Assembly (NCBI GenBank): GCA_049322955.1
Contig: JBMOPU010000012.1
Location: 311,032-375,031 of the forward strand
From: Patescibacteria group bacterium
GTDB taxonomy: Bacteria > Patescibacteriota > Microgenomatia > UBA10105 > UBA927
Direction of reading: 5' to 3'
DNA length: 64,000 bases
Part shown: piece after piece, positions 1 to 64,000 of the stretch
Layout of the letters: every line of letters starts with the position of its first letter
How positions within the stretch are numbered: position 1 is the first letter of the stretch
The notes under the pieces: model-generated
What the model saw: only the letters and a program-made list of their open reading frames with translations
Told to the model about the DNA's origin: nothing
Database searches by the model: none
Position numbers and translations under genes: made by a program

Positions 1-3196
<3,196 letters not shown>

Positions 3197-3651
3197 TTAA
3201 ATGAGTATTTTCACGAATTCCCGCATAATAATATTTAGCTTCATTTATATATATCAATTTATATCATTGCTCAATTATTTTTGATTTATAATTCATGGTA
3301 ATGCCGCAATGTCATGATGACATGTAGGGAAAAACGCGGTTATCGTTTGGAGCCTTGTGACAGCCTTAATTCGTATTAGCCCTATAGTGCACTAGTGATA
3401 AGTCTTATAGTATATAATGGGTGTGAAAGCGATCCGGGTGAGCGAATGAATATCCTCTACGGTTTTTTTATCCTCAATCACGGAAACCATCAGAGGCAAA
3501 TAGGGTGGTTGGCAAATCTGTTTGATCAGTGCTAACTTTGTATCAGCCTATTAGAACGTGCTATATATTATTTATGGATCAAAAGTGTTTAACAGACAGC
3601 GTATATCTTCCTTCCGAGAATAAAATATATGATTGATTTTTTATTTTTTTC

Positions 3652-3681
3652 TTGTCAAAACAAGCTAAAATTCGCTACATT
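3652..3681 (+). promoter_or_regulatory. Putative sigma70-like promoter upstream of leuS
   Basis: TTGTCA (3652-3657), 18-nt spacer, TACATT (3676-3681), in the AT-rich divergent intergenic region 3101-3749. Confidence 0.3.
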
Positions 3682-3749
3682 CCAAAAATTCCTCTTGCTT
3701 CCTCCGTATAACTCGGTATACTTAAGTGGCACGTTTGGAGTGCACGTCT

Positions 3750-6284
3750 ATGTCAGATAAGTATCCGCATGTCGAAATTGAGGCTAAATGGCAGAAGACC
3801 TGGAGTGATGAAAAAGTCTATACCATTGACCTTGCAAAGGCTAAAAAGCCGTTCTATAACCTCATGATGTTTCCGTATCCTTCTGCGGAAGGCTTGCATG
3901 TCGGCAATATGTATGCATTCACCGGGACTGATATATACGGACGTTTCATGCGCATGCAAGGGTATGATGTATTTGAGCCGATCGGTCTCGACGGCTTTGG
4001 TATCCATAGTGAGAATTATGCGTTTAAAGTAGGAAAACACCCGGTAGAACAAGCGAAACGCAGTGAACAGAACTTCTATCGTCAACTTTCGCTCATAGGG
4101 TCCATGTATGACTGGTCCCGAACGGTGGAGACGTATGATCCCGGATATTATCGGTGGACGCAGTGGTTGTTTGTCCAGATGTTTCGTCACGGACTCGCAT
4201 ATCGCGCAAAAGCGGAGGTGAATTGGTGCCCTTCGTGTAAAACGGTCTTGGCCGATGAACAGGTGATTGAAGAAAAATGCGAAAGATGCGGGAATATTGT
4301 CACAAAAAGAGCATTAGAACAGTGGTTTTTTAGAATTACCGCATATGCGGGAAAACTGCTGGAAAATATTTCGAAGCTAAAATGGTCAGAAAAAGTATTG
4401 GTTGCCCAAGAGCATTGGATCGGGAAAAAAGAGGGGATTAACATCACCTACCCCGTTGTGGACGAAAAAGGAAACAATATTGGCGAGGTTATATGTTTTA
4501 CTACAAGACCGGATACCAATTTTGGTGCCACATTCATCGTTTTGGCTCCCGAGCACCCCTTTATCAGTACCATTGAAAGAGTGATAAAAAAGGAAAATCT
4601 TGCTCTGTTGCGCCAATATATAAAAGAAACCCAAAAAATGTCTTCCGAGGATCGTATCGCGCAGGGGAGAAAAAAGACAGGAGTTGCTACGGGTTTGTAC
4701 TGTATTAATCAACTTACAGGACAAAAGGTTCCTCTTTATATCTCCGATTTCGTCGTGATGGGAGTGGGTACGGGGGCTGTTGTTGGTGTCCCGGGACATG
4801 ATCTCCGAGATTTTGAGTTTGCGCAATCCATGGGATTACCGGTTGTCCGTGTGGTTGTGGGTGCAGACGGAAATACAGGTCCCATTACGAAACCGGACCA
4901 GGTACAGGAGGATGAAGGTATCATGATTAACTCCGATTTTCTGGATGGGGTGGCGATAACAGAAGCCATCGAAAAGATGAAAGATCATTTAGAACAAAAA
5001 GGCTGGGGAAAGCGTGTCACTACGTATCATTTGCGAGATTGGCTCATCAGTCGTCAACGATATTGGGGTCCTCCCATACCGATGATCCGTTGCGGTACGT
5101 GTGAGAAGGCCGGCAAAGGAGAACGTGCCGACATGCCGGGCTGGTACACTGTTCCGGATGATCAGCTACCGGTGACGCTTCCCGTTATTGAAGATTATAA
5201 ACCGGGAGATGACGGGGTTGCTCCTCTTGCAAAACATAAGGAATTCTATGAAACTACCTGTCCCGGATGCGGAGGCAAAGCAACCAGAGAGACGGATGTT
5301 TCTGATACATTTTTAGATAGTTCGTGGTACTTTTTACGATATCCTTCCGTCGGTTCTTTGACGGCTGATACTAGTCCATTTGATCCCGCACTCACGAAAC
5401 AATGGCTACCGGTAAGCATGTACACCGGAGGAGCAGAGCATAGTGTTCTGCATCTTATGTACAGCAGATTTGTGACCATGGCGCTCAAGGAGTGGGGGTA
5501 TCTTGATTTTGATGAGCCGTTTCCAAACTTTTTTGCGCATGGACTGGTGATCAAAGAGGGCGCCAAGATGAGCAAAAGTAAAGGAAACGTCGTCAATCCC
5601 GATGAGTATATCAAACTATATGGAACAGATGCTCTGCGGATGTATCTTATGTTCATGGGACCCTTCTCCGAAGGAGGAGATTTTCGGGATACGGGGATGG
5701 AGGGGATGTCCCGATGGGTCGGAAGAGTTTGGCGCATGGCAACAGCCTCATTAGAATCTGGCACTGCCATTGATACGAGTGCTGTCGTACTGAAATCGCT
5801 TCATAAAACCATCAAGAAGGTAGGTGAGGATACCGCCAAAAGACATTACAATACGGCAATCGCGGCCATGATGGAGTTCACAAATTTGGTGAATGACCAT
5901 GGTGGCACTCTTCCTGTGCCGTTGCTAAAAATGTTTCTGCTTATTCTGGCGCCCTATGCGCCGCATCTTGCCGAGGAACTTTGGTCGCGTGCCGAGGCAG
6001 TTGAACACGGTGATGCAAAAGGGAACGCGTTCCGATCCATTCACCAACAGTCTTGGCCGGTTTTTGATCCGCAATATCTTACCGAAGAGAGTATTACCGT
6101 TGTGGTGCAGGTAAATGGCAAAACAAAAGGATCAATAGTGATTGATACGGAAAGTGCTAGTTTTCAAGAAAAAATTGAGGCCGCTGTCCGTGATTCGGCA
6201 AAAATGCGGAAGTATATTGAAGCGGGTGACATCCGTAAAATAATCTTTGTTCCCGGAAGGCTTATCAACTTTGTCCTCTCCTGA
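3750..6284 (+). CDS. leuS: Leucyl-tRNA synthetase
   Basis: Class I aaRS HIGH-type motif (HVGNMYAFTGTD), KMSKS motif (KMSKSKGNVV), and LeuS-typical WCPSCKTVLADEQV editing/zinc region. The MSDKYPHVEIEAKWQKTW start at ATG 3750 is in frame with the track ORF 3726..6284. Confidence 0.95.
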   Translation: MSDKYPHVEIEAKWQKTWSDEKVYTIDLAKAKKPFYNLMMFPYPSAEGLHVGNMYAFTGTDIYGRFMRMQGYDVFEPIGLDGFGIHSENYAFKVGKHPVEQAKRSEQNFYRQLSLIGSMYDWSRTVETYDPGYYRWTQWLFVQMFRHGLAYRAKAEVNWCPSCKTVLADEQVIEEKCERCGNIVTKRALEQWFFRITAYAGKLLENISKLKWSEKVLVAQEHWIGKKEGINITYPVVDEKGNNIGEVICFTTRPDTNFGATFIVLAPEHPFISTIERVIKKENLALLRQYIKETQKMSSEDRIAQGRKKTGVATGLYCINQLTGQKVPLYISDFVVMGVGTGAVVGVPGHDLRDFEFAQSMGLPVVRVVVGADGNTGPITKPDQVQEDEGIMINSDFLDGVAITEAIEKMKDHLEQKGWGKRVTTYHLRDWLISRQRYWGPPIPMIRCGTCEKAGKGERADMPGWYTVPDDQLPVTLPVIEDYKPGDDGVAPLAKHKEFYETTCPGCGGKATRETDVSDTFLDSSWYFLRYPSVGSLTADTSPFDPALTKQWLPVSMYTGGAEHSVLHLMYSRFVTMALKEWGYLDFDEPFPNFFAHGLVIKEGAKMSKSKGNVVNPDEYIKLYGTDALRMYLMFMGPFSEGGDFRDTGMEGMSRWVGRVWRMATASLESGTAIDTSAVVLKSLHKTIKKVGEDTAKRHYNTAIAAMMEFTNLVNDHGGTLPVPLLKMFLLILAPYAPHLAEELWSRAEAVEHGDAKGNAFRSIHQQSWPVFDPQYLTEESITVVVQVNGKTKGSIVIDTESASFQEKIEAAVRDSAKMRKYIEAGDIRKIIFVPGRLINFVLS

Positions 6285-6347
6285 GGGTTTCGTTTCCGTG
6301 CGTTATCGTACTGCAGTTGGTATTTTCTCGTGATCTAATGATGGCAT

Positions 6348-6953
6348 ATGCCTCACGAGGGAGGGGATCCTTCAGTGTCTGCGGTGTGGCAGATCTATCA
6401 TGTCCCGATTGTTTTGGGAATCTTCAGTCTTCTTTTTATAGTTCTTTCTATAACAATCTTTATAAAAACCTATCAGGATGTTTCTCCTATAGAATTTCGT
6501 GACGGTAATGAAACGGCAACCGGAGCGGCCGAATTGTCTTCAGAAACCAGCATCCTTGTCGACATTCAAGGAGCAATTGTGGCGCCGGGAGTGTACCGGT
6601 TATCGCAGGGCGCCCGGGTGAATGATCTTTTGACCCTCGCCGGCGGTTTTTTGGCGGATGCCGACACGCCGCGAATCAACAAAACACTGAACCGGGCCGC
6701 AATTCTTTCAGACGGTGCCAAGATTTACATCCCTTTTCTCGACGAAGCGACCCCTGCAGATTTGCAGAAATCGCTTATGATATCCATCAATACCGCCAGT
6801 GCCGCGGAATTGGAATCTCTGCCGGGTGTCGGATCAGTTATCGCGGAAAAAATTATTGCCGCGCGGCCGTACTCATCACTTGAAGAATTGGTGCAAAAAA
6901 CGGTGATGTCGGCCTCTCTTTTTGACAAATGCAAAGAACGGCTTGTTTTGTAA
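6348..6953 (+). CDS. comEA: Competence protein ComEA (SLBB + helix-hairpin-helix DNA-binding)
   Basis: N-terminal TM, SLBB-like segment VDIQGAIVAPGVYRLSQGARVNDLLTLAGG, and C-terminal HhH motif INTASAAELESLPGVGSVIAEKIIAAR. Confidence 0.8.
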   Translation: MPHEGGDPSVSAVWQIYHVPIVLGIFSLLFIVLSITIFIKTYQDVSPIEFRDGNETATGAAELSSETSILVDIQGAIVAPGVYRLSQGARVNDLLTLAGGFLADADTPRINKTLNRAAILSDGAKIYIPFLDEATPADLQKSLMISINTASAAELESLPGVGSVIAEKIIAARPYSSLEELVQKTVMSASLFDKCKERLVL

Positions 6954-6956
6954 AAT

Positions 6957-7778
6957 ATGGATCTCTTCAGCGTCAGCGGCTTTGAACGAGTACTTACACG
7001 GGTACTTCCAGAACCGCATGCCGGGCTCATGTCCGGGCTGTTATTTGGCTCCAAAGTGTCACTTTCGCCTGAGTTTATCGAAGCGTTAACGCGAAGCGGC
7101 ACCCTCCATATCGTGGCGTTATCAGGGATGAATATTGCCATTATTGCCAGGCTTATGGAGACAAGTATCGCGTCCGTATGGGGCAAACGCCCGGCGACAC
7201 TAGGTACACTTATGGGTATTGTCTGGTTTGTTTGGTTTGTGGGACCGAGTCCTTCGCTCGTCCGGGCGGCTATCATGGGGGGGATAGCCCTCATGGCGCA
7301 TTTATTCGGACGGCAATACTGGGGGCTCGTGGCTTGGGCGGTGACGGTATGCAGTATGCTCATCATCAACAGAGAGTGGAGTAAGGATCTTTCTTTTCAA
7401 TTATCGGCGCTTGCAACATTGGGGATTATTCTTTTTGGCGGGGGACAGGAAAACGTTGGGGCAAAAAAAAGCTTAGCTGGCAAAGTGTTAGCGGCGGTCA
7501 CGGAAAATATCCGACTGACTCTTGCGGCACAACTGTTTACGGTTCCGCTTATCTTCTGGCAATTCCAGAGGATTTCATTTATCGCTCCGCTATCCAACCT
7601 TATGATCGGATGGATCATCGCACCCCTAACGATTCTCGGTTGGCTGACCGTTTTGGCGGGATTTTTGTGGTTTCCGTTGAGTTATAGCTTATCCTGGTTT
7701 GATTGGATTTTATTGGAATATGTTATCCGGACGGTCTATCTGATGGGTTCTTTCCCATTAGGCAGTCTTGGTCGTTAA
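6957..7778 (+). CDS. comEC: ComEC/Rec2 'competence' integral-membrane domain protein (N-terminal half of a split ComEC)
   Basis: LLFGSKVSLSPEFIEALTRSGTLHIVALSGMNIAIIA matches the ComEC competence-domain signature; polytopic membrane protein; 4 nt downstream of comEA. Confidence 0.75.
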   Translation: MDLFSVSGFERVLTRVLPEPHAGLMSGLLFGSKVSLSPEFIEALTRSGTLHIVALSGMNIAIIARLMETSIASVWGKRPATLGTLMGIVWFVWFVGPSPSLVRAAIMGGIALMAHLFGRQYWGLVAWAVTVCSMLIINREWSKDLSFQLSALATLGIILFGGGQENVGAKKSLAGKVLAAVTENIRLTLAAQLFTVPLIFWQFQRISFIAPLSNLMIGWIIAPLTILGWLTVLAGFLWFPLSYSLSWFDWILLEYVIRTVYLMGSFPLGSLGR

Positions 7779-7933
7779 CTATAACAAAACATATCTACTC
7801 ATGGCTGAAGTATTATTGTCGCTAAAGCCCTGTTTTGTTTGTTATAGGTTTTATGTATTTGATTGTATATTTTGATAATCACAGGATTGTATGCAATAAC
7901 TGTTCATTTAATGAATATGAAAAGAGGTGAATC

Positions 7934-8845
7934 ATGAAGCCGTTGTATTTTGCATACGGTATTCTCGGATTTGCTACAGGTTTTGTACTTTTATTGCATT
8001 TTCTTACGTCACTTCCCGACGGAAAGTTGTATTTGGTCTTTTGTGACGTCGGTCAGGGGGACGCGATATACGCCCGATTGCCCGACGGACGGGACATGCT
8101 CGTTGACGGCGGTCCCAATGAAAAAGTGATCGGTTGTCTTTCCCGACACATGCCTTTTTGGGATAGAACGATTGACCTGGTGTTTCTGACGCATCCGGAA
8201 CGGGATCATATGCAGGGGCTTAACGCGGTTATTGCCCGTTACTCAGTAGGGTCGTTCGTGACGGCACCTTCTCCCGTCTCAAACGAGTTACATAGTCAGT
8301 TGCTGACCATACTTGCAAAAGAAGGCGTTCCGATCAGGCGAGTGACTGCAGGATCGGCGGTGGAGATAGGAGATGTTGCTATTGCCGTCCTATGGCCGTC
8401 GGATGCCTATATTACCCGTATCTCGTCATATGCCGTTTCACCCGGGAGTGCGGTACTGGGTGCTACCGCAAATCTGAACGAAGGTTCATTGGTAACTCGG
8501 ATGACGTACGGCGATTTTTCACTTTTGCTTCCCGGTGATGCCGATACGGCCGTCGAGTCAGAGTATCTACGAAACACGCCGTTAGCAACAAGACCGGTGA
8601 CAGTGCTAAAGGTGCCGCATCACGGGAGTAAGACGGGAATAAGCGAATCATTCTTAAAACGGCTTCAGCCTGATCTGGCAATTCTTTCGGTGGGTAAAAA
8701 TTCCTACGGCCATCCGTCACCGATAGTTCTTGGGTTGTTAGCAGATAATCATATTCGAGTGCTACGTACCGATCAGGAAGGGGATATTCAAATCATCAGC
8801 GATGGCGACAGTTGGAAGGTTGTGCCATCCGGTATGCGTCAGTGA
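7934..8845 (+). CDS. comEC: ComEC C-terminal metallo-beta-lactamase domain protein (separate gene)
   Basis: MBL motifs HPERDHMQG...VPHHGSK and VFCDVGQGDA; its own SD (AAGAGGTG) lies 6 nt upstream of the ATG. The 155-bp AT-rich gap separating it from the competence-domain ORF contains no ORF. Confidence 0.8.
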   Translation: MKPLYFAYGILGFATGFVLLLHFLTSLPDGKLYLVFCDVGQGDAIYARLPDGRDMLVDGGPNEKVIGCLSRHMPFWDRTIDLVFLTHPERDHMQGLNAVIARYSVGSFVTAPSPVSNELHSQLLTILAKEGVPIRRVTAGSAVEIGDVAIAVLWPSDAYITRISSYAVSPGSAVLGATANLNEGSLVTRMTYGDFSLLLPGDADTAVESEYLRNTPLATRPVTVLKVPHHGSKTGISESFLKRLQPDLAILSVGKNSYGHPSPIVLGLLADNHIRVLRTDQEGDIQIISDGDSWKVVPSGMRQ

Positions 8846-8872
8846 CGATTCGGGAGGGGTTTTCCCTCAGTG

Positions 8873-9301
8873 CTACCACCACGACTGGTTGGGGAAAAAA
8901 TGTTCCTCTACCGCAAGATCATATTCCTGTTCACTGTCATATTTTTCATACCAGGAAAGAATTGTTTCCAGTTGGTGGCGTCTGAGCCTGGTCATGCGGT
9001 CAACCCATGATATTTCCGAATCCAGTATGCCGCGAAGAATATCCCGGTTAACAAATTGCGGTGCGGATGCGTTCTTTGCCGATGTGTGCGCCGCTTCTGC
9101 GGCTTTGGCGATCGTTTCGATTGCGTCGTCGTCATATCGCATGTTTCGCAACAGTGTGGGAATACGTCTGTTCCGTTTTGTTTCGAGGGCCAGGGCGGCC
9201 GCCTGGGCGGTAACCGATGCGGGGTAGTTACGGCTCACATCGCTAAACAGACGCATCGCTTCTTGGTGTTTTGATGGAAGGCGCGAATGATATCGTTCCA
9301 T
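8873..9301 (-). CDS. Hypothetical protein
   Basis: 142-aa ORF whose sequence looks protein-like, whereas the overlapping plus ORF 8802..9227 is low-complexity; convergent with comEC. Confidence 0.45.
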   Translation of the reverse strand: MERYHSRLPSKHQEAMRLFSDVSRNYPASVTAQAAALALETKRNRRIPTLLRNMRYDDDAIETIAKAAEAAHTSAKNASAPQFVNRDILRGILDSEISWVDRMTRLRRHQLETILSWYEKYDSEQEYDLAVEEHFFPNQSWW

Positions 9302-9379
9302 TGTTCAACGTCCCTTTTGGTCGGGGAATGAAGATATTTTACGATATCTTTTGATCACTTGACAACATGTACATCCTGT

Positions 9380-9645
9380 AGTAAAGTATTCGCACAAGTG
9401 AATAGGCGATGATGGTGTCGAGCACCGGAGCCGGTTTCTGAAGAAAGGATCCCTCCTCATCGGCGGGAGACAAGTAAGAAACAGTAGTTGAGGGAAAAGA
9501 TATCTTCCGTCAAGGCATATACGGGGATTTTTTGTTTTTTTACAAAACAATCTTTTCCGAACTTGGGGTGGCACCACGCGAACACACGTCCCCTTGGACT
9601 TCTCTCGGTCTTTACCGGGAGAGATCCAAGGGGATTTTTTGTGGG
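9380..9645 (+). promoter_or_regulatory. T-box-like riboswitch leader (antiterminator/terminator) upstream of the argH-argG-TCase-TCase-argS cluster
   Basis: tGGGGUGGCACCaCGCG at 9564-9580 resembles the T-box consensus AGGGUGGNACCGCG. It can form an antiterminator: helix GGGG(9565-68)/CCCC(9590-93) with a 7-nt bulge UGGCACC (= consensus UGGNACC). It overlaps a competing terminator hairpin UCCCCUUGGA...UCCAAGGGG followed by UUUUUU (9590-9640). Stem I and the specifier loop are not resolved. Confidence 0.4.
9590..9640 (+). terminator. Intrinsic terminator hairpin of the leader (attenuator)
   Basis: ccccttgga...tccaagggg stem followed by the T6 run at 9635-9640, 35 nt before the argH start. Confidence 0.5.
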
Positions 9646-9674
9646 TTTGATGACACGGTAACGTATCAAAAATT

Positions 9675-11198
9675 ATGAAAACTCAACCGATGACAACGTT
9701 ATGGGGAAGCGCATTTACACAAATGCCGTCAGGTGCGGTGCTGTCTTTTACCGCGGGGCGTGATACCGCCGATATTCCCATGGCCGACACGGCGCTATTG
9801 CCGTATGACGTCTGGGTGAACACCGCCCATGTCGTCATGCTCGCCAAAACCAAATGTATCCCCGTGGGTTCTGCAACAAAACTTCTTTCCGGTCTTGCGG
9901 CACTGGAAAAACTTGTTGATGCGGGCAAATTTCCCCTGGATCCTCTCAAGGAAGACGTCCACACCAACGTCGAAGCATGGTTAACCGAGGAGTTGGGAAG
10001 CGCTGTTGCGGGCACGCTCCACACGGCAAGAAGCAGAAATGATCAGATCGTTTGCGATATGCGACTCTTCATGCGGGACGGGGCGATAACGGTTATTGAA
10101 AATACCCTGGTGCTCATCAAGACATTGCTTGCCAAAGCCGAAAAAACAAAAGGAATAGTCATGCCGGGTTTTACGCATCATCAGCATGCCATGGTGACGA
10201 CGTTGGGGCATGTATTGTCGGGATTTGCGGCTATGTTGCTTCGTGATGTCGAACGTTTTGAAGCGTGGTACGAACGGTATAACCATAGCCCGTTGGGCAA
10301 TATGGCATCGTACGGGACAAGTTATCCCATTGATAAAAAAATGACGGCCGAGTGTCTGGGGTTTGACGGCCCCGACTATCATTCGATCGATGCCATTACC
10401 AACCGCTGGGAGGCGGAAGCGGATTTGGCATTTGCCGTAACGGTGCTTATGAACCACCTCTCGACCGTTTCAGAAACCCTTGTCCTGCTTTCGATGACGG
10501 AATTCGGCATGGTGACGATACACGAAACATATAGTACGGGAAGCTCGGTGATGCCGCAGAAGAAAAATCCCGATGTGCTGGAGGTCGTTAAAGGGAAAGC
10601 CGCACTGGTAAGCGGGCAACTGATGAGTCTTGTCGCCCTGGGTAAAGGATCCTTCATCGGCTATAACCGGGATTCACAGTGGGCAAAATATATCATCATG
10701 GATGTTTTGCGCGAGTGTAGTGCCGCTCCCGTGCTCATTTCCGGGGTAATCGGGACAATGACCGTCAATGAGAAAGCAATGGCATCGTGGTGTCACACAG
10801 GAGGCATCGGTGCGACGGTACTTATGGAACAACTTGCGCAGACCTCCAGGCTTCCTCTGCGTCAGGCTAAAACGGTGGTGGAACAGGCGATAAAGGAGTG
10901 CGGCAATACGGGGACGATCACCCATTCTTCCCTTATTGGCGCCATGAAAGACCAATCGCGTACCTCTTTTCCTCCCGCGGCAGAACAGGTGATGGCCTGG
11001 CAGGATCCGCATACGATGGTGGGGTTGATGAAATCACTGGGAAGCCCCGGCAAGAAAAGTATGAAAACGGTACTAAAAAAGCTTACGCGAACTCTGCATC
11101 AGGATATAACTTGGCTCGGGAAGCAAAAACAACACCTCCACGAGGCAAAAGCGAAGCTGAACGATATGAAGGCCGCGTTGATGAAAGGAGGTGAATAA
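9675..11198 (+). CDS. argH: Argininosuccinate lyase
   Basis: Fumarate-lyase family signature GSSVMPQKKNPD and ArgH-like N-terminal region (LPYDVWVNTAHVVML). Confidence 0.9.
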   Translation: MKTQPMTTLWGSAFTQMPSGAVLSFTAGRDTADIPMADTALLPYDVWVNTAHVVMLAKTKCIPVGSATKLLSGLAALEKLVDAGKFPLDPLKEDVHTNVEAWLTEELGSAVAGTLHTARSRNDQIVCDMRLFMRDGAITVIENTLVLIKTLLAKAEKTKGIVMPGFTHHQHAMVTTLGHVLSGFAAMLLRDVERFEAWYERYNHSPLGNMASYGTSYPIDKKMTAECLGFDGPDYHSIDAITNRWEAEADLAFAVTVLMNHLSTVSETLVLLSMTEFGMVTIHETYSTGSSVMPQKKNPDVLEVVKGKAALVSGQLMSLVALGKGSFIGYNRDSQWAKYIIMDVLRECSAAPVLISGVIGTMTVNEKAMASWCHTGGIGATVLMEQLAQTSRLPLRQAKTVVEQAIKECGNTGTITHSSLIGAMKDQSRTSFPPAAEQVMAWQDPHTMVGLMKSLGSPGKKSMKTVLKKLTRTLHQDITWLGKQKQHLHEAKAKLNDMKAALMKGGE

Positions 11199-11200
11199 CT

Positions 11201-12448
11201 ATGAAACAACAAACAACGTATCAAAAGGTCGCCTCATATGAGGCGAAAAAAGGAAAAATTAAAAAAGTGTTATTACTCTATAGCGGCGGACTTGATACAA
11301 GCGTCATGCTCAAATGGATCATCGATACCTACGGTGTCGAGGTGATTACGCTTACCATGGACTTGGGACAACAGGGGGATGATCTTCTCGCCATTCAAAA
11401 AAAAGCGCGCAAATTCGGTGCAAAGAAAGCAATTGTCATGGATGTGAAAGATGAATTCGCGGAAAAGTATATAAGTTGGGGGATTAAGGCAAACGCCAGT
11501 TATCAGGGCGAGTATCACCTTTCTACCCCCATCGGTCGTGCCATAACGGCGGCCAAGGCTATTGAGGTGGCGGCCATGGTGGGCGCCGATGTCGTGGCAC
11601 ACGGCTGTACCGGAAAAGGGAATGATCAGGTGCGGTTCGAGGGCTATATGTTAGCGCTTAATCCCGCAATCAAAATCATCGCGCCCGTTCGTGAATGGAA
11701 CATGGACAGGAATGAAGAAATCGCGTATGCGGAAAAACACGGGATTCCCGTGCCCGCATCCGTCGATTTTCCCTACAGCGTTGATGACAATATGTGGGGA
11801 ATGACCTGGGAAGGCGGGGAGATTGAAGACCCGAAGTATATTCCCAAGATAGAAAAATTTTTGACGACCTATACGCTTGCCAAGCATGCTCCTGATACCG
11901 AAGAGTTTGTCACAATCACCTTCACAAAAGGTATTCCGACAAAGCTCAACGGGAAGTCTATGAAACTTGCTTCTCTTATTACCGCGTTAAACGGTATTGC
12001 AGGCAAACACGGGGTCGGGGTTGTCCATCTGGTCGAGGATCGGTTGATCGGGTTAAAAGACCGCGGGGTCTATGAGTTGCCTGCGGGACACGTCATTATC
12101 AGTGCCCATAAGGCGCTCGAACAATACGTATCGACAAGGGATCTCAATGAGTTGAAAAATCAGCTCGACATCAAATGGGCATATCTTTGTTATGGTGCGA
12201 AATGGTTTGATCCTGTTATGACGGCAATCAATGCGTTCAACGATACCGTCAATAAGATGGTAAGCGGGGAAGTAACCGTGAAGTTGTATAAAGGTACGGC
12301 GACCGTGGTTGCCATGCAATCGCCGTATGCGATGCACCATGCATCATTTACGACCGCCGGAGGCTACCAGTACAATGTGAATGCCAGCGCGGGATTTATC
12401 GAGGTGTACTCACTGCAGATGAAGCTCGCCAACCAGCGGAGAACATAA
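11201..12448 (+). CDS. argG: Argininosuccinate synthase
   Basis: PP-loop motif VLLLYSGGLDTSVMLKWI plus ArgG-like downstream blocks; starts 3 nt after argH. Confidence 0.9.
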   Translation: MKQQTTYQKVASYEAKKGKIKKVLLLYSGGLDTSVMLKWIIDTYGVEVITLTMDLGQQGDDLLAIQKKARKFGAKKAIVMDVKDEFAEKYISWGIKANASYQGEYHLSTPIGRAITAAKAIEVAAMVGADVVAHGCTGKGNDQVRFEGYMLALNPAIKIIAPVREWNMDRNEEIAYAEKHGIPVPASVDFPYSVDDNMWGMTWEGGEIEDPKYIPKIEKFLTTYTLAKHAPDTEEFVTITFTKGIPTKLNGKSMKLASLITALNGIAGKHGVGVVHLVEDRLIGLKDRGVYELPAGHVIISAHKALEQYVSTRDLNELKNQLDIKWAYLCYGAKWFDPVMTAINAFNDTVNKMVSGEVTVKLYKGTATVVAMQSPYAMHHASFTTAGGYQYNVNASAGFIEVYSLQMKLANQRRT

Positions 12449-12514
12449 TGAAGGGAATCCGGAAAGGGAGGTTCTCGAGGCCTCCCGCTCCGGTACGACG
12501 AAGAAAGGAGTACG

Positions 12515-13507
12515 ATGAAGCTATCACTCAAAGGAAAAGATTTTATTGCAGAACAGGAATGGAGCAAAGCAGAGCTTCAGGCCGCTATTTCTTTGGCAAT
12601 CACCCTAAAGAAGAAATTTCGCCTGAAACAGCCGACCCCATATCTATTGCATCAAACGCTCTATCTGTTATTTTTTTTCAGCTCAACCCGGACGCGCACC
12701 AGTTTTGAAGCGGCGATGGATCACTTGGGCGGTAACTCGCATGATCTTACCCCCGACAAGCTCCAGATTGCCCATGGAGATACGCCGAAAGAGATAGGAA
12801 AGATTCTTTCTTCCTACGGGCATGGCATTGCCATACGGCATTGTGATTGGGGCGAAGGGAATGCGTATATCCGTGAGGTTGCCAAACACTCGACGGCGCC
12901 GGTTTTTAACATGCAGTGCGATATCTACCATCCGTTTCAAGCAATGGCAGACCTTATGACGATTCTTGAAAAGAAAAAAACGGTAAAGAACAAAAAAATC
13001 GTCATGTCCTGGGCGTACGCCAATAGCTACACCAAGCCGATATCGGTGCCGCAGTCGTTTTTGTTGCTTTTGACGAAATTCGGTGCGGATATTACGCTGG
13101 CACATCCTAAAGAGTTTATGCTCATGCCCGAGGTTATGGCGCAGGCGACGGAGAACGCCAGGCAAACGGGAGGGTCGGTCGCCGTGACCCATAGCATGGA
13201 AGAAGCATTTACCGACGCGGATGTGGTCTATCCCAAAAGCTGGGGACCGCTCGTTACGACGAGTGACCCCAAAAAATGCACGCGCATTGCGGCAAAATAC
13301 AAACACTGGATATGTGACGAACGGATGATGAGGTTAGCCAAAAAAGATGCCATTTATATGCACTGTCTGCCTGCCGATCGCGGGGTGGAGGTAACGGATG
13401 CCGTTATTGATGGTGCACAATCGGTAGTGTATGATCAGGCGGAAAATCGAATGCATGTACAAAAAGCGATTCTCGCGCTTACCATGGGGAATAAAAAATT
13501 GATATAA
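12515..13507 (+). CDS. Transcarbamylase of the YgeW-like/'unknown TCase' type: carbamoyl-phosphate motifs intact, ornithine SMG loop replaced
   Basis: STRTRTSFE, HPFQ and HCLPADRG are present, but DxxxSMG is replaced by YPKSWGP. IAHGDT and NAYIREV are as I recall for E. coli YgeW (from memory). SD GAAAGGAG lies 6 nt upstream. Confidence 0.8.
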   Translation: MKLSLKGKDFIAEQEWSKAELQAAISLAITLKKKFRLKQPTPYLLHQTLYLLFFFSSTRTRTSFEAAMDHLGGNSHDLTPDKLQIAHGDTPKEIGKILSSYGHGIAIRHCDWGEGNAYIREVAKHSTAPVFNMQCDIYHPFQAMADLMTILEKKKTVKNKKIVMSWAYANSYTKPISVPQSFLLLLTKFGADITLAHPKEFMLMPEVMAQATENARQTGGSVAVTHSMEEAFTDADVVYPKSWGPLVTTSDPKKCTRIAAKYKHWICDERMMRLAKKDAIYMHCLPADRGVEVTDAVIDGAQSVVYDQAENRMHVQKAILALTMGNKKLI

Positions 13508-13511
13508 CCGT

Positions 13512-14474
13512 ATGAAACAAAAACAACTTCTTTCCATTACTGATCTTTCCCGCCGGGATATCCTGGATATCTTGGCGATTGCCGCAAAGCTGAAGCGACA
13601 GCTCAAGAAAACCGGCAAAAATCGTCCGGTGCTGAAAGGAAAAACACTGATACACATTTATGAGAAGCCGAGTCTACGGACGCACGCATCATTTGATATC
13701 GGTATGTTTCAGCTCGGAGGGCATGCCCTGTATTTGGGACCCGAGCATATCGGATTAGGCGTGCGCGAGCCTGTGGAACATGCCGCAAATGTCTTGTCCC
13801 GTATGGGCAACGTTATTATGGCGCGGGTCTATCGTCATGAGACCGTGACGGAACTTGCCGAGCATTCGCTCGTTCCCGTCATCAACGGACTTTCCGACCG
13901 TGAGCACCCGTGCCAGATCCTTGCTGATCTTATGACCATGGTCGAACACAAGAAACGCCTGACCGGTCTTCGTGTCGCATTTATAGGGGACGGGGAAAAC
14001 AACGTCACCCATTCGCTTGCTCTTGCCTGCGGCTTATTAGGGATGCATTTCGTTGCCGCCAGTCCTAAAGGATACAAAATGAACAAAACCATATCAGAAA
14101 TGGCAAAAAAACTGGCCGCAACGTATGGGGGGTCAGTTACCGAAGTGGTCGATCCCGTTGCCGCGGTGAAAGATGCCGACGTCGTCTATACCGATACCTG
14201 GATTTCCATGGGAGACGAAAAACAGAAAAAAACCCGGCTTTCCGCATTTGCCAAATATCAGGTCAACGATCGCCTGATGCATAAAGCCAAGCCTGATGCG
14301 ATTTTTATGCACGATATGCCCGCTTATCTTGAAAATGAGGTAACGCCATCGGTATTTAACGGCGTGCAATCCGTGGTATATGATCAAGCGGAGAATCGAT
14401 TGCATGCACAAAAAGGGCTCCTGGTGTTTTTGCTCAGGGGAAAATCGGGAAAGAAGGAAAAGAAGAAGGGATGA
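13512..14474 (+). CDS. Ornithine-carbamoyltransferase-like paralog with degenerate carbamoyl-phosphate motifs
   Basis: Collinear with ArgI/ArgF: HPCQ and the ornithine loop DTWISMGDE are conserved, but STRTR is SLRTH and HCLP is HDMP. Confidence 0.8.
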   Translation: MKQKQLLSITDLSRRDILDILAIAAKLKRQLKKTGKNRPVLKGKTLIHIYEKPSLRTHASFDIGMFQLGGHALYLGPEHIGLGVREPVEHAANVLSRMGNVIMARVYRHETVTELAEHSLVPVINGLSDREHPCQILADLMTMVEHKKRLTGLRVAFIGDGENNVTHSLALACGLLGMHFVAASPKGYKMNKTISEMAKKLAATYGGSVTEVVDPVAAVKDADVVYTDTWISMGDEKQKKTRLSAFAKYQVNDRLMHKAKPDAIFMHDMPAYLENEVTPSVFNGVQSVVYDQAENRLHAQKGLLVFLLRGKSGKKEKKKG

Positions 14475-14533
14475 CGGTGTGTATATGGTTTGCCGAAAAT
14501 CTCGCCAAAGGGGGGCGTGATAGAATATATTCT

Positions 14534-16384
14534 ATGAAACTTGCACTGGAACAATTATTTACCAAGGTACTTGCCACTATGGACGTTGTCGATGTCCCTC
14601 CCGCGGTTATGGCAACCGAAGACGCAACGCTCGGCGACTACACCACCAATGTTGCCCTGCGACTTGCAAAACCGCTGAAAAAATCTCCGAAAGACGTTGC
14701 ACTACAGGTTAAAAACATTCTTGATTCGGCAATTAAAGCGGTTAGGCACGATGATGGTGATCATAATATGTCAGATAGCAATCAAAATAGTGCATGGATA
14801 CCGGAGATGAAAAGCGTGCTACAGGATATTGATAGGATAGAGGTGGCGGGTCCGGGCTTTCTCAACCTCTTTGTGACCGAAGCAAGCCTAAGCACTTCAG
14901 TAAATCGAGTGCTAAAAGATGGGGAGCGCTATGGAACAAGCTCCGCAGGTACTCACCCTCAGGCGGGCAGGCAACAACCTATCGTGTTGAAGCTGGACGG
15001 TATCGCAAACCCCGGTCCGAAGCGGGTCATGGTAGAGTTTGCGCATCCCAATACGCACAAAGCCTTCCACATCGGTCATTTGCGCAATATAACGACCGGA
15101 GAGAGTCTGGTGCGACTCCTTGAAGCTACCGGGCACGAAGTGGTGCGCGCCAATTATCAAGGTGATGTGGGGATGCATATTGCCAAATGCCTTTGGGCGA
15201 TGACGCACTTAGCCGATTGCAATCCGGACTCCGTGCGCGGCAAGGAAATTCATGTCCGGGTTGAGTTTTTGGGGAAGGCATATGCCGCGGGAAGTACCCG
15301 CTATGAAACGGATGAAACGGTAAAAAAAGAAACGGGCGACATCAACAAGCAAATTTATGCCAAGGATCCGGTTATCTACCCTCTCTATCAGGAAACACGG
15401 TCATGGAGCCTTGAATATTTTGACGGGATATATAAGCGGGTCGGCACACACTATGATCGGTTCTACTTTGAGAGTGAGTTTTACGAGAAAGGGAAAGCAT
15501 TTGTGGCAGACGGGGTAAAAAAGGGGATTTTTGTCGAAAGTGACGGGGCAATCATTTTCCCGGGAGAAAAATACGGCCTGCATAATCGGGTATTTATCAC
15601 CAAAGAAGGGAACGCCACGTACGAAGGGAAGGAAATCGGGTTGGGGAGGGCACAGTTTGATGAATATCAGCCCGACCTTGTCATGCATGTGGTGGGTCCT
15701 GAACAGGCAGGATATTTCCAGGTGTTATTTGCGGCACTTGCCCGTATGTTCCCCGATACCGAAGGAAAGGAATATCATAAAAAATACGGTTGGGTGAAAT
15801 TAAAGCACGGCAAAATGAGTAGCCGCACCGGGCAGGTGGTACTGGGGGAATGGTTACTTGATGAGGCAAAGAAATCAATCTATGAGATACTAAAACAAAA
15901 TAAATCAAAATATACCAAAGAAGAACAGGATGACATTGCCGAAAAAGGGGCGATTGCCGCGGTGAAATATGCGTTTCTGCGCGTGGGCACCGATCAGGAA
16001 ATTGCGTTTGATCTCAAGGAATCCGTCGCGTTTGACGGAGACTCCGGTCCGTATCTTCTGTATTCATATGCCCGCTGTAACAGTGTGTTGAAAAAAGCGG
16101 GAAGTAACGGCAGTATTGCCGCGGACACGGTGTTCAACACTGAGGAACGCGCTCTTGCGCGATTTTTGAGCTTTTTTCCCGATCTGGTCTCCGATGCCGC
16201 CGCGAACCTATCACCCAATATACTGTGCACCTATTTATATAGGCTGACCTCGTTGTTTAATGTGTTCTACCAGAAGCATCCGATAGCCGAAACACCGCAT
16301 CGCTTAGCACTTACGGCGGCGTGTGCCCAAGTGGTACATAACGGATTATCCCTTTTGGGTATTTCGACGGTAGAGAGGATGTAA
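14534..16384 (+). CDS. argS: Arginyl-tRNA synthetase
   Basis: Class I HIGH motif (HIGHLRNITTGE), KMSSRTG, and C-terminal DALR anticodon-binding region. The MKLALEQLF start at 14534 is in frame with track ORF 14471..16384; ATG 14471 overlaps the upstream stop (ATGA). Confidence 0.9.
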   Translation: MKLALEQLFTKVLATMDVVDVPPAVMATEDATLGDYTTNVALRLAKPLKKSPKDVALQVKNILDSAIKAVRHDDGDHNMSDSNQNSAWIPEMKSVLQDIDRIEVAGPGFLNLFVTEASLSTSVNRVLKDGERYGTSSAGTHPQAGRQQPIVLKLDGIANPGPKRVMVEFAHPNTHKAFHIGHLRNITTGESLVRLLEATGHEVVRANYQGDVGMHIAKCLWAMTHLADCNPDSVRGKEIHVRVEFLGKAYAAGSTRYETDETVKKETGDINKQIYAKDPVIYPLYQETRSWSLEYFDGIYKRVGTHYDRFYFESEFYEKGKAFVADGVKKGIFVESDGAIIFPGEKYGLHNRVFITKEGNATYEGKEIGLGRAQFDEYQPDLVMHVVGPEQAGYFQVLFAALARMFPDTEGKEYHKKYGWVKLKHGKMSSRTGQVVLGEWLLDEAKKSIYEILKQNKSKYTKEEQDDIAEKGAIAAVKYAFLRVGTDQEIAFDLKESVAFDGDSGPYLLYSYARCNSVLKKAGSNGSIAADTVFNTEERALARFLSFFPDLVSDAAANLSPNILCTYLYRLTSLFNVFYQKHPIAETPHRLALTAACAQVVHNGLSLLGISTVERM

Positions 16385-16389
16385 GCACA

Positions 16390-16716
16390 TTATTGCTTCG
16401 CAGGAACGGCAACCGTTATACCAAACTGGTCGGCGAGCCCCGTAGAAAGAATTTTTCCCCGTACGGTTTCATGCATGCCTGCAAATTGCACTTCGGTAAA
16501 TCCTGCGGCCAAGGCTTCTGATCTTGCATGGAGGAGAGCAGACAATCCCGTATTGTTTATCGTTTCGTAACGGCTGATATCAATCGTGAGAGTTTCGCGC
16601 CTCTCCATCGGGGTTTCCTTGATAAGACGACGGAGTTTATCGTTTAGCGTACGGCGTAAGACATCTACATTCGCATTCGTGATACTGCGATGCCGTAACT
16701 CGGGGATGATCATCAC
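16390..16716 (-). CDS. STAS-domain protein (anti-sigma-factor antagonist-like)
   Basis: LTIDISRYETINNTGLSALLHARSEALAAGFTEVQFAGMHETV resembles the SpoIIAA/STAS fold; convergent with argS. Confidence 0.55.
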   Translation of the reverse strand: MMIIPELRHRSITNANVDVLRRTLNDKLRRLIKETPMERRETLTIDISRYETINNTGLSALLHARSEALAAGFTEVQFAGMHETVRGKILSTGLADQFGITVAVPAKQ

Positions 16717-16811
16717 GGGCTATTATAGGGCGCAAGGCCGATATGTCAACTCAGTCATACATATCGCCGATGCATTGCAGGAGCATATACGGAGGTATAT
16801 TGTGAGGCTGA

Positions 16812-17300
16812 ATGTCGAATACTCACCTCCCGTTGCCATGTCAGCGTTTGCAACAGATTGATGCTTCCGTGTGTAATCGTAAGGAAGGATGCGGTTTTCC
16901 CTTGGGTCAGACCGGTTGTTTTACGCGTTTGTTGGCGGAGCACCGGGGGGCTCTCGGAAGATTGCTCCCGACGGGATACCGGGCTTGGGATGAAGGAAGT
17001 AACGGAAAAAAGCGCGTTTTGATCGCATCCCCCTTATTCCACGAGCCGCTCCCTGATTGTGCGGAAGCGGATGATTTATCGTTGGCTATCGCCGGTACAA
17101 AAGCGGTAAATAATGCCGCCCGTTCAATTAGAACGCTCTTGCATACTCATGGATCAAACGGAAGAAACGGCGGCGGTGCAGAAGACGTGGAAGGCGATGA
17201 GGATAGGCCGGAACGGGCGAGAACGTTTTATGGCGTATCGGTAATGGAAGTCGAAGATGATGCGCGTCGCAAGGTTGGGAAGGAAATGCTCGGGGAATAA
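16812..17300 (+). CDS. Hypothetical protein
   Basis: 162-aa ORF with no recognisable domain; followed by a candidate terminator. Confidence 0.3.
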   Translation: MSNTHLPLPCQRLQQIDASVCNRKEGCGFPLGQTGCFTRLLAEHRGALGRLLPTGYRAWDEGSNGKKRVLIASPLFHEPLPDCAEADDLSLAIAGTKAVNNAARSIRTLLHTHGSNGRNGGGAEDVEGDEDRPERARTFYGVSVMEVEDDARRKVGKEMLGE

Positions 17301-17399
17301 AATCTTACCAGCTGGCTATGTGCTATCCCGACGACCCCTGTTTTGGAGATAACCGCACTTTTCACACAAGCCTCCTATTTTGTTTTGGGATTACACAGT

Positions 17400-17435
17400 A
17401 CCACGGAAAAAAATCCCGTGGTTTGTACGATTCTT
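17400..17435 (+). terminator. Candidate intrinsic terminator
   Basis: accacgg-aaaaaaatc-ccgtggt hairpin followed by ttgtacgattctt. Confidence 0.3.
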
Positions 17436-17475
17436 CACAAAAAAATAATGATAATTATGGTATTTTTATACGCCT

Positions 17476-17946
17476 ATGGCATGGACCGACAAAGAAGAGA
17501 AATCCTGGTTTGAGCAATGGTGGCGGTATCATCATCCGCAGTCACAGGAACTGGATGCCGTGCATGAGCGTAAGGCGCGGTTTCGCGGTTTTTGGGGCAA
17601 TGCTTCCCGTTTGTTTCCCCGTCACACCCCCCGGCCGGGGTCCCGATGGCTCAGTGCCCGTCAGGCCGAAGCGGTAGAGTCGTGGTTTGAAGAGCACGAC
17701 ATCCTGACGCATTGTCCCGTTCCGGGGAGAAAAGGATTAACTCCTGCAGTCGGCACTACTGAGGTAACGGTGGCGGAAGGCAACGGGGAACCTGTGGTGT
17801 TTTCTGCCCAGCAAGCCGATAAGATAACTGCCGAAGCGGTGCTTTCATTCGGGAAGAAAATGCGCAGTATGATCGGTACAACCAATTTTCGCAGGCTTCA
17901 ACAGGGGAGCGTCCGTCAACGTGAAGAGGATGAAGTGGGATTTTGA
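17476..17946 (+). CDS. Hypothetical protein
   Basis: 156-aa ORF, Trp-rich N-terminus, no recognisable domain. Confidence 0.35.
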   Translation: MAWTDKEEKSWFEQWWRYHHPQSQELDAVHERKARFRGFWGNASRLFPRHTPRPGSRWLSARQAEAVESWFEEHDILTHCPVPGRKGLTPAVGTTEVTVAEGNGEPVVFSAQQADKITAEAVLSFGKKMRSMIGTTNFRRLQQGSVRQREEDEVGF

Positions 17947-18483
17947 TGCCATACCGCTCTTTCAGTTGCCCCACAAAGCCGTTGGTGTATTGAAGTCGTG
18001 GAAAATATTGCCCTCACATCCCGCACGGAGCCTGGTCTAACTGTTCGGGCTTCGCATGTCCGTCTTTTCCGATGAGGTGACAAAAGTTGTTGTTGCCGTC
18101 TCCTGAGGTTGCGTCGATGTGGAAAAGGTGACTGCACCAGTGTGATCCACCCTCAGGGGGAGGATTACACCGGGCTTTTCCATTAGCAAGGCAGAGCTTT
18201 ATAGTCCTTCGGGGATCCATTCCGATGGGATGGTCTATAGTCACGGTAATCGGCTGAGTTTCTCCGGCCATGTGATTATTATAGGATATATTGCCGTCAA
18301 ATGCAAGAGAAAATGTCCGCAGAAGAGGTGAGAGGGAGGGAAGCAGTCGTGGTGTTGAGCTCGGCGAAATATTTCGGCACAACCATTCAGTTGCGTGCTC
18401 ATACAGGGAAGGGTTAGTCCGTTAGGGACGATTATCGGTTTAGAAAATGCCTTTCCCTGTCCTGAAAAAAGAAAAAGATGCCG

Positions 18484-19728
18484 TTACCACCCCATGATTT
18501 GACCGATAAGCCCCAGTGATGAGGCAATGACGATAACTACCGCGCTTCCTGCAAGTAACCAATTCTGTGCCTTGTTATTGACGTGCGTGCCCATAATCGC
18601 TTCGTTGTTGGCAAACTGGTAGAGAAAAAAGAAAATGACCGGAAGGATTGATCCGTTGATGAAGTTGGCCGCAAGGGTAATCGTGAAGAGTGAAACATTC
18701 GGCAGAAGTGCTATGACGGTGCCGATGAGCAGTTGAATCAGGAGCGTTGTATAAAACAATTTGCTTTTTCTCAATGTTTCGTCCAGTGATCCCGAATAGC
18801 CGAAAAATTCTGAGAAGGCGTAGGCGGTAGTAAGTGCGACGATGACGCATCCGAGCATTCCCGCAAACAAAAGGCCCGCGCCGAACAGAATACCCGCAAA
18901 ATCCCCGGCAAACGGGCGGATTGCCATTGCGGCCCCCGCCGCATCGGTAATCTGGATACGATGGGTGAATATCGTTGCCGCAACGGCAACCATAATGAAG
19001 AACGACAAGAGGTCGGTGATGATCGCGCCGACATATACTTCCAGTCGGCTGTATTTAAGTTGCTCGACGGTCAGACGCTTATCTTTCATGTATGAGTTGA
19101 TGAAAAACTGTCCCCACGCGGTGATCGTCGTTCCGATGACCGCAATACCGGTATAGAGAAGTTTCGGGGACAATTCGCCCGACGGGATAGCAAGCGATTG
19201 CACGGCAAGGGGCCAATCCGGTTTCGCCATAAATGCCGAGGCAACATAGGTACCGTAAAAAGCGATAAGCACAAAGAAGAACCGTTCGACGATGCTATAT
19301 GAAGCAAGCGCGACGAACAGAAATAACCCGACGATAATCGCCGGCAGAAATGCGTACGGATTCAGTCCGAAGAGAATAAGTGCCGATTTGAGACCCGCCA
19401 CATTCATCACAACAACGGCGAGATTGACGAAAAATAATAAGCCATACATAAGCAATGCGACCCGTACGCCGTACCGTTCCCGGATAAGGTCGGCAAGACC
19501 TTTCTCCGCGACGATGGCGATACGCGCGCCGATTTCCTGTGTTACCGCAAGAAGAATCGTCATCGGAACGAGGATAATGAAGATCTGGTACCCGAAGGTG
19601 GCCGCCGCCATCGTGTACGTCGACACACCCGCGGCATCATTATCGGCGACCGCGGTAATAATGCCCGGCCCGATGATGGTGAGGGCAAGCAGAATGCGGC
19701 GTTTCCAGTTGTCGAACCAGTAGTGCAT
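18484..19728 (-). CDS. NRAMP-family divalent metal (Mn2+/Fe2+) transporter
   Basis: About 11 TM segments; NRAMP-like N-terminal motif GPGIITAVADNDAAG; overall MntH-like architecture. Confidence 0.8.
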   Translation of the reverse strand: MHYWFDNWKRRILLALTIIGPGIITAVADNDAAGVSTYTMAAATFGYQIFIILVPMTILLAVTQEIGARIAIVAEKGLADLIRERYGVRVALLMYGLLFFVNLAVVVMNVAGLKSALILFGLNPYAFLPAIIVGLFLFVALASYSIVERFFFVLIAFYGTYVASAFMAKPDWPLAVQSLAIPSGELSPKLLYTGIAVIGTTITAWGQFFINSYMKDKRLTVEQLKYSRLEVYVGAIITDLLSFFIMVAVAATIFTHRIQITDAAGAAMAIRPFAGDFAGILFGAGLLFAGMLGCVIVALTTAYAFSEFFGYSGSLDETLRKSKLFYTTLLIQLLIGTVIALLPNVSLFTITLAANFINGSILPVIFFFLYQFANNEAIMGTHVNNKAQNWLLAGSAVVIVIASSLGLIGQIMGW

Positions 19729-19733
19729 AGGTA

Positions 19734-20978
19734 TTAGGTAAATCGTTCCTGCATACTTTCCACAAGATCGTCGATGGTTACTATTCCCAACAGCCCTCTC
19801 CGGTCATTGATGATCGGCAAGCTATAAATTTTATACTTGATCATTTTTTTCATGGCAATCTCCGGAGGAGTCGTGAGATATACGGCAACAACGTTGGGAA
19901 TCATGAATTTATACATCGGGGTTTCCCCATCTGCCATTAGCAACTCATGCAGATTACATACCCCCACGAGTTCTTTTTTCTTATTGATGACATATATGTA
20001 GGTAAGCGGGGTAGCCAGTGTCGTGTCGCGCTTCATGCGGCGCCGAACCGAGGCCGCGGTTTCTTCCGGTTCCGCGGTGAAAAATTCCGTGGTAGCCAAC
20101 GATCCGATATCCGTCGTCGAAAGGTTTAACAGGTAATCGATCCGCTCTTTAGCGTCCGGAGTAAGGAGCGGGGTAATCATTGCTCGCCGGCGTTCGGAAA
20201 GGGTTAAGAGAATATCGACGGCCTCATCGGGATCGACAAGCGACAGAATGCTCGCCGCGTGTTTTGGTTGGATACTCCGCAACAGTTCCCGTTGTCTGCT
20301 CACATTGAGGTTTTGAATCACTTCGGCTTCGTATTCGTTGGGCAACAGATCAAGAATTCGGCGGAGGTTTTTGACGGACAACCGTTCCAGATGGTCGGCC
20401 AAGTCTTCGGGGGCGAGTTTTGTAAGCTTGTCTTCTTCACGCTTGAGCTGAACTTTCCCCCGGGAAAGTTCAATCGGTTGGATATTTTCCCACGGGAGAA
20501 AATCACTCCGCAGACTTGTGCCGAAACGCGATACCTGGCGGTTCAGCCACTGCTCCAGTTTGAGCCAGCGGGCTATTCCCAGTATGCCGACGTCGACACC
20601 GGCTATCACAAAATACGGCTTGTCCTGGATCACGACATCGTTGACCCGCACGACTTTATTGCCCTTAATATCGATAATCTGCTGGTCAAGCAAATGAATG
20701 CGGACGGAAAGTTCGTTTTCCGCGACTCCCACCGTCTCGTATCCCGGAGAGAGCGCAATGGTGTCGTTAATGGATCGCATGCTCGATACGGGAACCAGGA
20801 TGTGACCTACCTTCGTATCGATCCGAAGCTTTGTGATGAGCGGTTGATCGGTGGCAAGAAAGGCAAAATCGGTTAATTTCCCGATGGTTTTGCCGTCGGC
20901 ACTTACCACTTTCTTGTTTGCCAGTTCCGCAAAATACAACATAGTTAGATTGTGATCCTTACGCTTGCGAGAAGTCAA
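19734..20978 (-). CDS. Cytoplasmic PRC-barrel + MgtE N-terminal + tandem CBS domain protein (no membrane domain)
   Basis: N-terminal PRC-barrel-like repeats (VVSADGKTIGKLTDFAF...; IIDIKGNKVVRVNDVVI), then an MgtE_N-like helical region and two CBS domains (LGIVTIDDLVE); no TM segments. Probable start is MLYFAEL at 20942 (SD AAGGA upstream). Confidence 0.7.
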   Translation of the reverse strand: MTSRKRKDHNLTMLYFAELANKKVVSADGKTIGKLTDFAFLATDQPLITKLRIDTKVGHILVPVSSMRSINDTIALSPGYETVGVAENELSVRIHLLDQQIIDIKGNKVVRVNDVVIQDKPYFVIAGVDVGILGIARWLKLEQWLNRQVSRFGTSLRSDFLPWENIQPIELSRGKVQLKREEDKLTKLAPEDLADHLERLSVKNLRRILDLLPNEYEAEVIQNLNVSRQRELLRSIQPKHAASILSLVDPDEAVDILLTLSERRRAMITPLLTPDAKERIDYLLNLSTTDIGSLATTEFFTAEPEETAASVRRRMKRDTTLATPLTYIYVINKKKELVGVCNLHELLMADGETPMYKFMIPNVVAVYLTTPPEIAMKKMIKYKIYSLPIINDRRGLLGIVTIDDLVESMQERFT

Positions 20979-20993
20979 TAATCGTGTTCGGGC

Positions 20994-22097
20994 TTATGCG
21001 GGGGATTCTTCTTTTTCACGAAGAAGCGAGAGTACTCTGGCATGGATTTCGGGAGTACGACTGACGACAAACGGTATGCGGAACGAATCTCCCTCATGTC
21101 GTTCAATCATTCTTCGTATTCCTGCGGCAATAGCAAGCGGATTGCCGTCTTTGTCGGATACGGAAAATCCTAATTGTTCCGCCGCCTGGATCCAAATTGC
21201 CACTTCATACCAGGGATTGCCTTTAAACGGGTCGACCACGGCATCAATCGTGCCTTCGGCAAGTCCCAAAATGCTGTAGCCGCTCGTGCAGTCCATTGCC
21301 CAAATGCCCTCGTGTTCGGTAAAAAGGGGTAACTGACGCATTTTGTGCATGCGCCGGGTCAGTGTCGCTATCCGGAGCGGTCGGGGGGTATCGTTTGTTT
21401 CGTGTTGGTGTTGTGCATCGGCTTTAAAAGTACGCACGGTCCCGTTGTCATTTTCGATCAGGATAAAACCGTGGTCCACGAGACTGGCGATACCGACCGC
21501 TTGCACGATGCCGTTCCGGTCATAGACGGCGATACCGGTGGTTTGCACGCGATCTTTTTTCTGTATCGAACTGGTCATATCCAAGGGATCAATCACGGCA
21601 AAGCGCTTTCCCTCTTGTACCTGTCCGTCTTCTTCCTTTGCATTCTGCCATTTGGCGCTTTCTTCAGAACGGATCCATAAGCCCGGGATATCTGTGTTTT
21701 GCTCCGCGAGTTGTTCGGCAATAATGGTGCCGATCTCATCGATGCTTCGTTCGGGATTATACTCTTGACCTCCTATAGGCAGAAGAAAATCAGCGCCGAT
21801 TTTCTGCAGATCATCCAAAACAGGGTGGAGGAGTCCTCTTGTGGCTAACAGGTACGTGGCGACGAACTTTCCTTCGGGGGTTTTTGCCATTTCCGCCGAT
21901 TCGGCCTCTAACTTGGCGATGGCGATAGCCTCGGGCACGCGGCGGATGATGCTTTCAAACGTCATCTGCTCCGGCTCGATCATCGGGTGCAATCGCTCGG
22001 CATGAGAGTGCATAAACGGATTATAGGCCTTAAATGGCCTATAATGCAAGTAGTATGATATGGTTTGAAATATTTGTGGCGCTTCGATCGGTATCAC
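20994..22097 (-). CDS. Inositol monophosphatase / FIG-family phosphatase
   Basis: Metal-binding motifs VIDPLDMTS (DPxD) and WAMDCTSGYSILGLAEG (WD-x-AG-like). Confidence 0.65.
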   Translation of the reverse strand: MIPIEAPQIFQTISYYLHYRPFKAYNPFMHSHAERLHPMIEPEQMTFESIIRRVPEAIAIAKLEAESAEMAKTPEGKFVATYLLATRGLLHPVLDDLQKIGADFLLPIGGQEYNPERSIDEIGTIIAEQLAEQNTDIPGLWIRSEESAKWQNAKEEDGQVQEGKRFAVIDPLDMTSSIQKKDRVQTTGIAVYDRNGIVQAVGIASLVDHGFILIENDNGTVRTFKADAQHQHETNDTPRPLRIATLTRRMHKMRQLPLFTEHEGIWAMDCTSGYSILGLAEGTIDAVVDPFKGNPWYEVAIWIQAAEQLGFSVSDKDGNPLAIAAGIRRMIERHEGDSFRIPFVVSRTPEIHARVLSLLREKEESPA

Positions 22098-22417
22098 GCC
22101 TCCGGGGAATCGATATCCGTATGGTGAACCTTGCCGCGGAGCGGTCGGGGATTTCCCTGGTGCCTGCGGGGTTCGCGGCTGTCACTTGTTGCTGAAGAGA
22201 GCAGGAGGGCTTCATCTGATACGGCAATAGTATGTCCGCGATCGGTTACCGTACAAAATCCGATATTCATTTGGGCGAGGTTACGTACCTGTTTCCAATG
22301 CACGCCGAACATTTTCGCTATGGCATCCGTGTCCAGCGTACAGCCTTGCTGGCTGGCAAGATACGCAAGTATTTGTTGGCTTTTTGACTGTTCCTTTTTC
22401 ATCGTTTGATATGCCAA
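22094..22417 (-). CDS. Small winged-helix-like protein
   Basis: QQILAYLASQQGCTLDTDAIAKMFGVHWKQVRNLAQMNIGF resembles a wHTH; 4-nt overlap with the IMPase gene. Confidence 0.4.
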   Translation of the reverse strand: MAYQTMKKEQSKSQQILAYLASQQGCTLDTDAIAKMFGVHWKQVRNLAQMNIGFCTVTDRGHTIAVSDEALLLSSATSDSREPRRHQGNPRPLRGKVHHTDIDSPEA

Positions 22418-22719
22418 TTCCAGCGCTTTACGCCGTTTGACACACCTCTTCCGTCGCCGTTGTCCTTATCGGGTTTTACCCGGTGGGTATTGCTGATAAG
22501 TAGCGCATCGGGAACGACTTTTATTCTTCCGTTTTCAATATGTACCTGTCCGGTTTGTTCCTTGAGCATTTTTTCGAGCGTGAGCCGGTGTAATCCGGTC
22601 ATTTCACCCGCGGATTGGTAAAAAATCTCCAGATCCAACCCTTCCTGATCGCCTGCGTAATTTTGGAGAAGCGATAATACCAATCGCTTCATATATTTTG
22701 GTCCCGTTTCTTTGCTCAT
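22399..22719 (-). CDS. Small winged-helix-like protein (paralog-like neighbour)
   Basis: Start taken at MSKETGPKY (22719) with TATAAT about 12 nt upstream; LVLSLLQNYAGDQEGLDLEIFYQSAGEMTGLHRLTLEKML...NGRIKVV is wHTH-like. Confidence 0.45.
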   Translation of the reverse strand: MSKETGPKYMKRLVLSLLQNYAGDQEGLDLEIFYQSAGEMTGLHRLTLEKMLKEQTGQVHIENGRIKVVPDALLISNTHRVKPDKDNGDGRGVSNGVKRWNWHIKR

Positions 22720-22752
22720 AGATGAGAAAAGTATTATACTACAGGACGTATT

Positions 22753-23583
22753 ATGAGGCCAGAGAGGGAACAATCATCGCCGTCGACGCAAAAAAAAGAG
22801 AGTGTATCGGAACATCCGGTACGAGTTCAGCTTTGGCGTGCGTTGGAGCAGGCAACGCTTGAAAAGGAATACACCCCCGATAAAGAACGGCAAAAAACGG
22901 TATTTGACCGCATCAGCTGGGATACGTTCGTTGAAGAAATTGCCAAAGAATCAACCGGGACGGGTGAGGGAGCAGGGAAGCGGTTACGCGGGAAGCTTTT
23001 TGAAATGCTTATCCAGGCCGACCCGGCGTTCGGTCAACGCAGTGCGCTCGAAAAAGAACTTCTGGCGTTGGCGCACAACCCCGACGCATTCGGTTTGGGA
23101 CGGCTCCTGGGGCATCACCGAAATCCCGATATGGCATTTCTTCTGGTCCAAAAAGGAAACGGCGTGGAAATAACGGGCGTAGGGGAATCAAAGTTAGGGC
23201 TGTTAAATGAACGTTCCTATAAACAGCTTTCCGAAACGGGTTTTGCCCGCGGGGTAAAGGCGCTCGTTTCCGTCGTCAATACGCTACCTGATCCTGAACG
23301 CCACGGGTTAGTTGAAGTGGCAAAGGCAAGGAAAATAGTAGGGGAAAATACGCCGCTACTTACCGTTTCTCCCGAATTCACACAGCTGTTGGTGGTGCCG
23401 GCAAACCGTAATATTGCCTGGCATAGCAGTCTCATAAATCGCAAGGAATTTTCCATGGAAGGAAGACAGCGGTTCTATGAACTCTTAAGCGATATTCGCC
23501 ATATGCGTACGGCAAACGCGGCGTTTTCGACTGCAGAAGTGAGCGCAATGGCAAATGCGCTGAGGTCGGCAGACACGCACTGA
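22753..23583 (+). CDS. Hypothetical protein
   Basis: 276-aa ORF divergent from the wHTH pair; no recognisable domain. Confidence 0.5.
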   Translation: MRPEREQSSPSTQKKESVSEHPVRVQLWRALEQATLEKEYTPDKERQKTVFDRISWDTFVEEIAKESTGTGEGAGKRLRGKLFEMLIQADPAFGQRSALEKELLALAHNPDAFGLGRLLGHHRNPDMAFLLVQKGNGVEITGVGESKLGLLNERSYKQLSETGFARGVKALVSVVNTLPDPERHGLVEVAKARKIVGENTPLLTVSPEFTQLLVVPANRNIAWHSSLINRKEFSMEGRQRFYELLSDIRHMRTANAAFSTAEVSAMANALRSADTH

Positions 23584-23584
23584 G

Positions 23585-24136
23585 TTATCGCCGCCTTTTT
23601 CCGGTGAACAGCAGAAAGGGGTGATCACCGCGAATACCTTTTTTTTCGGGAATTTCTACAATCTGCTGGGTGACGATCGTGAAGCCTTCCTTTTTTGCCG
23701 CATTTATCATATTGGAATTTTGAAGTTGCGGAAGCGGTGAAAGCGGAAAACTATTGGTGCACACCGTCAGCCCGCCGCCGATCCGTAAAATTCTTCTTGC
23801 CTCCCCGAATGCCTGGCTTGGATTACCGAAGAGAATGCTGTTGGCAAAAAACACATGATCAACCGATTCGTCATCGAGTCCGATATGCGCCATATCCGCG
23901 GCCACGCCGGTACCGATTTTTCCCGCTTTGCGTCCGGTGCGGATGGCCAGAGAATCTATGTCCAGGGCAATCACGGTTGCGCCGAATACTGAAAGAGCCT
24001 GGGTGTCATCGCCGACGAGCGCTCCTACTTCTACGAGCGATCTGCCTGCCGCCGCACGGGCGACATCGGTGATGATGTCACTCCACGGACGTATTTCAAC
24101 GGGTTGCCGTCTTCGCCGTTCAAAAAACCAGCTCAT
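23585..24136 (-). CDS. Class I SAM-dependent methyltransferase
   Basis: Motif I-like VEVGALVGDDT and motif II-like ATVIALDIDSLAI; about 180 aa, typical MTase_11/25 size. Confidence 0.6.
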   Translation of the reverse strand: MSWFFERRRRQPVEIRPWSDIITDVARAAAGRSLVEVGALVGDDTQALSVFGATVIALDIDSLAIRTGRKAGKIGTGVAADMAHIGLDDESVDHVFFANSILFGNPSQAFGEARRILRIGGGLTVCTNSFPLSPLPQLQNSNMINAAKKEGFTIVTQQIVEIPEKKGIRGDHPFLLFTGKRRR

Positions 24137-24206
24137 GAGAGTATTATAACCTATAGTATAAAAATAGCAATCAATGCTGATCTTTACTCATCGTAATCGC
24201 GCTGTC

Positions 24207-24234
24207 TTGCAATATACCGATTCGGTCGTTATAC
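24207..24234 (+). promoter_or_regulatory. Putative promoter
   Basis: TTGCAA, 16-nt spacer, TTATAC, upstream of the small ORF at 24255. Confidence 0.3.
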
Positions 24235-24254
24235 CCCCCCGGGAGGAAAAAAAT

Positions 24255-24491
24255 ATGGCAGCAAAAGCAGAAGTTACCAAAACCGTTCGTGATGCCGCAC
24301 GGGCACTTTTTCAGAAAGAGGGGAGATCATTGCCGCAAGGCGGTGAGGCGTTTGACTTGTCGGAAAGCGATTTAACGGATTTGGCGGCGCGCGGTTTCCT
24401 TCGGCGTAGCGGATCCGGCGCGGGTGACGGGTGGGAAGTAGATTCGGAGGTCGCGGCAGAGCTCGGGCTGTCCGAGTATGATTATTCCTGA
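24255..24491 (+). CDS. Small hypothetical protein (78 aa)
   Basis: ATG preceded by GGGAGGAAAAAAAT (strong SD); in frame with track ORF 24174..24491. Confidence 0.5.
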   Translation: MAAKAEVTKTVRDAARALFQKEGRSLPQGGEAFDLSESDLTDLAARGFLRRSGSGAGDGWEVDSEVAAELGLSEYDYS

Positions 24492-24880
24492 AAAAACTTT
24501 GCGGCTTCTTCCCTGGCTTTTTTGATTCGTGCTCGTAGCGCTGCTTGACGAAGACAATGCGGTAGGACGTTTTGTTCTTTTCTTTTCAAGAAGCCTTCGA
24601 CGCCCTCGGATGTTTGCTCATGAAAATTTCCGTTTAACAGCATCCCCATCTGATCGTTGATGTCGGCTTGCCCCAAACAAGCCTCGTCGGTTCCTTTACA
24701 GCCGAATGCTGATGTGCAGGTTTCCGGAGTCGTAGCCATAATGCGAATTATAGGCTATTTTAAGGAAAATAACAAGGAGAAGTAAAAAATATTAGCCTCA
24801 GGTCGTATTGTTACGGCTAAGAGGGACACGAAAAAAGAACCGCCGCAGAATTATGAGGCCACGCATGATAAAATACCTCC

Positions 24881-26752
24881 ATGTCTGACCAGTCACACAT
24901 CAGAAACTTTGCGATTATTGCCCACATCGATCACGGCAAAAGTACGCTTGCTGACCGCCTGTTGGAAATGACGGGAACCGTTGCCAGGCGCGAAATGCAG
25001 GAACAATTGCTGGACAGTAACCCCATTGAACGGGAGCGGGGGATCACGATTAAGCTTGCTCCCGTCCGCATGGAGTGGCAGGGATATACCTTAAATCTTA
25101 TCGACACCCCGGGACATGTGGACTTTGGGTACGAAGTAAGCAGATCTCTTGCCGCCTGTGAGGGGGCGCTTCTTGTTGTCGATGCTACCCAGGGCGTACA
25201 GGCGCAGACGCTCGCGAATCTTCATCAGGCACGGCTCCACAACCTGACGATCATCCCGCTCTTAAACAAAATTGACATGCCGCATGCCAGGGTAGAGGAA
25301 ACAAAAGGGGAACTCCGCGCATTGGGCTTTGCCGATGAGGAGATGATTGAAATCTCGGCAAAAACGGGTATGAATGTCGATAAAGTACTGGCCGCTGTGC
25401 TTGAACGAATCCCTCCGCCGAGCGGTAATCCTGCAAACCCGCTTCGGGCACTTATTTTTTCTTCGCACTATGACACGCATAAGGGAGTGGTGGTTTTTGT
25501 TCGTATAGTTGATGGTTCGATACGGTTTGATCCCACATTGCGCGTGCGATTTATGGCGACAAAGAGTGATGTGGCGCCGATTGAACTCGGGGTCTTTTCA
25601 CCGGCCATGCACGCGGTGAGCGATCTGAGATGCGGTGAGGTCGGCTACATCGCCACGGGACTGAAGGACGTCAAACTTGCCAAGGTGGGAGACACGGTGA
25701 CGGTGGGGAATATGAGCGGTACCAAAAATGAGCATCTCGTTGCCGCAGATGAGCCGCTTGCCGGGTACAAGGAGCCCAAGCCGATGGTGTTTTTGGGCTT
25801 GTTTCCCATGGCGGCCGATGAATATCAGGATTCCCGTGAGGCAATGGAAAAACTCCAGTTATCCGACAGCGCATTCACGTTCCGTCCGATCTCATCACTT
25901 GCGCTCGGGAACGGATTCCACTGCGGATTTTTGGGGCTTCTGCATGCCGAGGTGGTACAGGAGCGGATACTTCGGGAGTTTGATCTCACCATGCTGGCGA
26001 CCAGCCCGTCGGTCGAGTATCGGGTGACGCTCAAAAAAGGTGTTGATTACCATAAATTGGGCTTTACCCATAATCACATTGTTTCCCATGTTGATGATCA
26101 GGTCACCGTCAGTATCCAATCGGCAACAGAGCTTCCCGATCCGACATATATCGAAAGGGTAGAAGAGCCCATGATGCAGGTATCTATCTATAGTCCCAAG
26201 CGATTTGTGGGAGCCATCATGCAACTGGCCGTCGAAAAGCGCGGTGAATATGTGGATTTGGGATATGTGGGAGATCAGGCACAATTTACCTACCTTATCC
26301 CGCTTTCAGAGATGATTGTGGACTTTTTTGACCGGTTAAAGTCGGTGACGGAAGGGTATGCGAGTCTTGATTATGAATTTTTTGAATGGAGTACGGCCAA
26401 AGTCGTAAAAGTAGATATCCTGGTCAATAAAGAAAAGGTTGATGCGTTTTCCTTCCTGGTGCTGGAGCAAGCCGCGGTAGTGCGAAGTCGTGATATTGTG
26501 GACCGTTTAGCCGCGGTCATTCCGAAACAGCAATTTGAAATCCCCATTCAGGCGGCCATCGGCGGCTCGGTCATCGCGCGTGCGGATGTCAAAGGATTCA
26601 GGAAGGACGTTATTCAAAAGTTGTACGGAGGAGACCGAACCCGCAAAGATAAGCTCTTAAAAAAGCAAAAAAAAGGAAAAGCAAAAATGAAAATGATCGG
26701 AGCGGTGGAAATACCCCAAAGTGCATTCTTTGCCGTTCTCAAACGGGGATAA
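24881..26752 (+). CDS. lepA: Elongation factor 4 (LepA)
   Basis: Translational GTPase G1 motif AHIDHGKST, DTPGHVDF, NKID; LepA-specific C-terminal tail ...KKQKKGKAKMKMIGAVEIPQSAF. Confidence 0.95.
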   Translation: MSDQSHIRNFAIIAHIDHGKSTLADRLLEMTGTVARREMQEQLLDSNPIERERGITIKLAPVRMEWQGYTLNLIDTPGHVDFGYEVSRSLAACEGALLVVDATQGVQAQTLANLHQARLHNLTIIPLLNKIDMPHARVEETKGELRALGFADEEMIEISAKTGMNVDKVLAAVLERIPPPSGNPANPLRALIFSSHYDTHKGVVVFVRIVDGSIRFDPTLRVRFMATKSDVAPIELGVFSPAMHAVSDLRCGEVGYIATGLKDVKLAKVGDTVTVGNMSGTKNEHLVAADEPLAGYKEPKPMVFLGLFPMAADEYQDSREAMEKLQLSDSAFTFRPISSLALGNGFHCGFLGLLHAEVVQERILREFDLTMLATSPSVEYRVTLKKGVDYHKLGFTHNHIVSHVDDQVTVSIQSATELPDPTYIERVEEPMMQVSIYSPKRFVGAIMQLAVEKRGEYVDLGYVGDQAQFTYLIPLSEMIVDFFDRLKSVTEGYASLDYEFFEWSTAKVVKVDILVNKEKVDAFSFLVLEQAAVVRSRDIVDRLAAVIPKQQFEIPIQAAIGGSVIARADVKGFRKDVIQKLYGGDRTRKDKLLKKQKKGKAKMKMIGAVEIPQSAFFAVLKRG

Positions 26753-26807
26753 CCGTCCTTTGTTGTGTTTTATTATATTTCGATATATTTTGATATAATG
26801 ATGGGAT

Positions 26808-27266
26808 ATGCCGGCAATTGAAGCGCGCGAACCCGTTCCCGGAGCATCGGTCAGAAAAAAACTTGACGGTCTGCGAGTACAGCTCGGAAAAAATCTCGGA
26901 TGGTTTGAAATGCCGTCCGGGGTATCCGTTGTCATGCATACGCCGGTCGAGATATCGCAGGAAACGGACTCTTACGAGTTGCTTCGTATTCTCGGGCAGT
27001 CGAATCGGCTGGAACTTCCCTTTGTTTATCGGATAGCCGCGCGCCTTCCTCATGCGACCAGAGAACTGAGTGTAGGAACCTACGGCTTTCATGAAACGGA
27101 GATGCTCAAGTCCTTTTGGCTTACCCATAATCAGGATATGATGATAACTCCGACGAGTGCCGGAGATGAAGTTTTCTACAATGACACGTTGATGGAAAAT
27201 GGGTTTTCGGTTCCGTCGCCCGGCACCGAAACGGTCGTCTTTGAAGCCTTAAAAATGCTTCTATAA
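26808..27266 (+). CDS. Hypothetical protein
   Basis: 152-aa ORF downstream of lepA. Confidence 0.4.
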   Translation: MPAIEAREPVPGASVRKKLDGLRVQLGKNLGWFEMPSGVSVVMHTPVEISQETDSYELLRILGQSNRLELPFVYRIAARLPHATRELSVGTYGFHETEMLKSFWLTHNQDMMITPTSAGDEVFYNDTLMENGFSVPSPGTETVVFEALKMLL

Positions 27267-27329
27267 CGGTCGCTTTTGCAGAATACGGATGGAGAAGGGG
27301 GATAGCTCATAGGCAATCGTTGTGGTTTC

Positions 27330-28430
27330 TTGTATAGTGGCAGTATGGCGGAAATTCATTTTGGGAGTTTTGATGCCGCGCGTGCCATGAAAAACCCTGA
27401 AAAGGGCACACCGTCCGTTGCGGAACCTCTCGCAGTTCGTGACATCCATTATCTCGCCTCAATGCTTCTCGGGGACGGAAAAAAGCCGGCGGTACTGAAT
27501 AAGGAATCCACCGAATGGGTCGATAAGCGGGTACGCGGAGTGAAATATAAGGGGGTGAACGTCGTGACCGTCGATTGGGACGGGGTACACGAACCCGTTG
27601 TCGACGACACGATGGATAAACTGCTCAAAAGTACCGTGCCGACGGGAGTCGTCGTCGAATACTTTACCCCGGAACTCGCCGCTCGGGCAAAGGCGGTGCC
27701 GATTGTCGGCGGCATATTGGAAAAGAAGGTAACCGAGCCCGTGAAAAACGAAAAAGATATAAAGGGACGGGCGCACTACCGCAACCAATATAAACGTCGC
27801 CTGTATTTCGGAAAAACCATGACGGACGGGCTCGCCGAATCGGGAGTTCCCGCGCTTTGCTTTGACATTGCCAACAAGCCTTTGTATATGCTCCTTCGTG
27901 ATGGTGCGGTGATTGGCGAAAAACTATTGGGGACGGCCCTGGGAAAAACAATTGATATTGAAGCCGCAAAGCGCAATATTGACACCAAGGGCCTGTATGC
28001 CAAGTTGGGTTCGGATATTCCCTCGTGGTGGTATTTTTCGAAGCTTATTATGCAAATGGCCAGGAAGGGTATCTATGATCCGAAAAAACTCTCGGTACTG
28101 GATACGTTCCAACTGCACCTGGAGGACGCAAGGCGACTTGTCATCGCGGAAGGAATCACCCAGCACATTGATCGGGGAGTTGCCGACGGGGTCTTGAAAA
28201 AGGACGCAACCATTCTGGTAGTGTATCCCGAAGCGCATAATTTGCGGATCAGAAACTACATGGAACGGGTGACCAAAAAAGACGGCGGGTTGCCGCTTGC
28301 GGTGAAAGACCTCGCATATCGATTGGTGTCTGATCCGATTTTGGAATTTAAGGAACGGGCATATCAATATAAGGACGGTGCATGGCAGAAAACGGGAGTA
28401 TATGGCATTAAACGGCACACAAAAGCGTAG
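27330..28430 (+). CDS. Hypothetical protein
   Basis: 366-aa ORF, no recognisable motif. Confidence 0.5.
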   Translation: MYSGSMAEIHFGSFDAARAMKNPEKGTPSVAEPLAVRDIHYLASMLLGDGKKPAVLNKESTEWVDKRVRGVKYKGVNVVTVDWDGVHEPVVDDTMDKLLKSTVPTGVVVEYFTPELAARAKAVPIVGGILEKKVTEPVKNEKDIKGRAHYRNQYKRRLYFGKTMTDGLAESGVPALCFDIANKPLYMLLRDGAVIGEKLLGTALGKTIDIEAAKRNIDTKGLYAKLGSDIPSWWYFSKLIMQMARKGIYDPKKLSVLDTFQLHLEDARRLVIAEGITQHIDRGVADGVLKKDATILVVYPEAHNLRIRNYMERVTKKDGGLPLAVKDLAYRLVSDPILEFKERAYQYKDGAWQKTGVYGIKRHTKA

Positions 28431-28479
28431 TCATTGACAAACGGTGCCGGAAACGTAAAGATAATATTCAGGCACTTAT

Positions 28480-29013
28480 ATGGCAACAAAGTTATTGCCC
28501 TCCATGAGATTCTTCGGCTTGTTTGCCTTGTTTTCATTTGTCACCGGTTTTGTGCTTATCGTTGCCTCGCAACGCAATACCGAGCGTCGCTCGCAGGCAT
28601 CCAACGGACCCTACGCGTGTGACGTCGCCTGCTCGCCTGCCGCGGGAGGGATCGGCGGAGCGGCATGTATCGCCTGTATGCAGGCACAGACAACACCGTC
28701 AATCAGCATAAAACCGTCAGTCAGCCCGACACCTGCAGACAAATGTCCTTATGCCTATAGAGAGAAATGCTACTCAACTATGGGACAAGTTAATAATGCG
28801 AGGCACAACTATAATAACAGTCAGACCGTGTTATGTTATCTTCCCGGTTATTGTCCGCCAGTTGCCGAGCCGGTACCGCTGGGGCCGTGTGAGCACATAT
28901 ACGGAGGACGTTGTTATGCGAGTGCGGAAGATGCGGAAAGAGCTGAATACCTCGCAACAAAAGGCCCCAATGATCCCCCGATAGAAGCTCCCGTGCCGAT
29001 AGATCTCAATTAA
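28480..29013 (+). CDS. Cys-rich secreted/membrane-anchored small protein
   Basis: N-terminal hydrophobic segment FFGLFALFSFVTGFVLIVA followed by about 16 Cys in 150 aa (CDVACSP...CIACM...CPYAYREKCY...CYLPGYCPP). Confidence 0.5.
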   Translation: MATKLLPSMRFFGLFALFSFVTGFVLIVASQRNTERRSQASNGPYACDVACSPAAGGIGGAACIACMQAQTTPSISIKPSVSPTPADKCPYAYREKCYSTMGQVNNARHNYNNSQTVLCYLPGYCPPVAEPVPLGPCEHIYGGRCYASAEDAERAEYLATKGPNDPPIEAPVPIDLN

Positions 29014-29055
29014 CACGAGACACGTAACCGCAAACGGCAAAGTAACGCTTTGGCG

Positions 29056-29421
29056 TTAAGTGCGTTTCCAGAAGAGGAGGGGTCGCGGTCGGTGAAGAAA
29101 TCTTTTTCGTAGCAAAAATCCGAGCGAGGCATCGGCGGGCTGTTCACTTCGTACTCCTTCCATCCAACCATCACCCTCGGGTTGCAGGATTTCGTATTCG
29201 ACCGTTCTTCCCTGTGTTATGCCTATAATGCTTGCGGCCATCTCCGCATACCTTTCGGGGGAAACACTCGGATGAAGCGTAATAATTGCTTCGTTAGATC
29301 CGCTTGTTGTGGAAAGTCCGCGAACACGGATGCGGGATCCCTGAAGTGTGATGTTTCCATTTTTTTCAACGATCGGGAGTCCGGGCGTAAGTACTTCAAT
29401 AGAAAGTTTGGATAGCGACAT
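29056..29421 (-). CDS. Hypothetical protein
   Basis: 121-aa ORF. Confidence 0.35.
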   Translation of the reverse strand: MSLSKLSIEVLTPGLPIVEKNGNITLQGSRIRVRGLSTTSGSNEAIITLHPSVSPERYAEMAASIIGITQGRTVEYEILQPEGDGWMEGVRSEQPADASLGFLLRKRFLHRPRPLLFWKRT

Positions 29422-29608
29422 AGGTCACGGTGAATTATATCCTATAATGCGATATTTGTGAAGCTGTTGATGGCGTTCCTTCAGAGCGTTTTTTCAGCAA
29501 CGCATACGATGGTCCAGATATGAATTCAAGCATGCTCCATGGGCAATGGATGTGCGAGATGTGCATAAAATCGGTTGGGTATCTCACAATAATTCATAGC
29601 CGATCATC

Positions 29609-30349
29609 TTATCGTACCAGACGGCGCTTTGTGAGGGATTCCACCAATCTGATGGAACCTACGGAGAGGAAAAAAAGCAGTATGTTAAGAAGCGCCACGT
29701 ATCCTAGGATAGTACCCGTAGAGCGTAAAAATTGCGTGACCGCGAACAGCGTAATTTCCGTGAGATTAATGCGAATACCGATAAGAAAGAGCGCAATACT
29801 CACGAGGGCAAGTACCCCGACTACCGGCCAAAATCCTTCCAGGTCTTCGGGCGAAGAAAACATAGTATTGGAGACTGCGAAAAACGCGTATCCCATAAGC
29901 ACAAAGAGATACACGCCGTAACTCGTCAAAAGTATGCCGTTTTGCGCATCAAGAGCTACCTGCTCCCATACGCCGGGAAGAAAATACGAAAGTAATCCCA
30001 GAATGCCCAGTCCCACGAATACGGGAGCAATACCGATGATTGCCCGACGGATCGGATCGGATTGGGCGATTGATACACTCCCTGTCCGCACATTTTTTTC
30101 TTCGATACCCTCGGGAACAAGAGTTAACCCGCTTGTTCGAACGCCCAGTATTTCTGCGGTAAAAAGATGGGCAAGTTCATGAATGACCGTACCCGGAAAA
30201 AATATAATGGACAGAAATCCTACGGCGACGGGACGCGATTTGGTGAGGAGAAATGCCGCAATAAACAGGTTTTGGGTGAGTTTGCGGGAAAGGATGTAGA
30301 GTCCGATAAGTTCAACGCAAATGATGACGATAAAAACGATCATAGCCAT
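29609..30349 (-). CDS. Integral-membrane HExxH zinc metalloprotease-like protein
   Basis: Polytopic; HELAH motif within a TM-flanked segment (VIHELAHLFTAEILG), reminiscent of M50/site-2-protease-like enzymes. Confidence 0.55.
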   Translation of the reverse strand: MAMIVFIVIICVELIGLYILSRKLTQNLFIAAFLLTKSRPVAVGFLSIIFFPGTVIHELAHLFTAEILGVRTSGLTLVPEGIEEKNVRTGSVSIAQSDPIRRAIIGIAPVFVGLGILGLLSYFLPGVWEQVALDAQNGILLTSYGVYLFVLMGYAFFAVSNTMFSSPEDLEGFWPVVGVLALVSIALFLIGIRINLTEITLFAVTQFLRSTGTILGYVALLNILLFFLSVGSIRLVESLTKRRLVR

Positions 30350-30357
30350 TCCAGTAT

Positions 30358-30726
30358 ATGCGATATTCGTGCCGCCGTGGTATAGTATGTCGCAATATGC
30401 GTACAGTGACCCTCCTCATGGATCCCAAAAAGCCCACCTATAATTTACGGGTCATGGAGGATGACGGTGCCCGCAACAACCTTGGTGAGTGGCCAACGCA
30501 ACGGGGTGCACGGCGGCGGCTTTCGGCGGTGGTAGGGGAGGGGAAAACACTCCGCATCGGGTTATTTGATAGTGATTGTCTTTCCGCCGTTACTTCTGTC
30601 CGTGTTACCGAAGGACGGGTGTTGTATAACGGAAAACGGGTATTGCCGGTTTTTGGCACCACCTGGGAAGGATTATTTCAGGAAGTCCGCATCGTCCCTT
30701 CGCTTTTTGCAAAAAAAGAAAAATAA
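30358..30726 (+). CDS. Hypothetical protein
   Basis: 122-aa ORF. Confidence 0.3.
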   Translation: MRYSCRRGIVCRNMRTVTLLMDPKKPTYNLRVMEDDGARNNLGEWPTQRGARRRLSAVVGEGKTLRIGLFDSDCLSAVTSVRVTEGRVLYNGKRVLPVFGTTWEGLFQEVRIVPSLFAKKEK

Positions 30727-30735
30727 GTCGCGGTA

Positions 30736-31614
30736 TTAGTGACCGCCGGTGTGTTCGGCCGATTCGGGCGTAGCAATTTGGATAAATGCCTGCAATCCTA
30801 CCGCGGCATAGACGATTCCCATGGTGACCTGGTCGGAGAGCTGACTGGGAGGCTTTTCGGCCTTTTTCACTTCGCCGAACATTTCTGATGCTTTTTTCAT
30901 ATTTTCGGGAGTTTTGGGGATACCCGCAAGATCCAGCATAACGTTCGGGCTGGGGGATAGCTTCGTAAATCCTTCAACGCCCGTGAGCTGTTTCCAGGTC
31001 ATGGCCGCAAGCTCGTTATTGGTCTGTAATAGTTGTGCTACCGCAGGAACACTGTCCCGCGAACCGCTTCTGATGCTGTCGGCAATATCAGGAGGAAGCG
31101 GATTTTCCGGGTGTAACGTATTGTACTGTTCGAGGATAGGAAGTATCGCACTTTCCTGCGGGTTAGCGGGGGGGATGTTGAGATCGTTGATTTTTGTTTG
31201 CAGTTCGACAAGTTTGAGTGCGGTATCGGAAGGCAGTCCATCCGTTTCCATGGCCGCAAGCGCGCGAAGCGCACCCATTTGCATTTCGTTGCCGAGCGGC
31301 GTATCCGCCGCTTGCGTCGCGATGGCATTGACAAGCAGACGCATATCCTTGAGTTCCAGAAGAATGGTATTTGCTTCCGCAAGCAGTGCGGTTGCGGCTT
31401 CCCGGGAGGGCAGTGCTTCAGTTTTTGCCGCCGTAGCCTCATGGACGGGGACGCCTTTGGCTATTTGTTCGAGGGTCCCTCTGGCTTCCGCTTTTCTTCG
31501 ATCATTGCTTTTTACGGTGCCCGATGATTTCTCTTTTGGCGCCGCCACCTGCGGCTTCGGTGTTTCGGGTTTCGGTTGAGGAGGTAATCCTTCCATTTTG
31601 ACGGGTTCCGGCAT
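30736..31614 (-). CDS. Hypothetical protein
   Basis: 292-aa ORF with a Pro/Lys-rich N-terminus. Confidence 0.5.
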   Translation of the reverse strand: MPEPVKMEGLPPQPKPETPKPQVAAPKEKSSGTVKSNDRRKAEARGTLEQIAKGVPVHEATAAKTEALPSREAATALLAEANTILLELKDMRLLVNAIATQAADTPLGNEMQMGALRALAAMETDGLPSDTALKLVELQTKINDLNIPPANPQESAILPILEQYNTLHPENPLPPDIADSIRSGSRDSVPAVAQLLQTNNELAAMTWKQLTGVEGFTKLSPSPNVMLDLAGIPKTPENMKKASEMFGEVKKAEKPPSQLSDQVTMGIVYAAVGLQAFIQIATPESAEHTGGH

Positions 31615-31658
31615 ACCTCTAGTATAGGCAGAAAGGATAAGACGGCGTCAAGCGTGTT

Positions 31659-33071
31659 TTGCTTTTGCTTTTTTCGGTATTGGGATATGATAGCCATATG
31701 CCAGAGCGCTCTGAGTCACCGAATACGATACCGGCAAAACGACCGGTGGTGGAGCGGGTGCTGTACGGTGTCGGGAAATTTGTCGAGCGACATACTCCTA
31801 CGGCACATGCCGACCGCATTATCACCGTTATCAATCGATACATTATTCCGAAACTTTCTCCCGAAAAACGCCAGTGGGTGGGCAAACACAAGGATGCGAT
31901 AGAAACGGCCGCGGTTGTGGCGGGGGTGGGTATTACGGCGACGGAAATAACGCTTGCGACTGTTTGTACCGTGCGTATGGCGGGGAGATTTCGTGAAGTA
32001 ATGGAGCAAATCAAGGCAAGCAAACGGGCAAGAAGCCTTCGCGAGTCGAAGATCACCTCTCACGAAAAACTGAAATCCGTAGCCAAATGGAAAAAGCCGA
32101 AAGGGGAATCGATTGTTCCGGATGCGCATGTTCCCGTTGTGTTTGACAGAACCGATGAACTGTTTATGATCCAGGAACTTTCCCAAGATCCGAAGTGGCA
32201 GGATATCCCTACGGTACGGGCATTTCTTGACGGAACATTGCAATTGCGTGAAAACGAATTCGTTGATTGGGCGCGTCTCGGATTGCCCGATCCGAATAAG
32301 ATCCAGGCGAAAACAAAGGTGCGAAAAGGGAGAATTGCACCGTACGTTCCTCCGGTCGACAGTTATGCCTCAAGGAAACTCCCTACGGCGGCAGAGCCGA
32401 TTGTTGCCAAAGCTCCCGGACTCGGCGATAAAATTCGTGACAAACTTCGGGGAATTTGGCCGTGGTCACTCGAAAATCAGATACTTCGGGCACACCGGAA
32501 GCGCATCGCGACGACGAAGGCTTTGAGCGAAAAGCGCGCACAGGATTCGGCGCGCAAGGCACAACAAAAAATATGGGATGAGGAACGGGCACGGATGCTC
32601 CTTAAACGAACCCAGGAAATGGAACGGGATCACCAGGAACGGTTACAGCAGGGAATTCAAAAAGGAATTGCCGAGCGTCTGCGACGGGAACATCTTGCGG
32701 AACTTGCCGCAAAGGGGAGCGTCATCGACACCGAGTTGGCTAAAAAAAGCCCCGCACTGGTGGCGGCTATTGCCGAAAAAGTGGCAACCCTTCCAACCAA
32801 TGAAACCACCATTACCCGCGATCTCACCGCGCTACTGGTCAATATAGAAAAGAACCCGCAGGTATTCGCACCGCTTGTTGAAAAAGTGTCGGTCGCAGGT
32901 GACGGCACCGACGGACTGCGCGCCGCCTCACAGCTCCTGGAGAAGGCATACAACAGCCAGAAAGGGGTAAAGAAAATCGATGGGGCTTATACGACAAAAT
33001 TCACGACCCTTGCCGCATTTTGGTTACAAAGACTCGGACAAGTGGGATTAGATCTGTTGCGGGGGAAATGA
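31659..33071 (+). CDS. Hypothetical membrane-anchored coiled-coil protein
   Basis: One TM (AIETAAVVAGVGITATEITLATV) and a long charged helical region; likely start is MPERSE at about 31698. Confidence 0.5.
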   Translation: MLLLFSVLGYDSHMPERSESPNTIPAKRPVVERVLYGVGKFVERHTPTAHADRIITVINRYIIPKLSPEKRQWVGKHKDAIETAAVVAGVGITATEITLATVCTVRMAGRFREVMEQIKASKRARSLRESKITSHEKLKSVAKWKKPKGESIVPDAHVPVVFDRTDELFMIQELSQDPKWQDIPTVRAFLDGTLQLRENEFVDWARLGLPDPNKIQAKTKVRKGRIAPYVPPVDSYASRKLPTAAEPIVAKAPGLGDKIRDKLRGIWPWSLENQILRAHRKRIATTKALSEKRAQDSARKAQQKIWDEERARMLLKRTQEMERDHQERLQQGIQKGIAERLRREHLAELAAKGSVIDTELAKKSPALVAAIAEKVATLPTNETTITRDLTALLVNIEKNPQVFAPLVEKVSVAGDGTDGLRAASQLLEKAYNSQKGVKKIDGAYTTKFTTLAAFWLQRLGQVGLDLLRGK

Positions 33072-33115
33072 AGATCCCGGCATTGTTTTATACACGCTCG
33101 TGAAGCAAGGATGTT

Positions 33116-33697
33116 TTGCAACGGTCGAATAATACCTCTATACTTATTTGTGTTATGGACTACAAACAACTTTTTGATCGATGGGTACTGCTCACGACGC
33201 TTCCCGAGGAAGACAGGAAAGCGCTGGTGGAGCGTATTCATACCGAAGTGACCACATCCGTACAGGCGTTTGCCGGTCTTGCCGCCGTTGAAATAGATAA
33301 AACACTCGCCGACGCATCCTATGAAAAAAAGGAAGCATACGTCAAAACGGCCGCTCCCGTCTTGGCACTCGCGGCTTTTGACGGGTATCTTTTGTCTCTC
33401 ATGGAGCGGGGAATCAACCCGCAAACAACCGATCTTGCGGGCGTCGAGAAAACGTCAGGATTGGGCGAACGGTGGTCAGCGGGTTACGGCAAAGACCAGA
33501 ACATGACAATCCTCAAGGAGATTGATCCGATCATTCTGTTGATACTCGCCAAAATGCAGGAAGTGCGGGTGAATCAGATGCTATCGTTCTATCCTGAAAT
33601 TATCGAACTTCCCTACAAAGTAACCGAAAAGCTCCATCAATACATCGGTTGGGCGGTGAATCAGGGATATGTATTGGGAGTCATGGAACAGTCCTAA
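33116..33697 (+). CDS. Hypothetical protein
   Basis: 193-aa ORF; likely start is MDYKQLF at about 33155. Confidence 0.45.
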   Translation: MQRSNNTSILICVMDYKQLFDRWVLLTTLPEEDRKALVERIHTEVTTSVQAFAGLAAVEIDKTLADASYEKKEAYVKTAAPVLALAAFDGYLLSLMERGINPQTTDLAGVEKTSGLGERWSAGYGKDQNMTILKEIDPIILLILAKMQEVRVNQMLSFYPEIIELPYKVTEKLHQYIGWAVNQGYVLGVMEQS

Positions 33698-33709
33698 ATC
33701 TTCACGATT

Positions 33710-34843
33710 ATGCCCGAAGCTGTCGTTGGTGCCACTACATCGGATATTACTCATCAGCAAAAAACCAAAGAGGGATCACTGACTATTGAGTATCATACCC
33801 ACGATTCGATCGCCAATACGATCGGACATATCCTTGCTGTTCCCACCGTTCATACATTGTTGTGGACATGGGACAGCGCGTTTAAAAATCCTCCGAAAGA
33901 ATTGGCGGATCAACTGTTTGATCGGTATAAGGATGTGCCGTGGAAAGGCGACGTGCTGGTGCGGGTAGGGCATGCGTCCATCATCGGCGATATGCAACGT
34001 GCGCTTGCCCGGAACGAATCCGTACGGGGAAGACCCTGGCGTCTTAAAGATATTCCGGGAAGAGTTGCCGAAACATTCGGCAAACTGGGAATAGCGTTTT
34101 TTACTTTTTTCTCGACCGCGGCGGCAAAGTTTTTGCGTACCGACTTTTATAACCCCTATGCAAACGTCGCCACGGTGTATCATCCGAAGCTCGGTGTCGG
34201 CATGCATGAATTGGGGCACGCGGAGTTTTTTAATCAACGGGATAACGTAAGCAGGGTGGGACTCCTCATCATGGATTGGTTGGGATTGAATGTGGGCAAA
34301 GATATCGTGGTGCCGGTCCCTTTTTTCCGCTCATTTACTGAATACAAAGCAAGTCAGATTGCTATGCAACGGTTTAAAACGGACGAAGAGCGGCGTGAGG
34401 GGTTGAAGATACTCGAAGGTGCATGGGCAACTTACCTGTTCAGCGATGTTTTGAGTTTATCCTTTTTACCCAAACCGGTGACCGAGGCTATCGGATCCGT
34501 CTTATCGTATCCCGCATCGGTCGCGGGACACCTGATGAATAGACTGTATCCAAAAAAAGACCAGCGGTTCAGCTATATATTTTCCGGCAAAGCCGGATCC
34601 GGCTTTGCCGGAGAGGGGAATGTGGGGTTACAACATAATCAGCCCGTAGAAAAGAAGAGGGTATCCAAAAAGCCTGCAGTACCCGATCTCTCGGCGCATC
34701 AGGTACTTGTTGCGACCGCAAAAGCGCCCTCATCGGGCAAGGAGACTGCCGTAGAAGGCAAAGGGGGACGTCAGTTTAGTGACGAACCGTTAAAAAACGG
34801 CAAACGCCCGCTTCATAGTAACACCCACCGCATCACCTTTTAG
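33710..34843 (+). CDS. Zincin-like HExxH metallopeptidase-like protein
   Basis: VGMHELGHAEFF (HExxH); C-terminal tail ...LHSNTHRITF is shared with the next ORF. Confidence 0.5.
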   Translation: MPEAVVGATTSDITHQQKTKEGSLTIEYHTHDSIANTIGHILAVPTVHTLLWTWDSAFKNPPKELADQLFDRYKDVPWKGDVLVRVGHASIIGDMQRALARNESVRGRPWRLKDIPGRVAETFGKLGIAFFTFFSTAAAKFLRTDFYNPYANVATVYHPKLGVGMHELGHAEFFNQRDNVSRVGLLIMDWLGLNVGKDIVVPVPFFRSFTEYKASQIAMQRFKTDEERREGLKILEGAWATYLFSDVLSLSFLPKPVTEAIGSVLSYPASVAGHLMNRLYPKKDQRFSYIFSGKAGSGFAGEGNVGLQHNQPVEKKRVSKKPAVPDLSAHQVLVATAKAPSSGKETAVEGKGGRQFSDEPLKNGKRPLHSNTHRITF

Positions 34844-34858
34844 GAATATACCGGTATC

Positions 34859-35131
34859 GTGACCCGTTGCCTTGTTATTTTTTCATCCCTTTACTACAAT
34901 GATAGTTTCCGACGCAAAAAACCTATGGCCCATCACGAAATATCCCAAGACGAAGTTCCAGGCGGTTCTGCGGAGCACGAGGAATCTCACGGCACGCATC
35001 ATGCGGAACACGGAGAGGCTTCCGCAAGTCTCATGACAATCGAACAGGCACACCATAACAAACATCATCGTCAGATGCATCGGACACTGCGGTGGCCGAT
35101 CCACAGTAATACCCCGCGGATTACATTCTAA
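34859..35131 (+). CDS. Small His-rich protein
   Basis: MAHHEISQDE...HGTHHAEHGE...HHNKHHRQMH; ends ...IHSNTPRITF. Confidence 0.4.
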   Translation: MTRCLVIFSSLYYNDSFRRKKPMAHHEISQDEVPGGSAEHEESHGTHHAEHGEASASLMTIEQAHHNKHHRQMHRTLRWPIHSNTPRITF

Positions 35132-35282
35132 AGAATAACGGTGGCGTTATGCGTGCGCTATTTGGTATATTTCCTGCATTTTAGCAATCTTATATATCTC
35201 ACTGCTAATTAGCACTCTATTCTTCGATATTGATAATACAAAAGCCGTTTGTATATATCCGGCTTATTATTCCTAGTCGTAC

Positions 35283-38200
35283 ATGACTGAAATGGTATAC
35301 AATAGCGCTATGAGCAAGATCATCGCGCGTTGGCTTCGTGCGCATATCGGTTTGGTCTTTCTGGTCGGATTTCTTTTTTGGATCACCGTTACCGGTCTTC
35401 AGCCTGATTTCCTGCTTATCGGATGGGATAATTATTCTTCATATCTGGGTGGCACCGACGGGATTTTTCGTACGATTTTTTCTACCTGGCGTGCTTATCG
35501 GGGGATCGGAGTGCCGGGAGATAGTGAGAGTACTGACGCGGTGCGGCAGATTCTCCTTTTTGCGTTGACTCCCTTTGTCACGGAGCCCATGCGGGACCAG
35601 GTATATATCATGGCATGCTTATGGGTGGGCGTGCTCTCCCTCTATGTGCTTGTAAAGCGTTTGGCGGGTCGTTATATCGAGGCAAACGAAGGTGCGATAG
35701 ATATCGCGGCGGCCTTTTCCGGATTTATGTATGCCGCCAATCTCAACACTATATCCACATTCTATTTTCCGATAATTACGTACATCACGCGCTATGCATC
35801 GATACCCCTTCTTGTACTGGTGTTTGATAAGGTACTGCATGACCGACCGCTTGGGATACGGACAATTGCATTCTTTATTGGGGCGGTATTGTTTTCTGCG
35901 GGAAGCTTTATTACCGCTACGGTATTTTTTACGACCGGCATCCTATTAGGGCTGTATGTGCTATTTCAGGGTGCAGGCAGGCGCGGGTTCCTTTTGTTTT
36001 TTGTATTTGTCTGTCTTAATGCGTTTTGGCTCGTGCCCTTTGCCAACTATACACGGGAAAAATCAGCGAGCCTCAGGCTTGCACCGGTGTTTATTGACAC
36101 CAACGAAGCACAGCTGAACCAATCACCCCAATCGTACAGCCTGTGGAAACAGCTCATTTTGTATCCTAATTTTTTCTACACCCGTTATACAAGGGTGAGT
36201 GACGAACGGAGTGCTCCCTTATTTCCCCTCACGGAATATATTGATAGCGTTCAGGGGCAGACGGTTTTGGGCGTTTTTCCGGCGATAGCGCTTCTTGGGG
36301 TGGGGCTGATATTTCTTGCGAAGAGAAAGTATTACAGGATATTTTGGATTCCCGCAACATATTTGTTATTTATTATACTCTCATCGCAGGAACAATCCCC
36401 GTTGGGATTTATTCCCGCACTTTTAAACAAGATTCCTTACTTTAAGGTGGTATTCCGGTTCGGCGATACCAAGTTCCATCCGTATATCGCTTTTGCGGGG
36501 AGTTTAGCAGTCGGCGTCTTTACAGTGCTTACTCTTCGTGGCGTACGACATATTCGTCGGGCGGCAACCACTCTCTCTGCAGTGCTTGGGATATTTCTTG
36601 TGGTAGTCCCTCTGGTGTCGGTGTATCGCACGTATTTGACCGGGGATTTTCTTCCGAAATATCTGATGGTGCAGTTGCCGCAGGCATACCGCACTGCGGC
36701 AACACGTATCGACAACGATCCTGCAAACGGGCGAGTACTGCACTTGCCGTATGATCCTCAACTGTATTGGCGTTCGCATACCTGGGGATATATGGGCTCG
36801 GCATTTGTCCAATATATGCTCAAAAATCCGTATTTGGACAAAACATTTGAGCCGGCAAGTCTGGAAACAACCGGTATGTTTTTGGAATTGTCCTCGATCA
36901 TCCGGGATGCAAACCAAGTGGTGGGGGAAGCATTGGAAAAACGTGCGGATGCGCTTTTGGCGCATTTGATTCGTCACCGGATTTCCTGGGTCATGTTTGA
37001 TGAGTCGGTGAGTCCTGAAATGCGGATACGGAATATGCGCTATTGGGGGTCATTTAATACGACCGACTCGTCAATACTTCTCGAAACGCTTGCATCCGCC
37101 GGCAAGGTTACCCGTGCGGCGGAATACCCGATTGATCTCGAGCCGATTGCAAAAGAGTACACAAGACTCCTCGGACAGCAACCGCAAGGACCACTCGGGA
37201 AGCCACGATTGATTTTGTATCGCGTGAATGACAACATGACGACGGTAGAATTTACCGATAGCGCAGTTGCCGCCGTTCCTTCGACTGCGGGAGTGATCCC
37301 TGCCGCCAACAATGCGGTAACCCTCCAACCGAGTGTTGATTCTGATACATTATTATATCCATTGTTATACAAAGACTTAGTCGTGGAACCCCGTAAAGAG
37401 GGGATGCAATTGGCACATCCGACCGATTTTCTCTCCGCAGGAACCGGTAACATGCTGACGGTAGCGTCGGGGTCGGGTGCCGCGGTTGAAATCCGTATGA
37501 AGAAGGAAGGAGAAAACGCTCTTCTCACGTTTTACAAAATCGAAGCTCCGAATATCGGAGTCCGTTCATTTTCAACCCTTCTTACTGCCGTTCGTTTGCC
37601 GCTCCGGCTTCTCAGAGATGCTCTTGAGGTAGCGAATGATGCGGGGATGTATCTTTCAGACTGGCATATTCTCGGACATGACAGATTGAGCGATATCCGC
37701 CTCATGATCGGCGATGTCGTGCTTCCTGTGCCGGTATTGACGAGTGAGGAAGAGCAGGTAGTCGGATCGGTATATCTGCCGTCGTCCTCGGTAAATGTGA
37801 CGGTACTGCGCCGCAACAAGCAGGTTGCGATGAATTTGTCGGCATTGCATCTTACCGATATGCCGAATTGTTTCGGTGATCGAACCGGCGGGTATGAGTA
37901 TGAGGTGACGGGTACGCAATCAGGTCAGCTGACCCTGAGAAGTCAGAACGGATCTACCTGTCTTGTGTACCCCGTTTCCGACGGAAATGCAAAACACGTC
38001 GAAATCCGTTTGGAGTATCGTGCAAATCAGGTGAATGAAACCGTAGATAACCCCGGTGCAGTTCCCCAAGTGGCAAACTATGTGTCGCAATTGACGAAAC
38101 CGAACCTATTAAGCCTCTGTATCGGTGTACAAACAGGGGATATGTGTCTGAACAAACATCAGATCCTGTCGATGGGGAATGAAGGTACGGTAGTTATTCC

Positions 38201-39305
38201 CTCGGAAATAACCGGTCAGCAGTTCACTCATTTACGGATGGCAACGGTGCCCGTCGGCAAACAAACGCAGGAACTCACCCTTACCGGAGGGATGCTCTCG
38301 TATTTTGATGCGGTTAGGGTTTTTGCAGTGACGGTACCCCAACGGGCATACACTGCCGAGATTACACCGGCGGGTGATAATTTCCATGTCACCATTCCGC
38401 CGCTCCTTTCGTCGGGATCGTATTATCGAAGCGCCGCTGACGGTTGGTTTGTGTCCAATCGTCCCTGCGAGACGAGTGGCGGCTATCGGACGACGCGGCG
38501 ACTGTCGGGTGGCATGCTGAGTTATATCGCTGATTGCTACAATGAATTTTCACTCCAATTGCCGTTTAACAGCGCATCGGCAAAATTATGGTCGGTTTCG
38601 TACGCACTCTTTTCAGGAAAGTATCCGTTATTCATGCTTGGCGACCCGTTCGGGCATTACGTGAACCAGTACCTTTCGTTGTATCAGGGATACCCGGAGG
38701 TGCCGGGAATGCTTTCGCTCCAGGCACCACAGCAATGGTACCGACCCTATGCCGGGGATACCGTGCAGAGCATCGTACGCGGAACGATTCCTGCTCAGGC
38801 GTATGTTTTGGTTCCTGCCGTACCCGAACTTACCGATACTCGTGCCAAATCCTATACGATCCATCAGGATAGCAAAAATACGGGGATGGTGGGGTTATAT
38901 GACACCCGCATTACGGAGTTTCCCGCTTCGTGGCACCACATGGCGGTGCAACGAGGAAATCCGGAGAAGACGTATGCGGTGCCGGGTTCCGTTACATCCC
39001 GCGATATCTTGCCGTCTTTGACCGAAGTGACTCTCGCGAAGGGTACCAATGCAGATAACTCCTTTTTATTGGTACAGCGTTCGGGATTTGACCGACAATG
39101 GGCCGCGTACAGAGATGTATGGTCCCTCATCGTTGATAGCAACGCGATCCGTCCCGTCCGATGCGGGGGTACCTTTAACTGTTATGCGCTTCCGTCAGAT
39201 AGCGGCCGATGGTACCTGTTTTATACCCCGGAACGTTTGGCAATCATCGGCTGGCTTGTCACCATTTTGAGCGCCGCCATTTTTGCATACAAGTGGCGCA
39301 GATAG
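35283..39305 (+). CDS. Giant polytopic membrane protein with a large extracytoplasmic C-terminal domain (GT-C-like glycosyltransferase candidate)
   Basis: About 12 predicted TM helices in the first ~450 aa, an ~850-aa soluble region, and a final C-terminal TM (IIGWLVTILSAAIFAY); the architecture resembles GT-C/YfhO/ArnT-type transferases. Confidence 0.65.
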   Translation: MTEMVYNSAMSKIIARWLRAHIGLVFLVGFLFWITVTGLQPDFLLIGWDNYSSYLGGTDGIFRTIFSTWRAYRGIGVPGDSESTDAVRQILLFALTPFVTEPMRDQVYIMACLWVGVLSLYVLVKRLAGRYIEANEGAIDIAAAFSGFMYAANLNTISTFYFPIITYITRYASIPLLVLVFDKVLHDRPLGIRTIAFFIGAVLFSAGSFITATVFFTTGILLGLYVLFQGAGRRGFLLFFVFVCLNAFWLVPFANYTREKSASLRLAPVFIDTNEAQLNQSPQSYSLWKQLILYPNFFYTRYTRVSDERSAPLFPLTEYIDSVQGQTVLGVFPAIALLGVGLIFLAKRKYYRIFWIPATYLLFIILSSQEQSPLGFIPALLNKIPYFKVVFRFGDTKFHPYIAFAGSLAVGVFTVLTLRGVRHIRRAATTLSAVLGIFLVVVPLVSVYRTYLTGDFLPKYLMVQLPQAYRTAATRIDNDPANGRVLHLPYDPQLYWRSHTWGYMGSAFVQYMLKNPYLDKTFEPASLETTGMFLELSSIIRDANQVVGEALEKRADALLAHLIRHRISWVMFDESVSPEMRIRNMRYWGSFNTTDSSILLETLASAGKVTRAAEYPIDLEPIAKEYTRLLGQQPQGPLGKPRLILYRVNDNMTTVEFTDSAVAAVPSTAGVIPAANNAVTLQPSVDSDTLLYPLLYKDLVVEPRKEGMQLAHPTDFLSAGTGNMLTVASGSGAAVEIRMKKEGENALLTFYKIEAPNIGVRSFSTLLTAVRLPLRLLRDALEVANDAGMYLSDWHILGHDRLSDIRLMIGDVVLPVPVLTSEEEQVVGSVYLPSSSVNVTVLRRNKQVAMNLSALHLTDMPNCFGDRTGGYEYEVTGTQSGQLTLRSQNGSTCLVYPVSDGNAKHVEIRLEYRANQVNETVDNPGAVPQVANYVSQLTKPNLLSLCIGVQTGDMCLNKHQILSMGNEGTVVIPSEITGQQFTHLRMATVPVGKQTQELTLTGGMLSYFDAVRVFAVTVPQRAYTAEITPAGDNFHVTIPPLLSSGSYYRSAADGWFVSNRPCETSGGYRTTRRLSGGMLSYIADCYNEFSLQLPFNSASAKLWSVSYALFSGKYPLFMLGDPFGHYVNQYLSLYQGYPEVPGMLSLQAPQQWYRPYAGDTVQSIVRGTIPAQAYVLVPAVPELTDTRAKSYTIHQDSKNTGMVGLYDTRITEFPASWHHMAVQRGNPEKTYAVPGSVTSRDILPSLTEVTLAKGTNADNSFLLVQRSGFDRQWAAYRDVWSLIVDSNAIRPVRCGGTFNCYALPSDSGRWYLFYTPERLAIIGWLVTILSAAIFAYKWRR

Positions 39306-40147
39306 TCCCGCTGTTCAAGCGAAAACGCGATGACACGCTTCATGACGCGGTAAAAGTCCCAGATAAACTCCGGAGGCAACATCATGCTCGCCATGTACTG
39401 GATAATCCAGTACAGGTGGATATACCACGGTGCCTTTTCGATATACGTATCCGTCCAGTTATGCATGGCAAACGTCGCTTCCGCGAGTTTGCGGAAATGT
39501 TTCCATGACGCGGCATTTTTATGCCATCGGACGTTGACGAGCGGCCGCTGGATGTTGGCAAGTTTGCCGTACTGGGCGATCCGATACCACAAATGCGTGT
39601 CGTCCGCCGGCCAAAATGCCTGCAGGTATCCGCCCGCTTTTATGGCGATTTTTTTTCGATACATGACGGTGGGATCAGCGAACGGACTGACGATATACCA
39701 CAGTTTGCGGATCTGGGCGTCGGTTTTTAAGAATTTGACGATCTGCTCGCTCCCGTCATCCGTGAACAATCGTATCCATGATCCGACCGCCGCCACGTCT
39801 TTGTGTTTCTCAAGATATTCAACCTCGGTGGCAATCCGGTGAGGTAACATGAGATCGTCCTGGTTCAGGCGGCAGATGTATTCTCCTTTGGCTTTTTCGA
39901 GCGCAAAATTGAGTACCCGCGACAACCCCCGGTTCTGGGGGAATTGGTAGAACCGTACGCGCTGATATTTCTTTTCCAGCGCCCTACAGATTCTGCGGCT
40001 GTGATCGGAACTGCCGTCATCGACGAGCAGGACTTCAAAGTTTTGATAAGTACTTTTAAACACGCTTTGCACCGCCGCCTCCAGATAGGGGGCGCCGTTA
40101 AAGACCGGAATCACCACCGACACGGTCGGTTTCGGATACTTTTTCAT
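39221..40147 (-). CDS. GT2-family glycosyltransferase (polyprenyl-phosphate sugar synthase-like)
   Basis: VSVVIPVFNGAPYLEAAVQSVFKSTYQNFEVLLVDDGSSDHS...LNQDDL (DxD); start MKKYPKP at 40147 with SD AAAGGAG 7 nt upstream; 3' end overlaps the convergent giant gene by about 85 bp. Confidence 0.85.
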   Translation of the reverse strand: MKKYPKPTVSVVIPVFNGAPYLEAAVQSVFKSTYQNFEVLLVDDGSSDHSRRICRALEKKYQRVRFYQFPQNRGLSRVLNFALEKAKGEYICRLNQDDLMLPHRIATEVEYLEKHKDVAAVGSWIRLFTDDGSEQIVKFLKTDAQIRKLWYIVSPFADPTVMYRKKIAIKAGGYLQAFWPADDTHLWYRIAQYGKLANIQRPLVNVRWHKNAASWKHFRKLAEATFAMHNWTDTYIEKAPWYIHLYWIIQYMASMMLPPEFIWDFYRVMKRVIAFSLEQRDYLRHLYAKMAALKMVTSQPMIAKRSGV

Positions 40148-40381
40148 AGGTACTCCTTTCTTTCTATGATGATTCATAGATTGAGTTTTGTACTCCCTGC
40201 GCCCCCGAAAGTGTCTCTCGGGAGAGCGGGGAGAGGCATACAGGAATGACACACAAGTGTCATTGAGCTATTGCTCATATGGTCTCTCCTGGTTATGTAG
40301 CGGTCTCCAAAAAGGAGTCCACTCAATAACCGTAAAAGAGGCTCTGCGCAAGCGCAGAGCCTCTCTTTATATTAGCGTGGG

Positions 40382-41725
40382 TCAGTCCCACCAGTCGAAA
40401 TCGTCAGCAGGGCTGAACGCATCCTTCACGGTGAAAACTGCCCAGTCGGCTGAAAATTCGGTCACGCTGTCTTCCATGACGAAATACAGCACGCGGTACC
40501 CGCCGAGCGTATTGAGTTCGGTGATTTTCATCAGGTTCGGGTCGGTCACACCGGCGCTTGTCACGATGAACGTGTTCCACTTGGTTTCGTGGGTGCCGCG
40601 TTCATACACGACGCTGGGAAGCAGTCCGAGCATTTCGAACAGCTTGGCGCTTCGGTTGTCCGTGATGTACTTTTCGAATTCCGCGTTGGACATCGGCTTG
40701 AGTGACTCGGTGCCTGCTTTTGCCGTGGTTTTTGCTTCCGTCAGGTTGCTATACCCGGGGTATGCATGGCAGAGTTTGACGCCAGAGAACGGGTGGTACA
40801 CGTTGAGCGAGCCGGTGCGGCGTGCGATGTACAGCGACTTGCCATCTGCACGCGTTATTTCAGCCCAGCCGGTGCCGACTTGTCCCGTCTGCGTCCACAC
40901 GAGCGTCTTGCCCGCGACTGCGTGAACGGTAGCATCCCAGCCCCAGGCGAAGCGAGCATCAGCATTCAGGTTGACGTCATCGTCGAGGAGCGCGAAGAGT
41001 TCCTCCGTGCCCATGTTATCCTGAATTTGCTTGGTGACCTTGCTGGAATTTTCGCAAGCCTCGGCTTCGATGTTGCCCTTGACCAGCATGGGAGTTCCCT
41101 TGCGTGGCTCTGTCTCGCCGGTCCAGTTTTTGAGCGTGATGTATGCGAGACCGGTTTTAACCGTCTCTGTGCTGTTGGGTGGCAGGAGGTAAATGCCAGT
41201 GTCGCCTTCGACGCAGAACTTCACGATTTTTCCACCGTGGGTCGGGTCGGCGTCACGATAATTACCGGTCCAGAACAGCACAACCTCATCAGCCTTGGTC
41301 TTGAGCGTTCCGCCGTTTTCCCAGCGCACCGGATTCTTCGGATAGACGTAGAGTGTGTCCAGCCGGTTGGTGTAGATGGCGTGGTAGTCTGGCGCGCATC
41401 CGGTCAGGAACTGTGCGGCGTATTCCCATTGGGTAGTATCCAACACGGACCCGAAGGGCTTGGTTTCGACAGGTTCATCCAACAGGTCGAGAGCCTCGGC
41501 CCGTTCCAGAATGAACTCGGTTGACACGCTGGTATATCCGTCGACATTGAATGTCGGCGGCGCATCATCAGCCTGAGCGGCGACGATGACCCACATGGGT
41601 GGCGTCCAGTCCGCGGGCGGCTGGTTGGATTGGGCAGACACGCTGGTAGGCGCGAATGCCGCGAAAAGCAGGCTCAACGTCATGAAAAGCACGAAGAGCG
41701 TGTAGGGATTGCGTTTTGTACGCAT
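40382..41725 (-). CDS. Secreted hypothetical protein (signal peptide)
   Basis: N-terminus MRTKRNPYTLFVLFMTLSLLFAAFAPTSVSAQS; GC3-rich codon usage unlike neighbouring genes. Confidence 0.6.
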   Translation of the reverse strand: MRTKRNPYTLFVLFMTLSLLFAAFAPTSVSAQSNQPPADWTPPMWVIVAAQADDAPPTFNVDGYTSVSTEFILERAEALDLLDEPVETKPFGSVLDTTQWEYAAQFLTGCAPDYHAIYTNRLDTLYVYPKNPVRWENGGTLKTKADEVVLFWTGNYRDADPTHGGKIVKFCVEGDTGIYLLPPNSTETVKTGLAYITLKNWTGETEPRKGTPMLVKGNIEAEACENSSKVTKQIQDNMGTEELFALLDDDVNLNADARFAWGWDATVHAVAGKTLVWTQTGQVGTGWAEITRADGKSLYIARRTGSLNVYHPFSGVKLCHAYPGYSNLTEAKTTAKAGTESLKPMSNAEFEKYITDNRSAKLFEMLGLLPSVVYERGTHETKWNTFIVTSAGVTDPNLMKITELNTLGGYRVLYFVMEDSVTEFSADWAVFTVKDAFSPADDFDWWD

Positions 41726-41858
41726 TGTGGTACCTTAACCTTTCTTTCGTAATCTAGTTTGATTTGGATTCGATTGTTTTGGAACAGTATTCAGTTGTTA
41801 CCCCTATTGACCACCTCCTTTTCGTTGGTGTTTCTAACAGGCCTTGCGGTCGGTTAGA

Positions 41859-41972
41859 CTAGTCTTGCTTTTTCTTCTTGGGCCTGAAAATATAGGCGCC
41901 AATTCCAGCAAACACGATTGACGTGACCACGATGATGATCACGATTTCCGCAGGCGTCGGTTTCCATTCCAT
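41859..41972 (-). CDS. Small single-TM protein (37 aa)
   Basis: MEWKPTPAEIVIIIVVTSIVFAGIGAYIFRPKKKKQD; SD AAGGAG 7 nt upstream of the ATG; lies upstream of the secreted-protein gene on the same strand. Confidence 0.5.
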   Translation of the reverse strand: MEWKPTPAEIVIIIVVTSIVFAGIGAYIFRPKKKKQD

Positions 41973-42119
41973 GACTCTTCTCCTTTCGATCTAAGATTTC
42001 GGGCTAACAATAAAATGTTGCCCTTTGGCGAATAACAATACATTTCTGTACTGGAATTTTTTCTTTCTTGTCTTGTTTTGTGTGATATTTTCCCCACTAA
42101 TTATTGGTATCTTAAAAAA

Positions 42120-42775
42120 GATATTTCTTTCCCCCGATCCGCACAGATATGTGTCTGTACAGAGTGGGGGAAAGAAGCGGGGTTAAATCGTCCCGAAAGG
42201 AGATCCGGTTGTCTCGCAGAGCGAGATCACGCTTCGCGTGACCGTAAATATAAAGAGAGATAATCAATCGCACAAAGCGGTATTTTCGAATCCACGAAAA
42301 GCGTGAACCGCGAAAGGCGCGTTTTGCGATGATTGTAATAAGTAAGCTAAAACGACTCCATGGAGGAGCGACTCATTCCTGTCCCGCGAAGCGGGACAAG
42401 CCTAAGTACGCTTTTTCTCTATGAATCGAAAAAAGCTACTTATTCCTGTATGCCTTGTTAAAGAGCCTACGGTGTAATTCGTCGTTCGGACGCGATTGTC
42501 CGTGGACGATACGCCATAGTCTGAGGTGTTAGCCCCAGAAAAGAATCCCGCCACACCACAACTGTTGGCCTGCCGTCCGCGAGTGCGACACGGCGGGACT
42601 CATTTCCGAGGGTAAAACTGTCTATTTACTTGTCAAACCATTTGTTTTCCTCAATCCGGCTCATGTTTATGAGCTGGGCTGGGGAAAAGGCTCGATTTAG
42701 TAACTCACATTTGAGTAACAGGCATCGAGCCAATGTGAGAGAGTTGATCCCGATAAATCGGGAAAGTCAAATAAG
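42120..42775 (+). ncRNA. Candidate large structured non-coding RNA (unclassified); strand uncertain
   Basis: About 650 bp with no credible ORF but many stable hairpins: ctttccccc...gggggaaag, tcacgc-TTCG-gcgtga, cacg-aaaag-cgtg, gtcccgc-gaa-gcgggac, tcccgcc...ggcggga, ggctcgat...atcgagcc. Immediately followed by an intrinsic terminator. Confidence 0.3.
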
Positions 42776-42805
42776 GACCAGACCGAAATCTGGTCCTTTT
42801 TGTGT
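42775..42805. terminator. Bidirectional intrinsic terminator
   Basis: ggaccagaccgaaatctggtcc hairpin followed by TTTTT on the plus strand; on the minus strand the same hairpin is followed by uuauuug, directly after the stop of 42809..43321. Confidence 0.5.
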
Positions 42806-42808
42806 TGA

Positions 42809-43321
42809 CTATGCCTCTTGTTGAGGCAAGGATGGTATGAGAATGCCCTCCATAATGATGGTGGTGGTGCCGGAGGTACAGGTTATGTGAACGCTGTTCG
42901 GATTGGTTTCGAGTGATTGGTTGCCCGTTGGTTGGACGGATACGTCACCTTGACCGAAATCAGCGGCGCATGTGTACTCGGGCGGTACGCTCCAGCTGAC
43001 GAATTGACCATTGTATTCGATGAACATCGAAATAGTCGTTCCGTCAGTGAATGTTGCCGTTGCATTCTGCATTTCAGTGGTGTTGCAGGTGAATCCGTCG
43101 GGGAATTTGTCTGATTCCACGACGTATATAGACATGGTTTCCCCGATGGGACACTCCACGTAAAATTCACCGCTGGTTTCAACCGAGACGAGCGGACATC
43201 CGCCGAACAGCAAAAAAAGCGGCAGGATACCCTTAAGTAAGCTTATCAGTTTCATTGCTCTGCTCCACGATAAAGTTAGTCTGAGACCGACTCGGTGGTA
43301 CTGATTCGGTCTCAGTTGCAT
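42809..43321 (-). CDS. Putative lipoprotein / secreted protein
   Basis: Likely start MKLISLLKGILPLFLLFGGCPLVS (about 43255) with a lipobox-like FGGC; GC-rich. Confidence 0.55.
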   Translation of the reverse strand: MQLRPNQYHRVGLRLTLSWSRAMKLISLLKGILPLFLLFGGCPLVSVETSGEFYVECPIGETMSIYVVESDKFPDGFTCNTTEMQNATATFTDGTTISMFIEYNGQFVSWSVPPEYTCAADFGQGDVSVQPTGNQSLETNPNSVHITCTSGTTTIIMEGILIPSLPQQEA

Positions 43322-43323
43322 GG

Positions 43324-44796
43324 TTACTTCAGCCAGGCTTCCGCTGAAACAGTGAACTCGCCGACGGTATATTCGAGGCTTACGACACTCGAGTTCATGA
43401 CTGCGCGAAGCACGTCATTCGTAGCGGTTTTTTCAGCGTGCCCTGCGGCGATGCTGGTGCCCGTGAGCGTGAATGTCGGGGTGCCATAGGCTCCCGGATT
43501 GTCGATGAGCACGGCGTACATGCCGTTGTTGCCGACGCGGTCAAGCGTGATGAGCAGTTGACCGTAGGCGCCCGGAATGACCAGCGTGTCGACAGGCTCG
43601 TCTTGATAGGTCAAGCCTTTCGCACAGTACGGCGTGCCGAGCAACGGACCAGTGACGGTGTATGTCACATCTTGGTCGTTGTTACTGCAGGACACCGTGC
43701 TTGTGCTTACCGGCACTTCGCCTGTCACCGTCATATTGATGGTCGGTGTAATGGTCGGGCGTGGTGTGCGGGTCGCTGTTGCAGGCGGCGTGTTGGTCGG
43801 CGTGGGCGGAAGCAGATGGTGCTCGTCGAATTCCGCAAGCGGCATGATATTGCCAATTGCGTGGTCGCCGCTCCAGAACAGTTCGACCTCGTTGTAGCCT
43901 TCTGCATACACGTTTACCTGTGAGAACATCCACTTCCACATCTTCCGCACTTGTGCGGGTGTAATTGATGTTTGCTGTACCGCATCTTCCGTTCCGTAAT
44001 AAATCGGGAACGACGCGCGGTCAGTGGTCGGGCATGGCGAAAACATGGAGTTCACCACGAACACGATGGTGCGCACCGTTGAGCCCTTGCAAGTGAATGT
44101 TTCGATGGCGCCGTATTGGTAGGTCACCAATTGGTTGTCGGTGAGTTCGTCCCAGTCTTCGGCGGGCATGAACGTACCCATCGGCACATCCTGCTCCTTG
44201 TAGTCAATGGTGACCGTGAACGGTAAGTTCTGGTAGATGGGCGCCGGTGACTCGTCAAGCGTCGCATAGTAATACTGGAAGCCCTTCGGCGCGATGCTCA
44301 GCAGGTCGTCGGCATTCGCCCCGACAAAATACTGGAATTCGCTGACGGCTTCTTCAACATCTATCGTGACATCCGTCGGGATGCGCCACGTGATGTAGGT
44401 GCCTTTCAGGAATTGTACGGTCATGCGGTCGTCAATGAAGCCGAGGGTGAAATACCCATCATGCTTCACGAGAATGACTTCCCTGTAGGCTTCCGTGTTA
44501 TGGCGTGTCCCTTCCGGGTCGTGCGAGTTCTCATCGAACGTGCGTCCGAGGAATTCGACAGCCCCACCGTCAAAGAACAACGGGTCTATTTTTTTGAGTT
44601 CTTCAAGACCCGGGTTCGGAATTTCGGTTGCGGTGGGTGAGTTGGTCGGTGACGGCGCGATGGTCGACGTTTTGGTCGGCTGGTTGGTTGCGGTTGCAGG
44701 CGCGGTCGCGGTGGCGGTCGGTTGACTTCCACATGCGGCGAGCACCATTGATGCAACGACGAGCAGGCTCAAAAGAGCCCAAAGTCTCTTGGACAT
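43324..44796 (-). CDS. Lipoprotein with Pro/Thr-rich linkers
   Basis: Signal plus lipobox MSKRLWALLSLLVVASMVLAACGS; PT linkers (TATATAPATATNQPTKTSTIAPSPTNSPTAT; PPTPTNTPPATATRTPRPTITPT); GC-rich. Confidence 0.65.
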   Translation of the reverse strand: MSKRLWALLSLLVVASMVLAACGSQPTATATAPATATNQPTKTSTIAPSPTNSPTATEIPNPGLEELKKIDPLFFDGGAVEFLGRTFDENSHDPEGTRHNTEAYREVILVKHDGYFTLGFIDDRMTVQFLKGTYITWRIPTDVTIDVEEAVSEFQYFVGANADDLLSIAPKGFQYYYATLDESPAPIYQNLPFTVTIDYKEQDVPMGTFMPAEDWDELTDNQLVTYQYGAIETFTCKGSTVRTIVFVVNSMFSPCPTTDRASFPIYYGTEDAVQQTSITPAQVRKMWKWMFSQVNVYAEGYNEVELFWSGDHAIGNIMPLAEFDEHHLLPPTPTNTPPATATRTPRPTITPTINMTVTGEVPVSTSTVSCSNNDQDVTYTVTGPLLGTPYCAKGLTYQDEPVDTLVIPGAYGQLLITLDRVGNNGMYAVLIDNPGAYGTPTFTLTGTSIAAGHAEKTATNDVLRAVMNSSVVSLEYTVGEFTVSAEAWLK

Positions 44797-45483
44797 GGTT
44801 TCTCCTGTTTGTGTGTGACCTCAGCGTTAGCCTCGGCCTTTGGATTGTTGAGCGCCGGAGGCGCTTTCAAATTTCTCAACCCCCTAAATAGGCGGATGAG
44901 TCCAATCAATTCCCTCGGGGTAAACCCCTTTATCGGGAATGGACATAAAGGTGGTGTATTTGTTTGTTCTACCTCTCTTGTTGGTGTTTGGATTGGTTGT
45001 TTCAAAAAGAATTTTTATCCCCTCGATAAATTCTTCTTTGTTTTTATTTCCCCTCTGTGTGTATATGAATCTGTTGATTCTTTTATATCCCCCGCACTAT
45101 GCCGATGATTATCGGAACAGAGCGGGGGATACGTATCAAAAAGGGGCAATCCGAAAGGAAAAAGGTGACAAAAACGCACCGTATTGACGGATTTGCAGGA
45201 GAAATCATGCTATTTTTTGCAACACAATTTTTTCTATTCAACTCTCTCTGTTAAGGTGCCTTTTGGCCAAAAGCAGAGAAAACCGCAATTGGTTTGTCTG
45301 CCTACAGACCAAAAGAACCACGGGCGCCTAACTTTTAGGCACGCGTGTGACCGGTTCATCACCGGAAGCGAGGCGAGATAAAGATCCCGTCTCGCTCCTG
45401 GGGACGATCGTTATCAGTCATTTATTAAAAGTGCTAGCTTACTTTGTTCTCCTTATATTGACGCCTTAATCTTATTTTTTTAC

Positions 45484-45516
45484 ACAAAAAAACCGGCTAC
45501 GATATCTGCCGGTTTC
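45484..45516 (-). terminator. Intrinsic terminator of the DUF11 surface-protein gene
   Basis: Minus-strand hairpin aaccggcagatatcgtagccggtt followed by tttttttgtgtaaaaaaa. Confidence 0.55.
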
Positions 45517-45590
45517 TGTTGCGTTATCTATTGGTTATAAGTTGCTTTGTTTTTTTGGCCGGCAGACCATTTTTAGATTGTCCTGATAGC

Positions 45591-46253
45591 TCAGGGCCGA
45601 ATAGCTCCTTTTGCAAGAATCCCAAACCCAATGATAGCCAAAGCGATAAAGGGGAGCATATATGCGTAGTCTTCAAATCCCGCGACCGGAAGGGTGGTGG
45701 CACCCAATACTTTGGTTTGGACACACAAGCTGGACGTATCTTCATCAGATCGATTTTCCGGTGCCGTGACCGTAACCTTGTTAACCACATCACAGGTAAG
45801 ATCCTGAGGGAATACCGAGATATCCTTCACCTTCACTAGAATTCGGTTATGTACGGTGGCACCCGCCTTGAGATCAGAGATTTCATACGTAAGCTTGTGT
45901 GCACTTGCCTCATATCGTCCGGGACCTGAGACAAACAAGACCTGAGACGGTAAAAAGTCAATGATGGTCACCGTCGCATAGTCAGTGGTACTGGTATTGG
46001 TAACGGCGATGTCGTACTCCACTTCACTGTTGGGTGAATACGCGGCATCGTAGGCCGTCAGATTTTCAACAAACAGATTAACATTGGTGGGGTATCGCAC
46101 CTTTTTATTGATAACAACGTTGTTTGTCGGACATTCTACCGAGGTTCCGTATTGGTTCGTGCAGTTTTCGCCGTCATAGGCATGTACGGCGGGCACAAGG
46201 AGCGCCATGGCGCCGAGAAGCGAAACAAGTGCGATAGTGTGTTTTGATTTCAT
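45591..46253 (-). CDS. Surface protein with DUF11-like domain and C-terminal sortase-type sorting signal
   Basis: Signal peptide MKSKHTIALVSLLGAMALLVPAVHA; DUF11-like block DIAVTNTSTTDYATVTIIDFLPSQVLFVSGPG; C-terminal LPVAG + hydrophobic stretch + KGAIRP tail. Confidence 0.65.
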   Translation of the reverse strand: MKSKHTIALVSLLGAMALLVPAVHAYDGENCTNQYGTSVECPTNNVVINKKVRYPTNVNLFVENLTAYDAAYSPNSEVEYDIAVTNTSTTDYATVTIIDFLPSQVLFVSGPGRYEASAHKLTYEISDLKAGATVHNRILVKVKDISVFPQDLTCDVVNKVTVTAPENRSDEDTSSLCVQTKVLGATTLPVAGFEDYAYMLPFIALAIIGFGILAKGAIRP

Positions 46254-46330
46254 ACTATATAGTTTGCGCTAGTTGTGAAACTAGTCTGAGGACTATATCA
46301 CAACGACACATCAGTGTCAAGTGTTATAGG

Positions 46331-46774
46331 CTATTTACCGAAAGGCTTGTCCAGTACGGTATATTTGTTCCGGGTAACGGTGGTGCCGTCTTTAAGGGTT
46401 TTTTTGCTGGTTAATTCAAGTTCAATTTGCTCGACATCAGCCCGAGGTGACGCACGTCTTATGAGCTCCCAGGTGAGTTGGATGCTTTTATCTGCGATTT
46501 GGATCATATACAGGTTGGGGAGCAATTTGGAGTGGGTACTGCTTTCTGATCCTTTTTTGTGGATGGTATATTTGACGGTGATATCTTCCTTTTTACTGCG
46601 CCCGACAAGCTCTGTGGTCAGTGCCGTCAGCCCGCCGATGATTCCGCCCGCGGCGTAGCCCTGCAAGCTCAAAAAACCCATACCGGTGGCAAATCCGATT
46701 GCCGCCCCTTCTGCCGCTCCCACAGCCGTGACTGTGGCTATCTCGCGTAAATTTTTGAGAGTTTCTTTTTGCAT
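46331..46774 (-). CDS. Glycine-zipper small protein
   Basis: Start MQKETLK (46774) with TATAAT about 10 nt upstream; AVGAAEGAAIGFATGMGFLSLQGYAAGGIIGGLTA (GxxxG repeats). Confidence 0.5.
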   Translation of the reverse strand: MQKETLKNLREIATVTAVGAAEGAAIGFATGMGFLSLQGYAAGGIIGGLTALTTELVGRSKKEDITVKYTIHKKGSESSTHSKLLPNLYMIQIADKSIQLTWELIRRASPRADVEQIELELTSKKTLKDGTTVTRNKYTVLDKPFGK

Positions 46775-46805
46775 GGACGTGATTATATCACCAACCCGCA
46801 ATTGC

Positions 46806-47102
46806 TTAGCCGGCCACGGGTTCGTGCGGCGGTTCAGGCAGTGGTTGCGGTTCGGCGTACGGGTGAAATTCGGTGTGCGGGTACGTCGGATCCATCTGTG
46901 CCAGCCATCCCACGGTGCGGATATATTCCGCGGCACCGTGTGCGAGCGGCTCGGCGGCATAGGCGGTGACGCCGCCTATAACGGCACCTACCGCAATTCC
47001 CACCGGGGAGGCGCCGGCCCCGATCAACGCTCCTTCCAGTGCCCCTACCGCGGTAAGGGTGAGCCGCTTTGTTTTGGTGTCGGGCAACTGTTCTTTGCTC
47101 AT
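46806..47102 (-). CDS. Glycine-zipper small protein (paralog)
   Basis: AVGALEGALIGAGASPVGIAVGAVIGGVTAYAAEP; the 98-aa ORF precedes the 46331..46774 ORF on the same strand. Confidence 0.5.
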   Translation of the reverse strand: MSKEQLPDTKTKRLTLTAVGALEGALIGAGASPVGIAVGAVIGGVTAYAAEPLAHGAAEYIRTVGWLAQMDPTYPHTEFHPYAEPQPLPEPPHEPVAG

Positions 47103-47111
47103 GCCGTCTTG

Positions 47112-47993
47112 TTAAATCGCCTCATTTTGTTCTTCCACCAAGTCAGCAAAAATCAGCAAACGCTCGGTAGTGGAGCCAGGAGGCCAACAGGTCTGTAAAA
47201 TGAGGCGTTTTTGGCCTGCCTGAGGAGCAAGATAGGATACTTCGGTGGGACTTACCACCTGCTTGCCGGTGATTTCATACCGATAGGAAGAGCCCTTGTA
47301 ATAGATAAGGATCGTATCCTTTACCTCAAGATTCTTCAAAAGGTAAAACACGGCATTCAAATCACCCACAAACCAGTCGTAATTGGTGGAGTGAGAAAAA
47401 AGATACACCGTACCCTCTTCGTCGGGGAAGTACGAGAGGGAAGAGTGGGCGATTCCTTTTTGGAGTGCGGCCAGATATTCGCCCGGTTTGGTGGGATTGA
47501 CCGCAGGAATAACCCCGGCGTTAATGCCCACCTTCGGCACGATCAGCGAAAAGTCTTTGTTGACGGGATCGATTGAAGCGCCTTCGGGCGTTTTGAGCGG
47601 GTCAAACGCCGCGGGAACTGCGGGTTTTTGGGTCGTTTCGGTAGCTATCTGCGTTCGGTCGGTCGGGAGCCATGTTCGAACGACGGAAATTACCCCGTCG
47701 AGATGCTGTACCAAGGCTTTCTGATAGGTTGGTAACGTTCGTTGTACCTGAAGTGCGGCATATCTTGCCTCAAGTCGAATACGCGGCGTTAAGGGGCCCG
47801 TAAGACCTCCCAGGGCAAGTGCAAGCATGCCGATACCGAGGGTGGTTACCCATGAGTGATTTGTCGTGTTTTTCGGTACGGCAACGGGCGACGGCGTACG
47901 ACGCAGTTTTGTGGTCGTTCGGGCGGGAGTAAGCACCGGAATACCGGGTCGGTAGTCCCAGTCGTGATAGTAGATGATGCCTGATGTTTGCAT
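47112..47993 (-). CDS. Sortase (class E/F-like transpeptidase)
   Basis: N-terminal TM; catalytic motifs LFSHSTNYDW (His), RLILQTCWPPGST (TLxTC Cys), conserved Arg downstream. Confidence 0.8.
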   Translation of the reverse strand: MQTSGIIYYHDWDYRPGIPVLTPARTTTKLRRTPSPVAVPKNTTNHSWVTTLGIGMLALALGGLTGPLTPRIRLEARYAALQVQRTLPTYQKALVQHLDGVISVVRTWLPTDRTQIATETTQKPAVPAAFDPLKTPEGASIDPVNKDFSLIVPKVGINAGVIPAVNPTKPGEYLAALQKGIAHSSLSYFPDEEGTVYLFSHSTNYDWFVGDLNAVFYLLKNLEVKDTILIYYKGSSYRYEITGKQVVSPTEVSYLAPQAGQKRLILQTCWPPGSTTERLLIFADLVEEQNEAI

Positions 47994-48063
47994 AGCCGTA
48001 CCGCAGAAACGGTAAGCACGGATTATACACTATAAGCCATTTATGGGCAACTTGGCGAAGGTA

Positions 48064-48444
48064 TTACCAGGTATTTATGATGCGATGTGCCCGATAGTAT
48101 CGGCCGTCGCTTCCTTGCGAGTAGATTCGCTGATCGGGTGTCACCACTCGGGTTTGTAGCGGTTTGGTTTGCGAAATAAACGGAGCGGCAGGCTCAGTGA
48201 GGACGGTGTTGTCGAGTTCAATAAGTTCGTATTGCGAAAAAGGGCCGTTTGCGGCGGCTTGGCGTGCGGCGGTGGCGCCGTCTCCCGTGCAGGTAAAAGA
48301 AAGGCATTCCCAGGGTTGCAATTCCTCATATCTATTGACCGGTACGGTGCCGTTACTTTCCGCGTTCAATACGGTGGGAGTAAGCTCCGTGTGGCAACGG
48401 CGTTTAATCGGGCAGGCGCGGCAAATGGCATATTCTTTCTTCAT
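48064..48444 (-). CDS. Hypothetical Cys-containing small protein (putative zinc ribbon)
   Basis: Start MKKEYAICRACPIKRRCHTE (48444); CxxC...C-H cluster; avoids overlap with the divergent 48560 gene. Confidence 0.4.
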   Translation of the reverse strand: MKKEYAICRACPIKRRCHTELTPTVLNAESNGTVPVNRYEELQPWECLSFTCTGDGATAARQAAANGPFSQYELIELDNTVLTEPAAPFISQTKPLQTRVVTPDQRIYSQGSDGRYYRAHRIINTW

Positions 48445-48559
48445 AACGGGACGAAATAGCCGAAGAAATGAGGCAGAAGTATATACTATGAGATAGTTAT
48501 TTGCAACTATTGTCGGGTCTGTTTGCAAAATCAACGGGAGGAAGTATATACTCCGACCC

Positions 48560-49324
48560 ATGCAAGTTGAGCGCCGCCAAACGCCGGAAACCGCTGAATT
48601 CACCCGCTACGGGAGGGACGGCTCGCGCCTGACCGTCGAACGGTTCGGCAAGGAACCGACCAGCATGTTTGTGGCGGGTATCCACGGAGACGAATACGAA
48701 ATTATTCCGCCGCTTAAACGAATCCTCGAACAACGAACGGCAACAAAACCGCAACTTTTCGGATCGCATATTCGGGTGATGGAAGCGTTTCCCAAGGCCC
48801 TCCATGGGAAAAGCAGAAAATCGGATGATGTTGATCTCAACAGGCAGTTCGGGGTCAAGCATTATCCCGATTATCCGCAGGCAAAATTGCTCGCCGATTG
48901 TTTGCTCGAGCATAAAAGTCTCACGACGCTGTTTTCGTTTCACGAAGATCTCGAAGAAGACCGGTTCTATTTCTACTATCAACCTTCGCGGGATGATACG
49001 GGGGAGCTTGATCCGACCATCGAAAAACTTCGCGGGAACCTGATCGCACGGGTCGAAGCGATGGGCATCCCGTTATATGACGGCATTGATGATATCGATT
49101 TGGGATACTGGGTGGATCGGGGATTCTGCGCGGTGGCCGCAGATTCATCGCATGATGACACGTTCGAAATGTGGGCGATACGCAACGAATTACACGATCA
49201 TCCGTCCATGAAACGGGCATTTTTGTTTGAAGTACCGGGCAAACTCCCCGTGGCAAAGAAAGAACTCCTGTTACAAGCGATCATGGATACGTTTGTGGAA
49301 CCGTATTTAGCGGCAATGGCTTAA
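48560..49324 (+). CDS. AstE/AspA (succinylglutamate desuccinylase/aspartoacylase) M14-like zinc hydrolase family protein
   Basis: FVAGIHGDEYE (HGxE zinc motif) and DLNRQF. Confidence 0.6.
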   Translation: MQVERRQTPETAEFTRYGRDGSRLTVERFGKEPTSMFVAGIHGDEYEIIPPLKRILEQRTATKPQLFGSHIRVMEAFPKALHGKSRKSDDVDLNRQFGVKHYPDYPQAKLLADCLLEHKSLTTLFSFHEDLEEDRFYFYYQPSRDDTGELDPTIEKLRGNLIARVEAMGIPLYDGIDDIDLGYWVDRGFCAVAADSSHDDTFEMWAIRNELHDHPSMKRAFLFEVPGKLPVAKKELLLQAIMDTFVEPYLAAMA

Positions 49325-49580
49325 ACAAGGTGATTATTCTTTCGGAGTGACGTATTTTACCGACGGCCGGCATTCGGCAAGACGCTGGGAAATACCGAGG
49401 TTTGCGGTACCGCCGCCACGTCCGTAGTTTTTCTTTTTATCAGCACTGCCGAAAATACTGATCGGTGATCCCTCTTTACGGGGAGATGCTCCTTCAGCCG
49501 GGAGATTTTGGTTACCGGGGAGGCCGCGGATGCTGATTTGAAAAATTCTGATTGCCATAAGGCTACGAAGTATAGCAAAA

Positions 49581-50093
49581 TTATAGGCTTTTAACAAATT
49601 TAGTCATCGTCACGCCTTCAATAGTGACATTTCCTTGGGGGACATACCCCTGGCTCGTGAAGAGTTTGATGCTTTTTTCGTTGGTCGGTTTAATCATTGC
49701 CCGGATACCCGTTAGTCCCACGACTTCTTTGGCATAGGTATGTATTGCCGCTACCGTCATGGTGCCGATGCCACGGCTTTGATACTCTTTTTCGCCGATC
49801 ACGATCCCTATTTCACCCGTCGTACTCGGGGCATGGTCCTGTCGCAGGTTCACAAAGCCGATCAGTTTGCCGTCTGCCACGATGGAAAAATAATGTCTGC
49901 GTGGGTCATTGGCGGCGTTGTAGAGCCATTGGTTGATATCCTCGGCTTTCGTCGGGAGGTCGTTCCACATCCATTTTCTGATGTCGGGATCATTGATCCA
50001 GGTAACCCAGGATGCGAGCGTTTCGCGGGTATGTTGCACCGGCTCCAAATGGATCGAAACGGTGTGTTTGAGAGTTTCCTGTTTAGCGGCCAT
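49581..50093 (-). CDS. GNAT-family N-acetyltransferase
   Basis: Acetyl-CoA-binding motif QSRGIGTMTV, RimL-like size (170 aa). Confidence 0.65.
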   Translation of the reverse strand: MAAKQETLKHTVSIHLEPVQHTRETLASWVTWINDPDIRKWMWNDLPTKAEDINQWLYNAANDPRRHYFSIVADGKLIGFVNLRQDHAPSTTGEIGIVIGEKEYQSRGIGTMTVAAIHTYAKEVVGLTGIRAMIKPTNEKSIKLFTSQGYVPQGNVTIEGVTMTKFVKSL

Positions 50094-50188
50094 AATTGTC
50101 GCGGGAGTATAACAGATAAGCCTATAGGAAGCAATTCTTTGACGGATAAATATTGACGATTTGATGTTTTTTGATACAATAGGGCTCT

Positions 50189-50482
50189 ATGAGTGCACGG
50201 AAAGAACCTGGTTCGAAATTTGCCTTCTTACTTCCCGTTGAAAAATATACCGATGCGAAAGGTCGATCGCGGATGCGGGCGGTAGTGGGCGGAGATGTTG
50301 AGGCCAGAGATGCGTTGGTAAAGCATCTTGAAGAAACCGCGGATGCGCATGTGGAGACGCCGGAAGAAACCGAGCGGGCAAAAATGTTTTCAGGGTTCGG
50401 CAATGGGAGAATGGACGCTTCCCGCGGTTCCCGTACGAAAGTTGTGTATAAACGCGGCACGGGTTGGGTAAGCAACAACTAA
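50189..50482 (+). CDS. Hypothetical protein
   Basis: 97-aa ORF. Confidence 0.3.
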   Translation: MSARKEPGSKFAFLLPVEKYTDAKGRSRMRAVVGGDVEARDALVKHLEETADAHVETPEETERAKMFSGFGNGRMDASRGSRTKVVYKRGTGWVSNN

Positions 50483-50545
50483 ACCCGTATATTTTCTCCT
50501 ATATTGTCTTGCATTCCCACGAATGTCGACGTATGATAGCCCCCA

Positions 50546-50950
50546 ATGTCAGATAATCTGGAACGGCGCGTCACACTCCGATTATTCCCCAGTAATCCCC
50601 GATATGACGGGGAAGTCGTAGCGATTCCCGTTGAATACGGCGTCAAGCTTCCGATTCGAGCCAAAAATTTGCGTACGAGAGGCGAAGTGATTTTTACCCC
50701 GCAAGGGCAAGTGATTTTTGATCACGCCATCGCAAAAGTGCGTCCTGCTCCGGGAGAAGAGGGACGGTTCGAGTTTGTGGAAAGCGACGGTGTGGATGAA
50801 GAACAGATCGGGGGAGGTCGTCGGGAGTTTCGCGTGCAACCGGGAGGGGTTGCGGGAGTATGGCCGCGCGAGACGCAAACGGATCGATTTCTCCATGCGG
50901 GTCGCCGATTTCTCCGACTGGAAATAGCATCACTCCTTACCGACGGATAA
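50546..50950 (+). CDS. Hypothetical protein
   Basis: 134-aa ORF. Confidence 0.35.
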   Translation: MSDNLERRVTLRLFPSNPRYDGEVVAIPVEYGVKLPIRAKNLRTRGEVIFTPQGQVIFDHAIAKVRPAPGEEGRFEFVESDGVDEEQIGGGRREFRVQPGGVAGVWPRETQTDRFLHAGRRFLRLEIASLLTDG

Positions 50951-50956
50951 CCCGTA

Positions 50957-51310
50957 TCACGACTGATCGATGTTGTTCGGATCGGTGGGGTTACCGTCAC
51001 TGTCGGGCAAGCGAGGGATTCTTCGGGTACCGAATGAAAATCCCCGTCGGTGTTCACCGATATCAACCGCCATCTCCCGCAGTGCCGCCGCTCGGTTGTC
51101 TCTCTCTTCCGCTTCGGCAAGAAGGGATTCGACCGATGCCGTCCATAGGTAGCCTTTATTTTTGTTCCCGGCGCGTATAAGGAAGCCCCGTCTTACCAAT
51201 TCATTGAGATTCGGCCGGGGTACATCGGTTTGAAATTCGTAAAAGGGTGTTTCCTGACCGAATTCCTTGTAAGCCTCCCGTACGCGCTCTAAATCGATTT
51301 TCCATGCCAT
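50957..51310 (-). CDS. Hypothetical protein
   Basis: 117-aa ORF. Confidence 0.35.
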   Translation of the reverse strand: MAWKIDLERVREAYKEFGQETPFYEFQTDVPRPNLNELVRRGFLIRAGNKNKGYLWTASVESLLAEAEERDNRAAALREMAVDIGEHRRGFSFGTRRIPRLPDSDGNPTDPNNIDQS

Positions 51311-51379
51311 AGCAAGAACAAATTATAGGATATTTATATGATGATGTGCAAATCGGGGCGATAGGGGAAAGACGCTCCC

Positions 51380-54300
51380 TTATGACGATTGTTTTTTGGC
51401 AAACGTTACCTGAAGTTTGTCGCCGACCACATCGATACGGCTTGCTTTCCACTTTTGGTCGATACGACCGTCAAGATGGGTCAATACTAAGTCGTTAAAG
51501 TGATCCAAGCTTTCATGAATGGTTTTTTGCCATGGGCGCGCGAGCATAGGCAGATGAATATTCAGGCTGTCTTTTTGCACCACGAGACCCTTTGCGGGAT
51601 CGGTTGCGAGGGTACCGCTAAACTTTGCCTCTCCCACGATCGTTTTTGCCTTCATATCGGCAAGTTTGACCGTGTCGCCTTCGATCATGATTTTTCCTTC
51701 GGTAATTCTGGCACCGGGAAGCTCCACCGAAGTTTTGACGTAATCCATGAGTTCTCCCGGAGTCAATGCTACTCCTGCGGCATTTTCTCCCGATTTATTT
51801 AACACATAGTTGATGCGGTCTTCGACGCCGCTCGGGAGTTGCTCCGGTGCGGGGGTGGGTTGTTCGGCGGTAACGGGTGTTTCAATAACAGGCGTTTCCT
51901 CGATCGGGAGTGATGATGCAACCGCTTCTGCAGATTTCTCCGATTGTTGTATATTTGCGGTTTCCTGCATGGTAGGTGTTTCAGATTGAACCGTGTTTTC
52001 TGCGGCGGCAATCCCCGTTGTTGTTGGTGCTTCTTCAATGACCGGTTGCTCAACCGGTTGTTCTCCCGCAAGCGTCGTTAGCTCATCTCTTGGTGTTTCC
52101 GGAACCGGTTGGGTTGCCTCAACGATTTTCGGTGCGGCTTCTTTGGCAAATGCCTCGACATCAGTGAGTGCCCGCATATTTGCTTCCAGCATGTTCATGT
52201 CAGTTATTATGACCTGTCCGTCGGTGATTTCATAGGATATCCCCAAGGTATCCATCGTTCGCTTAAAGTAGGCATCAAACCGTTCGGGATTGGTGGTTTT
52301 CAGCGTGGGATACATATTGGCGTACATGTTGGAAAGATGCGTCTGTAACTGATCCTTTGAATAGGTTTCACTTGCCCGTTTTGCCATATCTTCCCAGGTC
52401 ATATCTTTATAAACCTCATTTGTCTGATACGGAGTCTCGGGATCAGCACTTCCAAGCTGTTGCAAATGCGCGTAGACGGTTTCGGTTGGATCGATGGTGG
52501 CCGTCATGGTAGGTAGTACCGTGGTGGTATCGCTACTGCCGCGCGCCGTATGAATCATCCATGCCATCTCACGATCCTCCGCAATCCTGGTGTCGGGGTT
52601 ATATCCGCCGACGGCCGCGAGACTTCCCGCTTTTGTGGCAATATTACCGCTATAAACCCCCGGAACACCTGCGGTATCCCCATGGCGAACCAGACTATCC
52701 ATCAATTCAAATGCCCGATGCTGGGCAAAAAGAAGCGGGAACTCTTCATAGGCTTTTTGGGGAAGCTCATAACTTCCGCTCACCATATCCAGTGACGGAT
52801 TCTGATCAAATGCATCTACGGCACTTGCGATATACGTCTCGGCGATGGTGTTGCCTGTGCCGTTATCGGCGATGACGGCAACATCGGAAGCATCGGTGGG
52901 AAGTGTTGCGATACGGGACAGGGCAACATTTGTTACATCCCGTTTCACCCGACCTGACGTGGGTGCTTCCTGATAGGAATGGGTAAGATATAAGACGCGC
53001 ATTTCCGGATGGTCTGCGATAAACCTCGTAACTTCCGATTTTGTATCGCCGGGAAGCGTCTCACTGACGGTGCCGTCGGGGGAGGCGACGTGCGCGTCAA
53101 AGACGATAAATTCCGTTTTTTCAGGAGCAAGCGGCGTGCCGTCGGTTGCCTTTTGTCCGACATACCGTGATAAGCGCTGGTAAATATTGCCGCCTGCCTG
53201 TGATACGGGAATCGTCACCACTGCGCGAACATCGGGGTTCATCGGGGGTAAGTCACCCGTCAGTAATTGTTCGACTGTAGTAATTTCGTCGGGAGTGAGC
53301 GTCGAAAGATACCAGGCCACTTCTTCCTGCTGGTGTAATGTTGCCTGCGGATTTTCCGTAAGCCGCGGGGATTTTCGGGTTTCCATGGATTCCCGGGTCA
53401 CATAGGAACTTTCCATACCGAATGGGCTTAAAAGCGTCTCGCCCGGTTTCATTTTTGCTTCGATAATTTCTCCGGTAGCCGCTTCGAGTACTTCACGATA
53501 CGGGATAAATACGGGGTACCAAGGTGCCTCCGGTGCCCCCGCTTCGCGGGCAATAGTAGTTACCGTCTCGGTAACGGGAACGGTGAGTTCTTTGGCAAAA
53601 ATTTGTCCCGGTTGATCTTCTCCGTAGACATAATTCAGCGTAAGCTGGTGAATCGGCACCGATGTTTCTGCCGCCGAAGGCACGACCGTATGAACGGTCT
53701 GCTCTGCATTACTCGCGCCGAGTTTCTCAAGAAGCGGAGCGAGTTCCTGTTGGGTAGGAAGGTCGCTATCCCGTCCGAAATAGCCCATGCGCAGTAACAA
53801 CGCTTCCACCTTATCGTCCTGTGATCCCGTTTCCAGCGTATGAAGCGCTTCCATCGGGGCTTTGCCGCTTTCGATGAGCGATTGGTAATGCGTGATTGCC
53901 GCATCATTCATTTCGCTGATGTGTTTTATGGCATCCGCGCTAAACAGTTCCCGCGGTACGTGAATGGTGGCATCCTGAGGAATCCTGGCCAAATCCAATT
54001 CCTGTACCTGGGTGTCGCCGAAGGTTGCCGGTCGCAGATGTTCGTTTATGTAGTTTTCGTGACTGCCCTCCGGAACCGTAATATTGGCGTTATGCTCGTT
54101 ATAGGTGTACAGGCGAAACATGTTTTTAACGCTGTTTGCCGTAGCGATTCTGTTATCACCCTCCGCTTGGTTTAAGAAATGATCCCATAATCCGCCTTCC
54201 TTGAGGTTGGACGCTTTGATGTCGATCATGGGCCCCGTCGGGGAGCTCGTCTCAACAAATGGTGCCGTCGTATTCGATTCAAGCGCAACCGTGTGATGGA

Positions 54301-57199
54301 GCGGTGTGGTTATCTCATACCCCTGTTTGGCCAGATCTGCTTTCAAATTGGCAATATCGACGGGTTGCCCCAGTAATTCTCCCTTATCGGAAATATTAAC
54401 GGTGGCGATCACGTGATCTTTGGTATCGAGAATTTGCCAGTTATGTGCGCTTTCAATGTATTTCATGTCATAGCCGTCAGGAAGCGATGCCGTGATCGGT
54501 GTGCCGTTTGGCGCGGTAAGATGAGGGATCTGCACCACATCGTGAGCACTGGTGATAACCTCTCCCGCTTTGTGCGGCTCGGAGACCGTCATCCCCAGTT
54601 TTTCCAGCGTCGACTTGAGCTGTTCGTCAGTGAGATTTGTGCCGATGACATGATCCGATTGCCCGTTAACGTTTTCGGCAAGAGAAAGATCAATTTTCGC
54701 GTCATACAATGTTTGTCCGTTCTCGACGTGCTGAGTAAGCGTTAGCTCTTTCGGAATCTGGTACGTCGCATGATCTAAGGTAACGGTGTGTTCCGCCGTC
54801 GGCGTGGAAAGCGGAATCTTGGCGACGTGTTCTGTTGTTTCCGTGGTTGCGTGCACCTCGCCCAAACTGCCTAATGCGTGTAATGTGCCGCCGATGGCCG
54901 CGCCTATGACGCCCGCTTTGACGCCGTATTTAACGGCCTCAATGCGCGCCTCGCTTTTGAACTCCTCCATAATCGCATCAAGCCCCATGGCTTTCTGTTC
55001 GTCGGTGAGCGATGCTCCCGCAAAAGGCCAACGTCGCTTTATGATTGCCGCCTCCGGTGCATACGATGCCACAAGATTGAGCGTCGCTTTAATCGGATCG
55101 TCCTGTGATTCCAGCGCGTTCACTCCTTCACGAAGTATCTGCGTTTGACCGGTGGTCAGTTTGACCATGAAATCGGGGAATGCATTGCCTCCGAGTACTC
55201 CCTCCGCCTGTTCGGCATGACCGGATAAATAGGTTTCGAGGTCTCCTAACGCTTTGTTTGCGGTGATATCGAGTGCCGCCCGTTCACTTTCGATAGCCTC
55301 CCTATTTGAAAATCGGATGAGACCGACACGTTTTGGACCCGTTTCACTGACCGCTTTTCTTGCGTGGAGATCAGCCACGGTCGCAAACGCACTGCGGAGT
55401 TCATCGTCCGTCAGGGTCGCTTTGATCTGATCGCCGTCGTATAGAGTGGACTTGAGCGTCGTTATCATTTCGGATGCAGAGCGTTGTTGTACGGCAAATT
55501 TTTCAAACCATGCGCGTTTCTTCTGTGCTTCGGTAAATGTCGCTCCCGATTCCTTTTCACGAAGGTGAGTCAAATAGTCACGGTGCAATTGTCCGTATTC
55601 GCGCCATCCGGCAAATGCTCCTCCCGCGGCGCTTCCCGTAAGAAGTGCCAACGGTCCCACTCGAAACGGCATGGTTTTGACAAAGTTAAGTGCTGAAAGT
55701 GCGATAGCGACGCCCGAACCGATGGTCGCTTCGTTAAAGACCAGGGGAACCAAGACATGCTTCTTATTCAGCCAATCTGCTATTTCGCGAATCTGTCCGA
55801 CGCCTTTTTCGACGGCGGTCGGTTCCATGCTCGTGACTTCTCCCATGGCGCCCAGTCCCAGCCGGATTTGCATGCTATCTATCGCCTCGTCCAAATTGGC
55901 GAGTCCGCCTTCGTGAGACATCTTTGTGCGGAGGGTTTCTGCCGCATCAAAAAGACTCGAACTATATAGTTCTGCTTCAGCAAAAATATCAGGGCGGGTA
56001 TTTTTTAGCGTCGCATTGAAGAATTCTTTTGCTCGTTTGTCGAATTCTTCTTTGGTCGTAATGCCGCCGCTTGCGTACTCTTTGAGTAACGATTGTATGC
56101 CGGAAACAAGGGGAGCATGATCGGCGTTTTCCGGGTCCAATATCTCCAATTTTTCGCCGAGTTGCTTTCTGATAAACTGATCCGCCTTTTCCATGTCGGC
56201 ACCGAATCGCATGCGTACCGCTTTGGCTTCCCGTTCAAATGTTTCCCGGCCTTTGATTTCTCCGGCGGCTTTCATGGCGCCCATTTCTTCAAGTGCCATT
56301 GTTTGTACTGCGGTTCGCATCCCTAACTTGTCTTTCAGCCAGTCCACCGCACGGGTTCCCGCGCGAACAAGGAAGTTGGAATCGGCGAGTTTTTTATCGT
56401 ATGCGGCTTTGGCTCTCGCTTCTGCGAGACGGATCGCGTCTTCGGCAAACGGTGTTTCGGCCGCAATCAGGAGATCATGGTAATATTGCCGGGCTTTTTC
56501 ATGGAAATAAATACCCCCGACGGATTGTTTCCAGATAGTGGTAAAGATCAGTTCATGGAGCCCGTGCACGGAATCCTTGGTTTTTTCCCATAACGTTTTC
56601 GTCGCATCCGCGTGTTCTTGCGAACGGGGAGTGACCATTTTTTGCATGCTCCGGTCGGCAAGATCAACCGCGCGTGTTTCGTAGGCCTTAAGACCCACGA
56701 TCGTTATCGTGTTGGGATCTTCGGTAAGGCTCTCTAACACGTTTCTTGCCTCTTTTGTGGGCAATACGGGGGGAGTTTCCGGAAGGGTAAGTTTGGGTTC
56801 GGGTGCTATCGGTTCGACCGCTTGTTCTCCCGGTACTTCCGCAAAAGGTGTTAAGGATAGCTCGCTTTTGCCGATGACATGATTGGCGCCCGTTTCATCG
56901 GTCCATTGGAGACCGGAAATTTTATCCCACGATACTTCGTCAAAATCGTTGAGATTCGTAAGCGGCTTATCGACCATGAGCCCTTCTTCACCCTTTTTGC
57001 GACTTGCTTCCGAAACAAGCGGCACGATGCTTCCTACGCCGTCATTGGCGCGCTTTTCAGCCGGCAGAACGGTCACCGAGGTGATCTCCTGTTCACCGAT
57101 CTTAACGGGAGTGGCAAGATGAATCGGCGTTTCTCCCACGATGACCGACTGCGGGAGCAGTGTTTCCGGATGCGGTTGTTGAGGAATCGGTTCGGTCAT
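51380..57199 (-). CDS. Giant (1939 aa) hypothetical membrane-associated protein
   Basis: Single continuous ORF; hydrophobic segments near residues ~480-560 and ~790-820 (ATIGSGVAIALSALNF; VKAGVIGAAIGGTLHALG); the remainder is charged/Ala-rich helical; a weak GT-A-like ...GGYNPDTRIAEDREMAWMI block near the C-terminal third; last gene of a co-directional operon. Confidence 0.7.
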   Translation of the reverse strand: MTEPIPQQPHPETLLPQSVIVGETPIHLATPVKIGEQEITSVTVLPAEKRANDGVGSIVPLVSEASRKKGEEGLMVDKPLTNLNDFDEVSWDKISGLQWTDETGANHVIGKSELSLTPFAEVPGEQAVEPIAPEPKLTLPETPPVLPTKEARNVLESLTEDPNTITIVGLKAYETRAVDLADRSMQKMVTPRSQEHADATKTLWEKTKDSVHGLHELIFTTIWKQSVGGIYFHEKARQYYHDLLIAAETPFAEDAIRLAEARAKAAYDKKLADSNFLVRAGTRAVDWLKDKLGMRTAVQTMALEEMGAMKAAGEIKGRETFEREAKAVRMRFGADMEKADQFIRKQLGEKLEILDPENADHAPLVSGIQSLLKEYASGGITTKEEFDKRAKEFFNATLKNTRPDIFAEAELYSSSLFDAAETLRTKMSHEGGLANLDEAIDSMQIRLGLGAMGEVTSMEPTAVEKGVGQIREIADWLNKKHVLVPLVFNEATIGSGVAIALSALNFVKTMPFRVGPLALLTGSAAGGAFAGWREYGQLHRDYLTHLREKESGATFTEAQKKRAWFEKFAVQQRSASEMITTLKSTLYDGDQIKATLTDDELRSAFATVADLHARKAVSETGPKRVGLIRFSNREAIESERAALDITANKALGDLETYLSGHAEQAEGVLGGNAFPDFMVKLTTGQTQILREGVNALESQDDPIKATLNLVASYAPEAAIIKRRWPFAGASLTDEQKAMGLDAIMEEFKSEARIEAVKYGVKAGVIGAAIGGTLHALGSLGEVHATTETTEHVAKIPLSTPTAEHTVTLDHATYQIPKELTLTQHVENGQTLYDAKIDLSLAENVNGQSDHVIGTNLTDEQLKSTLEKLGMTVSEPHKAGEVITSAHDVVQIPHLTAPNGTPITASLPDGYDMKYIESAHNWQILDTKDHVIATVNISDKGELLGQPVDIANLKADLAKQGYEITTPLHHTVALESNTTAPFVETSSPTGPMIDIKASNLKEGGLWDHFLNQAEGDNRIATANSVKNMFRLYTYNEHNANITVPEGSHENYINEHLRPATFGDTQVQELDLARIPQDATIHVPRELFSADAIKHISEMNDAAITHYQSLIESGKAPMEALHTLETGSQDDKVEALLLRMGYFGRDSDLPTQQELAPLLEKLGASNAEQTVHTVVPSAAETSVPIHQLTLNYVYGEDQPGQIFAKELTVPVTETVTTIAREAGAPEAPWYPVFIPYREVLEAATGEIIEAKMKPGETLLSPFGMESSYVTRESMETRKSPRLTENPQATLHQQEEVAWYLSTLTPDEITTVEQLLTGDLPPMNPDVRAVVTIPVSQAGGNIYQRLSRYVGQKATDGTPLAPEKTEFIVFDAHVASPDGTVSETLPGDTKSEVTRFIADHPEMRVLYLTHSYQEAPTSGRVKRDVTNVALSRIATLPTDASDVAVIADNGTGNTIAETYIASAVDAFDQNPSLDMVSGSYELPQKAYEEFPLLFAQHRAFELMDSLVRHGDTAGVPGVYSGNIATKAGSLAAVGGYNPDTRIAEDREMAWMIHTARGSSDTTTVLPTMTATIDPTETVYAHLQQLGSADPETPYQTNEVYKDMTWEDMAKRASETYSKDQLQTHLSNMYANMYPTLKTTNPERFDAYFKRTMDTLGISYEITDGQVIITDMNMLEANMRALTDVEAFAKEAAPKIVEATQPVPETPRDELTTLAGEQPVEQPVIEEAPTTTGIAAAENTVQSETPTMQETANIQQSEKSAEAVASSLPIEETPVIETPVTAEQPTPAPEQLPSGVEDRINYVLNKSGENAAGVALTPGELMDYVKTSVELPGARITEGKIMIEGDTVKLADMKAKTIVGEAKFSGTLATDPAKGLVVQKDSLNIHLPMLARPWQKTIHESLDHFNDLVLTHLDGRIDQKWKASRIDVVGDKLQVTFAKKQSS

Positions 57200-57200
57200 A

Positions 57201-57683
57201 TCAGTTCGATGAATCTTCCGCTCCTAAATACAGGGAACGAAAATCGGCAAAAATCTGGGCAACCAGGATATCGGGTTCCTTGACGTAGGTATTGATAAAC
57301 GTTTGCACCTGTTCCGGCGCGGGATTTGTTTTAATCAGATCGGAAAGCTTACCTACTGCCGTAGGATCAGCCGCACTTACCATCTCAATCGTCCGAAGGG
57401 TTAGATATTGATTCAATCTGTCGGTAAGTTCCCGTTTAATATCGGCATGCGTGGCGTCATCCAGAGGCGTGGCGGCAAATTTTTTGGCAATAAGTTCATC
57501 CACAAAGGATTCCATGGCAGAGGAAGAAACATCCATATAACCACAGTAGGTGACCGTGAGTATGGTGTCAAGGAGGCCACTACTATAAAGGAAGAGGTCA
57601 AAAAACATCAAAAAGAATCTGGTCGGGGAGAGATTGATATAGTCTTTTGGTTCACGGACAATATGCCGTTTATTTGCCGGCAC
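57201..57683 (-). CDS. Hypothetical protein (operon with giant protein)
   Basis: 160-aa ORF; its stop is 1 nt from the start of the giant gene. Confidence 0.45.
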   Translation of the reverse strand: MPANKRHIVREPKDYINLSPTRFFLMFFDLFLYSSGLLDTILTVTYCGYMDVSSSAMESFVDELIAKKFAATPLDDATHADIKRELTDRLNQYLTLRTIEMVSAADPTAVGKLSDLIKTNPAPEQVQTFINTYVKEPDILVAQIFADFRSLYLGAEDSSN

Positions 57684-58098
57684 GCTTCTTCACCGCGTTC
57701 CAAACGCGTGTCGGGGTTACCGTAAGTTTTTCAAGGTCCTCCTCGGATGTCTGAAAGATGGTAAATGTCCGGAGCAGTTTGAGTGCCCGTTTATGGAGCG
57801 GTTGGTGGGTTTCACCTTTTGTCCGAACGTGCGTGAGGGGGATCACCACCCGTTTTGCCCCCTTAGCGATTGCATGCGCCGCGCCGAACGGAATGCATGC
57901 ATCCGCATCCGCACCGTGAAGAACGACGATCGCGTTGTCCACATCCCGCATGGCGGTATGGTACGCGGGATCATGGACGTCCTGTGCCACGTACCAGCCG
58001 TCCTGCTCGCAGGACCTCGCATGTTGGTCCTGATCGGCAAACTCACCCTTGCCGATGAACAATCTGGTCACGCGTGTTTCTTTTCGGTATCCGCTCAT
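57670..58098 (-). CDS. Hypothetical protein, possibly nucleoside 2-deoxyribosyltransferase-like (Rossmann-like) fold
   Basis: DVDNAIVVLHGADADACIPFGAAHAIAKGAKRVVIPL is weakly reminiscent of NDT/YtoQ-like proteins. Confidence 0.4.
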   Translation of the reverse strand: MSGYRKETRVTRLFIGKGEFADQDQHARSCEQDGWYVAQDVHDPAYHTAMRDVDNAIVVLHGADADACIPFGAAHAIAKGAKRVVIPLTHVRTKGETHQPLHKRALKLLRTFTIFQTSEEDLEKLTVTPTRVWNAVKKRAGK

Positions 58099-58149
58099 AG
58101 GTGAAGAAAACTACATCCTAATACACTGTATTATATCAATCTGGTGTGG

Positions 58150-58593
58150 TTAGGAGGATGATGAAGCGGATTTCGTGGACTTGGATGTGCCGGTCCATAC
58201 TAATTTGACATTCCCCGTAATCACCCGGTCCGCAAGCTCTTGCGCCGCTTTATACTGACCGTTTTTTATAAGATTGCTTACCTGGGCAATCGCCGGCTTT
58301 GTGACGCCTTCCTCGTAATCACGAAGGTAGGGGACGATAATATGCGAAATCTCGGAAAAATTATCATCAAGGTGCGGTAAGGTTTTGTAAATCTCCTCAA
58401 GCGACATGCCGGGTTTTAGCCGATCAAGCACAAGTTGGGCAAGAGCCTGTGCACGATCTTCCGTCATTTCCTCGGCTTCCACTTTGGATTTAATAAGATC
58501 CACGATATCCGCCTCTATTTGTTCGCGAATGTCATCAGGAGACATAGATTTTTTTGTCGTTCCGGCCTGCGAGCCGGAATCCATTGATGTCAA
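58150..58593 (-). CDS. Hypothetical acidic protein
   Basis: 147-aa ORF, same operon. Confidence 0.4.
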   Translation of the reverse strand: MTSMDSGSQAGTTKKSMSPDDIREQIEADIVDLIKSKVEAEEMTEDRAQALAQLVLDRLKPGMSLEEIYKTLPHLDDNFSEISHIIVPYLRDYEEGVTKPAIAQVSNLIKNGQYKAAQELADRVITGNVKLVWTGTSKSTKSASSSS

Positions 58594-58668
58594 TCAGTGG
58601 AAGGCGGGGCAAGCGAGAAATTATGATACAGACTCTTGATTTTAGTATCTGTTATTTCGAAACCCGGA

Positions 58669-59559
58669 TCAAGTGGGAGTGGCCGGAGGCGGCGTATCCT
58701 GCTGACGGCTTAACCCGTATCGCTCGGCCGTTGATCTGCCTTGGTGCGAAGGATAGGCAGGCTGGAAATTAGTGATGAGTTGTTCAATTGCCTGCGGGAC
58801 GGCGCCGTACAGAATGCGCAACCGCTCCTCATGGGTGAGGTGTCCCCAAGTTTTGTACTCATGGACGAGGGTCGGCGGCTCGTCGGGGTTCGTTTGGATA
58901 TAGGTACGAAGCGGCGATTCAGTATCAAAAAGTTCGACCGTATCGTTGACGAACGATATACCGCTTGCGGATCTTAAGACGGAATCCGGGCCGTGGCGGC
59001 GGACAAATTCCTGGACGTCCTGGATGGTGAACGGTTTCATTTTGACGGCGGTGCGTACCAGCACTGTGGTCGGGTGCACCGTCGGATCCGTCATATCGAT
59101 GGCGGTAAGCGCGGTACAAAGCTCGGTATTTTTGCCCGACAGTCCCATGGCCCCGTTGACCCGATCGGACATCCACTGAGCGATATTTTTCGGTTTTTCA
59201 TTAACGACCGCGGTATCGTCAAAAATATCTTTGTCATAGGTGATGTTGATGGTGTCGGAATAAATACGGATGATACGGTCGCCTTCCGTGTGGACGTCTC
59301 CCGCATGTCCGGTTTCGACGGTGCCGTTTATGTAGCTTCGGACCATGAGGGCGGAGATATCCTGCATGGCTTTTCGTTCCGCCATTTCAAGCGGCCATTC
59401 GGCAACATTCATATTGACGGGTTTTCTGATGATGTCTTCGGTAAAGTGGGGTAACACTTGGTGCACCCTGTCCGCACCTAATAGGGATGCAAAAGCGTTG
59501 GTGCGTGCCGGTGATGAGGTGACGATATGAAAATGAATTGGTCTCTCTGTGTTTGTCAT
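58669..59559 (-). CDS. Maf-like (Maf/Ham1 nucleotide pyrophosphatase superfamily) protein with C-terminal extension
   Basis: N-terminal IVTSSPARTNAFASLLG aligns with Maf lvLASGSPRRrELL; downstream DT...KP...LSGK...H.V.T pattern matches; about 100 extra C-terminal residues. Confidence 0.55.
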   Translation of the reverse strand: MTNTERPIHFHIVTSSPARTNAFASLLGADRVHQVLPHFTEDIIRKPVNMNVAEWPLEMAERKAMQDISALMVRSYINGTVETGHAGDVHTEGDRIIRIYSDTINITYDKDIFDDTAVVNEKPKNIAQWMSDRVNGAMGLSGKNTELCTALTAIDMTDPTVHPTTVLVRTAVKMKPFTIQDVQEFVRRHGPDSVLRSASGISFVNDTVELFDTESPLRTYIQTNPDEPPTLVHEYKTWGHLTHEERLRILYGAVPQAIEQLITNFQPAYPSHQGRSTAERYGLSRQQDTPPPATPT

Positions 59560-59805
59560 TTCCCGAAAAATAAAAAAATAACCGTGCGCGTTATTTTTAT
59601 GACTGCGGTCGTGGGCAGAGTGACCTTATGAAAGAACACTCTCTTTATACATGCAGGGCACGGATAACGGTCAACTGGGAACAAACGAGAGTATCTATAT
59701 CAAAGTGGCCCAATTTTATAAAAGGAAGGTGATTCACTGAAAAATCCTGTAATTCCTGCATGTCCCACTGGTCAAGAATACCGTTGGCTGGTACTATAAG
59801 AGCCT

Positions 59806-61089
59806 ATGAATACCACACCCCACACCCGCGAGCTTTTACCAAACGGCACCCGACTGATTCTCGTTCCCATGGAAGGGGTGGGAAGTATTGCCACGGCGGT
59901 GATGGTCGGTGTGGGAAGCCGATACGAGACACCGCAAAACAACGGAATATCGCATTTTTTGGAGCACATGGTGTTTAAAGGGACGCAAAAATATCCGACG
60001 ACCGACGACGTCAACAGTATTGAACGCGCGGGGGGACTCCAAAATGCCTATACCGATATCGATGTCACGAATTATCACAATAAAGTGGTGAGTGAGGACT
60101 GGCATTTGGCGCTGGAGATCAATAAAGAACTTGCCGTCAATCCGCGACTTCCCGAAGAATGGGTAGATAAGGAACGCGATGTCATTTTGGAGGAAATGAA
60201 GCGGTATGAAGACGAGCCGGCGAGCAAAGTGGAGGAAGCGTATCATGCGCTCCTGTACCCCGACACCAAACTCGGCATGCGCACCATCGGTGAGGTAAAA
60301 AGTTTGATGAGTGTCGGAGCCAAAGAACTCCGTTCCTATCACGATACCTGGTATGCTCCTGAGCGCACGACCGTGATTCTTGCGGGCAATGTCACCCCGT
60401 ATCGTGATGCCATCACCGCACAGGTGACCGAATGGTTCGGCGCACTTCCCGCGAAAAAAACGGGTGACTTCGAGCGGGTGACGCCGCAACAGAAAGCACC
60501 GCAACTGACCGTGGTGACGAAACCCGATGCGGCGCAGGCGCATCTTATCGTCGGACTTCGTGGTTTTGCCCGTGATAGCGAAGACCGATTTGCCTGGAGC
60601 CTATTTAATCTGATTATGGGCGTTTCCTTTACTTCACGGTTGTTTAAGGAAATTCGCGAAAAGCGGGGGCTTTGCTATCACGTCAGAAGTGGGAGTAGCT
60701 CGTATGCCGATGTCGGCAGTTGGGACATCTATGCCGGTGTTGCGACTGAGAAAGTGGGGGAGACGACGAAGGCAATTATGGAAGAACTCGCCAAGGCAAA
60801 AGACGGGGGAGTAACCGACGAAGAACTGGTCGTTGCAAAAAAGCGGTTAAAGACCATCCTCGCATTCAAAAGCGAAGATCCCGAATTCTGGACGGAATGG
60901 TACGGCAGAAGCGATGTTTTCGGCATGCCGCTGATGACGCTTGAAGACTATATCAAAAAAGTAGAAATGGTAACAAAAGAAGACATCCATGCGTTGATTA
61001 CGAAATACTTCGTGACCAACAACCTCAACATGGCCGTCGTGTGGAATAAGCCAAGGGACGAGAGCTTGATTGCGTTGCTGTCAGTATAA
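59806..61089 (+). CDS. M16-family zinc peptidase (insulinase-like)
   Basis: Inverted zinc motif HFLEHMVFKGT (HxxEH) and downstream E...E; 427 aa. Confidence 0.85.
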   Translation: MNTTPHTRELLPNGTRLILVPMEGVGSIATAVMVGVGSRYETPQNNGISHFLEHMVFKGTQKYPTTDDVNSIERAGGLQNAYTDIDVTNYHNKVVSEDWHLALEINKELAVNPRLPEEWVDKERDVILEEMKRYEDEPASKVEEAYHALLYPDTKLGMRTIGEVKSLMSVGAKELRSYHDTWYAPERTTVILAGNVTPYRDAITAQVTEWFGALPAKKTGDFERVTPQQKAPQLTVVTKPDAAQAHLIVGLRGFARDSEDRFAWSLFNLIMGVSFTSRLFKEIREKRGLCYHVRSGSSSYADVGSWDIYAGVATEKVGETTKAIMEELAKAKDGGVTDEELVVAKKRLKTILAFKSEDPEFWTEWYGRSDVFGMPLMTLEDYIKKVEMVTKEDIHALITKYFVTNNLNMAVVWNKPRDESLIALLSV

Positions 61090-61122
61090 CGATTCTCTTC
61101 TTTGTCTGAGATCTCTACATCG

Positions 61123-61461
61123 CTACCCTGTAGTGTCAAAAAGTACACCTCGGTGCTCGGAAAGCCCGGGAACCAGAGATTCAAGTGCTTCAAAAAACGG
61201 GAGTTGTGCAGATCGCCCTACATGCATACCGGCGATATTAAAATTGTTCCAAGCCTTTCGGAGCGAGTCGCGATCGGTGCCCTGCGGCATCGGGACGGAC
61301 ACAAGTAATTCGCCGGTGGACAGCGGTCGCCGCTGGATTTCCAAAAACGCCCCTGGCTTTTCGGGATAAACCGCCGTGACGATAATATAATTGTCCTTTG
61401 GATGTTCCGCTCGTGCTCGTCTCATAGTGCGGATCATAGGCACCCCGAGCGTAAATGTCAA
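61123..61461 (-). CDS. Hypothetical protein
   Basis: 112-aa ORF. Confidence 0.35.
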   Translation of the reverse strand: MTFTLGVPMIRTMRRARAEHPKDNYIIVTAVYPEKPGAFLEIQRRPLSTGELLVSVPMPQGTDRDSLRKAWNNFNIAGMHVGRSAQLPFFEALESLVPGLSEHRGVLFDTTG

Positions 61462-61508
61462 ATTTTTCCCCTTGACCGATCTTGTACTATAGGTTACAAT
61501 GACCTCCT

Positions 61509-62141
61509 GTGCAGCCTACCATTTTAGGCATCATCGGCAAACCTCTCGCCGGCAAAGACACACAAGCCGATCTTCTTGTCGCAGCCCATCCCGAAGCGGT
61601 CAAAATATCAACCGGACACATTATCCGTGCCGTGCGTGAAGAAGGGGAAACCCATCGCTTTTGGCCGGTACTGGAGCCGTATCTTTCCATGATGGAACAG
61701 GGACTAAAGCTTCCCGACGAGCCCATCCTGCAGATGCTTCGTGATGTGGTGCGCGAACAGGTTGCGGAAGGGAAAAAACTCATCGTGATTGCCGGTTCAC
61801 CCCGCAGTTTCGAACAGCTGGACGGATTTCGCGCCATCGCGGAAGAAACCGGCAGTAAGCTGATGCTGATGCACCTCGATGCCACCAATCAGGAAACGTA
61901 TCGGCGAAGCGCGCTTCGGAACGAAGGCCGCATTGACGATACCCCCGCGGTGCATGCGGTACGCCTTGCCGAATACGAAACGCATGTGCGTCCCGTCTAT
62001 GAGGCGCTCCAGAGTTCGGGAGCGATTATCGAAATTGACGGTATGCGCCCCGTTGAGGAAATATTCCGACGCGTGGAGCAGGAAGTCCGTCGGAGAACCT
62101 TTGAGCCCGAAACATCGCTTCCCGCGATGGCGAAGCGCTGA
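61509..62141 (+). CDS. Adenylate kinase-like nucleoside monophosphate kinase
   Basis: P-loop GIIGKPLAGKDTQ (cf. Adk GAPGSGKGTQ), IVIAGSPR (cf. LLDGFPR), GRIDD (cf. GRxDD). Confidence 0.65.
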   Translation: MQPTILGIIGKPLAGKDTQADLLVAAHPEAVKISTGHIIRAVREEGETHRFWPVLEPYLSMMEQGLKLPDEPILQMLRDVVREQVAEGKKLIVIAGSPRSFEQLDGFRAIAEETGSKLMLMHLDATNQETYRRSALRNEGRIDDTPAVHAVRLAEYETHVRPVYEALQSSGAIIEIDGMRPVEEIFRRVEQEVRRRTFEPETSLPAMAKR

Positions 62142-62405
62142 TCCCCGTTACCACTCCGTTATTTGTCTTTTCGTCTGCAATTCCCGAAGGAATAAGACTC
62201 ATCAGTCCCGCTTGTGTGGCGGGAGAAGACAGGGGATGTAGCGAGTAGCGCGAGAAAAAAGTGATGCTCCACAATACGGAACACAATTTTTTCGTATATC
62301 CCCCCGACAAAGGTATTATTTTTCTTTTCCCGACGCAGAGAGCGCGGGACAAGAAAAAGCGGGAAGTCACCGTACGGTGACTTCCCTTCGTACATTGTGA
62401 TGCTG

Positions 62406-63152
62406 TTATTGCGTGAAGATGACCAACTGACCGTTATTGTAGAGTTCAGCCCAGCGCTGAAGTTTCTTCCATGATGCGATGTCATCGCGTGAATTCGCCG
62501 GTTCGGGCAGGTTGTTGGTCCAGTTGCCGTTGCCGCCGTTGCTGATGCACACATTGGTGGCGCGGATGCGGTTTCTGCCTCCCGTCGGTCCGTCCTTCCA
62601 GTCCCAGTTGAGCAGGTCATGTAGCTCCTGCGCGGTGATTGGCTCGGCGGGCGGCGAAAGAACAACGCCTTGAAGTGACGAGCAATCGGCGCCGGTAGGC
62701 TGGTTGCTTTGCGTGGCACTGCTGACGACGCCGGGTGATGTGGGCGCCGTGGTAGCGTTTCCTGCTTCCATCTGGTTGACGACGCCGTTAGCGACCGCAT
62801 TGTCTGGTAGGGTCTGTCCGCCGTTATTGACCACGGGAACCGTGACCGTGTCATCTGTTTTCTTGACGACGCCGTTAGCGACCGCTTGCTCAGGCAAGGT
62901 CTGACCACCGTTGTTCACGACTGCGCCTGTGTCTTCATTAGCGTTGACCTGCTGTCCGGGCGCTTCGGTCGGACAATTATCGCTTTTCGCCGGGTCGCAC
63001 TTGGCGGCCGCGGATGTGATGCCCAGCGTTCCCAGCATGAGCGCGAGAATCAGCAGGGCGTTAAACCATCTATTTTGTGTGAATGTCATGTTGTCCTCCA
63101 TTTTCCATTCATCATGGAAACGGGGTTTGCCATCGGATGTGACGTGCGTCAT
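62406..63152 (-). CDS. Secreted repeat protein
   Basis: Probable start MTFTQNRWFNALLILALMLGTLGITSAAAKC (signal peptide, possible lipobox); internal duplicated block VVNNGGQTLP(E/D)(Q/N)AVANGVV. Confidence 0.55.
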   Translation of the reverse strand: MTHVTSDGKPRFHDEWKMEDNMTFTQNRWFNALLILALMLGTLGITSAAAKCDPAKSDNCPTEAPGQQVNANEDTGAVVNNGGQTLPEQAVANGVVKKTDDTVTVPVVNNGGQTLPDNAVANGVVNQMEAGNATTAPTSPGVVSSATQSNQPTGADCSSLQGVVLSPPAEPITAQELHDLLNWDWKDGPTGGRNRIRATNVCISNGGNGNWTNNLPEPANSRDDIASWKKLQRWAELYNNGQLVIFTQ

Positions 63153-63585
63153 TAATCCGGTGACCTCTGTTGGTTTTACGGCAACCTCTAGACCACGGGC
63201 AACCCATGGTTTCGATCGGCAATGTCTGTCAGATTGGAAGGCGAAACAGGCTTCCGTTGACAGCTGACTTTTTCAAGATAAGCCCATATGGTGACCTACC
63301 TTGTGTCGTGCTTGGCATCACCTCCTTTGTGTGATGTTTTTAATTTTTTTGTTGAAAAAATGACAATTTCATTTATTCAATTTCCATATTTTCTTTCCCC
63401 ATTTGTATCGTTGTTATTCCCCTTTCTATGGGGAGCAAATACGCTCCGCATAAAGGGGGGAATAACGGTCAGTAGGGGAATACATCATTGGTTTGGAGGT
63501 TGTACGAACTATACCTTTGTCTTGTTAAAGTGCATGCACCGTTTTTCCGTAACTGCCGCGAATAGCAGGGGAAAAAGTTCTGCAT

Positions 63586-63611
63586 AAAAAAACCGGGTTA
63601 TTTGTGCCCGG
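63586..63611 (-). terminator. Intrinsic terminator
   Basis: Minus-strand hairpin ccgggcacaaataacccgg followed by ttttttta, 70 nt downstream of the stop of 63681..63947. Confidence 0.45.
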
Positions 63612-63680
63612 AAGCAATGATTATAGGCTCAGATTAACCCTACTGTCAAGGCTAAATAGGGCAAAAACGAGAGAGCACTG

Positions 63681-63947
63681 CTACCGAAAGTGCCGGGGCT
63701 TGGGCAAAGATATCATGCGGTCCATACGCGGCTGTCTTCGCGGGAATCCGTGGTGTTCGTATTCCTCGGGTGATGCTACCCGCATATGGTGTTTGCGAAA
63801 ATACGCTTCCAGAGCAGGACGGATACTTTCAGGGTCGACGCTTCGGTTAACGATATCGCTGACGTCTGCCAGATGCGGGTGCCCTTTATCGTCAAAAACA
63901 AGGATTTGTTTCAGGGCTTCCGGGATCATCAATTTCCATGATAGCAC
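63681..63947 (-). CDS. Hypothetical protein
   Basis: 88-aa ORF followed by a terminator. Confidence 0.35.
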   Translation of the reverse strand: MLSWKLMIPEALKQILVFDDKGHPHLADVSDIVNRSVDPESIRPALEAYFRKHHMRVASPEEYEHHGFPRRQPRMDRMISLPKPRHFR

Positions 63948-64000
63948 GAGCGTATCGGCGGATTATCTTGTGCGGGGGTATTTTTGGTGTTTTTGGCGTC

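Follow-up and report, generated by a model that had tools for sequence, protein, structure and literature searches.

The arginine operon argH-argG-carbamoyltransferase-argF-argS of this Patescibacteria group bacterium lies 3' of a leader of 240 bases (9401-9640, + strand), which raises the question of whether the leader is a T-box riboswitch responding to tRNA-Arg, and of how tRNA would be decoded by a Stem I of 28 nt. A sequence-only reading of the window (the whole stretch of DNA analysed, 64,000 nt) had placed a T-box antiterminator ahead of an operon argH-argG-TCase-TCase-argS, and profile matches bear out this gene order, with argS last:

9359-9387 (+): sigma-70-type promoter, -35 TTGACA at 9359-9364, 17-nt spacer, -10 TAAAGT at 9382-9387
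9675-11198 (+): argH, argininosuccinate lyase (TIGR00838, 342 bits against a cutoff of 279.5)
11201-12448 (+): argG, argininosuccinate synthase (NF001770, 484 bits against 334)
12515-13507 (+): divergent carbamoyltransferase paralogue (OTCace_N and OTCace domains)
13512-14474 (+): argF, ornithine carbamoyltransferase (NF001986, 388 bits against 306)
14471-16384 (+): argS, arginine--tRNA ligase, final gene of the operon (TIGR00456, 344 bits against 261.65)

The carbamoyltransferase at 12515-13507 falls below both curated cutoffs (256 against 306 for OTC, 252 against 288 for acetylornithine carbamoyltransferase). Downstream of the related leaders (given L numbers below), argS is the sole gene common to all those fully sequenced and is always last, and the other genes vary, including argH/argG/argF, BtpA, a B3/4 domain, EamA and ADI. 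The promoter gave 10 of 12 matches in a consensus scan, and TTGACA-N16/17-TAnAnT is kept 5' of every related leader. This conserved promoter would place the likely transcript start near 9394, 5' of the whole T-box element, in keeping with the sequence-only reading.

The 3' part of the leader can form two alternative structures:

9565-9593 (+): antiterminator, composed of A1, the T-box bulge and A2
9565-9568 with 9590-9593 (+): A1, GGGG paired with CCCC
9569-9575 (+): T-box bulge UGGCACC, 7 nt, in which UGGC is the predicted partner of the tRNA 3' GCCA
9576-9589 (+): A2, short, ACGCG[AACA]CACGU, with an A-U closing pair
9589-9640 (+): intrinsic terminator, two 10-bp helical segments with a 1x1 mismatch between them, loop CUUU, then U6
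9589-9634 (+): terminator hairpin, UCCCCUUGGA-C-UUCUCUCGGU [CUUU] ACCGGGAGAG-A-UCCAAGGGGA, followed by UUUUUU at 9635-9640

A1, the 7-nt bulge and the short A2 were all found where they had been proposed, as was the competition with a strong terminator and its U6: CCCC at 9590-9593 belongs to both A1 and the 5' strand of the terminator, so the two folds are mutually exclusive. The T-box sequence, UUGGGGUGGCACCACGCG at 9563-9580, is aligned to the model with high posterior probability by cmscan and is invariant or compensated among related leaders; A1 covaries (GGGG/CCCC, AAAGG/CCUUU, UAGG/CCUA), as does A2. The segment from T-box to terminator has a folding energy of -41 kcal/mol (z = -6.3; 0 of 200 shuffles), with the antiterminator alone at about -6.5 kcal/mol against -35 to -41 kcal/mol for the terminator. 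Terminator pairing stands at 91% in the outer helix and 98% in the inner one, L089, L097 and L103 contributing compensatory changes, and every leader has a GC-rich hairpin of about 20 bp directly followed by U5-7.

The match to the Rfam T-box model RF00230 spans 9400-9596 at full model length, with 40.1 bits and E=1.5e-7 in a local scan; over 64 kb it is the only match with E<0.1 (E 2.1e-5). The Rfam check suggested by the sequence-only reading thus returned a significant match, but at 40 bits against a curated threshold of 93. The score lies far under this gathering score because Stem I is ultrashort, and a default Rfam scan is consequently silent on the leader. Related leaders score 35-56 bits, with L089, L094, L102, L103 and L108 undetected at E<0.01.

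The 5' part of the leader comprises three domains:

9405-9432 (+): ultrashort Stem I, 28 nt, with a K-turn, a 5-bp helix UGGUG/CACCG and the terminal loop UCGAG
9419-9421 (+): specifier codon CGA (Arg) in the terminal loop, with U9418 before it and the purine G9422 after it
9434-9482 (+): Stem II, with basal helix GUUUCU/AGAAAC, an S-turn/purine string and a variable hairpin on top
9490-9561 (+): Stem III domain, a three-way junction of P3, P3a and P3b
9493-9501 with 9550-9558 (+): P3 closing helix, GGAAAAGAU with AUCUUUUCC
9505-9526 (+): P3a inner hairpin, with the conserved loop CAAGGC
9533-9549 (+): P3b inner hairpin

A Stem I with a CGN or AGA specifier had been expected, and both a K-turn and CGA are present, but in a 28-nt hairpin that carries the codon in its terminal loop rather than in the canonical arrangement. 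The K-turn consists of the C-stem GGC/GCC, the bulge GAU and tandem G.A pairs (GGC-GAU-GA / GA-GCC), and resembles Kt-7. The helix strands are separated by 5 nt only, and AG bulge, distal loop and IDTM platform are missing from Stem I, 71 Stem I model positions being deleted in the cmscan alignment. In 13 leaders the Stem I columns are gap-free with 100% of cells paired, and compensatory changes affect 4 of the 5 pairs in the helix and 1 of the 3 in the C-stem. The UCGAG loop is invariant in 15 leaders, and a metagenome pattern scan permitting 11-31 nt of any kind between the K-turn halves returned UCGAG loops only.

The register of the codon can be read from more distant relatives. In L106 and L108 the Specifier loop is internal and UCGAG occupies its 3' side, after a distal hairpin; the layout of codon and purine relative to the 5-bp helix and the GA of the K-turn is that of a canonical Specifier loop. 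L104 (WWE3) has GAA-CGA-G, in which cmscan puts CGA in the Specifier columns and the next G at the conserved purine, and L110 has U-CGC-G at the codon position, another Arg codon. From the placement of UCGAG, CGA and CGC in these leaders the specifier is therefore read as an Arg codon, and with the register fixed by relatives CGA at 9419-9421 is, on sequence evidence, the Arg specifier.

Stem II has a basal helix that is 97% paired with compensatory changes, its variants including an A-U pair in L087, GAAAUC/GAUUUC in L106 and GAAGCU/AGCUUC in L109, and a top that varies in length and sequence and folds as a hairpin in every case. Between them, GAAGAAA (9440-9446) stands opposite AAGUA (9472-9476), both motifs being invariant, an arrangement which fits the loop-E AGUA/GAA consensus. 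A IIA/B pseudoknot between Stem II and Stem III was found at its usual position neither in the window nor in L106; the gap between these stems is only 9-10 nt in the window and in L106, or 7-9 nt plus GAG by another count, and L106 has just AAAAAUGAG there. Within the Stem III junction CAAGG could pair with UUUUG, but the bases involved are invariant and hence give no covariation signal.

Stem III is flanked by a conserved GAG (9490-9492) on the 5' side and by RAA in all leaders on the 3' side (GAA, 9559-9561). All cells of P3 are paired (100%), and 8 of its 9 pairs show compensatory changes; both-side changes occur in all 6 pairs of P3b, and in P3a in 2 of 6 pairs by the tool count or 3 of 8 by a separate per-helix table. 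Minimum free energy folding of the isolated domain gave the same three-way junction for the window and for L089, L101 and L103; L097 did not adopt it, and L106 has a simple hairpin at this position instead.

The leader is present in several lineages of the candidate phyla radiation (CPR), with at least 16 independent leaders, and is kept, with compensatory changes, in relatives of only 50-60% ArgH identity. Every helix finds support in 13 related leaders: pairing holds in 98.2% of cells, and both sides have changed in 31 of 48 pairs, values reached by 0 of 500 shuffles, and slid controls are about 50% paired.

The leader is most probably a tRNA-Arg-responsive T-box riboswitch working by transcription attenuation, as proposed for this argS-ending operon by the sequence-only reading and as the CGA specifier, the covariation and the link to argS suggest. 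RNA synthesis would begin near 9394, and the nascent ultrashort Stem I would display CGA, the Arg codon, in a terminal loop, U-CGA-G, that resembles an anticodon loop. Stem II would fold next, its S-turn/purine string possibly buttressing the codon-anticodon helix as in actinobacterial ileS T-boxes. With uncharged tRNA-Arg bound, the 3' GCCA would pair with the bulge UGGC and stabilise the weak antiterminator, allowing polymerase to read through into argH-argG-carbamoyltransferase-argF-argS; with tRNA charged or absent, the far more stable terminator would form and transcription would stop at the U-tract (9635-9640). The cognate tRNA-Arg would have the anticodon UCG or ICG, and its predicted discriminator base is G73 where the leader has UGGC and A73 where it has UGGU (L104, L110); scans of the window and of the CPR loci L081-L110 found no tRNA gene, whether for Arg or another amino acid.

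A reading as a degenerate T-box relic is unlikely; in it discriminator and terminator would be kept and a truncated Stem I would no longer decode tRNA, leaving a constitutive attenuator, one modulated by protein or NusA, or a 3'-end sensor of any uncharged G73 tRNA. Such a reading would account for the absence of an elbow-binding platform and of a IIA/B pseudoknot at the usual position, and for truncated Stem I domains tRNA binding is at the limit of detection unless Stem II and the pseudoknot are present (PMC7583486 section 8; PMC10651847). Against this, the UCGAG loop, the K-turn and GAAGAAA/AAGUA stay invariant while the surrounding helices compensate at 50-60% ArgH identity, which indicates selection on the decoding module, and the sole codon change, to CGC in L110, yields another Arg codon. 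Nor would a different specifier easily explain the data: the 5-nt loop does hold three overlapping triplets, so that UCG (Ser) or GAG (Glu), or a codon elsewhere in the leader, might be read, and UCG is kept in both UCGAG and GUCGCGA. This is scarcely credible given that all operons are arginine-related with argS at the end, that the L104 alignment and the geometry of L106 and L108 point to CGA followed by the conserved purine, and that a GAG reading would turn L110 into GCG (Ala).

Translational control, or dual transcriptional and translational control, would have the hairpin govern ribosome access rather than termination, which is how all characterised T-boxes with ultrashort or short Stem I, those of actinobacterial ileS, act (PMC7583486; PMC11297988). 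It is very improbable for this leader, in which the stem of about 20 bp runs directly into U5-7 in every relative and the hairpin contains no Shine-Dalgarno sequence. The start codon lies less than 10 nt past the terminator in L089 and L109, 35 nt in the window and about 300 nt in L108, the long gaps holding unrelated, non-homologous insertions, and because of this variable distance and these insertions the hairpin is not taken to sequester the ribosome-binding site. Chance resemblance to a T-box beside an ordinary terminator would fit the sub-threshold Rfam match, but is effectively refuted by the E-value over the whole window and by conservation and covariation in the independent leaders.

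The transcription-attenuating T-box thus favoured for this leader shares with canonical transcriptional T-boxes (RF00230; Bacillus subtilis tyrS and glyQS) the UGGNACC bulge between A1 and A2, the mutually exclusive intrinsic terminator, the basal K-turn of Stem I, the codon and purine immediately 5' of the helix that tops this K-turn, the Stem III flanks (a 5' purine run, GAG, of the RRRxG string, and 3' AA) and a regulated aminoacyl-tRNA synthetase gene whose specificity matches. It differs from them in Stem I, which measures 28 nt against about 90 nt, carries the codon in its terminal loop and has no Specifier-loop S-turn, AG bulge, distal loop or IDTM, in the three-way junction of Stem III, and in the A2 closing pair, which is A-U where canonical T-boxes have a G.U steric sensor. 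The sub-threshold Rfam score, the lack of IDTM and IIA/B pseudoknot, this A-U pair and the failure to find a tRNA-Arg gene in the scanned loci were counted against the T-box reading. The IDTM has been called essential for transcriptional T-boxes, in which it speeds tRNA capture before polymerase meets the terminator (PMC7583486, section 6.2).

Short and ultrashort Stem I ileS T-boxes are represented by Nocardia farcinica (PDB 6UFM) and Mycobacterium tuberculosis (PDB 6UFG) (PMC7583486; PMC10651847; these sources describe the work of Sherwood et al. 2015 on actinobacterial ileS T-boxes). The present leader has in common with them a Stem I of about 30 nt, reduced to K-turn and Specifier without an elbow-binding platform, a long Stem II directly after it with an S-turn/purine string, and extra insertions in Stem III and A2 of the discriminator domain, described in review as typical of the class. 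Their IIA/B pseudoknot, formed with the F-box directly 3' of Stem II and essential to tRNA binding in the ultrashort class (PMC10651847), was not found in this leader. The two also differ in output (intrinsic terminator against Shine-Dalgarno sequestrator), in specifier (Arg CGA against Ile AUC), in host (Patescibacteria against Actinobacteria) and in that the leader governs a biosynthetic operon together with the synthetase.

Firmicutes Arg T-boxes have, as far as is known, the canonical long Stem I architecture. They match the present leader in amino-acid specificity and in the synthetase gene regulated, and differ in that argS is here the last of 3-5 genes, after the final steps of arginine synthesis. 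To the remark that Arg-specific T-boxes are rare it must be added that they are known 5' of argS in Firmicutes, for example in Bacillus cereus (PMC2494555), so the Arg specificity is not in itself new. Within 3 kb of argH, 0 of 20 Firmicute or Actinobacteria loci scanned have a T-box. The open-access literature yielded no paper on T-boxes in CPR/Patescibacteria, which agrees with the impression of the sequence-only reading and is absence of evidence only.

The leader combines the terminator of a transcriptional T-box with an ultrashort Stem I, an S-turn in Stem II and a Stem III expanded to a three-way junction, and it lacks a IIA/B pseudoknot where one would usually lie. This combination may, with somewhat less than an even chance, define a third architectural class, possibly confined to Patescibacteria, in which terminator control is exerted with neither elbow platform nor IIA/B pseudoknot and a 28-nt hairpin resembling an anticodon loop decodes tRNA jointly with the Stem II S-turn. 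If so, the platform would not be needed for transcriptional T-box function, and T-boxes would form an unrecognised regulatory layer in CPR bacteria. The enlarged Stem III junction could be the source of the missing kinetic or geometric help, and P3a with the following GAUUUUUUGU (9505-9535) could act as a transcriptional pause, giving time for tRNA binding, or as a relocated pseudoknot.

The leader preceding argH (window 9401-9640, plus strand) is best read as a predicted classical T-box attenuator specific for tRNA-Arg. Inspection of the sequence located every feature that a sequence-only reading had named in proposing such a T-box, each at the position it had assigned, together with the gene order argH, argG, a divergent carbamoyltransferase, argF and argS downstream.

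Features of the leader and its promoter (window positions)
9359-9364 and 9382-9387, plus strand: sigma-70-type promoter (TTGACA and TAAAGT), just upstream of the leader
9405-9432, plus strand: ultrashort Stem I, the part left after the deletions in the cmscan alignment
9434-9482, plus strand: Stem II, starting one nucleotide after Stem I
9493-9501 (GGAAAAGAU) with 9550-9558 (AUCUUUUCC), plus strand: P3, the closing helix that cmscan equates with Stem III
9505-9526, plus strand: P3a, inner hairpin with the conserved loop CAAGGC
9533-9549, plus strand: P3b, inner hairpin of the junction
9565-9568 (GGGG) with 9590-9593 (CCCC), plus strand: antiterminator helix A1
9569-9575, plus strand: 7-nt bulge UGGCACC
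9576-9589, plus strand: antiterminator helix A2, short
9589-9634, plus strand: terminator hairpin, UCCCCUUGGA-C-UUCUCUCGGU, loop CUUU, ACCGGGAGAG-A-UCCAAGGGGA
9635-9640, plus strand: U6 tract, directly 3' of the terminator hairpin

The antiterminator and terminator are mutually exclusive, as had been proposed, because the CCCC strand of A1 also lies in the 5' strand of the long terminator hairpin. The segment from T-box to U-tract folds into the terminator at -41 kcal/mol (z = -6.3), and the antiterminator by itself folds at about -6.5 kcal/mol. The transcript would presumably start from the sigma-70-type promoter.

Stem I consists of a 3-bp C-stem (GGC/GCC), a K-turn (GAU-GA opposite GA) that combines a bulge of 3 nt with tandem G.A pairs and that we take to resemble Kt-7, and a 5-bp upper helix (UGGUG/CACCG) closed by the 5-nt terminal loop UCGAG; the Specifier-loop S-turn, AG bulge and distal loop are all absent from Stem I at 9405-9432. 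Stem II has a basal helix (GUUUCU/AGAAAC), a variable hairpin at its top and an internal loop, GAAGAAA opposite AAGUA, carrying the loop-E/S-turn signature with a purine string. It is followed by a gap of 10 nt, which includes a conserved GAG, and then by P3, which in the window encloses two inner hairpins in a three-way junction. This junction is the minimum free energy fold of the isolated Stem III domain in the window and in three related loci (L089, L101 and L103); in a fourth, L097, the minimum free energy fold puts the second inner hairpin elsewhere.

Leaders, roughly 18 in all, were drawn from contigs encoding ArgH relatives and from a metagenome-wide pattern scan in which only the K-turn and the first part of Stem II were fixed, with any 11-31 nt allowed between them; all 12 matches of the scan shared a hairpin of 15 nt whose loop is UCGAG. 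The ArgH homologues belong to Patescibacteria (Gottesmanbacteria, Microgenomates, WWE3 and Parcubacteria), and the synteny leuS-comEA-comEC-MBL ... argH is common to the window, Candidatus Gottesmanbacteria GCA_001780985.1 and Microgenomates GCA_049287205.1. An ArgH search of genome contigs gave, among the matches listed, only proteins of other phyla at 40% identity or less. Since plain MAFFT alignment misplaced the divergent leaders L089, L097 and L103 in Stem III, 13 distinct leaders were segmented by hand, each checked against its own sequence, and pairs were counted from per-helix tables and an N-padded alignment with truncated loops.

In the 13-leader alignment 98.2% of 542 cells are paired and 31 of 48 pairs show changes on both sides, counts that lean towards the structure because the alignment was fitted to it in helices of variable length. 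None of 500 shuffles reached the observed pairing and covariation values, and slid controls were about 50% paired. Stem I (columns 1-32) is natural sequence, gap-free and unadjusted, and four of the five pairs of its helix are compensatory (UGGUG/CACCG, UCCAU/AUGGG, UGGAU/AUCCG); the terminator helices covary too in the per-helix tables.

The predicted specifier is the arginine codon CGA at 9419-9421, which has a U before it and a purine after it, as an anticodon does in its loop. UCGAG is invariant in 15 leaders, and its reading is fixed by leaders of three more distant lineages. A small distal hairpin is inserted directly 5' of UCGAG in L106 (Microgenomates) and L108 (Patescibacteria), so that UCGAG lies in the 3' strand of an internal loop right above the K-turn helix, which is the canonical codon-plus-purine position. 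The WWE3 leader, L104, has a Stem I of about 52 nt with the internal loop ...GAA-CGA-G-CC, in which cmscan puts CGA in the Specifier columns and G at the conserved purine, and the ultrashort hairpin of L110, CCGGA[GUCGCGA]UCCGG, presents U-CGC-G, another arginine codon; both L104 and L110 are of the UGGU type in the T-box bulge.

Linkage to the cognate synthetase is constant: argS is the last gene in every relative's T-box operon, though the other genes differ (argH-argG-(carbamoyltransferases)-argS; argH-argG-EamA-argS; unknown-BtpA-argS; OTC-B3/4-argS; ADI-M20-argH-argG-argS). The first of the two carbamoyltransferase genes in the window (12515-13507) scores below the curated cutoffs for both ornithine and acetylornithine carbamoyltransferase; several relatives (L081, L086, L087) keep it beside a bona fide argF. 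The WWE3 T-box (L104:2404-2690; specifier CGA, bulge UGGU) precedes arginine deiminase, an M20 peptidase and argH-argG-argS, an odd arrangement that would place a catabolic enzyme under control switched on by uncharged tRNA-Arg. Immediately upstream of the L110 T-box and its argG-argH-argS operon are smpB and a tmRNA gene scoring 104 bits (L110:3397-3728, minus strand).

On this architecture, the tRNA-Arg anticodon would pair with CGA, the Stem II S-turn would support the codon-anticodon helix, and the free tRNA 3' GCCA would pair with UGGC of the T-box bulge, stabilising an otherwise weak antiterminator against the terminator of about 20 bp and giving a regulatory response to uncharged tRNA. 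Control of translation by the leader is unlikely, because a tract of five to seven U directly follows the hairpin in every leader and the start codon follows it at distances that vary between less than 10 nt and about 300 nt, the longer gaps being filled by unrelated insertions.

A check against the Rfam T-box model RF00230, which the sequence-only reading had suggested, gave a match over the full model length at 9400-9596 (E = 1.5e-7 in a local scan, 2.1e-5 in the whole window), but at 40.1 bits it falls below the curated gathering score of 93, so that a default Rfam scan of the window returns nothing. The low score reflects the reduced Stem I, 71 positions of which are deleted in the cmscan alignment. 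The leader is the sole RF00230 match with E<0.1 in the whole window, leuS (3726-6284) having no T-box at that level. Collected CPR leaders score 35-56 bits or are undetected, and are therefore missed by standard annotation pipelines using the threshold of 93. No T-box was found in the argH neighbourhoods of 20 Firmicute or Actinobacteria loci, and no leader in L084 (ArgH 72% identical), where an upstream ORF abuts argH, or in L107, a Parcubacteria arg cluster without argS in the operon. According to ARAGORN, neither the window nor the scanned CPR loci (L081-L110) contain a tRNA gene.

The leader resembles known T-boxes in its discriminator, K-turn, codon-purine order and the purine and AA flanks of Stem III (table in PMC7583486). 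It differs from the canonical form in the absence of a Stem I platform, in scoring below the Rfam threshold and in an A2 closing pair that is A-U rather than G.U in all leaders with a UGGC bulge, and we regard it as a divergent member of the family, predicted to be T-box-like in working. In a comparison through reviews and the residue numbering of PMC10651847, the actinobacterial ileS T-boxes come closest among described architectures: their Stem I is about 30 nt long, their Stem II carries an S-turn, and both Stem III and A2 contain insertions. They sequester a Shine-Dalgarno sequence and require a IIA/B pseudoknot immediately 3' of Stem II (PMC7583486; PMC10651847). In contrast, the output of the leader is a terminator, and its Stem II and Stem III lie only about 10 nt apart, with no IIA/B pseudoknot at the usual place; in L106 just AAAAAUGAG stands between Stem II and a simple Stem III hairpin.

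For kinetic reasons, the platform has been considered indispensable to T-boxes that act on transcription and expendable only in those that act on translation (PMC7583486). A long Stem I platform is held necessary for fast enough tRNA capture during transcription, and a platform-less Stem I to be tolerated only under translational control, which has no time limit, with help from the IIA/B pseudoknot (PMC7583486; PMC10651847). On sequence grounds, the CPR leader family is a counter-example to this rule, and a conserved covarying family combining an ultrashort Stem I and an intrinsic terminator without the usual pseudoknot provides a natural test of it. In Firmicutes, argS genes with Arg-specific T-boxes are known (PMC2494555). 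The open-access literature yielded no report linking T-boxes with CPR, Patescibacteria or Saccharibacteria, and the short-Stem-I model of TBDB is applied only to Actinobacteria and truncated class I hits. The leaders point to RNA-based sensing of tRNA charging in CPR/Patescibacteria, whose genomes are reduced and whose regulation is almost unstudied, and in which retention of the last arginine-synthesis steps is itself notable. A dedicated covariance model could uncover more such elements, and the leader, at about 170 nt before the terminator, offers a compact engineering template.

Within Stem III, a conserved GAUUUUUUGU directly follows P3a (9527-9536) and may represent a polymerase pause or a relocated pseudoknot, the bases involved being invariant; both strands of a candidate CAAGG/UUUUG pseudoknot are likewise invariant among leaders. 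The 13-mer GGGGAUUUUUUGU occurs twice in the window, after P3a (9523-9535) and at the main terminator end (9630-9642), so that P3a resembles a weak terminator or pause hairpin in mid-leader. Other pairings were rejected: P3a-loop CAAGG with CCUUG of the terminator 5' strand is perfect in the window but lost in L097 and L103, linker UUGA with P3a-loop UCAA is not kept in L089 or L103, and local hairpins such as GGAA...UUCC, favoured by RNAfold in the window when the flanking UUGA is included, clash with helices P3 and P3a, which covary.

Eleven of the 13 aligned leaders have an identical inner half of the terminator (UUCUCUCGGU-CUUU-ACCGGGAGAG, 9600-9623), L103 among them although its other helices have diverged, and loop CUUU is retained even where the stem covaries (L089, L097, L108, L109); this conservation exceeds the needs of a terminator. 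Matches of the terminator hairpin to miRNA families (E about 1) were taken as chance, and a weak RNA-OUT match at 9308-9377 (E=0.08) as probably so. A minus-strand promoter-like site, TTGTCA-N18-TAAAAT (9336-9365), overlaps the -35 of the leader promoter and would serve a divergent 142-aa ORF (8873-9301) without a family match.

Closely similar hairpin modules recur at differing leader sites (Stem II tops of L092 and L103; L089:7801-7826; the L101 downstream region), one set having CCUGAGCUUGUCGAAGG and another CCCGCGAAGCUUAAGCGAAGUGGG, which points to an insertable hairpin that the leaders share. Several relatives carry a palindromic insert, such as GGCUGUUAACGAGCGAAUUCGUAUUCGCGAG..., of about 40-100 nt between terminator and argH (L085:2694-2795; L087:7861-8000; L092 and L099 downstream of the terminator; L103; L108:5735-5800), often followed by a second hairpin; at L094:5150-5260 (minus strand) the insert lies inside the Stem III junction. 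It resembles a small mobile element or repeat, and the window is without it. Window 1-1900, at 58% G+C with strong AT skew, contains GGTGGGACC eight times, GGTGGNACC having 12 matches in the window against about 2 expected, and probably encodes a repetitive glycine/threonine-rich protein (ORF 18-1550).

What the first reader, a model, noticed from the sequence alone, without database searches (positions are those of the whole stretch)
12515..14474. Tandem transcarbamylase paralogs with complementary losses of active-site motifs
Protein 1 (12515..13507) keeps the carbamoyl-phosphate motifs STRTR, HPxQ and HCLP but replaces the ornithine-binding DxxxSMG loop with YPKSWGP (YgeW-like 'unknown/oxamate' TCase signature, as I recall it). 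Protein 2 (13512..14474) is collinear with OTCase and keeps HPCQ and DTWISMGDE, but has SLRTH instead of STRTR and HDMP instead of HCLP. TCase active sites form at subunit interfaces, so the pair could act as a heteromer or use two different, non-ornithine substrates. Either would be unusual for an argH-argG-...-argS cluster.
Basis: partly seen in the sequence, partly recalled or inferred. Interest (0 to 1): 0.7.

Follow-up and report, generated by a model that had tools for sequence, protein, structure and literature searches.

The report
OTCase paired with YgeW-type transcarbamylase
In this arginine operon of a tiny-genome Patescibacteria bacterium, two adjacent transcarbamylase genes are not complementary half-broken copies: one is the pathway's ornithine transcarbamylase with a conserved Cys-to-Asp variant, and the other belongs to the purine-catabolic YgeW family, which may supply carbamoyl phosphate.

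Summary
In detail: both ORFs and every quoted motif are at the stated coordinates. The interpretation of complementary losses is not supported.

**Protein 2** passes the curated OTCase cutoffs and keeps all ornithine- and CP-binding residues. SxRT, not STRTR, is the superfamily motif. All 120 nearest homologs have SLRT[H/R] and HD[M/L]P. HCLP and HD[ML]P forms interchange inside one well-supported Patescibacteria OTCase clade, in identical operon positions. It is most likely the operon's argF.

**Protein 1** lies in the YgeW clade (100/100 bootstrap). It is 66% identical to enzymes in uricolytic clusters. In 68 non-Patescibacteria loci its relatives sit with SsnA, YgeY, XDH and carbamate kinase, never with arg genes.

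In Patescibacteria, P1 homologs sit next to carbamoyl-phosphate consumers in at least five operon layouts: OTCase, AOTCase, or OTCase plus PyrB at the head of a pyr operon. A separate long-form YgeW is also fused to an OTCase operon.

**Best hypothesis (inferred, about 0.4):** P1 releases carbamoyl phosphate from a scavenged ureido compound for OTCase/ATCase. The main rival is that P1 itself makes citrulline, because one genome has argH-argG-P1-argS without P2.

Both proteins belong to known enzyme kinds. The coupling appears to be unreported.

The parts
9675..11198 (+). argH, argininosuccinate lyase; first gene of the operon
   Evidence: TIGR00838 342 bits against a cutoff of 279.5
11201..12448 (+). 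argG, argininosuccinate synthase
   Evidence: NF001770 484 bits against a cutoff of 334
12515..13507 (+). Protein 1: short-form YgeW-family (knotted-type) transcarbamylase. Motifs: STRTR 12683-12697, 80's loop QIAHGDT 12764-12784, QCDIYHPFQ 12914-12940, proline-rich loop SYTKPISVPQ 13025-13054, YPKSWGP 13229-13249, HCLPADRG 13361-13384, AENRMH 13439-13456.
   Evidence: Below every curated NCBIfam cutoff. Identity is 39% to E. coli YgeW and 66% to a homolog in a uricolytic cluster. In the YgeW clade 100/100. Motif positions.
13512..14474 (+). Protein 2: ornithine transcarbamylase (argF ortholog) of the HD[M/L]P variant clade. Motifs: YEKPSLRTH 13659-13685, VIMAR 13812-13826, HPCQ 13905-13916, GDGENNVTHS 13986-14015, DTWISMGDE 14193-14219, HDMPAYLENEV 14310-14342, AENRLH 14388-14405.
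   Evidence: NF001986 388 bits against 306 and TIGR00658 378 bits against 281. Best PDB match is P. furiosus OTCase, 1.5e-84. In the OTCase clade 83/100. Motif positions.
14471..16384 (+). argS, arginyl-tRNA synthetase; its start overlaps the P2 stop by 4 nt
   Evidence: TIGR00456 344 bits against a cutoff of 262; junction sequence

Best explanation
The two genes encode two separate, intact transcarbamylases of different classes that share carbamoyl phosphate (CP) as a substrate. They are not two crippled halves of one enzyme.

Shown: protein 2 is the operon's ornithine transcarbamylase. It belongs to a Patescibacteria OTCase clade in which the Cys of HCLP is usually Asp and the Leu is often Met, and it keeps every ornithine- and CP-binding residue. 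Canonical HCLP members nest inside the same clade at the same operon position.

Shown: protein 1 is a short-form member of the YgeW clade of knotted transcarbamylases. Outside Patescibacteria this family sits in purine/uric-acid degradation clusters directly upstream of carbamate kinase. The characterised E. coli YgeW phosphorolyses 2,3-diureidopropanoate to release CP.

Inferred: in Patescibacteria the carbamate-kinase partner has been replaced by CP-consuming biosynthetic enzymes. P1 would phosphorolyse a scavenged ureido compound (identity unknown) to CP. The adjacent OTCase then condenses CP with ornithine to citrulline, and ArgG and ArgH convert that to arginine for ArgS. In relatives the same CP would also feed PyrB. 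The net reaction is an ATP-free transfer of a carbamoyl group with CP as intermediate, pulled forward by the consumer. The tight gene coupling may reflect co-expression or CP channelling.
For: P2 as OTCase:
- It passes the curated OTCase cutoffs.
- Residue mapping to E. coli ArgI shows all listed ligands kept (PMC4581275).
- SLRTR also occurs in HCLP OTCases inside argB/argD clusters.
- The HD[ML]P signature is present in 120/120 homologs.
- The Patescibacteria OTCase clade including the HCLP members L173/L176 has 95/100 support, against 1/100 without them.
- P2-type is the sole TCase in argG-argH-(P2)-argS operons.

P1 as YgeW family:
- The YgeW clade has 100/100 support.
- Of 68 non-Patescibacteria loci, 63 carry uricolytic markers, carbamate kinase is immediately downstream in 36, and none carries arg or car genes.
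- 98 positions, including all catalytic ones, are conserved between Patescibacteria and uricolytic members.

Coupling to CP consumers in Patescibacteria:
- argH-argG-P1-P2-argS (window, L171)
- argH-argG-OTC-P1 (L173, L181)
- argG-GNAT-argH-M20-OTC-P1-argS (L176, L182)
- OTC-P1-pyrB-pyrC-pyrD... with no carAB (L165, L172)
- argG-?-argC-argD-argB-AOTCase-argH-M20-P1 (L167)
- An independent long-form YgeW that passes the YgeW equivalog cutoffs overlaps an OTCase gene by 4 nt in an argG-argH operon (L087).
- No carbamate kinase, carAB or uricolytic gene is found in the 64 kb window or in any Patescibacteria locus examined (and the Pfam tables of the context calls).
- P1 is the most conserved gene of the operon.
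Against: - The ureido donor is unknown, and no upstream uricolytic enzymes are nearby.
- Whole genomes could not be searched, so carAB or arcC may exist elsewhere.
- Many Patescibacteria have the P2-type OTCase without P1, so another CP source must exist in at least those.
- L180 has argH-argG-P1-argS with no P2 within 10 kb either side. This fits the idea that P1 itself makes citrulline unless an OTCase lies elsewhere in that genome.
- Transcarbamylase equilibria favour carbamoylation, so phosphorolysis needs a strong pull.
- No biochemical data exist for any HD[ML]P OTCase or any short-form YgeW homolog.
- The trees are neighbour-joining only.
Confidence: 0.42

Rival explanations
1. Protein 1 has been converted into a citrulline-forming (or catabolic citrulline-cleaving) ornithine transcarbamylase. 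P1 and P2 would then be alternative or direction-specialised isozymes, like ArgF and ArcB.
For: - Arg operons occur with P1 only (L180), with P2 only (L092, L097, L098, L169) or with both. This is the pattern expected for interchangeable enzymes.
- The YgeW-pathway intermediate albizziin is a shorter homolog of citrulline (chemistry; PMC12507026).
- Patescibacteria P1s differ from the short uricolytic relatives at 12 fixed positions, several in the 80's loop.
Against: - P1 lacks every ornithine-binding element of OTCases.
- It is 66% identical to enzymes in uricolytic clusters.
- Both genes are kept together under strong purifying selection over deep divergence and through rearrangements.
- Two OTCases at the head of a pyr operon, or beside a bona fide AOTCase, make little sense.
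- A true long-form YgeW shows the same pairing.
- Several 'Patescibacteria-specific' residues (A67, D77) match E. coli YgeW.
Confidence: 0.2
2. Protein 1 works anabolically as a third CP consumer. It would carbamoylate an unidentified amine, and it clusters with OTCase and ATCase only because all three draw on one CP pool made elsewhere.
For: - Transcarbamylase equilibria favour carbamoylation (established enzymology).
- The operons look like a collection of CP users, and L181 also has a NodU/CmcH-type carbamoyltransferase nearby.
Against: - No product or downstream enzyme is evident.
- The family's only documented role is catabolic, partnered with carbamate kinase.
- No CP-producing gene is seen in any of the loci.
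Confidence: 0.12
3. Protein 2 is not an OTCase. Its Asp in HDxP, as in the diaminopropionate/diaminobutyrate transcarbamylases, marks a shorter diamino-acid substrate. P1 and P2 would then remove the two ureido groups of 2,3-diureidopropanoate in turn.
For: - HDLP is the DPTCase/DBTCase hallmark (PMC4581275).
- In Chloroflexota uricolytic clusters a second TCase (H-S-L-P type) replaces the YgeY hydrolase beside the P1-family gene.
Against: - P2 keeps DxxxSMG, the FxKxSxRT lysine and the NN motif, which DPTCase/DBTCase have changed.
- HCLP and HD[ML]P forms interchange within one clade and operon position.
- P2-type sits with argG/argH/argS even without P1.
- It occupies the argF-like Der-PlsY-GpsA syntenic slot in Dehalococcoidia.
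Confidence: 0.07
4. One reading: P1 and P2 form mixed trimers whose interface active sites combine the intact CP motifs of P1 with the intact ornithine loop of P2.
For: - The genes are adjacent and tightly spaced or overlapping in many genomes.
- Active sites lie at subunit interfaces (PMC4581275).
- P2's 80's loop has Gly where E. coli OTCase has Gln82.
Against: - Neither protein lacks required motifs.
- The two are only 33% identical and belong to different structural classes, knotted-type and unknotted.
- Each occurs alone in many genomes.
- P1 also pairs with AOTCase and with HCLP OTCases.
- The Gly-containing 80's loop is also found in Dehalococcoidia OTCases that have no P1 partner.
Confidence: 0.03

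Closest known systems
Anabolic ornithine transcarbamylase (ArgF/ArgI; e.g. P. furiosus 1A1S/1PVV, E. coli ArgI)
   Same: P2 is collinear over its full length (E 1.5e-84 to 1A1S) and passes the NCBIfam OTCase cutoffs. It keeps the FxKxSxRT lysine, the beta4 Arg, HPxQ, the NN motif, DxxxSMG and the ENR arginine, and it sits with argG, argH and argS.
   Different: It has Leu instead of Thr and His instead of Arg in STRTR. It has Asp-Met instead of Cys-Leu in HCLP, and Gly at the 80's-loop position of E. coli Gln82. These are clade-wide traits. No member of the HD[ML]P clade has been assayed.
YgeW (E. coli b2870; PDB 3Q98; E. faecalis 2YFK): a knotted catabolic transcarbamylase that phosphorolyses 2,3-diureidopropanoate and is coupled to carbamate kinase YqeA
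   Same: P1 falls in the same clade (100/100). It shares STRTR, the QIAHG(E/D)T 80's loop, QCDxxHPxQ, the SY(G/T)KP(L/I)SVPQ proline-rich loop, YPKSW and HCLPAD. Its closest non-Patescibacteria relatives share YgeW's gene neighbourhood.
   Different: Identity is only 39%. P1 is 330 aa rather than 396 aa: it lacks the N- and C-terminal helices and the extended 240's loop. It has ENR-Arg where YgeW has Lys363, and Cys110 where YgeW has Asp124. It scores below the YgeW cutoffs (237 against 453). In Patescibacteria it lies in arg or pyr operons without carbamate kinase, SsnA, HyuA or YgeY.
N-acetylornithine / N-succinylornithine transcarbamylases (ArgF'; Xanthomonas 3KZC, B. fragilis 1JS1)
   Same: They share the knotted-type architecture signature and the Lys of the (A/P)K(S/N)W motif. 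They are also located in arginine gene clusters. JGI annotates P1 homologs as AOTCase.
   Different: P1 scores 252 bits against the AOTCase cutoff of 288. It has Gln134 where AOTCase has Glu144, and it lacks the long 80's and 120's loops. A genuine AOTCase (390 bits) co-occurs with a P1 homolog in the Gottesmanbacteria cluster.
L-2,3-diaminopropionate and L-2,4-diaminobutyrate transcarbamylases (DPTCase/DBTCase of viomycin, zwittermicin and padanamide pathways)
   Same: They have Asp in the second position of HxLP (HDLP), as P2-type proteins do (PMC4581275).
   Different: Those enzymes replace the Asp of DxxxSMG by Thr or Ser ((T/S)RWQTTG, TRWQSMG). P2 keeps DTWISMG and sits in an arginine operon, not an antibiotic cluster.
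Tandem pseudo-ATCase (UGTCase-like, H-S/T-LP) plus ygeW homolog in purine-catabolic clusters (Barba et al. 2013, Nocardioides JS614)
   Same: Two different transcarbamylase genes lie side by side, and one of them belongs to the P1 family.
   Different: There both are catabolic and are followed by carbamate kinase. Here the partner is an anabolic OTCase, AOTCase or ATCase, and no kinase is present.

Membership tests
Aspartate/ornithine transcarbamylase superfamily (both proteins) | The two Pfam domains OTCace_N and OTCace, the motifs SxRT, HPxQ and HxLP-like, and the beta4 Arg | tested here: met
   One search shows both domains in both proteins. One search shows P1 with STRT, HPFQ, HCLP and R108, and P2 with SLRT, HPCQ, HDMP and R105. 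Leu to Met in P2's HxLP is the only deviation, and it also occurs in P1-family members (HCMP, HLMP).
Ornithine transcarbamylase (P2) | Curated family score cutoff (NCBIfam NF001986 / TIGR00658) | tested here: met
   388 bits against 306 and 378 bits against 281
Ornithine transcarbamylase (P2) | Ornithine-binding residues: DxxxSMG loop, Asn167-equivalent, Lys of FxKxSxRT | tested here: met
   D228, S232, M233, N163/N164 and K52 (residue list from PMC4581275)
Ornithine transcarbamylase (P2) | Cys in HCLP (present in 'most OTCases' according to the review) | tested here: not met
   HDMP in P2, and HD[ML]P in 120/120 homologs. HCLP members nest in the same clade, so this residue is variable within the orthologous group.
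Ornithine transcarbamylase (P2) | Catalytic activity with ornithine plus carbamoyl phosphate | not testable with these tools
   No biochemical data were found for any HD[ML]P-type protein.
YgeW-type knotted catabolic transcarbamylase (P1) | Phylogenetic membership in the YgeW clade | tested here: met
   Short forms plus long YgeW are monophyletic in 100/100 NJ bootstraps, with the long forms nested among the short ones.
YgeW-type knotted catabolic transcarbamylase (P1) | [quoted passage not shown] | tested here: not met
   237 bits against 453 and 220 bits against 500. P1 is 330 aa and the alignment shows the extensions are absent. The uricolytic short homologs fail the cutoffs in the same way.
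YgeW-type knotted catabolic transcarbamylase (P1) | Putative second-substrate residues Q160, S200, K203, K270, D334 and the 80's-loop Gln98 | tested here: met
   Q134, S171, K174, K241, D288 and Q84 are conserved. D124 is replaced by C110 and K363 by R312.
YgeW-type knotted catabolic transcarbamylase (P1) | Gene neighbourhood: carbamate kinase with SsnA, HyuA, YgeY, YgeX and XDH | tested here: not met
   None of these are in the window or in 10 Patescibacteria loci. The feature is met for non-Patescibacteria relatives.
YgeW-type knotted catabolic transcarbamylase (P1) | Trefoil-knotted fold | tested here: inconclusive
   The proline-rich loop signature SYTKPISVPQ is present. The AF2 model has pLDDT 76 with residues 45-83 below 50. 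Foldseek gives AOTCase, P. furiosus OTCase and YgeW all at TM about 0.7. No coordinates were available to trace a knot.
N-acetylornithine transcarbamylase (P1) | Curated cutoff NF003384; Glu144, Trp77 and extended 80's/120's loops | tested here: not met
   252 bits against 288. P1 has Gln134 in place of Glu144 and short loops. A genuine AOTCase is present alongside a P1 homolog in L167.
DPTCase/DBTCase (P2) | HDLP together with (T/S)RWQ(T/S)(T/M)G in place of DxxxSMG | tested here: not met
   HDMP is present, but the loop is DTWISMG (criteria).

The most novel reading that the evidence does not exclude
Patescibacteria (Microgenomates-type) have rewired a purine-catabolic YgeW-type transcarbamylase from an ATP-yielding module (TCase plus carbamate kinase) into a biosynthetic one (TCase plus OTCase/AOTCase/ATCase). 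This would give an ATP-free route to carbamoyl phosphate, independent of carbamoyl-phosphate synthetase, by phosphorolysis of a scavenged ureido compound. The CP may be channelled within a TCase-TCase complex and would feed both arginine and pyrimidine synthesis in minimal genomes.
Probability: 0.33. Interest if true: 0.78.

Novelty: new variant of a known kind. Interest (0 to 1): 0.52.

Why it matters
If P1 really supplies carbamoyl phosphate, it would be a third biological route to this metabolite, besides CPS and anabolic carbamate kinase. It would also help explain how ultra-small symbiotic bacteria with stripped-down metabolism still make arginine and pyrimidines.

Three results stand regardless of that hypothesis:
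- A large OTCase clade in Patescibacteria and Dehalococcoidia replaces the 'catalytic' Cys of HCLP by Asp, so that motif should not be used as an OTCase criterion.
- A widespread short YgeW-type family has no curated model and is annotated inconsistently, as OTCase by NCBI and as AOTCase by JGI.
- SLRT and HDxP are not signs of inactivation.

Tried and rejected
- **Sequencing error or pseudogene for P2:** rejected. The motifs are conserved in 120/120 homologs, the identical protein is on 12 contigs, and the gene is under purifying selection.
- **P1 as AOTCase (the JGI label):** rejected. It is below the cutoff, lacks the signature residues, and co-occurs with a true AOTCase.
- **The M20 genes next to P1 in L167/L176 as YgeY orthologs, which would imply a retained lower uricolytic pathway:** rejected. 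They are only 21-25% identical to both YgeY and ArgE.
- **Patescibacteria-specific acidic substitutions in P1 (D69, D77) as evidence of a switch to cationic ornithine:** dropped, because E. coli YgeW also has A67 and D77.
- **Structure route:** the AF2 model of P1 was mediocre and Foldseek could not separate OTCase, AOTCase and YgeW. The second prediction was not used.
- **Promoter and terminator scans:** no better than shuffled sequence.
- **Literature searches** for Patescibacteria/CPR with carbamoyl phosphate, carbamate kinase or arginine biosynthesis found nothing on this gene pair.
- **A single origin of HD[ML]P shared by Dehalococcoidia and Patescibacteria:** not supported (18/100).
- **The first naive longest-ORF gene caller** missed genes in high-GC loci and was replaced by a homology-supported caller.
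- **Whole-genome presence of carAB or arcC** could not be checked.
Full report
**1. Observation**

The window carries a co-directional run on the + strand: argH (9675-11198), argG (11201-12448), protein 1 (12515-13507, 330 aa), protein 2 (13512-14474, 320 aa) and argS (14471-16384). The gaps are 2, 66 and 4 nt, and P2 and argS overlap by 4 nt in an ATGA junction. The source is a Patescibacteria genome. An identical P1 is named 'MAG: Patescibacteria group bacterium' on a 990,597-bp contig, and the same operon with an identical P2 occurs on 12 other contigs.

**2. The unusual motifs are family traits**

Among the 120 closest P2 homologs (62-97% identity):
- The first motif is PSLRTH (92) or PSLRTR (29), never STRTR.
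- The last motif is always HD[M/L]P, never HCLP.
- HPCQ is present in all 121 sequences (120 homologs plus P2), and DTW[V/I]SMG in nearly all of them.

Compared with the L171 relative, synonymous sites are saturated (pS about 0.75). Non-synonymous differences are low: pN is 0.08 for P1 and 0.20 for P2, against 0.11 for argG and 0.17 for argS. Both genes are therefore under purifying selection.

**3. What the motifs mean**

The transcarbamylase review (PMC4581275) gives these points:
- The superfamily motifs are Fx(E/K..)xSxRT, HPxQ and HxLP, plus a beta4 Arg.
- The characterised SOTCase is S-L-R-T and the AOTCase is S-M-R-T.
- The fifth residue of STRTR is not among the listed CP ligands.
- HxLP contacts the substrates through main-chain oxygens.
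- HDLP is the normal motif of the active diaminopropionate and diaminobutyrate transcarbamylases.

Mapped onto E. coli ArgI, P2 keeps K52, S54, R56, T57, R105, H132, Q135, N163/164, D228, S232, M233 and R296. In the fetched loci, SLRTR also occurs in HCLP-type OTCases embedded in argB/argD clusters. So P2 has not lost carbamoyl-phosphate binding. P1 likewise has the complete residue set of a knotted-type enzyme.

**4. Protein 2 is the argF ortholog**

- It passes the curated OTCase cutoffs: 388 bits against 306, and 378 against 281.
- Its best PDB match is P. furiosus OTCase at 1.5e-84.
- It groups with the OTCases, including E. coli ArgI, in 83/100 bootstraps.
- P2-type genes are the only transcarbamylase in argG-argH-(P2)-argS operons of other Patescibacteria-like contigs: L092, L097, L098, L099, L102 and L169.
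- At about 50% identity the HD[LM]P signature is the annotated ArgF of free-living soil Dehalococcoidia/Chloroflexi MAGs. There it occupies a conserved slot beside CdaA-YbbR-Der-PlsY-GpsA, a slot that HCLP-type OTCases also occupy (L084, L132, L138, L157).
- In L173, L176 and L182 the OTCase beside the P1 homolog is a canonical HCLP form.
- The Patescibacteria OTCase clade that includes these HCLP members has 95/100 support, against 1/100 when they are excluded.

Cys and Asp therefore interchange within one orthologous group at one operon position, which argues for unchanged function. A common origin of the Asp form with Dehalococcoidia is unresolved (18/100).

**5. Protein 1 is a short YgeW-type enzyme**

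P1 scores below every curated cutoff: OTC 256 against 306, AOTCase 252 against 288, YgeW 237 against 453.

| Compared with | Identity to P1 |
|---|---|
| L178 uricolytic-cluster homolog | 66% |
| E. coli YgeW | 39% |
| Genuine AOTCase (L167) | 36% |
| P2 | 33% |
| E. coli ArgI | 29% |

In a bootstrapped NJ tree, short forms plus classical long YgeW are monophyletic in 100/100 replicates. That clade joins AOTCase in 98/100, and Patescibacteria P1s form their own clade in 98/100.

A GTDB-wide scan found the family at 50-60% identity in Chloroflexota, Actinomycetota, Acidobacteriota, Verrucomicrobiota and others. Of the 68 such loci:
- 63 carry uricolytic markers: SsnA, YgeY, xanthine dehydrogenase, hydantoinase or adenine deaminase, named by NCBIfam.
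- Carbamate kinase lies immediately downstream in 36.
- None carries argG, argH, argS, argB, argC or carB.

This is the neighbourhood of E. coli ygeW. YgeW was shown in 2025 to phosphorolyse one ureido group of 2,3-diureidopropanoate, giving carbamoyl phosphate that carbamate kinase YqeA converts to ATP (PMC12507026; bioRxiv 10.1101/2025.04.24.650524). Barba et al. had already noted a ygeW homolog beside a pseudo-ATCase and xdhABC in Nocardioides.

**6. A context switch in Patescibacteria**

At 66% identity (L178) the homolog lies in XDH-amidohydrolase-YgeY-carbamate kinase-TCase-SsnA/HyuA-like-PALP. From 71% upward the homologs lie in these layouts:

| Loci | Gene order |
|---|---|
| window, L171 | argH-argG-P1-P2-argS |
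| L173, L181 | argH-argG-OTC-P1 |
| L176, L182 | argG-GNAT-argH-M20-OTC-P1-argS |
| L165, L172 | OTC-P1-pyrB-pyrC-pyrD-...-pyrE/pyrF(-pyrG), no carAB |
| L167 | argG-?-argC-argD-argB-AOTCase(390 against 288 bits)-argH-M20-P1 |
| L180 | argH-argG-P1-argS, no P2 |

In addition, L087 has argG-argH-OTC(HDLP) followed, with a 4-nt overlap, by a 389-aa protein that passes both YgeW equivalog cutoffs (590 against 453 and 577 against 500). A second YgeW lineage has therefore independently joined an OTCase operon.

No carbamate kinase, carAB or uricolytic gene appears in the 64 kb window or in any of these loci. All Patescibacteria P1 homologs are identical at the diagnostic positions whatever their context, which implies one function. 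They share 98 conserved positions with the uricolytic members, including all catalytic ones, and differ at 12.

**7. Mechanism**

The two enzyme identities are shown. What follows is inferred.

The one function that fits all these contexts is a link to carbamoyl phosphate. Given the family's documented catabolic chemistry, the most economical reading is that P1 produces CP by phosphorolysis of a ureido compound, and that the neighbouring OTCase, AOTCase or ATCase consumes it. In effect the carbamate-kinase partner has been swapped for biosynthetic consumers. The net reaction, ureido donor plus ornithine giving amine plus citrulline, is roughly isoenergetic and needs no ATP. Consumption of CP would pull the unfavourable phosphorolysis, just as YqeA stimulates YgeW in vitro.

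Weaknesses:
- The donor is unknown.
- Whole genomes could not be checked for CPS or carbamate kinase.
- P2-only genomes exist.
- L180 lacks P2.

L180 keeps alive the main rival, that P1 has become an ornithine/citrulline enzyme. The L087 long-form YgeW, the pyr-operon context, the AOTCase context and the long-term retention of both genes all argue against that rival.

**8. Heteromer idea**

Nothing requires it. Neither protein is deficient, the two are 33% identical and belong to different structural classes, each occurs alone elsewhere, and P1's partner varies. A trimer-trimer complex for CP channelling is possible but untested.

**9. Novelty and verdict**

Both proteins belong to known kinds: OTCase and YgeW-type transcarbamylase. 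Three things appear new in the searched literature:
- the Asp-for-Cys OTCase clade
- the short YgeW-type family as a distinct, uncurated and inconsistently annotated group
- the recurrent operonic coupling of YgeW-type enzymes to CP-consuming biosynthetic transcarbamylases in Patescibacteria

The finding as written ('complementary losses') is not upheld. The locus is still moderately interesting because it yields a testable hypothesis for how minimal genomes obtain carbamoyl phosphate.

Noticed in passing
window 1..~2290, minus strand (runs off the window start): GC is 0.67 with AT skew -0.5. The cause is a very long collagen-like (Gly-X-Y)n repeat ORF on the minus strand ([16 protein letters not shown]...), with more than 760 residues visible and no stop in frame. 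In the syntenic relative L171 the corresponding gene product is 2,726 aa.
   Followed up: partly
L005-L072 (non-Patescibacteria uricolytic clusters): Upstream of the P1-family gene there is either a YgeY M20 hydrolase (23 loci) or a second transcarbamylase with the H-S-L-P (UGTCase/pseudo-ATCase) signature (26 loci), and both in only 2 loci. This suggests the second ureido group of diureidopropanoate is removed either by hydrolysis or by phosphorolysis. The phosphorolytic route could yield a second carbamoyl phosphate, and so a second ATP, per purine.
   Followed up: partly
P1 family generally (P0121-P0240; L178, L010): The short YgeW-type family has no curated NCBIfam model, and its members fall below all OTC, AOTCase and YgeW cutoffs. 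NCBI names them 'ornithine carbamoyltransferase' and JGI names them 'N-acetylornithine carbamoyltransferase'. Both labels are probably wrong.
   Followed up: yes
L181:2943-4703: A NodU/CmcH-type carbamoyltransferase (PF02543/PF16861), another user of carbamoyl phosphate, lies two genes upstream of argH-argG-OTC-P1 inside a glycosyltransferase cluster.
   Followed up: no
L087:8203-9991: argH appears as two ORFs (353 and 270 aa). The first begins with a ParB/sulfiredoxin-like segment (…LDGHHRL…) fused to the ArgH N-terminus. This could be a frameshift or a real fusion or split.
   Followed up: no
L176:5961-6491 and 7962-9053; L182:5906-6430 and 7928-8968; L167:8849-9988: Several Patescibacteria arg clusters that lack argB/C/D still carry a small GNAT acetyltransferase and an ArgE/DapE-family M20 deacylase. 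The M20 is not a YgeY ortholog. This hints at an acylated intermediate in a truncated pathway.
   Followed up: partly
window 14471-16384 (argS) and 9675-11198 (argH): The ArgS model match starts only at residue 179 of 637, so the N-terminal ~180 residues diverge from the family profile. ArgH (507 aa) extends about 35 residues beyond the model at its C-terminus.
   Followed up: no
window 27330-28430, 31659-33071, 33710-34843, 35283-39305, 40382-41725, 43324-44796, 58669-59559, 20994-22097; also 51380-57199 (minus strand): Eight of ten large ORFs scanned, including a 1,340-aa one, have no Pfam match at E<=1e-5. Only LepA (24881-26752) and an M16 peptidase (59806-61089) were recognised. A 1,939-aa ORF on the minus strand was not scanned. 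No tRNA genes occur in the 64 kb.
   Followed up: no
window 6957-7778 and 7934-8845: ComEC is encoded as separate Competence-domain (273 aa) and metallo-beta-lactamase (303 aa) ORFs downstream of ComEA. The same arrangement is conserved in relatives L171 and L180.
   Followed up: no

Follow-up and report, generated by a model that had tools for sequence, protein, structure and literature searches.

What two genes might do together, one for a very large membrane protein and the other for a GT2 glycosyltransferase, when their 3′ ends run into each other, is the question raised by this locus from an uncultivated Microgenomates (CPR) bacterium. In the 64-kb stretch of DNA analysed here (the window), an ATG-start open reading frame for a protein of 1340 aa on the plus strand (35283..39305) converges on a canonical GT2 gene of 308 aa on the minus strand (39221..40147), and the two share 85 bp. 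This layout had been given in a preliminary description, and it was borne out by the open reading frames, by the match of the smaller protein to Pfam PF00535, by homologues and by structural models.

The large protein was modelled with AlphaFold (AF2) in two parts, N-terminal and C-terminal, at pLDDT values of 92.7 and 92.1, respectively. In these models 11 transmembrane (TM) helices fall within residues 22-445 and one more lies near the C-terminus, at about residues 1317-1337; the “about 12” N-terminal TM helices first counted were thus close in number, eleven being N-terminal and the twelfth lying at the other end of the protein. TM1 spans residues 22-38 and TM2 residues 101-132, with TM2 to TM11 running up to residue 445. 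According to the structural paper on AftD, GT-C enzymes are marked by two juxtamembrane helices in the first extracytoplasmic loop and by a conserved acidic residue near TM1. The first outer loop of the model, between TM1 and TM2, indeed holds two juxtamembrane helices (residues 53-65 and 82-95), and together with the AF2 secondary structure and hydropathy these hallmarks delimit an 11-TM GT-C membrane module at residues 1-445 (35283..36617, plus strand).

Two conserved motifs lie within this module. Directly after TM1 comes G47-W48-D49-N50 (35421..35432, plus strand). In 33 sequences G47, D49 and N50 never vary and W48 is kept in at least 90%, and across 91 sequences all four positions are kept in at least 90%. 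Set beside the mutagenesis data for AftD, D49 is a candidate catalytic or donor-binding Asp comparable to K39/D41 of that enzyme, a residue correspondence that we infer. The loop between TM9 and TM10, F391-RFGDTK-F398 (36453..36476, plus strand), is likewise conserved, with R392 and K397 invariant in the 91 sequences; judged by R357/K361 of AftD, these two are candidates for binding phosphate. The same motif, FRFGDTKF (residues 391-398), served as the pattern for retrieving related loci.

The GT-C membrane domain had already been proposed, and a Foldseek check on the N-terminal model upheld it. All matches at a probability of at least about 0.4 are GT-C enzymes, among them AglB (E 6e-4), DPY19 (TM-score 0.43), EmbA/B, ArnT and ALG3. 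The GT-C matches have probabilities of 0.8-1.0 and TM-scores of 0.25-0.43, which for solved GT-C structures are modest (0.34-0.43); AftD is absent among the best 50 matches of this model. A transporter would find some encouragement in the many MFS transporters on the same list with E <1, but none of these exceeds a probability of 0.33, most fall below 0.2 and their TM-scores are about 0.1, and the sole Pfam match of the protein is to GT-C_AftD. Judged from the model, the membrane domain is a GT-C fold and not a transporter. The likeness to PMT, YfhO or ArnT that had been suggested along with it found no such backing: neither the window protein nor any of 33 family members matches the PMT, PMT_2, YfhO or MIR models of Pfam at E<=0.01, and an ArnT match is missing as well.

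Which GT-C enzyme is then the closest? The one Pfam family matched by the large-protein family is PF11847 (GT-C_AftD, formerly DUF3367), named after AftD, the arabinofuranosyltransferase of the Rv0236c / MAB_3191 type (PDB 6W98). It is matched by 10 of the 33 members (best E 6e-7), and the window protein, whose match begins at the FRFGDTKF loop, scores 18.1 bits (E 7e-4), which is under the Pfam gathering threshold of 26; in a sister subfamily, two of eight proteins score above it, at 26.8-28.9 bits. Searches against PDB sequences with the profile of the large-protein family gave noise only and did not reach AftD, and a single protein of the sister subfamily (P0082) had no match. However, a profile of 24 sister-subfamily sequences reached the AftD sequence 6w98 at E 7.5e-11, and the sister subfamily is homologous to the large-protein family across 1129 columns (E 7e-113). 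The structure search with the C-terminal model gave the same answer, with AftD 6w98 as the top PDB match (E 5.5e-10) followed by multi-CBM proteins. On this transitive profile homology, together with the homologues, the AF2 models and Foldseek, the large protein appears to be a distant, Microgenomates-specific relative of mycobacterial AftD. Since AftD, with an average length of 1381 aa and the same layout, is its closest known relative, the size of the protein is not unusual for a GT-C enzyme, contrary to what had first been supposed.

The resemblance extends to the outer part of the protein. The extracytoplasmic region (residues 446-1312, 36618..39218, plus strand; model pLDDT 92), about 870 residues in all, is modelled as an alpha/beta GT-C soluble domain followed by several CBM-like beta-sandwiches. 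It carries six invariant cysteines, and residues 601-1050 form the fastest-evolving stretch of the protein in the divergence profile. The last residues (1313-1340, 39219..39305, plus strand) comprise a conserved FYxPERLxxxGW motif, a C-terminal TM anchor and a basic tail, KWRR, with just 4-5 residues behind the single helix; this region aligns to the AftD segment that runs into AftD TM12. CBMs of GT-C enzymes bind the acceptor polysaccharide, and the CBM-like ectodomain therefore favours a glycan over a protein as acceptor.

Taken together, both proteins are about 1340-1380 aa long and begin with a GT-C module of 11 TM helices, in which TM1 is followed by a conserved Asp and two juxtamembrane helices; both have a basic Arg/Lys loop ahead of TM10 and a very large ectodomain of the same composition that ends in a C-terminal re-entry into the membrane. 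Sequence homology between them is indirect, through the sister subfamily. The two also differ. AftD has a C-terminal membrane domain (TM12-16) made up of TM12 and a four-helix bundle that binds acyl carrier protein, whereas the large protein has one C-terminal TM helix, and its PF11847 score is sub-threshold. The host is a CPR bacterium without arabinogalactan, and Pfam scans of the window held no UbiA-type or DprE-type genes of the DPA pathway. Finally, the conserved SpsA/EpsE-like GT2 partner found here is not described for aftD.

Searches returned 91 homologues for the large protein in Microgenomates, about 80 of them full length; clustered at 50% identity, the family makes up about 130 clusters, almost exclusively from Microgenomates and all labelled “hypothetical.” The 2019 AftD structural paper, using PSI-BLAST, placed AftD-type enzymes in Actinobacteria only, and a search of the literature on Patescibacteria turned up nothing relevant on DUF3367 or GT-C enzymes.

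The partner gene encodes what we call the type A GT2, an SpsA/chondroitin-synthase/EpsE/TuaG-like GT-A enzyme. Its frame is open from a GTG (39221..40252, minus strand), and the ATG at 40147 is backed as the start by the orthologue alignment and by a Shine-Dalgarno sequence, AAAGGAG (40153..40159, minus strand), read directly 5 nt upstream. The protein matches PF00535 (Glycos_transf_2) at E 1e-35 and, in NCBIfam, EpsE (7e-31) and TuaG (8e-24). In the PDB search its family profile matches chondroitin synthase over positions 5-230 (E 7e-46), as well as SpsA, heparosan synthase and TarS. Across about 40 related loci, a type A orthologue adjoins the large gene in 33, mostly in the convergent arrangement and co-directionally in three, which supports the view that the two form a conserved functional pair. 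That the large gene almost always sits beside one particular GT2 suggests a joint role, probably in building or decorating a sugar polymer of the cell surface.

This pairing had been interpreted as a Gtr/Arn-type module, in which the GT2 charges polyprenyl phosphate with a sugar that the GT-C enzyme then passes on, outside the cell, to surface proteins such as a collagen-like protein or lipoproteins with PT linkers. The GT-C fold and the conserved GT2 partner are both real, GT2s that charge polyprenyl phosphate also belong to PF00535, and the 490-aa lipoprotein at 43324-44796 does carry PT-rich linkers. The GT2 itself is nevertheless not of the GtrB/ArnC/DPMS type. Its profile aligns to glycan-acting GT2s along its whole catalytic domain, but to ArnC, DPMS and GtrB along only its first ~100 residues (E 6e-13 to 4e-9), and by hydropathy it has no C-terminal TM pair (hairpin). 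By sequence, then, it resembles the glycan-acting kind rather than the polyprenyl-phosphate-charging one. A distinct short GT2, type B, which is DPMS/ArnC/GtrB-like over its full length (E 8e-38 to 6e-31), is present in 14 of the related loci, and neither the PT-linker lipoprotein nor the collagen-like gene recurs with the pair. With the missing PMT, YfhO and ArnT matches, all this makes the module as first interpreted quite improbable. One possibility is that the type A GT2, as the conserved partner, makes the lipid-linked donor by an unrecognised route.

The flippase of such a module was also sought nearby. The whole 64 kb held no GtrA-like candidate: no ORF of 200 aa or less has as many as three hydrophobic segments, and besides the GT-C enzyme the polytopic proteins come down to Nramp, ComEC and a 6-TM protein bearing an HExxH motif; ORF hydrophobicity and Pfam scans gave no flippase of the GtrA/GtcA, SMR-pair, MATE or any other kind. 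The window likewise contains no donor synthase, no priming phosphoglycosyltransferase and no type B homologue or other second GT2, and the pathway is thus incomplete as seen here. Scans of the window for Rfam families and tRNAs gave no matches.

The locus does share an outside-acting GT-C enzyme with one or more co-encoded GT2s with the GtrA/GtrB/GtrC, ArnC/ArnE-F/ArnT, CsbB/GtcA/YfhO and GT136 pentofuranose systems, and the clusters that hold a type B GT2 come closer still to these three-component systems. It departs from them in that its conserved GT2 is not of the polyprenyl-phosphate-sugar synthase type and in that the window lacks both flippase and donor synthase.

Convergent overlaps of more than 60 bp are rare and often turn out to be annotation errors, which by itself would speak for an assembly or frameshift artefact. 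However, 27 related loci from independent assemblies show the convergent arrangement too; in 25 of them the genes overlap by 21-112 bp with both frames intact, and in the other two they are separated by gaps of 4 and 32 bp. An assembly frameshift is thereby ruled out. Recurring overlaps, intact frames, Foldseek scores and the Pfam match together refute an artefactual overlap as well as a transporter-like membrane domain, and we give practically no credence to either.

How the overlap arises can be read from the sequence. Over 39221..39305 on both strands, GT2 residues ~281-308 face residues 1313-1340 of the large protein, and the GT2 stop codon, TAA on the minus strand (39221-39223), lies antisense to TT|TA across the codons for F1313 and Y1314. 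The GT2 frame simply stays open through the antisense of the last TM helix of the large protein until the antisense of the Phe-Tyr codons supplies a stop. GT2s of non-overlapping loci lack this tail, which is therefore dispensable. A conserved “QP....SG” in the tail was considered as a functional element and rejected, since it mirrors the motif of the large protein on the opposite strand and is missing where there is no overlap. The 85-bp overlap is thus real but an incidental read-through without a function of its own, and provides a worked example of a long convergent overlap that comes about passively, through a motif conserved on the opposite strand.

Another candidate target than the lipoproteins is a DUF11/CLIPPER surface protein of 220 aa (45591..46253, minus strand), which is possibly associated with the pair; it was recognised by its Pfam match and its sequence, which has a signal peptide and the sorting signal LPVAG. 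Small sortase substrates of this kind (~220 aa, signal peptide, LPxxG) are the sole surface proteins that recur near the pair: DUF11 orthologues lie within 8 kb in 20 of 40 loci, including those of a distant subfamily and rearranged loci, and a sortase is nearby in six, the window included. The pair could accordingly glycosylate this pilin-like, sortase-dependent protein, with the beta-sandwiches holding either the protein or the growing glycan. The association could however be inherited Microgenomates gene order; the DUF11 gene never lies directly beside the pair, and the genes in between vary. Its product has no Ser/Thr-rich linker, and the best structural matches of the ectodomain are carbohydrate-binding modules and AftD, with its glycan-binding CBMs. 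We consider this target unlikely.

The best explanation overall, and one we hold to be reasonably probable, is an AftD-like GT-C enzyme and a glycan-acting GT2 working in surface-glycan synthesis. The analysis establishes the fold and architecture, the conservation of the pair and how the overlap arose; the donor, the acceptor and the roles of the two enzymes are inferred. In this scheme the cytoplasmic type A GT2, dependent on nucleotide sugars, most likely helps to build a lipid-linked glycan, which the GT-C enzyme would then extend or decorate outside the cell. In the manner of AftD, which sits in the cytoplasmic membrane, the latter would pick up its sugar at the outer face, from a donor linked to polyprenyl phosphate, and add it to a glycan held by the CBM-like array. 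The lipid-linked donor itself would come from a separate DPMS/ArnC-like short GT2, encoded in the same cluster in about one third of the related genomes and presumably elsewhere in this genome.

In mycobacterial arabinogalactan synthesis, the GT2s GlfT1 and GlfT2 build the galactan inside the cell and the GT-C enzymes of the Emb and Aft groups add arabinan outside. The scheme proposed here would be analogous, in that a GT2 in the cytoplasm would work on a lipid-linked glycan and be combined with an extracytoplasmic, CBM-bearing GT-C enzyme, although the type A GT2 has no specific sequence relationship to the GlfT enzymes.

The two genes of the pair have diverged very differently. Compared with the nearest relative, the large protein is 63% identical and the GT2 97%, a GT-C gene diverging far faster than its GT2 neighbour just as with serotype-specific GtrC. 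Positive selection on the large protein was considered as a reading of this strong divergence and rejected as unproven, with synonymous sites saturated and dN/dS well below 1. What the comparison shows is that the locus is a mosaic, in which deeply divergent alleles of the large gene stand beside a nearly identical GT2, and this does not as such imply adaptive evolution. A bolder extension, which we put forward tentatively and regard as rather unlikely, is that the pair, with a DPMS-like GT2 encoded elsewhere, forms the core of an undescribed Microgenomates-specific surface-glycan system, in which a glycan particular to each strain is set by the fast-evolving, recombining ectodomain; the cell wall or the neighbouring sortase-anchored DUF11 protein might carry it. 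If this were true, the glycan would act much like a serotype, governing how these episymbiotic bacteria attach to hosts or evade phages.

No new kind of enzyme emerges from this locus. It does place a full-length, very distant branch of AftD-type enzymes in Microgenomates, a group of CPR bacteria with envelopes that have hardly been characterised, and this kinship gives the ~130 “hypothetical” clusters a testable annotation. The pair, for its part, points to a conserved surface-glycan pathway of two or three enzymes in bacteria whose lifestyle is attachment to other cells.

The large gene (35283..39305(+)) opens with ATG and encodes a 1340-aa protein, and it converges on a GT2 gene (39221..40147(-)) of 308 aa, whose product matches PF00535 in Pfam (E 1e-35). 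An AAAGGAG at 40153-40159 lies ahead of the GT2 start, ATG 40147, which agrees with the N-termini of the orthologues. The two reading frames and their shared 85 bp (39221-39305), as given in the preliminary description, are real features of the sequence.

The only Pfam family matched by the large protein is PF11847 (GT-C_AftD), at 18.1 bits and under the threshold of 26, and the same family is matched in 10 of 33 relatives (best E 6e-7). An AlphaFold2 model of residues 1-640 (pLDDT 92.7, pTM 0.94) was compared with the PDB by Foldseek, where GT-C enzymes were the only credible matches, including AglB (E 6e-4), DPY19 (TM-score 0.43), EmbA/B, ArnT and ALG3. MFS transporters also appeared, but with probabilities of at most 0.33, mostly below 0.2, and TM-scores near 0.1, and the membrane domain, proposed to be of the GT-C kind, is thus not a transporter. 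The model contains the GT-C hallmarks listed for the mycobacterial arabinosyltransferase AftD: TM1 and TM2 are separated by two juxtamembrane helices, TM3 is kinked, and TM7 is followed by a long loop and TM11 by an alpha/beta soluble domain. About 12 N-terminal TM segments had been expected; hydropathy and the structure model agree on a polytopic N-terminus but place 11 TM segments in residues 22-445 and the twelfth at the extreme C-terminus. In the family alignment, the GWD49N motif directly after TM1 is invariant, as are E275 and, within FRFGDTKF, R392 and K397; H487 belongs to the same list.

The C-terminal half (model of residues 560-1340, pLDDT 92.1) consists mostly of beta-sandwiches followed by the terminal TM helix, and its top PDB match is AftD of M. 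abscessus (6W98, E 5.5e-10), followed by matches rich in carbohydrate-binding modules (CBMs), namely Vip3, GH101 EngBF and tandem CBM22. Six cysteines are invariant in the family alignment (C863, C893, C946, C955, C1062 and C1085), which is consistent with an extracytoplasmic location. Searching PDB sequences directly with the family profile gave no AftD match; a profile of 24 second-tier relatives matches AftD at E 7.5e-11, and this subfamily aligns with the large-protein family over 1129 columns (E 7e-113). AftD proteins average 1381 aa and have 11 TM helices at the N-terminus and a membrane segment at the C-terminus, as well as a soluble GT-C domain and three CBMs; therefore the size once regarded as unusual for a GT-C enzyme is simply that of the AftD architecture. 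A clear difference lies at the C-terminus, where AftD carries TM12 and an ACP-binding four-helix bundle whereas the large protein has a single helix.

A word-indexed search returned 91 homologues, every one labelled hypothetical; about 80 have lengths of 1300-1400 aa. In an exhaustive HMMER search with residues 1-640 as query, 1182 cluster representatives reached E<=1e-3 (186 reached E<=1e-30), of which about 130 clusters are full-length; a second tier of 960-1250 aa shows 27-30% identity. The nearest loci come from Candidatus Gottesmanbacteria MAGs, and farther ones from Roizmanbacteria, Shapirobacteria, WWE3 and other Patescibacteria, which makes the window's source a bacterium of the Microgenomates (CPR). 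Within the AftD-like GT-C superfamily, the large protein is a divergent member specific to Microgenomates; our literature searches turned up nothing on its family in CPR bacteria.

A GT2 of about 300 aa faces the large gene in all five relatives checked individually. In 33 of about 40 non-redundant loci, the large gene adjoins an orthologue of this partner GT2, here type A, which is mostly convergent and in three loci co-directional just upstream; type A is missing only at contig ends, plus one unclear case. The two genes form a conserved functional pair, and because their adjacency recurs across loci, an assembly frameshift as the cause of the overlap is excluded.

The origin of the overlap can be read from the sequences. 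The GT2 stop TAA (39221-39223) lies antisense to TT|TA across the codons of Phe1313 (TTT) and Tyr1314 (TAT), which belong to a FYxPERLxxxGW motif at the beginning of the last TM helix, conserved in overlapping and non-overlapping loci alike. The conserved GT2 core reaches to about residue 280, the very point at which the large ORF stops, and in loci with no or bare overlap the GT2 is 271-290 aa long and terminates right behind the core, lacking the tail. Overlap lengths cluster at 85 bp and 106-112 bp, which is how far the Phe-Tyr codons lie from the stop codon of the large gene. From the antisense match of stop and motif, the tail-less GT2s and the clustered lengths, it follows that the overlap is genuine, ancient and recurrent. 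A weak 'QP....SG' conservation in the GT2 tail mirrors the antisense GW and PE. The overlap is best explained by passive read-through between two tightly spaced convergent genes, and not by a function of its own.

The type of GT2 differs from the polyprenyl-phosphate-loading enzyme that had been proposed. Top NCBIfam matches of type A are EpsE and TuaG, and its family profile matches chondroitin synthase (E 7e-46, positions 5-230) as well as SpsA, heparosan synthase, TarS and PglI, while ArnC, DPMS and GtrB are matched over the first ~100 residues only (E 6e-13 to 4e-9). In place of a C-terminal TM hairpin, the window GT2 carries by hydropathy no more than a moderately hydrophobic helix-Pro-Pro-helix segment. 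A second GT2 of 230-280 aa, type B, occurs in 14 related loci, directly behind type A in L002 (12856-13611), L012, L015 (12871-13635) and L029, and just upstream of the large gene in L014 (6482-7297), L016 (7024-7851) and L032. Across the full catalytic domain, its profile matches DPMS (E 8e-38), ArnC (9e-34) and GtrB (6e-31), and by this similarity type B is plausibly a polyprenyl-phosphate-sugar synthase. The 64-kb window contains no type B homologue, and a search for the expected GtrA-like flippase found no candidate small polytopic protein in it. In 12 related loci, though not in the window, the large gene adjoins a ~728-aa DUF87/TrwB (VirD4-like coupling protein) ATPase (e.g., L002 5829-7994 (-) and L006 3884-6109 (-)).

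The window further encodes LeuRS, ArgRS, LepA, arginine-pathway enzymes, ComEC, a sortase and many proteins without family assignment; scans across it found no tRNA or Rfam features. Argininosuccinate lyase and synthase are directly followed by two paralogues in tandem (12515-13507(+) and 13512-14474(+)) from the ornithine/aspartate carbamoyltransferase family. A 6-TM protein with a HELAH motif (29609-30349(-)) and a 377-aa protein with a HELGH motif (33710-34843(+)), both conserved in L001 and without Pfam match, look like metalloproteases from these motifs. A 1939-aa ORF (51380-57199(-)) has no significant Pfam match, and a perfect 12-bp-stem GC-rich hairpin (40337-40364), between the end of a 447-aa gene and the region upstream of the GT2, is likely a terminator.

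Compared with L001, the nearest distinct relative, the GT2 is 97% identical (dS ~0.14), whereas the large protein is 63% identical (46% in residues 601-1050) with saturated synonymous sites, and the secreted 447-aa protein encoded on the far side of the GT2 (40382-41725(-)) is 43% identical. dS exceeds 1.5 for the latter gene and most of the large gene (35283-38400(+)), and the remaining neighbours show 92-95% identity (dS 0.27-0.93). The locus is therefore a mosaic: alleles that have diverged deeply, encoding surface-exposed proteins, lie beside a near-identical GT2, recalling Gtr systems with a type-specific GtrC beside a conserved GtrB. Positive selection on these alleles is not demonstrated, since dN/dS remains <1.

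As for the acceptor, AftD, Emb proteins and GT136 enzymes use their CBMs to bind the polysaccharide that accepts the sugar, and by this analogy a glycan is favoured for the large protein. Neither of the proteins earlier put forward as targets could be tied to the pair, as neither the collagen-like repeat gene nor the PT-linker lipoprotein (43324-44796) recurs beside it in related loci. The repeat gene extends beyond the window start, and its stretch (1-~2000; 67% GC; tandem repeats of 9, 18 and 45 nt) reads as PVAPVGP repeats in the + frame, while the minus strand would give Gly-X-Thr collagen-like repeats. A 220-aa DUF11/CLIPPER protein (45591-46253(-)) with a signal peptide, LPVAG sorting signal, TM segment and basic tail lies near the sortase (47112-47993(-)). 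In 20 of 40 loci, an orthologue of ~220 aa with signal peptide and (L/V)PxxG sorting signal lies at a distance of 1-7 kb from the GT2, and six loci have a sortase close by. This recurrence, which extends to rearranged loci, may mark a functional link to the pair or no more than conserved gene order.

Fold, homology, gene pairing and the origin of the overlap follow from the results above. The pair most likely makes or decorates a surface glycopolymer, and for substrates and enzyme roles we infer the following scheme. Inside the cell, the SpsA/EpsE-like GT2 would act on a lipid-linked intermediate, and the GT-C enzyme would then add sugars outside from a polyprenyl-phosphate-linked donor, presumably made by a separate DPMS-like GT2 encoded outside the window. 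The large protein and its relatives add a divergent Microgenomates branch to the already known AftD-like GT-C enzymes.

Follow-up and report, generated by a model that had tools for sequence, protein, structure and literature searches.

A conserved, structured untranslated element with a boxA-like motif upstream of signal-peptide protein genes in Patescibacteria: a candidate leader RNA family

Introduction

Patescibacteria (CPR) have tiny genomes and almost no characterized regulatory RNA. The locus studied here, from an uncultivated Microgenomates lineage of Patescibacteria, raises the question of what an untranslated stretch of about 0.8 kb between two genes is, which strand carries it, and whether it stands alone or belongs to the genes that follow it. 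An earlier note, made from the letters alone, had proposed a large structured RNA on the plus strand ending in a bidirectional terminator, either an unclassified RNA of the OLE/GOLLD/ROOL type or a degenerate intron. We analyzed this region (R1) in the whole available stretch of DNA, a 64-kb segment referred to as the window, and in related loci. The positions of its parts and of two paralogues, R2 and R3, are collected in Table 1.

Results

R1 is untranslated, dense in hairpins and absent from Rfam

No ORF longer than 64 aa occurs in 41974-42808, as the earlier note had stated, and a Pfam search with the six longest ORFs of the region gave no match above threshold (the only sub-threshold match was Imm48, with an E value of 0.099 and 12.9 bits against a cutoff of 25). 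Nine perfect hairpins with a stem of at least 6 bp and a loop of 3-10 nt were counted in 42000-42808, which agrees with the "at least eight" stems of 6-9 bp reported before; 500 dinucleotide shuffles of the same segment gave 1.44 +/- 1.28 and a maximum of 6, and no other 809-nt segment, taken at 400-nt steps through the whole 64 kb, had a higher count. The minimum free energy (MFE) of the R1 region was -305.8 kcal/mol on the plus strand (z -11.1) and -320.8 kcal/mol on the minus strand (z -12.1), compared with z-scores of +1.3 to -3.0 for ten coding regions and another long ORF-free gap. The loops of the nine hairpins (aaaa, aga, ttc, aatcca, gaa, tctatgaatc, gttt, taaa and ccgaaa) contradict the label "GNRA/UUCG-type" given to them earlier. 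One of the two hairpins cited as examples, gtcccgc-gaa-gcgggac, was read correctly (42380-42398, 8 bp), and the other, given as tcacgc-TTCG-gcgtga, is TCACGC-ttc-GCGTGA (42227-42241), a 6-3-6 triloop hairpin.

Searches of the whole window at the Rfam gathering score gave no match to RNase P, tmRNA, SRP, 6S, OLE, GOLLD, ROOL, HEARO or raiA, in line with the missing hallmarks of the first four families already noted. With Rfam release 15 at E <= 10, the segment 41700-42900 had chance matches only (E > 0.8), and at E <= 1 the related loci L024, L027 and L028 gave only spurious matches to MIR9563 (E 0.0088, 34 bits against a gathering score of 90) and MIR6426 (E 0.14). The intron reading finds no support, as no group I or II model matched and no exons were seen; the genes on both sides of the element are complete and have stop codons, ribosome-binding sites (RBS) and start codons of their own. 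A template repeat of a diversity-generating (DGR) type was rejected since no repeat of the region occurs in nearby coding sequence, and an integron attC site, a MITE and a REP element were ruled out by size, synteny and copy number. A literature search for a Patescibacteria RNA of this kind found no description.

Table 1. Positions of R1, its parts, the adjacent genes and the paralogues R2 and R3 in the window
Feature	Position	Strand	Remarks
R1, whole element	41974..42808	minus	untranslated; between the stop of a 148/170-aa lipoprotein-like gene (42809) and the start of a 37-aa TM micro-protein (41972)
P0, intrinsic terminator hairpin of upstream gene	42773..42798	minus	A-tract 5', T-rich tail 3'
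P1 hairpin	42748..42765	minus	stem sequence wholly different among lineages, hairpin always formed
CAACUCUCU, conserved block	42738-42746	minus	precedes P2
P2 hairpin domain, GGCUCGA...UCGAGCC	42689..42731	minus	helices 4-5; double changes in 6/11 pairs
P3 hairpin, CCUUUUCC...UUGAGGAAA	42645..42690	minus	inner stem covaries; strand of P1-P3 ambiguous
UUUGACAAGUAAAUAGACAG block (UUUAACAAG in relatives)	42618..42637	minus	partial second boxA-like sequence
P5 domain, GAG-UCCCGCC...GGCGGGA-UUC	42538..42610	minus	encloses conserved ACGGCAGG motif
P6a (CUGGGG/CCUCAG) and three-tier P6b hairpin	42467..42538	minus	all stems covary; helices 16-17
boxA-like block, GCUCUUUAACAAGGCAUACAGG	42445..42466	minus	UUAACAAGGCAUACAGG invariant in every R1-type homologue
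P7 variable domain	42337..42444	minus	nested hairpins including GUCCCGC-uuc-GCGGGAC
Conserved blocks GCGCCUUUCGCGG, GGAUUCGAAAAUACCGC, GAUUAUCUCUCUUUAUAUUUACGG and P8 hairpin	42242..42320	minus	helix 28
P10a, P10b	42212..42241	minus	lineage-specific 6-bp triloop hairpins (tcacgc...gcgtga, tctcgc...gcgaga)
P11 long hairpin	42125..42176	minus	base UUCUUUCCCCC/GGGGGAAAGAA sequence-conserved; inner stem covaries
P12 hairpin, UAUCUU-uuuu-AAGAUA	42108-42123	minus
Second G-run, GUGGGGAAAAUAUC	42084-42097	minus	GUGGGG can pair with CCCCGC (42177-42182), closing the P11 domain
A-rich, weakly structured spacer and conserved pre-RBS segment	41974..42083	minus
Shine-Dalgarno sequence, AAAGGAGAAG	41977-41986	minus
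Downstream gene, 37-aa micro-protein	41859..41972	minus	single TM, KKKK tail
Next gene, 447-aa secreted protein	40382-41725
R2	44797..45590	minus	between CLIPPER/DUF11 gene and 490-aa lipoprotein gene
R2 boxA-like motif	45249-45259	minus
R2 P11	45080-45135	minus
R3, short family member	63090..63649	minus	signal-peptide gene start at 63089
R3 promoter	63649-63620	minus	perfect sigma-70, TTGACA-N18-TATAAT
R3 5' hairpin and U7	63611-63586	minus
R3 boxA-like motif	63523-63533	minus	about 80-90 nt downstream of the promoter
R3 P11-like hairpin	63409-63468	minus
R3 GGGGAAAG	63393-63400	minus

R1 is conserved in related loci, and its helices covary

GT2-anchored scans for relatives yielded 4 from genome contigs and 6 from metagenome contigs. 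Syntenic R1 homologues were found in 12 further loci, including L027 and L028-L030, the last three from a 1.2-Mb Patescibacteria genome whose CLIPPER protein is merely 62% identical (homologues are present in L004, L008-L012, L014, L024 and L026-L030). They lie in sortase-CLIPPER-secreted-protein loci of Microgenomates-type Patescibacteria. One 17-mer is unchanged across all 12 loci; its five matches in viral contigs were taken as chance because none had flanking similarity.

The helix table comprises 229 pairs, with 90.9% paired. Double-sided changes occur in 48 pairs, compared with 24.0 +/- 3.3 in shuffles (none of 500 reached the observed number) and 8-22 in slid controls; MAFFT with RNAalifold recovered the helices of segment A in part only. 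The hairpin tables revealed stems swapped for different sequences across lineages, such as the five different stem sequences of P8. Compensatory changes were found in P0 (helix 1, CAG/CUG to CGA/UCG) and, by direct reading of the sequences, in P5 of L011 and L027, with U.G pairs in L024. The P6b loop, AAU(U/C)GC, is conserved. L008 and L026 have lost P7, which takes a different form in L024, L027 and L028, and arrays of UUAAC repeats are inserted at the UUUGACAAGUAAAUAGACAG block in L011 and L027. Both the conservation and the covariation in related genomes that the earlier note had named as a check were thus found. The decayed pseudogene that it had named as a counter-explanation is contradicted, as the six longest ORFs give no Pfam match above threshold, insertions and deletions respect the boundaries of single hairpins, and base changes compensate for one another.

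Folding and covariation favor the minus strand for the core

The strand of the R1 core is, on the evidence of folding and base changes, most likely the minus strand, which is that of the flanking genes. The gene-sense MFE was 6-53 kcal/mol below the antisense value in eight of nine homologues, the exception being R2 of L008 (-232.6 sense, -235.4 antisense), and the energy excess over composition-matched shuffles was greater on the sense strand in all nine, with core values of -53 to -73 kcal/mol sense and -33 to -52 kcal/mol antisense. Interior mismatches comprised 97 G.T and 58 A.C. P11 has U.G or G.U pairs at invariant positions, and its covariance model scored the sense strand 13-30 bits higher at every site (73.1 bits on the minus strand and 45.3 bits on the plus strand for R1). 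The plus-strand transcript proposed earlier is therefore not upheld for the conserved core, for which the minus strand gives the better fold and the better covariation in every homologue.

The hairpin at the upstream end, taken before as the end of a plus-strand RNA, is flanked by T and A runs and scores as an intrinsic terminator on both strands, so this part of the proposal was right. However, the minus-strand gene upstream ends just 4 nt before P0, and in L011 and L024 this hairpin has G.U pairs on the minus strand only; for these two reasons we regard it as first of all the terminator of that gene. Because P1-P3 start about 10 nt beyond this terminator, R1 would require read-through or a start inside the upstream gene.

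A noncoding RNA ending at the terminator at 42775-42796 with its T5 tail could still run on the plus strand, either over the whole 0.8 kb or, as an sRNA of about 170-190 nt that diverges from the leader, over just the complements of P3, P2 and P1 (about 42645-42800). Homologues keep the T5 tail and the A-tract almost unchanged, and the z-score of the entire plus strand is likewise near -11. P1-P3 have no strand preference, and in several lineages the plus-strand fold of P2 and P3 is more stable by 7-10 kcal/mol; the P3 of the window's own lineage has three C.A mismatches that would be G.U pairs on the plus strand. For the whole region, however, all strand tests favor the minus strand and the boxA-like motif described below occurs on that strand only, and for the short version a conserved plus-strand promoter was not found. 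What favors P2 on the plus strand is a set of tandem G.U pairs, formed by the complement of a C/A-rich loop, and this effect is gone after composition control. We consider such a plus-strand RNA improbable.

R1, R2 and R3 share a boxA-like motif and the P11 hairpin

The minus-strand sequence at 42456-42466, GCTCTTTAACA, is the sole exact match in the 64 kb to the boxA consensus GYTCTTTAANA (PMC5725501), which is gamma-proteobacterial and may differ from that of this lineage, and it lies within the most conserved block; this motif was identified post hoc, and one exact match in 64 kb is expected by chance at a rate of about 0.2 (20 of 100 shuffles). The motif of R1, GCUCUUUAACA, is identical to the boxA of the E. 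coli rrn leader, a sequence with a median of 7 sites per E. coli genome, the listed ones lying upstream of 16S. Neither the window nor the related loci contain an rRNA operon. Most homologues depart from this consensus at positions 3 and 5, as R2, R3, L011, L024, L026 and L028 read GCAC[N]UUAACA (N being A, U or G in most), leaving GC.C.UUAACA as the invariant part. The pattern GCWCNTTAACA occurs exactly three times in the window (0.19 expected), each time on the minus strand and upstream of a P11 hairpin, and in the loci it occurs once per element, always gene-sense, with the exception of the L008 R2 copy, which has none.

P11 is the signature common to R1, R2 and R3. In its alignment, 91.4% of cells are paired and the covariation score is 0.408 versus 0.176, with variable loops of 4-10 nt. 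Across about 250 kb, the P11 model found the three leaders of the window and all R elements of the related loci, and it had no further match. A helix closing P11, analogous to that of R1, is predicted in R3. P11 with the following U-run was ruled out as a terminator, since these U residues form the loop of P12, a hairpin that covaries. Direct alignment of R1 with R2 gave only a short match, and their homology was established through nhmmer profiles and the hybrid element of L028.

In the layout shared by the elements, the intrinsic terminator that ends the gene before them comes first. The boxA-like sequence follows, then P11, whose C-run/G-run base is conserved in sequence and is enclosed by another pairing of a C-run with a G-run, and then an A-rich spacer leading to a ribosome-binding site, directly upstream of genes for signal-peptide proteins. 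Three copies lie in the window, each upstream of such a gene, and the L008 locus also has three. R1 further contains hairpin domains of about 400 nt in total that covary and have conserved loops; most of these domains are missing from R2 and R3.

The motif could also be read at the level of DNA, with R1 as a regulatory region of promoters and operator arrays, TTAACA as a -35 element or transcription-factor site, and hairpins as by-products of palindromic sites. TTAACA resembles a -35 hexamer, TTAAC/GTTAAC repeats occur in L011 and L027, and in R2 the promoter scan accepts TTAACA together with an AAAAAT that lies 16 nt downstream. However, direct reading of the R1 homologues revealed no conserved -10 at the right spacing, so TTAACA was rejected as a -35 box, and stems that fully change yet stay paired, with G.U on one strand only, are unlike DNA-binding sites. 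This makes a DNA-level explanation highly improbable. A promoter scan and inspection of both strands found no conserved -35/-10 pair for R1 or R2.

R1 is a candidate cis-acting leader

Three paralogues, each before a signal-peptide gene, one of them behind a perfect promoter and all with the boxA-like motif, point to a cis-acting leader. We therefore favor, at about an even chance, the reading of R1 as a member of an undescribed family of long, structured, cis-acting leaders or intercistronic RNAs that recruit Nus-type antitermination machinery. The nascent boxA-like RNA, GCUCUUUAACAAGG, would load Nus-type elongation factors (NusB/S10) on RNA polymerase, and P11 may be a protein-binding hairpin, as in a nut site. 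Polymerase could then pass the long structured leader and the terminators of the cluster without Rho-dependent or intrinsic termination, and the structured domains might stabilize the mRNA, set the read-through level, or both.

R1 might instead be a free-standing, trans-acting large noncoding RNA or RNP part, cut from the operon transcript like OLE RNA and possibly acting with the KKKK-tailed TM micro-protein or the surface-fibre machinery; that it precedes genes would then be incidental. The element is large, it is better conserved than the neighboring proteins, the basic-tailed micro-protein directly 3' of it is conserved, and its many conserved loops and junctions (ACGGCAGG, AAUUGC and GAUUAUCUCUCUUUAUAUUUACGG) suggest tertiary contacts or protein binding. 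However, each locus has two or three diverged paralogues tied to their own downstream genes, and R2 and R3 keep the boxA-like motif and P11 although they have few of the ornate domains. Neither a terminator nor a processing signal was detected at the 3' end, and sequence conservation carries on as far as the RBS. A trans-acting role is thus unlikely, although it has several points in its favor. Of the earlier classification as an unclassified large RNA, a conserved, covarying, structured RNA absent from Rfam stands, and the free-standing OLE/GOLLD/ROOL type is not supported, as the evidence favors a leader in cis.

The leader could also sense a ligand or signal, as a very large riboswitch or attenuator in which P5-P8 form the sensor and alternative pairings switch expression. 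CUGGGG can pair with CCUCGG or CCUCAG, two mutually exclusive pairings around 42521-42610 both fit the variation read directly from the sequences and from the RNAalifold result, P11 is flanked by two C-runs and two G-runs such that a C-run may pair with either G-run, and conserved unpaired loops are typical of binding pockets. Nevertheless, with 6-7 lineages the alternative pairings are indistinguishable from chance, Rfam gave no known aptamer match, no expression platform (terminator or RBS sequestration) was identified, and R2 and R3 do not have the putative sensor domains. We regard a sensing leader as rather doubtful.

In a broader reading, to which we give similarly little weight, carrying a boxA would be just one role of R1, which would be the full-size form of a new class of ornate RNA, 0.5-1 kb long and particular to Microgenomates/Patescibacteria. 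As a giant riboregulator or RNP, it would couple the assembly of sortase-built surface fibres to Nus-dependent transcription of variable surface-protein cassettes. Its covarying domains with the invariant loops ACGGCAGG, AAUUGC and CUCUCUUUAUAUUUACGG would adopt a defined tertiary fold, which might detect a signal or provide a binding site for envelope proteins, for instance the KKKK-tailed micro-protein or sortase substrates. Such an RNA would have no described counterpart.

Discussion

These loci retain 0.5-1 kb of noncoding sequence, in up to three copies each, before the genes that build the cell surface, where these bacteria meet their hosts. If the boxA reading is true, Nus-factor antitermination, classically a matter of rRNA and phage, would extend to surface-protein operons of a deep bacterial lineage, and boxA could be studied outside Proteobacteria in a well-defined natural setting. 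Should the ornate domains be functional themselves, they would represent a new class of large structured RNA. In either case, the family can supply covariance models for annotating hundreds of Patescibacteria genomes.

CRISPR-array leaders also carry boxA antitermination signals, and in nut sites boxB follows boxA. The R elements resemble boxA systems (rRNA leaders, lambda nut and the suhB 5' UTR, which bind NusB/NusE(S10)) in that the motif of R1 fits the consensus (PMC5725501), the motif lies on the predicted transcribed strand in a long, untranslated, structured RNA, and a conserved hairpin follows it. They differ in that they belong to surface-protein operons instead of rRNA, position 3 is A and position 5 varies in most members, and invariance runs 3' into AAGGCAUACAGG, which is part of no known boxA. 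The distance from motif to hairpin is 55-280 nt, compared with about 8 nt in nut sites.

In Bacillus, the EAR (epsC) RNA is found in eps operons, which likewise serve the cell surface, as they make exopolysaccharide. The LoaP-dependent dfn and mln operons of Bacillus velezensis have long 5' leaders (417 nt for dfn) with a near-identical small hairpin, and intrinsic terminators interrupt the operons (PMC12691694). Likewise, the three leaders of the window share the P11 base, and intrinsic terminators lie between co-directional genes of the cluster. P11 differs from the LoaP hairpin, which has a UNCG tetraloop, in that it is 50 nt long, has a base of a C-run and a G-run, and varies in its loop. 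The R element is also two to three times larger. Antitermination alone leaves about 400 nt of ornate structure with conserved loops unaccounted for.

R1 also resembles OLE, GOLLD, ROOL, HEARO and raiA, being 0.5-1 kb long with many helices, conserved loops and junctions, and peripheral domains gained or lost. OLE is embedded co-directionally among genes, and so is R1. In contrast to these RNAs, the R elements have no covariance-model match, several diverged copies per locus are tied to downstream genes, and the short R2 and R3 keep just the boxA-like motif and P11.

A structured ORF-free element upstream of secreted-protein genes

The element R1 contains no ORF longer than 64 aa, as an earlier, sequence-only note on 42000-42808 had stated. 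Protein homology of the kind expected of a decayed pseudogene, a reading raised in that note, did not pass the Pfam threshold in any of the six longest ORFs; the sole sub-threshold match was Imm48 (E 0.099). Perfect hairpins (stem of at least 6 bp, loop of 3-10) numbered 9 in 42000-42808, compared with 1.44 ± 1.28 in dinucleotide shuffles (maximum 6, n = 500), and the region ranked first among 809-nt windows taken at 400-nt steps across the whole 64 kb. The claimed density of at least eight perfect stems is thus confirmed, but not the GNRA/UUCG-type loops: 0/9 perfect hairpins carry a GNRA or UUCG tetraloop, and the hairpin given as tcacgc-TTCG-gcgtga is in fact TCACGC-ttc-GCGTGA. The described bidirectional terminator, P0, has the features of an intrinsic terminator on both strands.

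The minimum free energy (MFE) of R1 was -305.8 kcal/mol on the plus strand (z -11.1) and -320.8 kcal/mol on the minus strand (z -12.1), whereas the controls, ten same-length coding segments and a 0.9-kb ORF-free gap, gave z values of +1.3 to -3.0. That gap, the other long one without ORFs in the window, showed no unusual degree of structure (z +0.4 and -0.3), so long gaps per se are not structured in this genome. It contains neither the boxA-like motif nor the P11 hairpin described below.

Features of R1 and its relatives R2 and R3 in window coordinates
Feature	Position	Strand	Description
ORF-free control gap	2787-3725		0.9 kb
447-aa secreted protein	40382-41725	minus	follows the micro-protein gene
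Micro-protein gene downstream of R1	41859-41972	minus	37 aa, transmembrane; start at 41972
R1	41974-42808	minus	entire gap between two minus-strand genes
R1 P11 hairpin	42125-42176	minus	
R1 boxA-like block	42445-42466	minus	
R1 P3	42645-42690		
R1 P1-P3	42645-42765		
R1 P0	42773-42798		terminator hairpin
Gene upstream of R1	ends 42809	minus	148/170-aa lipoprotein-like ORF
R2	44797-45590	minus	between CLIPPER gene and 490-aa lipoprotein gene
R2 P11 hairpin	45080-45135	minus	
R2 boxA-like motif	45249-45259	minus	
Gene after R3	starts 63089	minus	signal-peptide protein
R3	about 63090-63650	minus	
R3 promoter	63649-63620	minus	perfect TTGACA-N18-TATAAT
R3 5' hairpin			directly past predicted transcription start; then U7
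R3 boxA-like motif			after 5' hairpin and U7; GCACUUUAACA
R3 P11-like hairpin			closed by C-run/G-run helix
R3 3' part			GGGGAAAG, then A-rich stretch

Conservation and covariation of R1

R1 is a conserved, covarying RNA-type structure, so both properties that the earlier note proposed to look for in relatives are present. A gap of 0.75-1.1 kb is kept at the R1 position in all retrieved relatives. The DNA is nearly identical to R1 in the homologous loci L004, L010 and L012, diverged only in the 3' part in L014, and progressively more diverged in L008/L009, L011, L024 and L026. The neighbouring CLIPPER protein is 69% identical to that of the window in L027 and 62% in L028-L030 (L028 lies on a 1.2-Mb contig of GCA_023245335.1). 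Across relatives, invariant blocks are interspersed with hairpins of changing sequence. The 17-mer TTAACAAGGCATACAGG is invariant in 13/13 loci with an R1-type element, on the gene-sense strand every time. Entire peripheral domains have disappeared in some relatives (P7 in L008 and L026) and been inserted in others (L011, L024 and L027). The homologous regions are equally over-structured (z -5 to -17).

Covariation was evaluated in an alignment of seven sequences (A4), for which RNAalifold gave a 229-pair structure, 90.9% paired. Double-sided changes were found at 48 pairs, compared with 24.0 ± 3.3 in shuffles (0/500 reached 48) and 8-22 in slid controls; the covariation score was 0.192, compared with 0.118 and 0.05-0.09, respectively. 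Anchored extraction, hairpin by hairpin and with partly manual alignments of variable domains, revealed stems replaced outright between lineages: CCCGAU, GUGACC, UGUGG and UCCAG in P1 (L011 was mis-anchored by the automatic extraction); GGCUCGA, GGCAUGA and GGCUUAAU in the outer P2 stem, with GGCGGA read directly from the L027 sequence; GCUCAU, CCCCGC, GCUCUU and CCCGAU in the inner P3 stem; UCCCGCC, GGGCGCC, UCCCGUU and UCCCGCU in P5; and GGAC, AGCC, GAAC or UAUACC in P6b3, whose AAUUGC loop is conserved. Five different stems occur in P8, and P6a, the three tiers of P6b, the inner stem of P11 and P12 were likewise replaced. The aggregate signal is clear; with only 6-7 independent lineages, single helices are not individually proven.

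Between P3 and P5, UUAAC/GUUAAC-like repeat arrays are inserted at L027:12180-12330 (~15 copies) and L011:2370-2450; the window contains just one UUUGACAAG at this place. The arrays are possibly a multimerised protein-binding motif.

The core is best supported on the gene-sense strand

The earlier note had proposed a plus-strand transcript; the evidence points instead to the gene-sense strand (minus in the window). MFE was 6-53 kcal/mol lower in sense than in antisense in 8/9 homologues, the exception being the R2 copy of L008 (antisense lower by 2.8 kcal/mol), and the excess over composition-matched shuffles was larger in sense than in antisense in 9/9. For the core, from P5 to the second G-run, this excess was -53 to -73 kcal/mol in sense versus -33 to -52 in antisense in seven lineages. 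Interior mismatches of Watson-Crick-only folds were 97 G.T versus 58 A.C, and 1x1 mismatches, leaving out the near-duplicates L012 and L014, were 54 versus 25. At three pair positions of P11, 5-8 of 13 sequences carry U.G or G.U, and most of the rest carry a Watson-Crick pair. The P11 covariance model scored 73.1, 62.5 and 46.8 bits on the minus strand of the window versus 45.3, 36.1 and 28.7 on the plus strand, and gene-sense was better by 13-30 bits at every site in the loci. Because the wobble pairs are strand-specific, a DNA-level operator region is unlikely. P0 begins 4 nt past the stop codon of the upstream minus-strand gene, and its G.U pairs, in L011 and L024, are on the minus strand only.

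The P1-P3 part showed no strand preference after composition control. Three positions of P3 that form Watson-Crick or G.U pairs in other lineages are C.A mismatches in the window lineage; on the plus strand they would be G.U, so P3 folds ~9 kcal/mol better there. On P0, the T5 tail of the plus strand is likewise almost invariant, and a short plus-strand sRNA covering P3-P1 and ending at P0 is therefore possible.

Related elements R2 and R3

On the gene-sense strand, R1 has two relatives in the window. Profiles searched with nhmmer connect it with a second ORF-free region, R2, a diverged paralogue that is also over-structured (z -11.5 minus, -5.0 plus). In L028 the element resembles R2 at its start and R1 thereafter, indicating that R1 and R2 are homologous over their length, and L008 has three copies of the element. 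The third, shorter member, R3 (leader z -5.3), was found by searching for the boxA-like motif. The R3 leader contains a 31-aa ORF (start at 63318) with a strong RBS.

The common signature has four parts: the boxA-like motif, a first C-run, P11 (UAUUCCCCRCUCUGU...GGGGAAUAU) with a second G-run, and an A-rich spacer. The P11 model matched nothing in the window beyond R1, R2 and R3, nothing outside R elements in ~250 kb of loci, and nothing in unrelated loci (Maribacter, viral contigs).

The boxA-like block

Conservation within R1 peaks in a block that reads GGCUCUUUAACAAGGCAUACAGG on the minus strand. The R1 sequence GCUCUUUAACA fits the boxA consensus GYTCTTTAANA of Baniulyte et al. (PMC5725501), which is gamma-proteobacterial and may not be that of the host. 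The E. coli rrn leader has the identical sequence, which is present in 5,426/5,426 E. coli genomes, at 2-11 places each (median 7); 3/3 listed places lie upstream of a 16S gene. The only exact consensus match in 64 kb is the one in R1, which is weak alone because 20% of shuffles contain at least one. The window contains exactly three matches to the relaxed pattern GCWCNTTAACA, one each in R1, R2 and R3, always on the minus strand and upstream of the P11 hairpin (3/3), with a chance expectation of 0.19 and three reached in 0/100 shuffles. Each element of the loci has one, always gene-sense, except the R2 copy of L008, which has none. Most members deviate from the consensus at two places: position 3 is A, and position 5 varies. 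In the R1 block, invariance continues into AAGGCAUACAGG, an extension that we know of in no boxA. TTAACA was also considered as a -35 box and rejected, since R1 homologues lack a conserved -10 at a suitable spacing.

Proposed role

The elements are repeated upstream of signal-peptide genes with a common boxA-like motif and hairpin, and we infer that they are untranslated leaders or intercistronic RNAs. The boxA-like sequence would recruit NusB/S10-type factors, and P11 may bind a protein in the way the hairpin of a nut site does. RNA polymerase could then complete a leader of >0.5 kb, which is untranslated and would therefore be Rho-sensitive, and pass the intrinsic terminators between co-directional genes of the cluster; the A-rich spacer and a strong Shine-Dalgarno sequence would then drive translation. 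Parallels are the Nus-factor complexes at rRNA and suhB boxA elements (PMC5725501) and LoaP, whose antitermination depends on a leader hairpin in long terminator-studded operons (PMC12691694).

This proposal leaves unaccounted for the ~400 nt of extra ornate structure with invariant loops in R1 and the promoter location of R1 and R2. The main alternative, a processed trans-acting large RNA or RNP resembling OLE, appears unlikely, and a very large sensing leader less likely still. No Rfam 15 family matched the element, and literature searches did not turn up such an RNA in Patescibacteria. We classify it as a structured cis-acting leader with a putative antitermination-type signal; a new ornate RNA class is a minority possibility.

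Locus and host lineage

The neighbourhood encodes a sortase, the 220-aa CLIPPER/DUF11 protein, small secreted proteins, GT2 and GT-C glycosyltransferases, a giant protein of ~1,900-2,000 aa and, in relatives, an acetyltransferase. This gene content suggests a sortase-dependent cell-surface locus in a Microgenomates-type Patescibacterium. A database search with the CLIPPER protein gave 99 relatives at E <= 1e-10; a few of these are named by source, as Patescibacteria group, Woesebacteria or Gottesmanbacteria, except for one partial match labelled Pseudomonadota. Among the 12 relatives of the 447-aa protein besides itself, one carries the source name Candidatus Gottesmanbacteria.

The 37-aa micro-protein directly downstream of R1, single-pass with a KKKK(Q)D tail, is kept in L008, L010, L011 and L012, where longer N-termini are annotated. 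L014 (CAYUZE010000007.1) is titled 'uncultured Gammaproteobacteria bacterium' and carries the Patescibacteria locus, with a 97% identical GT2 and both R1 and R2; mislabelling of the bin is probable. The L014 copy of R1 is a mosaic that shows no difference from the window as far as UUUACGG and diverges beyond it. The 447-aa protein is only 46% identical to L012:6001-7368, despite nearly identical upstream non-coding DNA and the same gene order, a pattern that suggests allelic replacement of the surface protein while its flanks were conserved.
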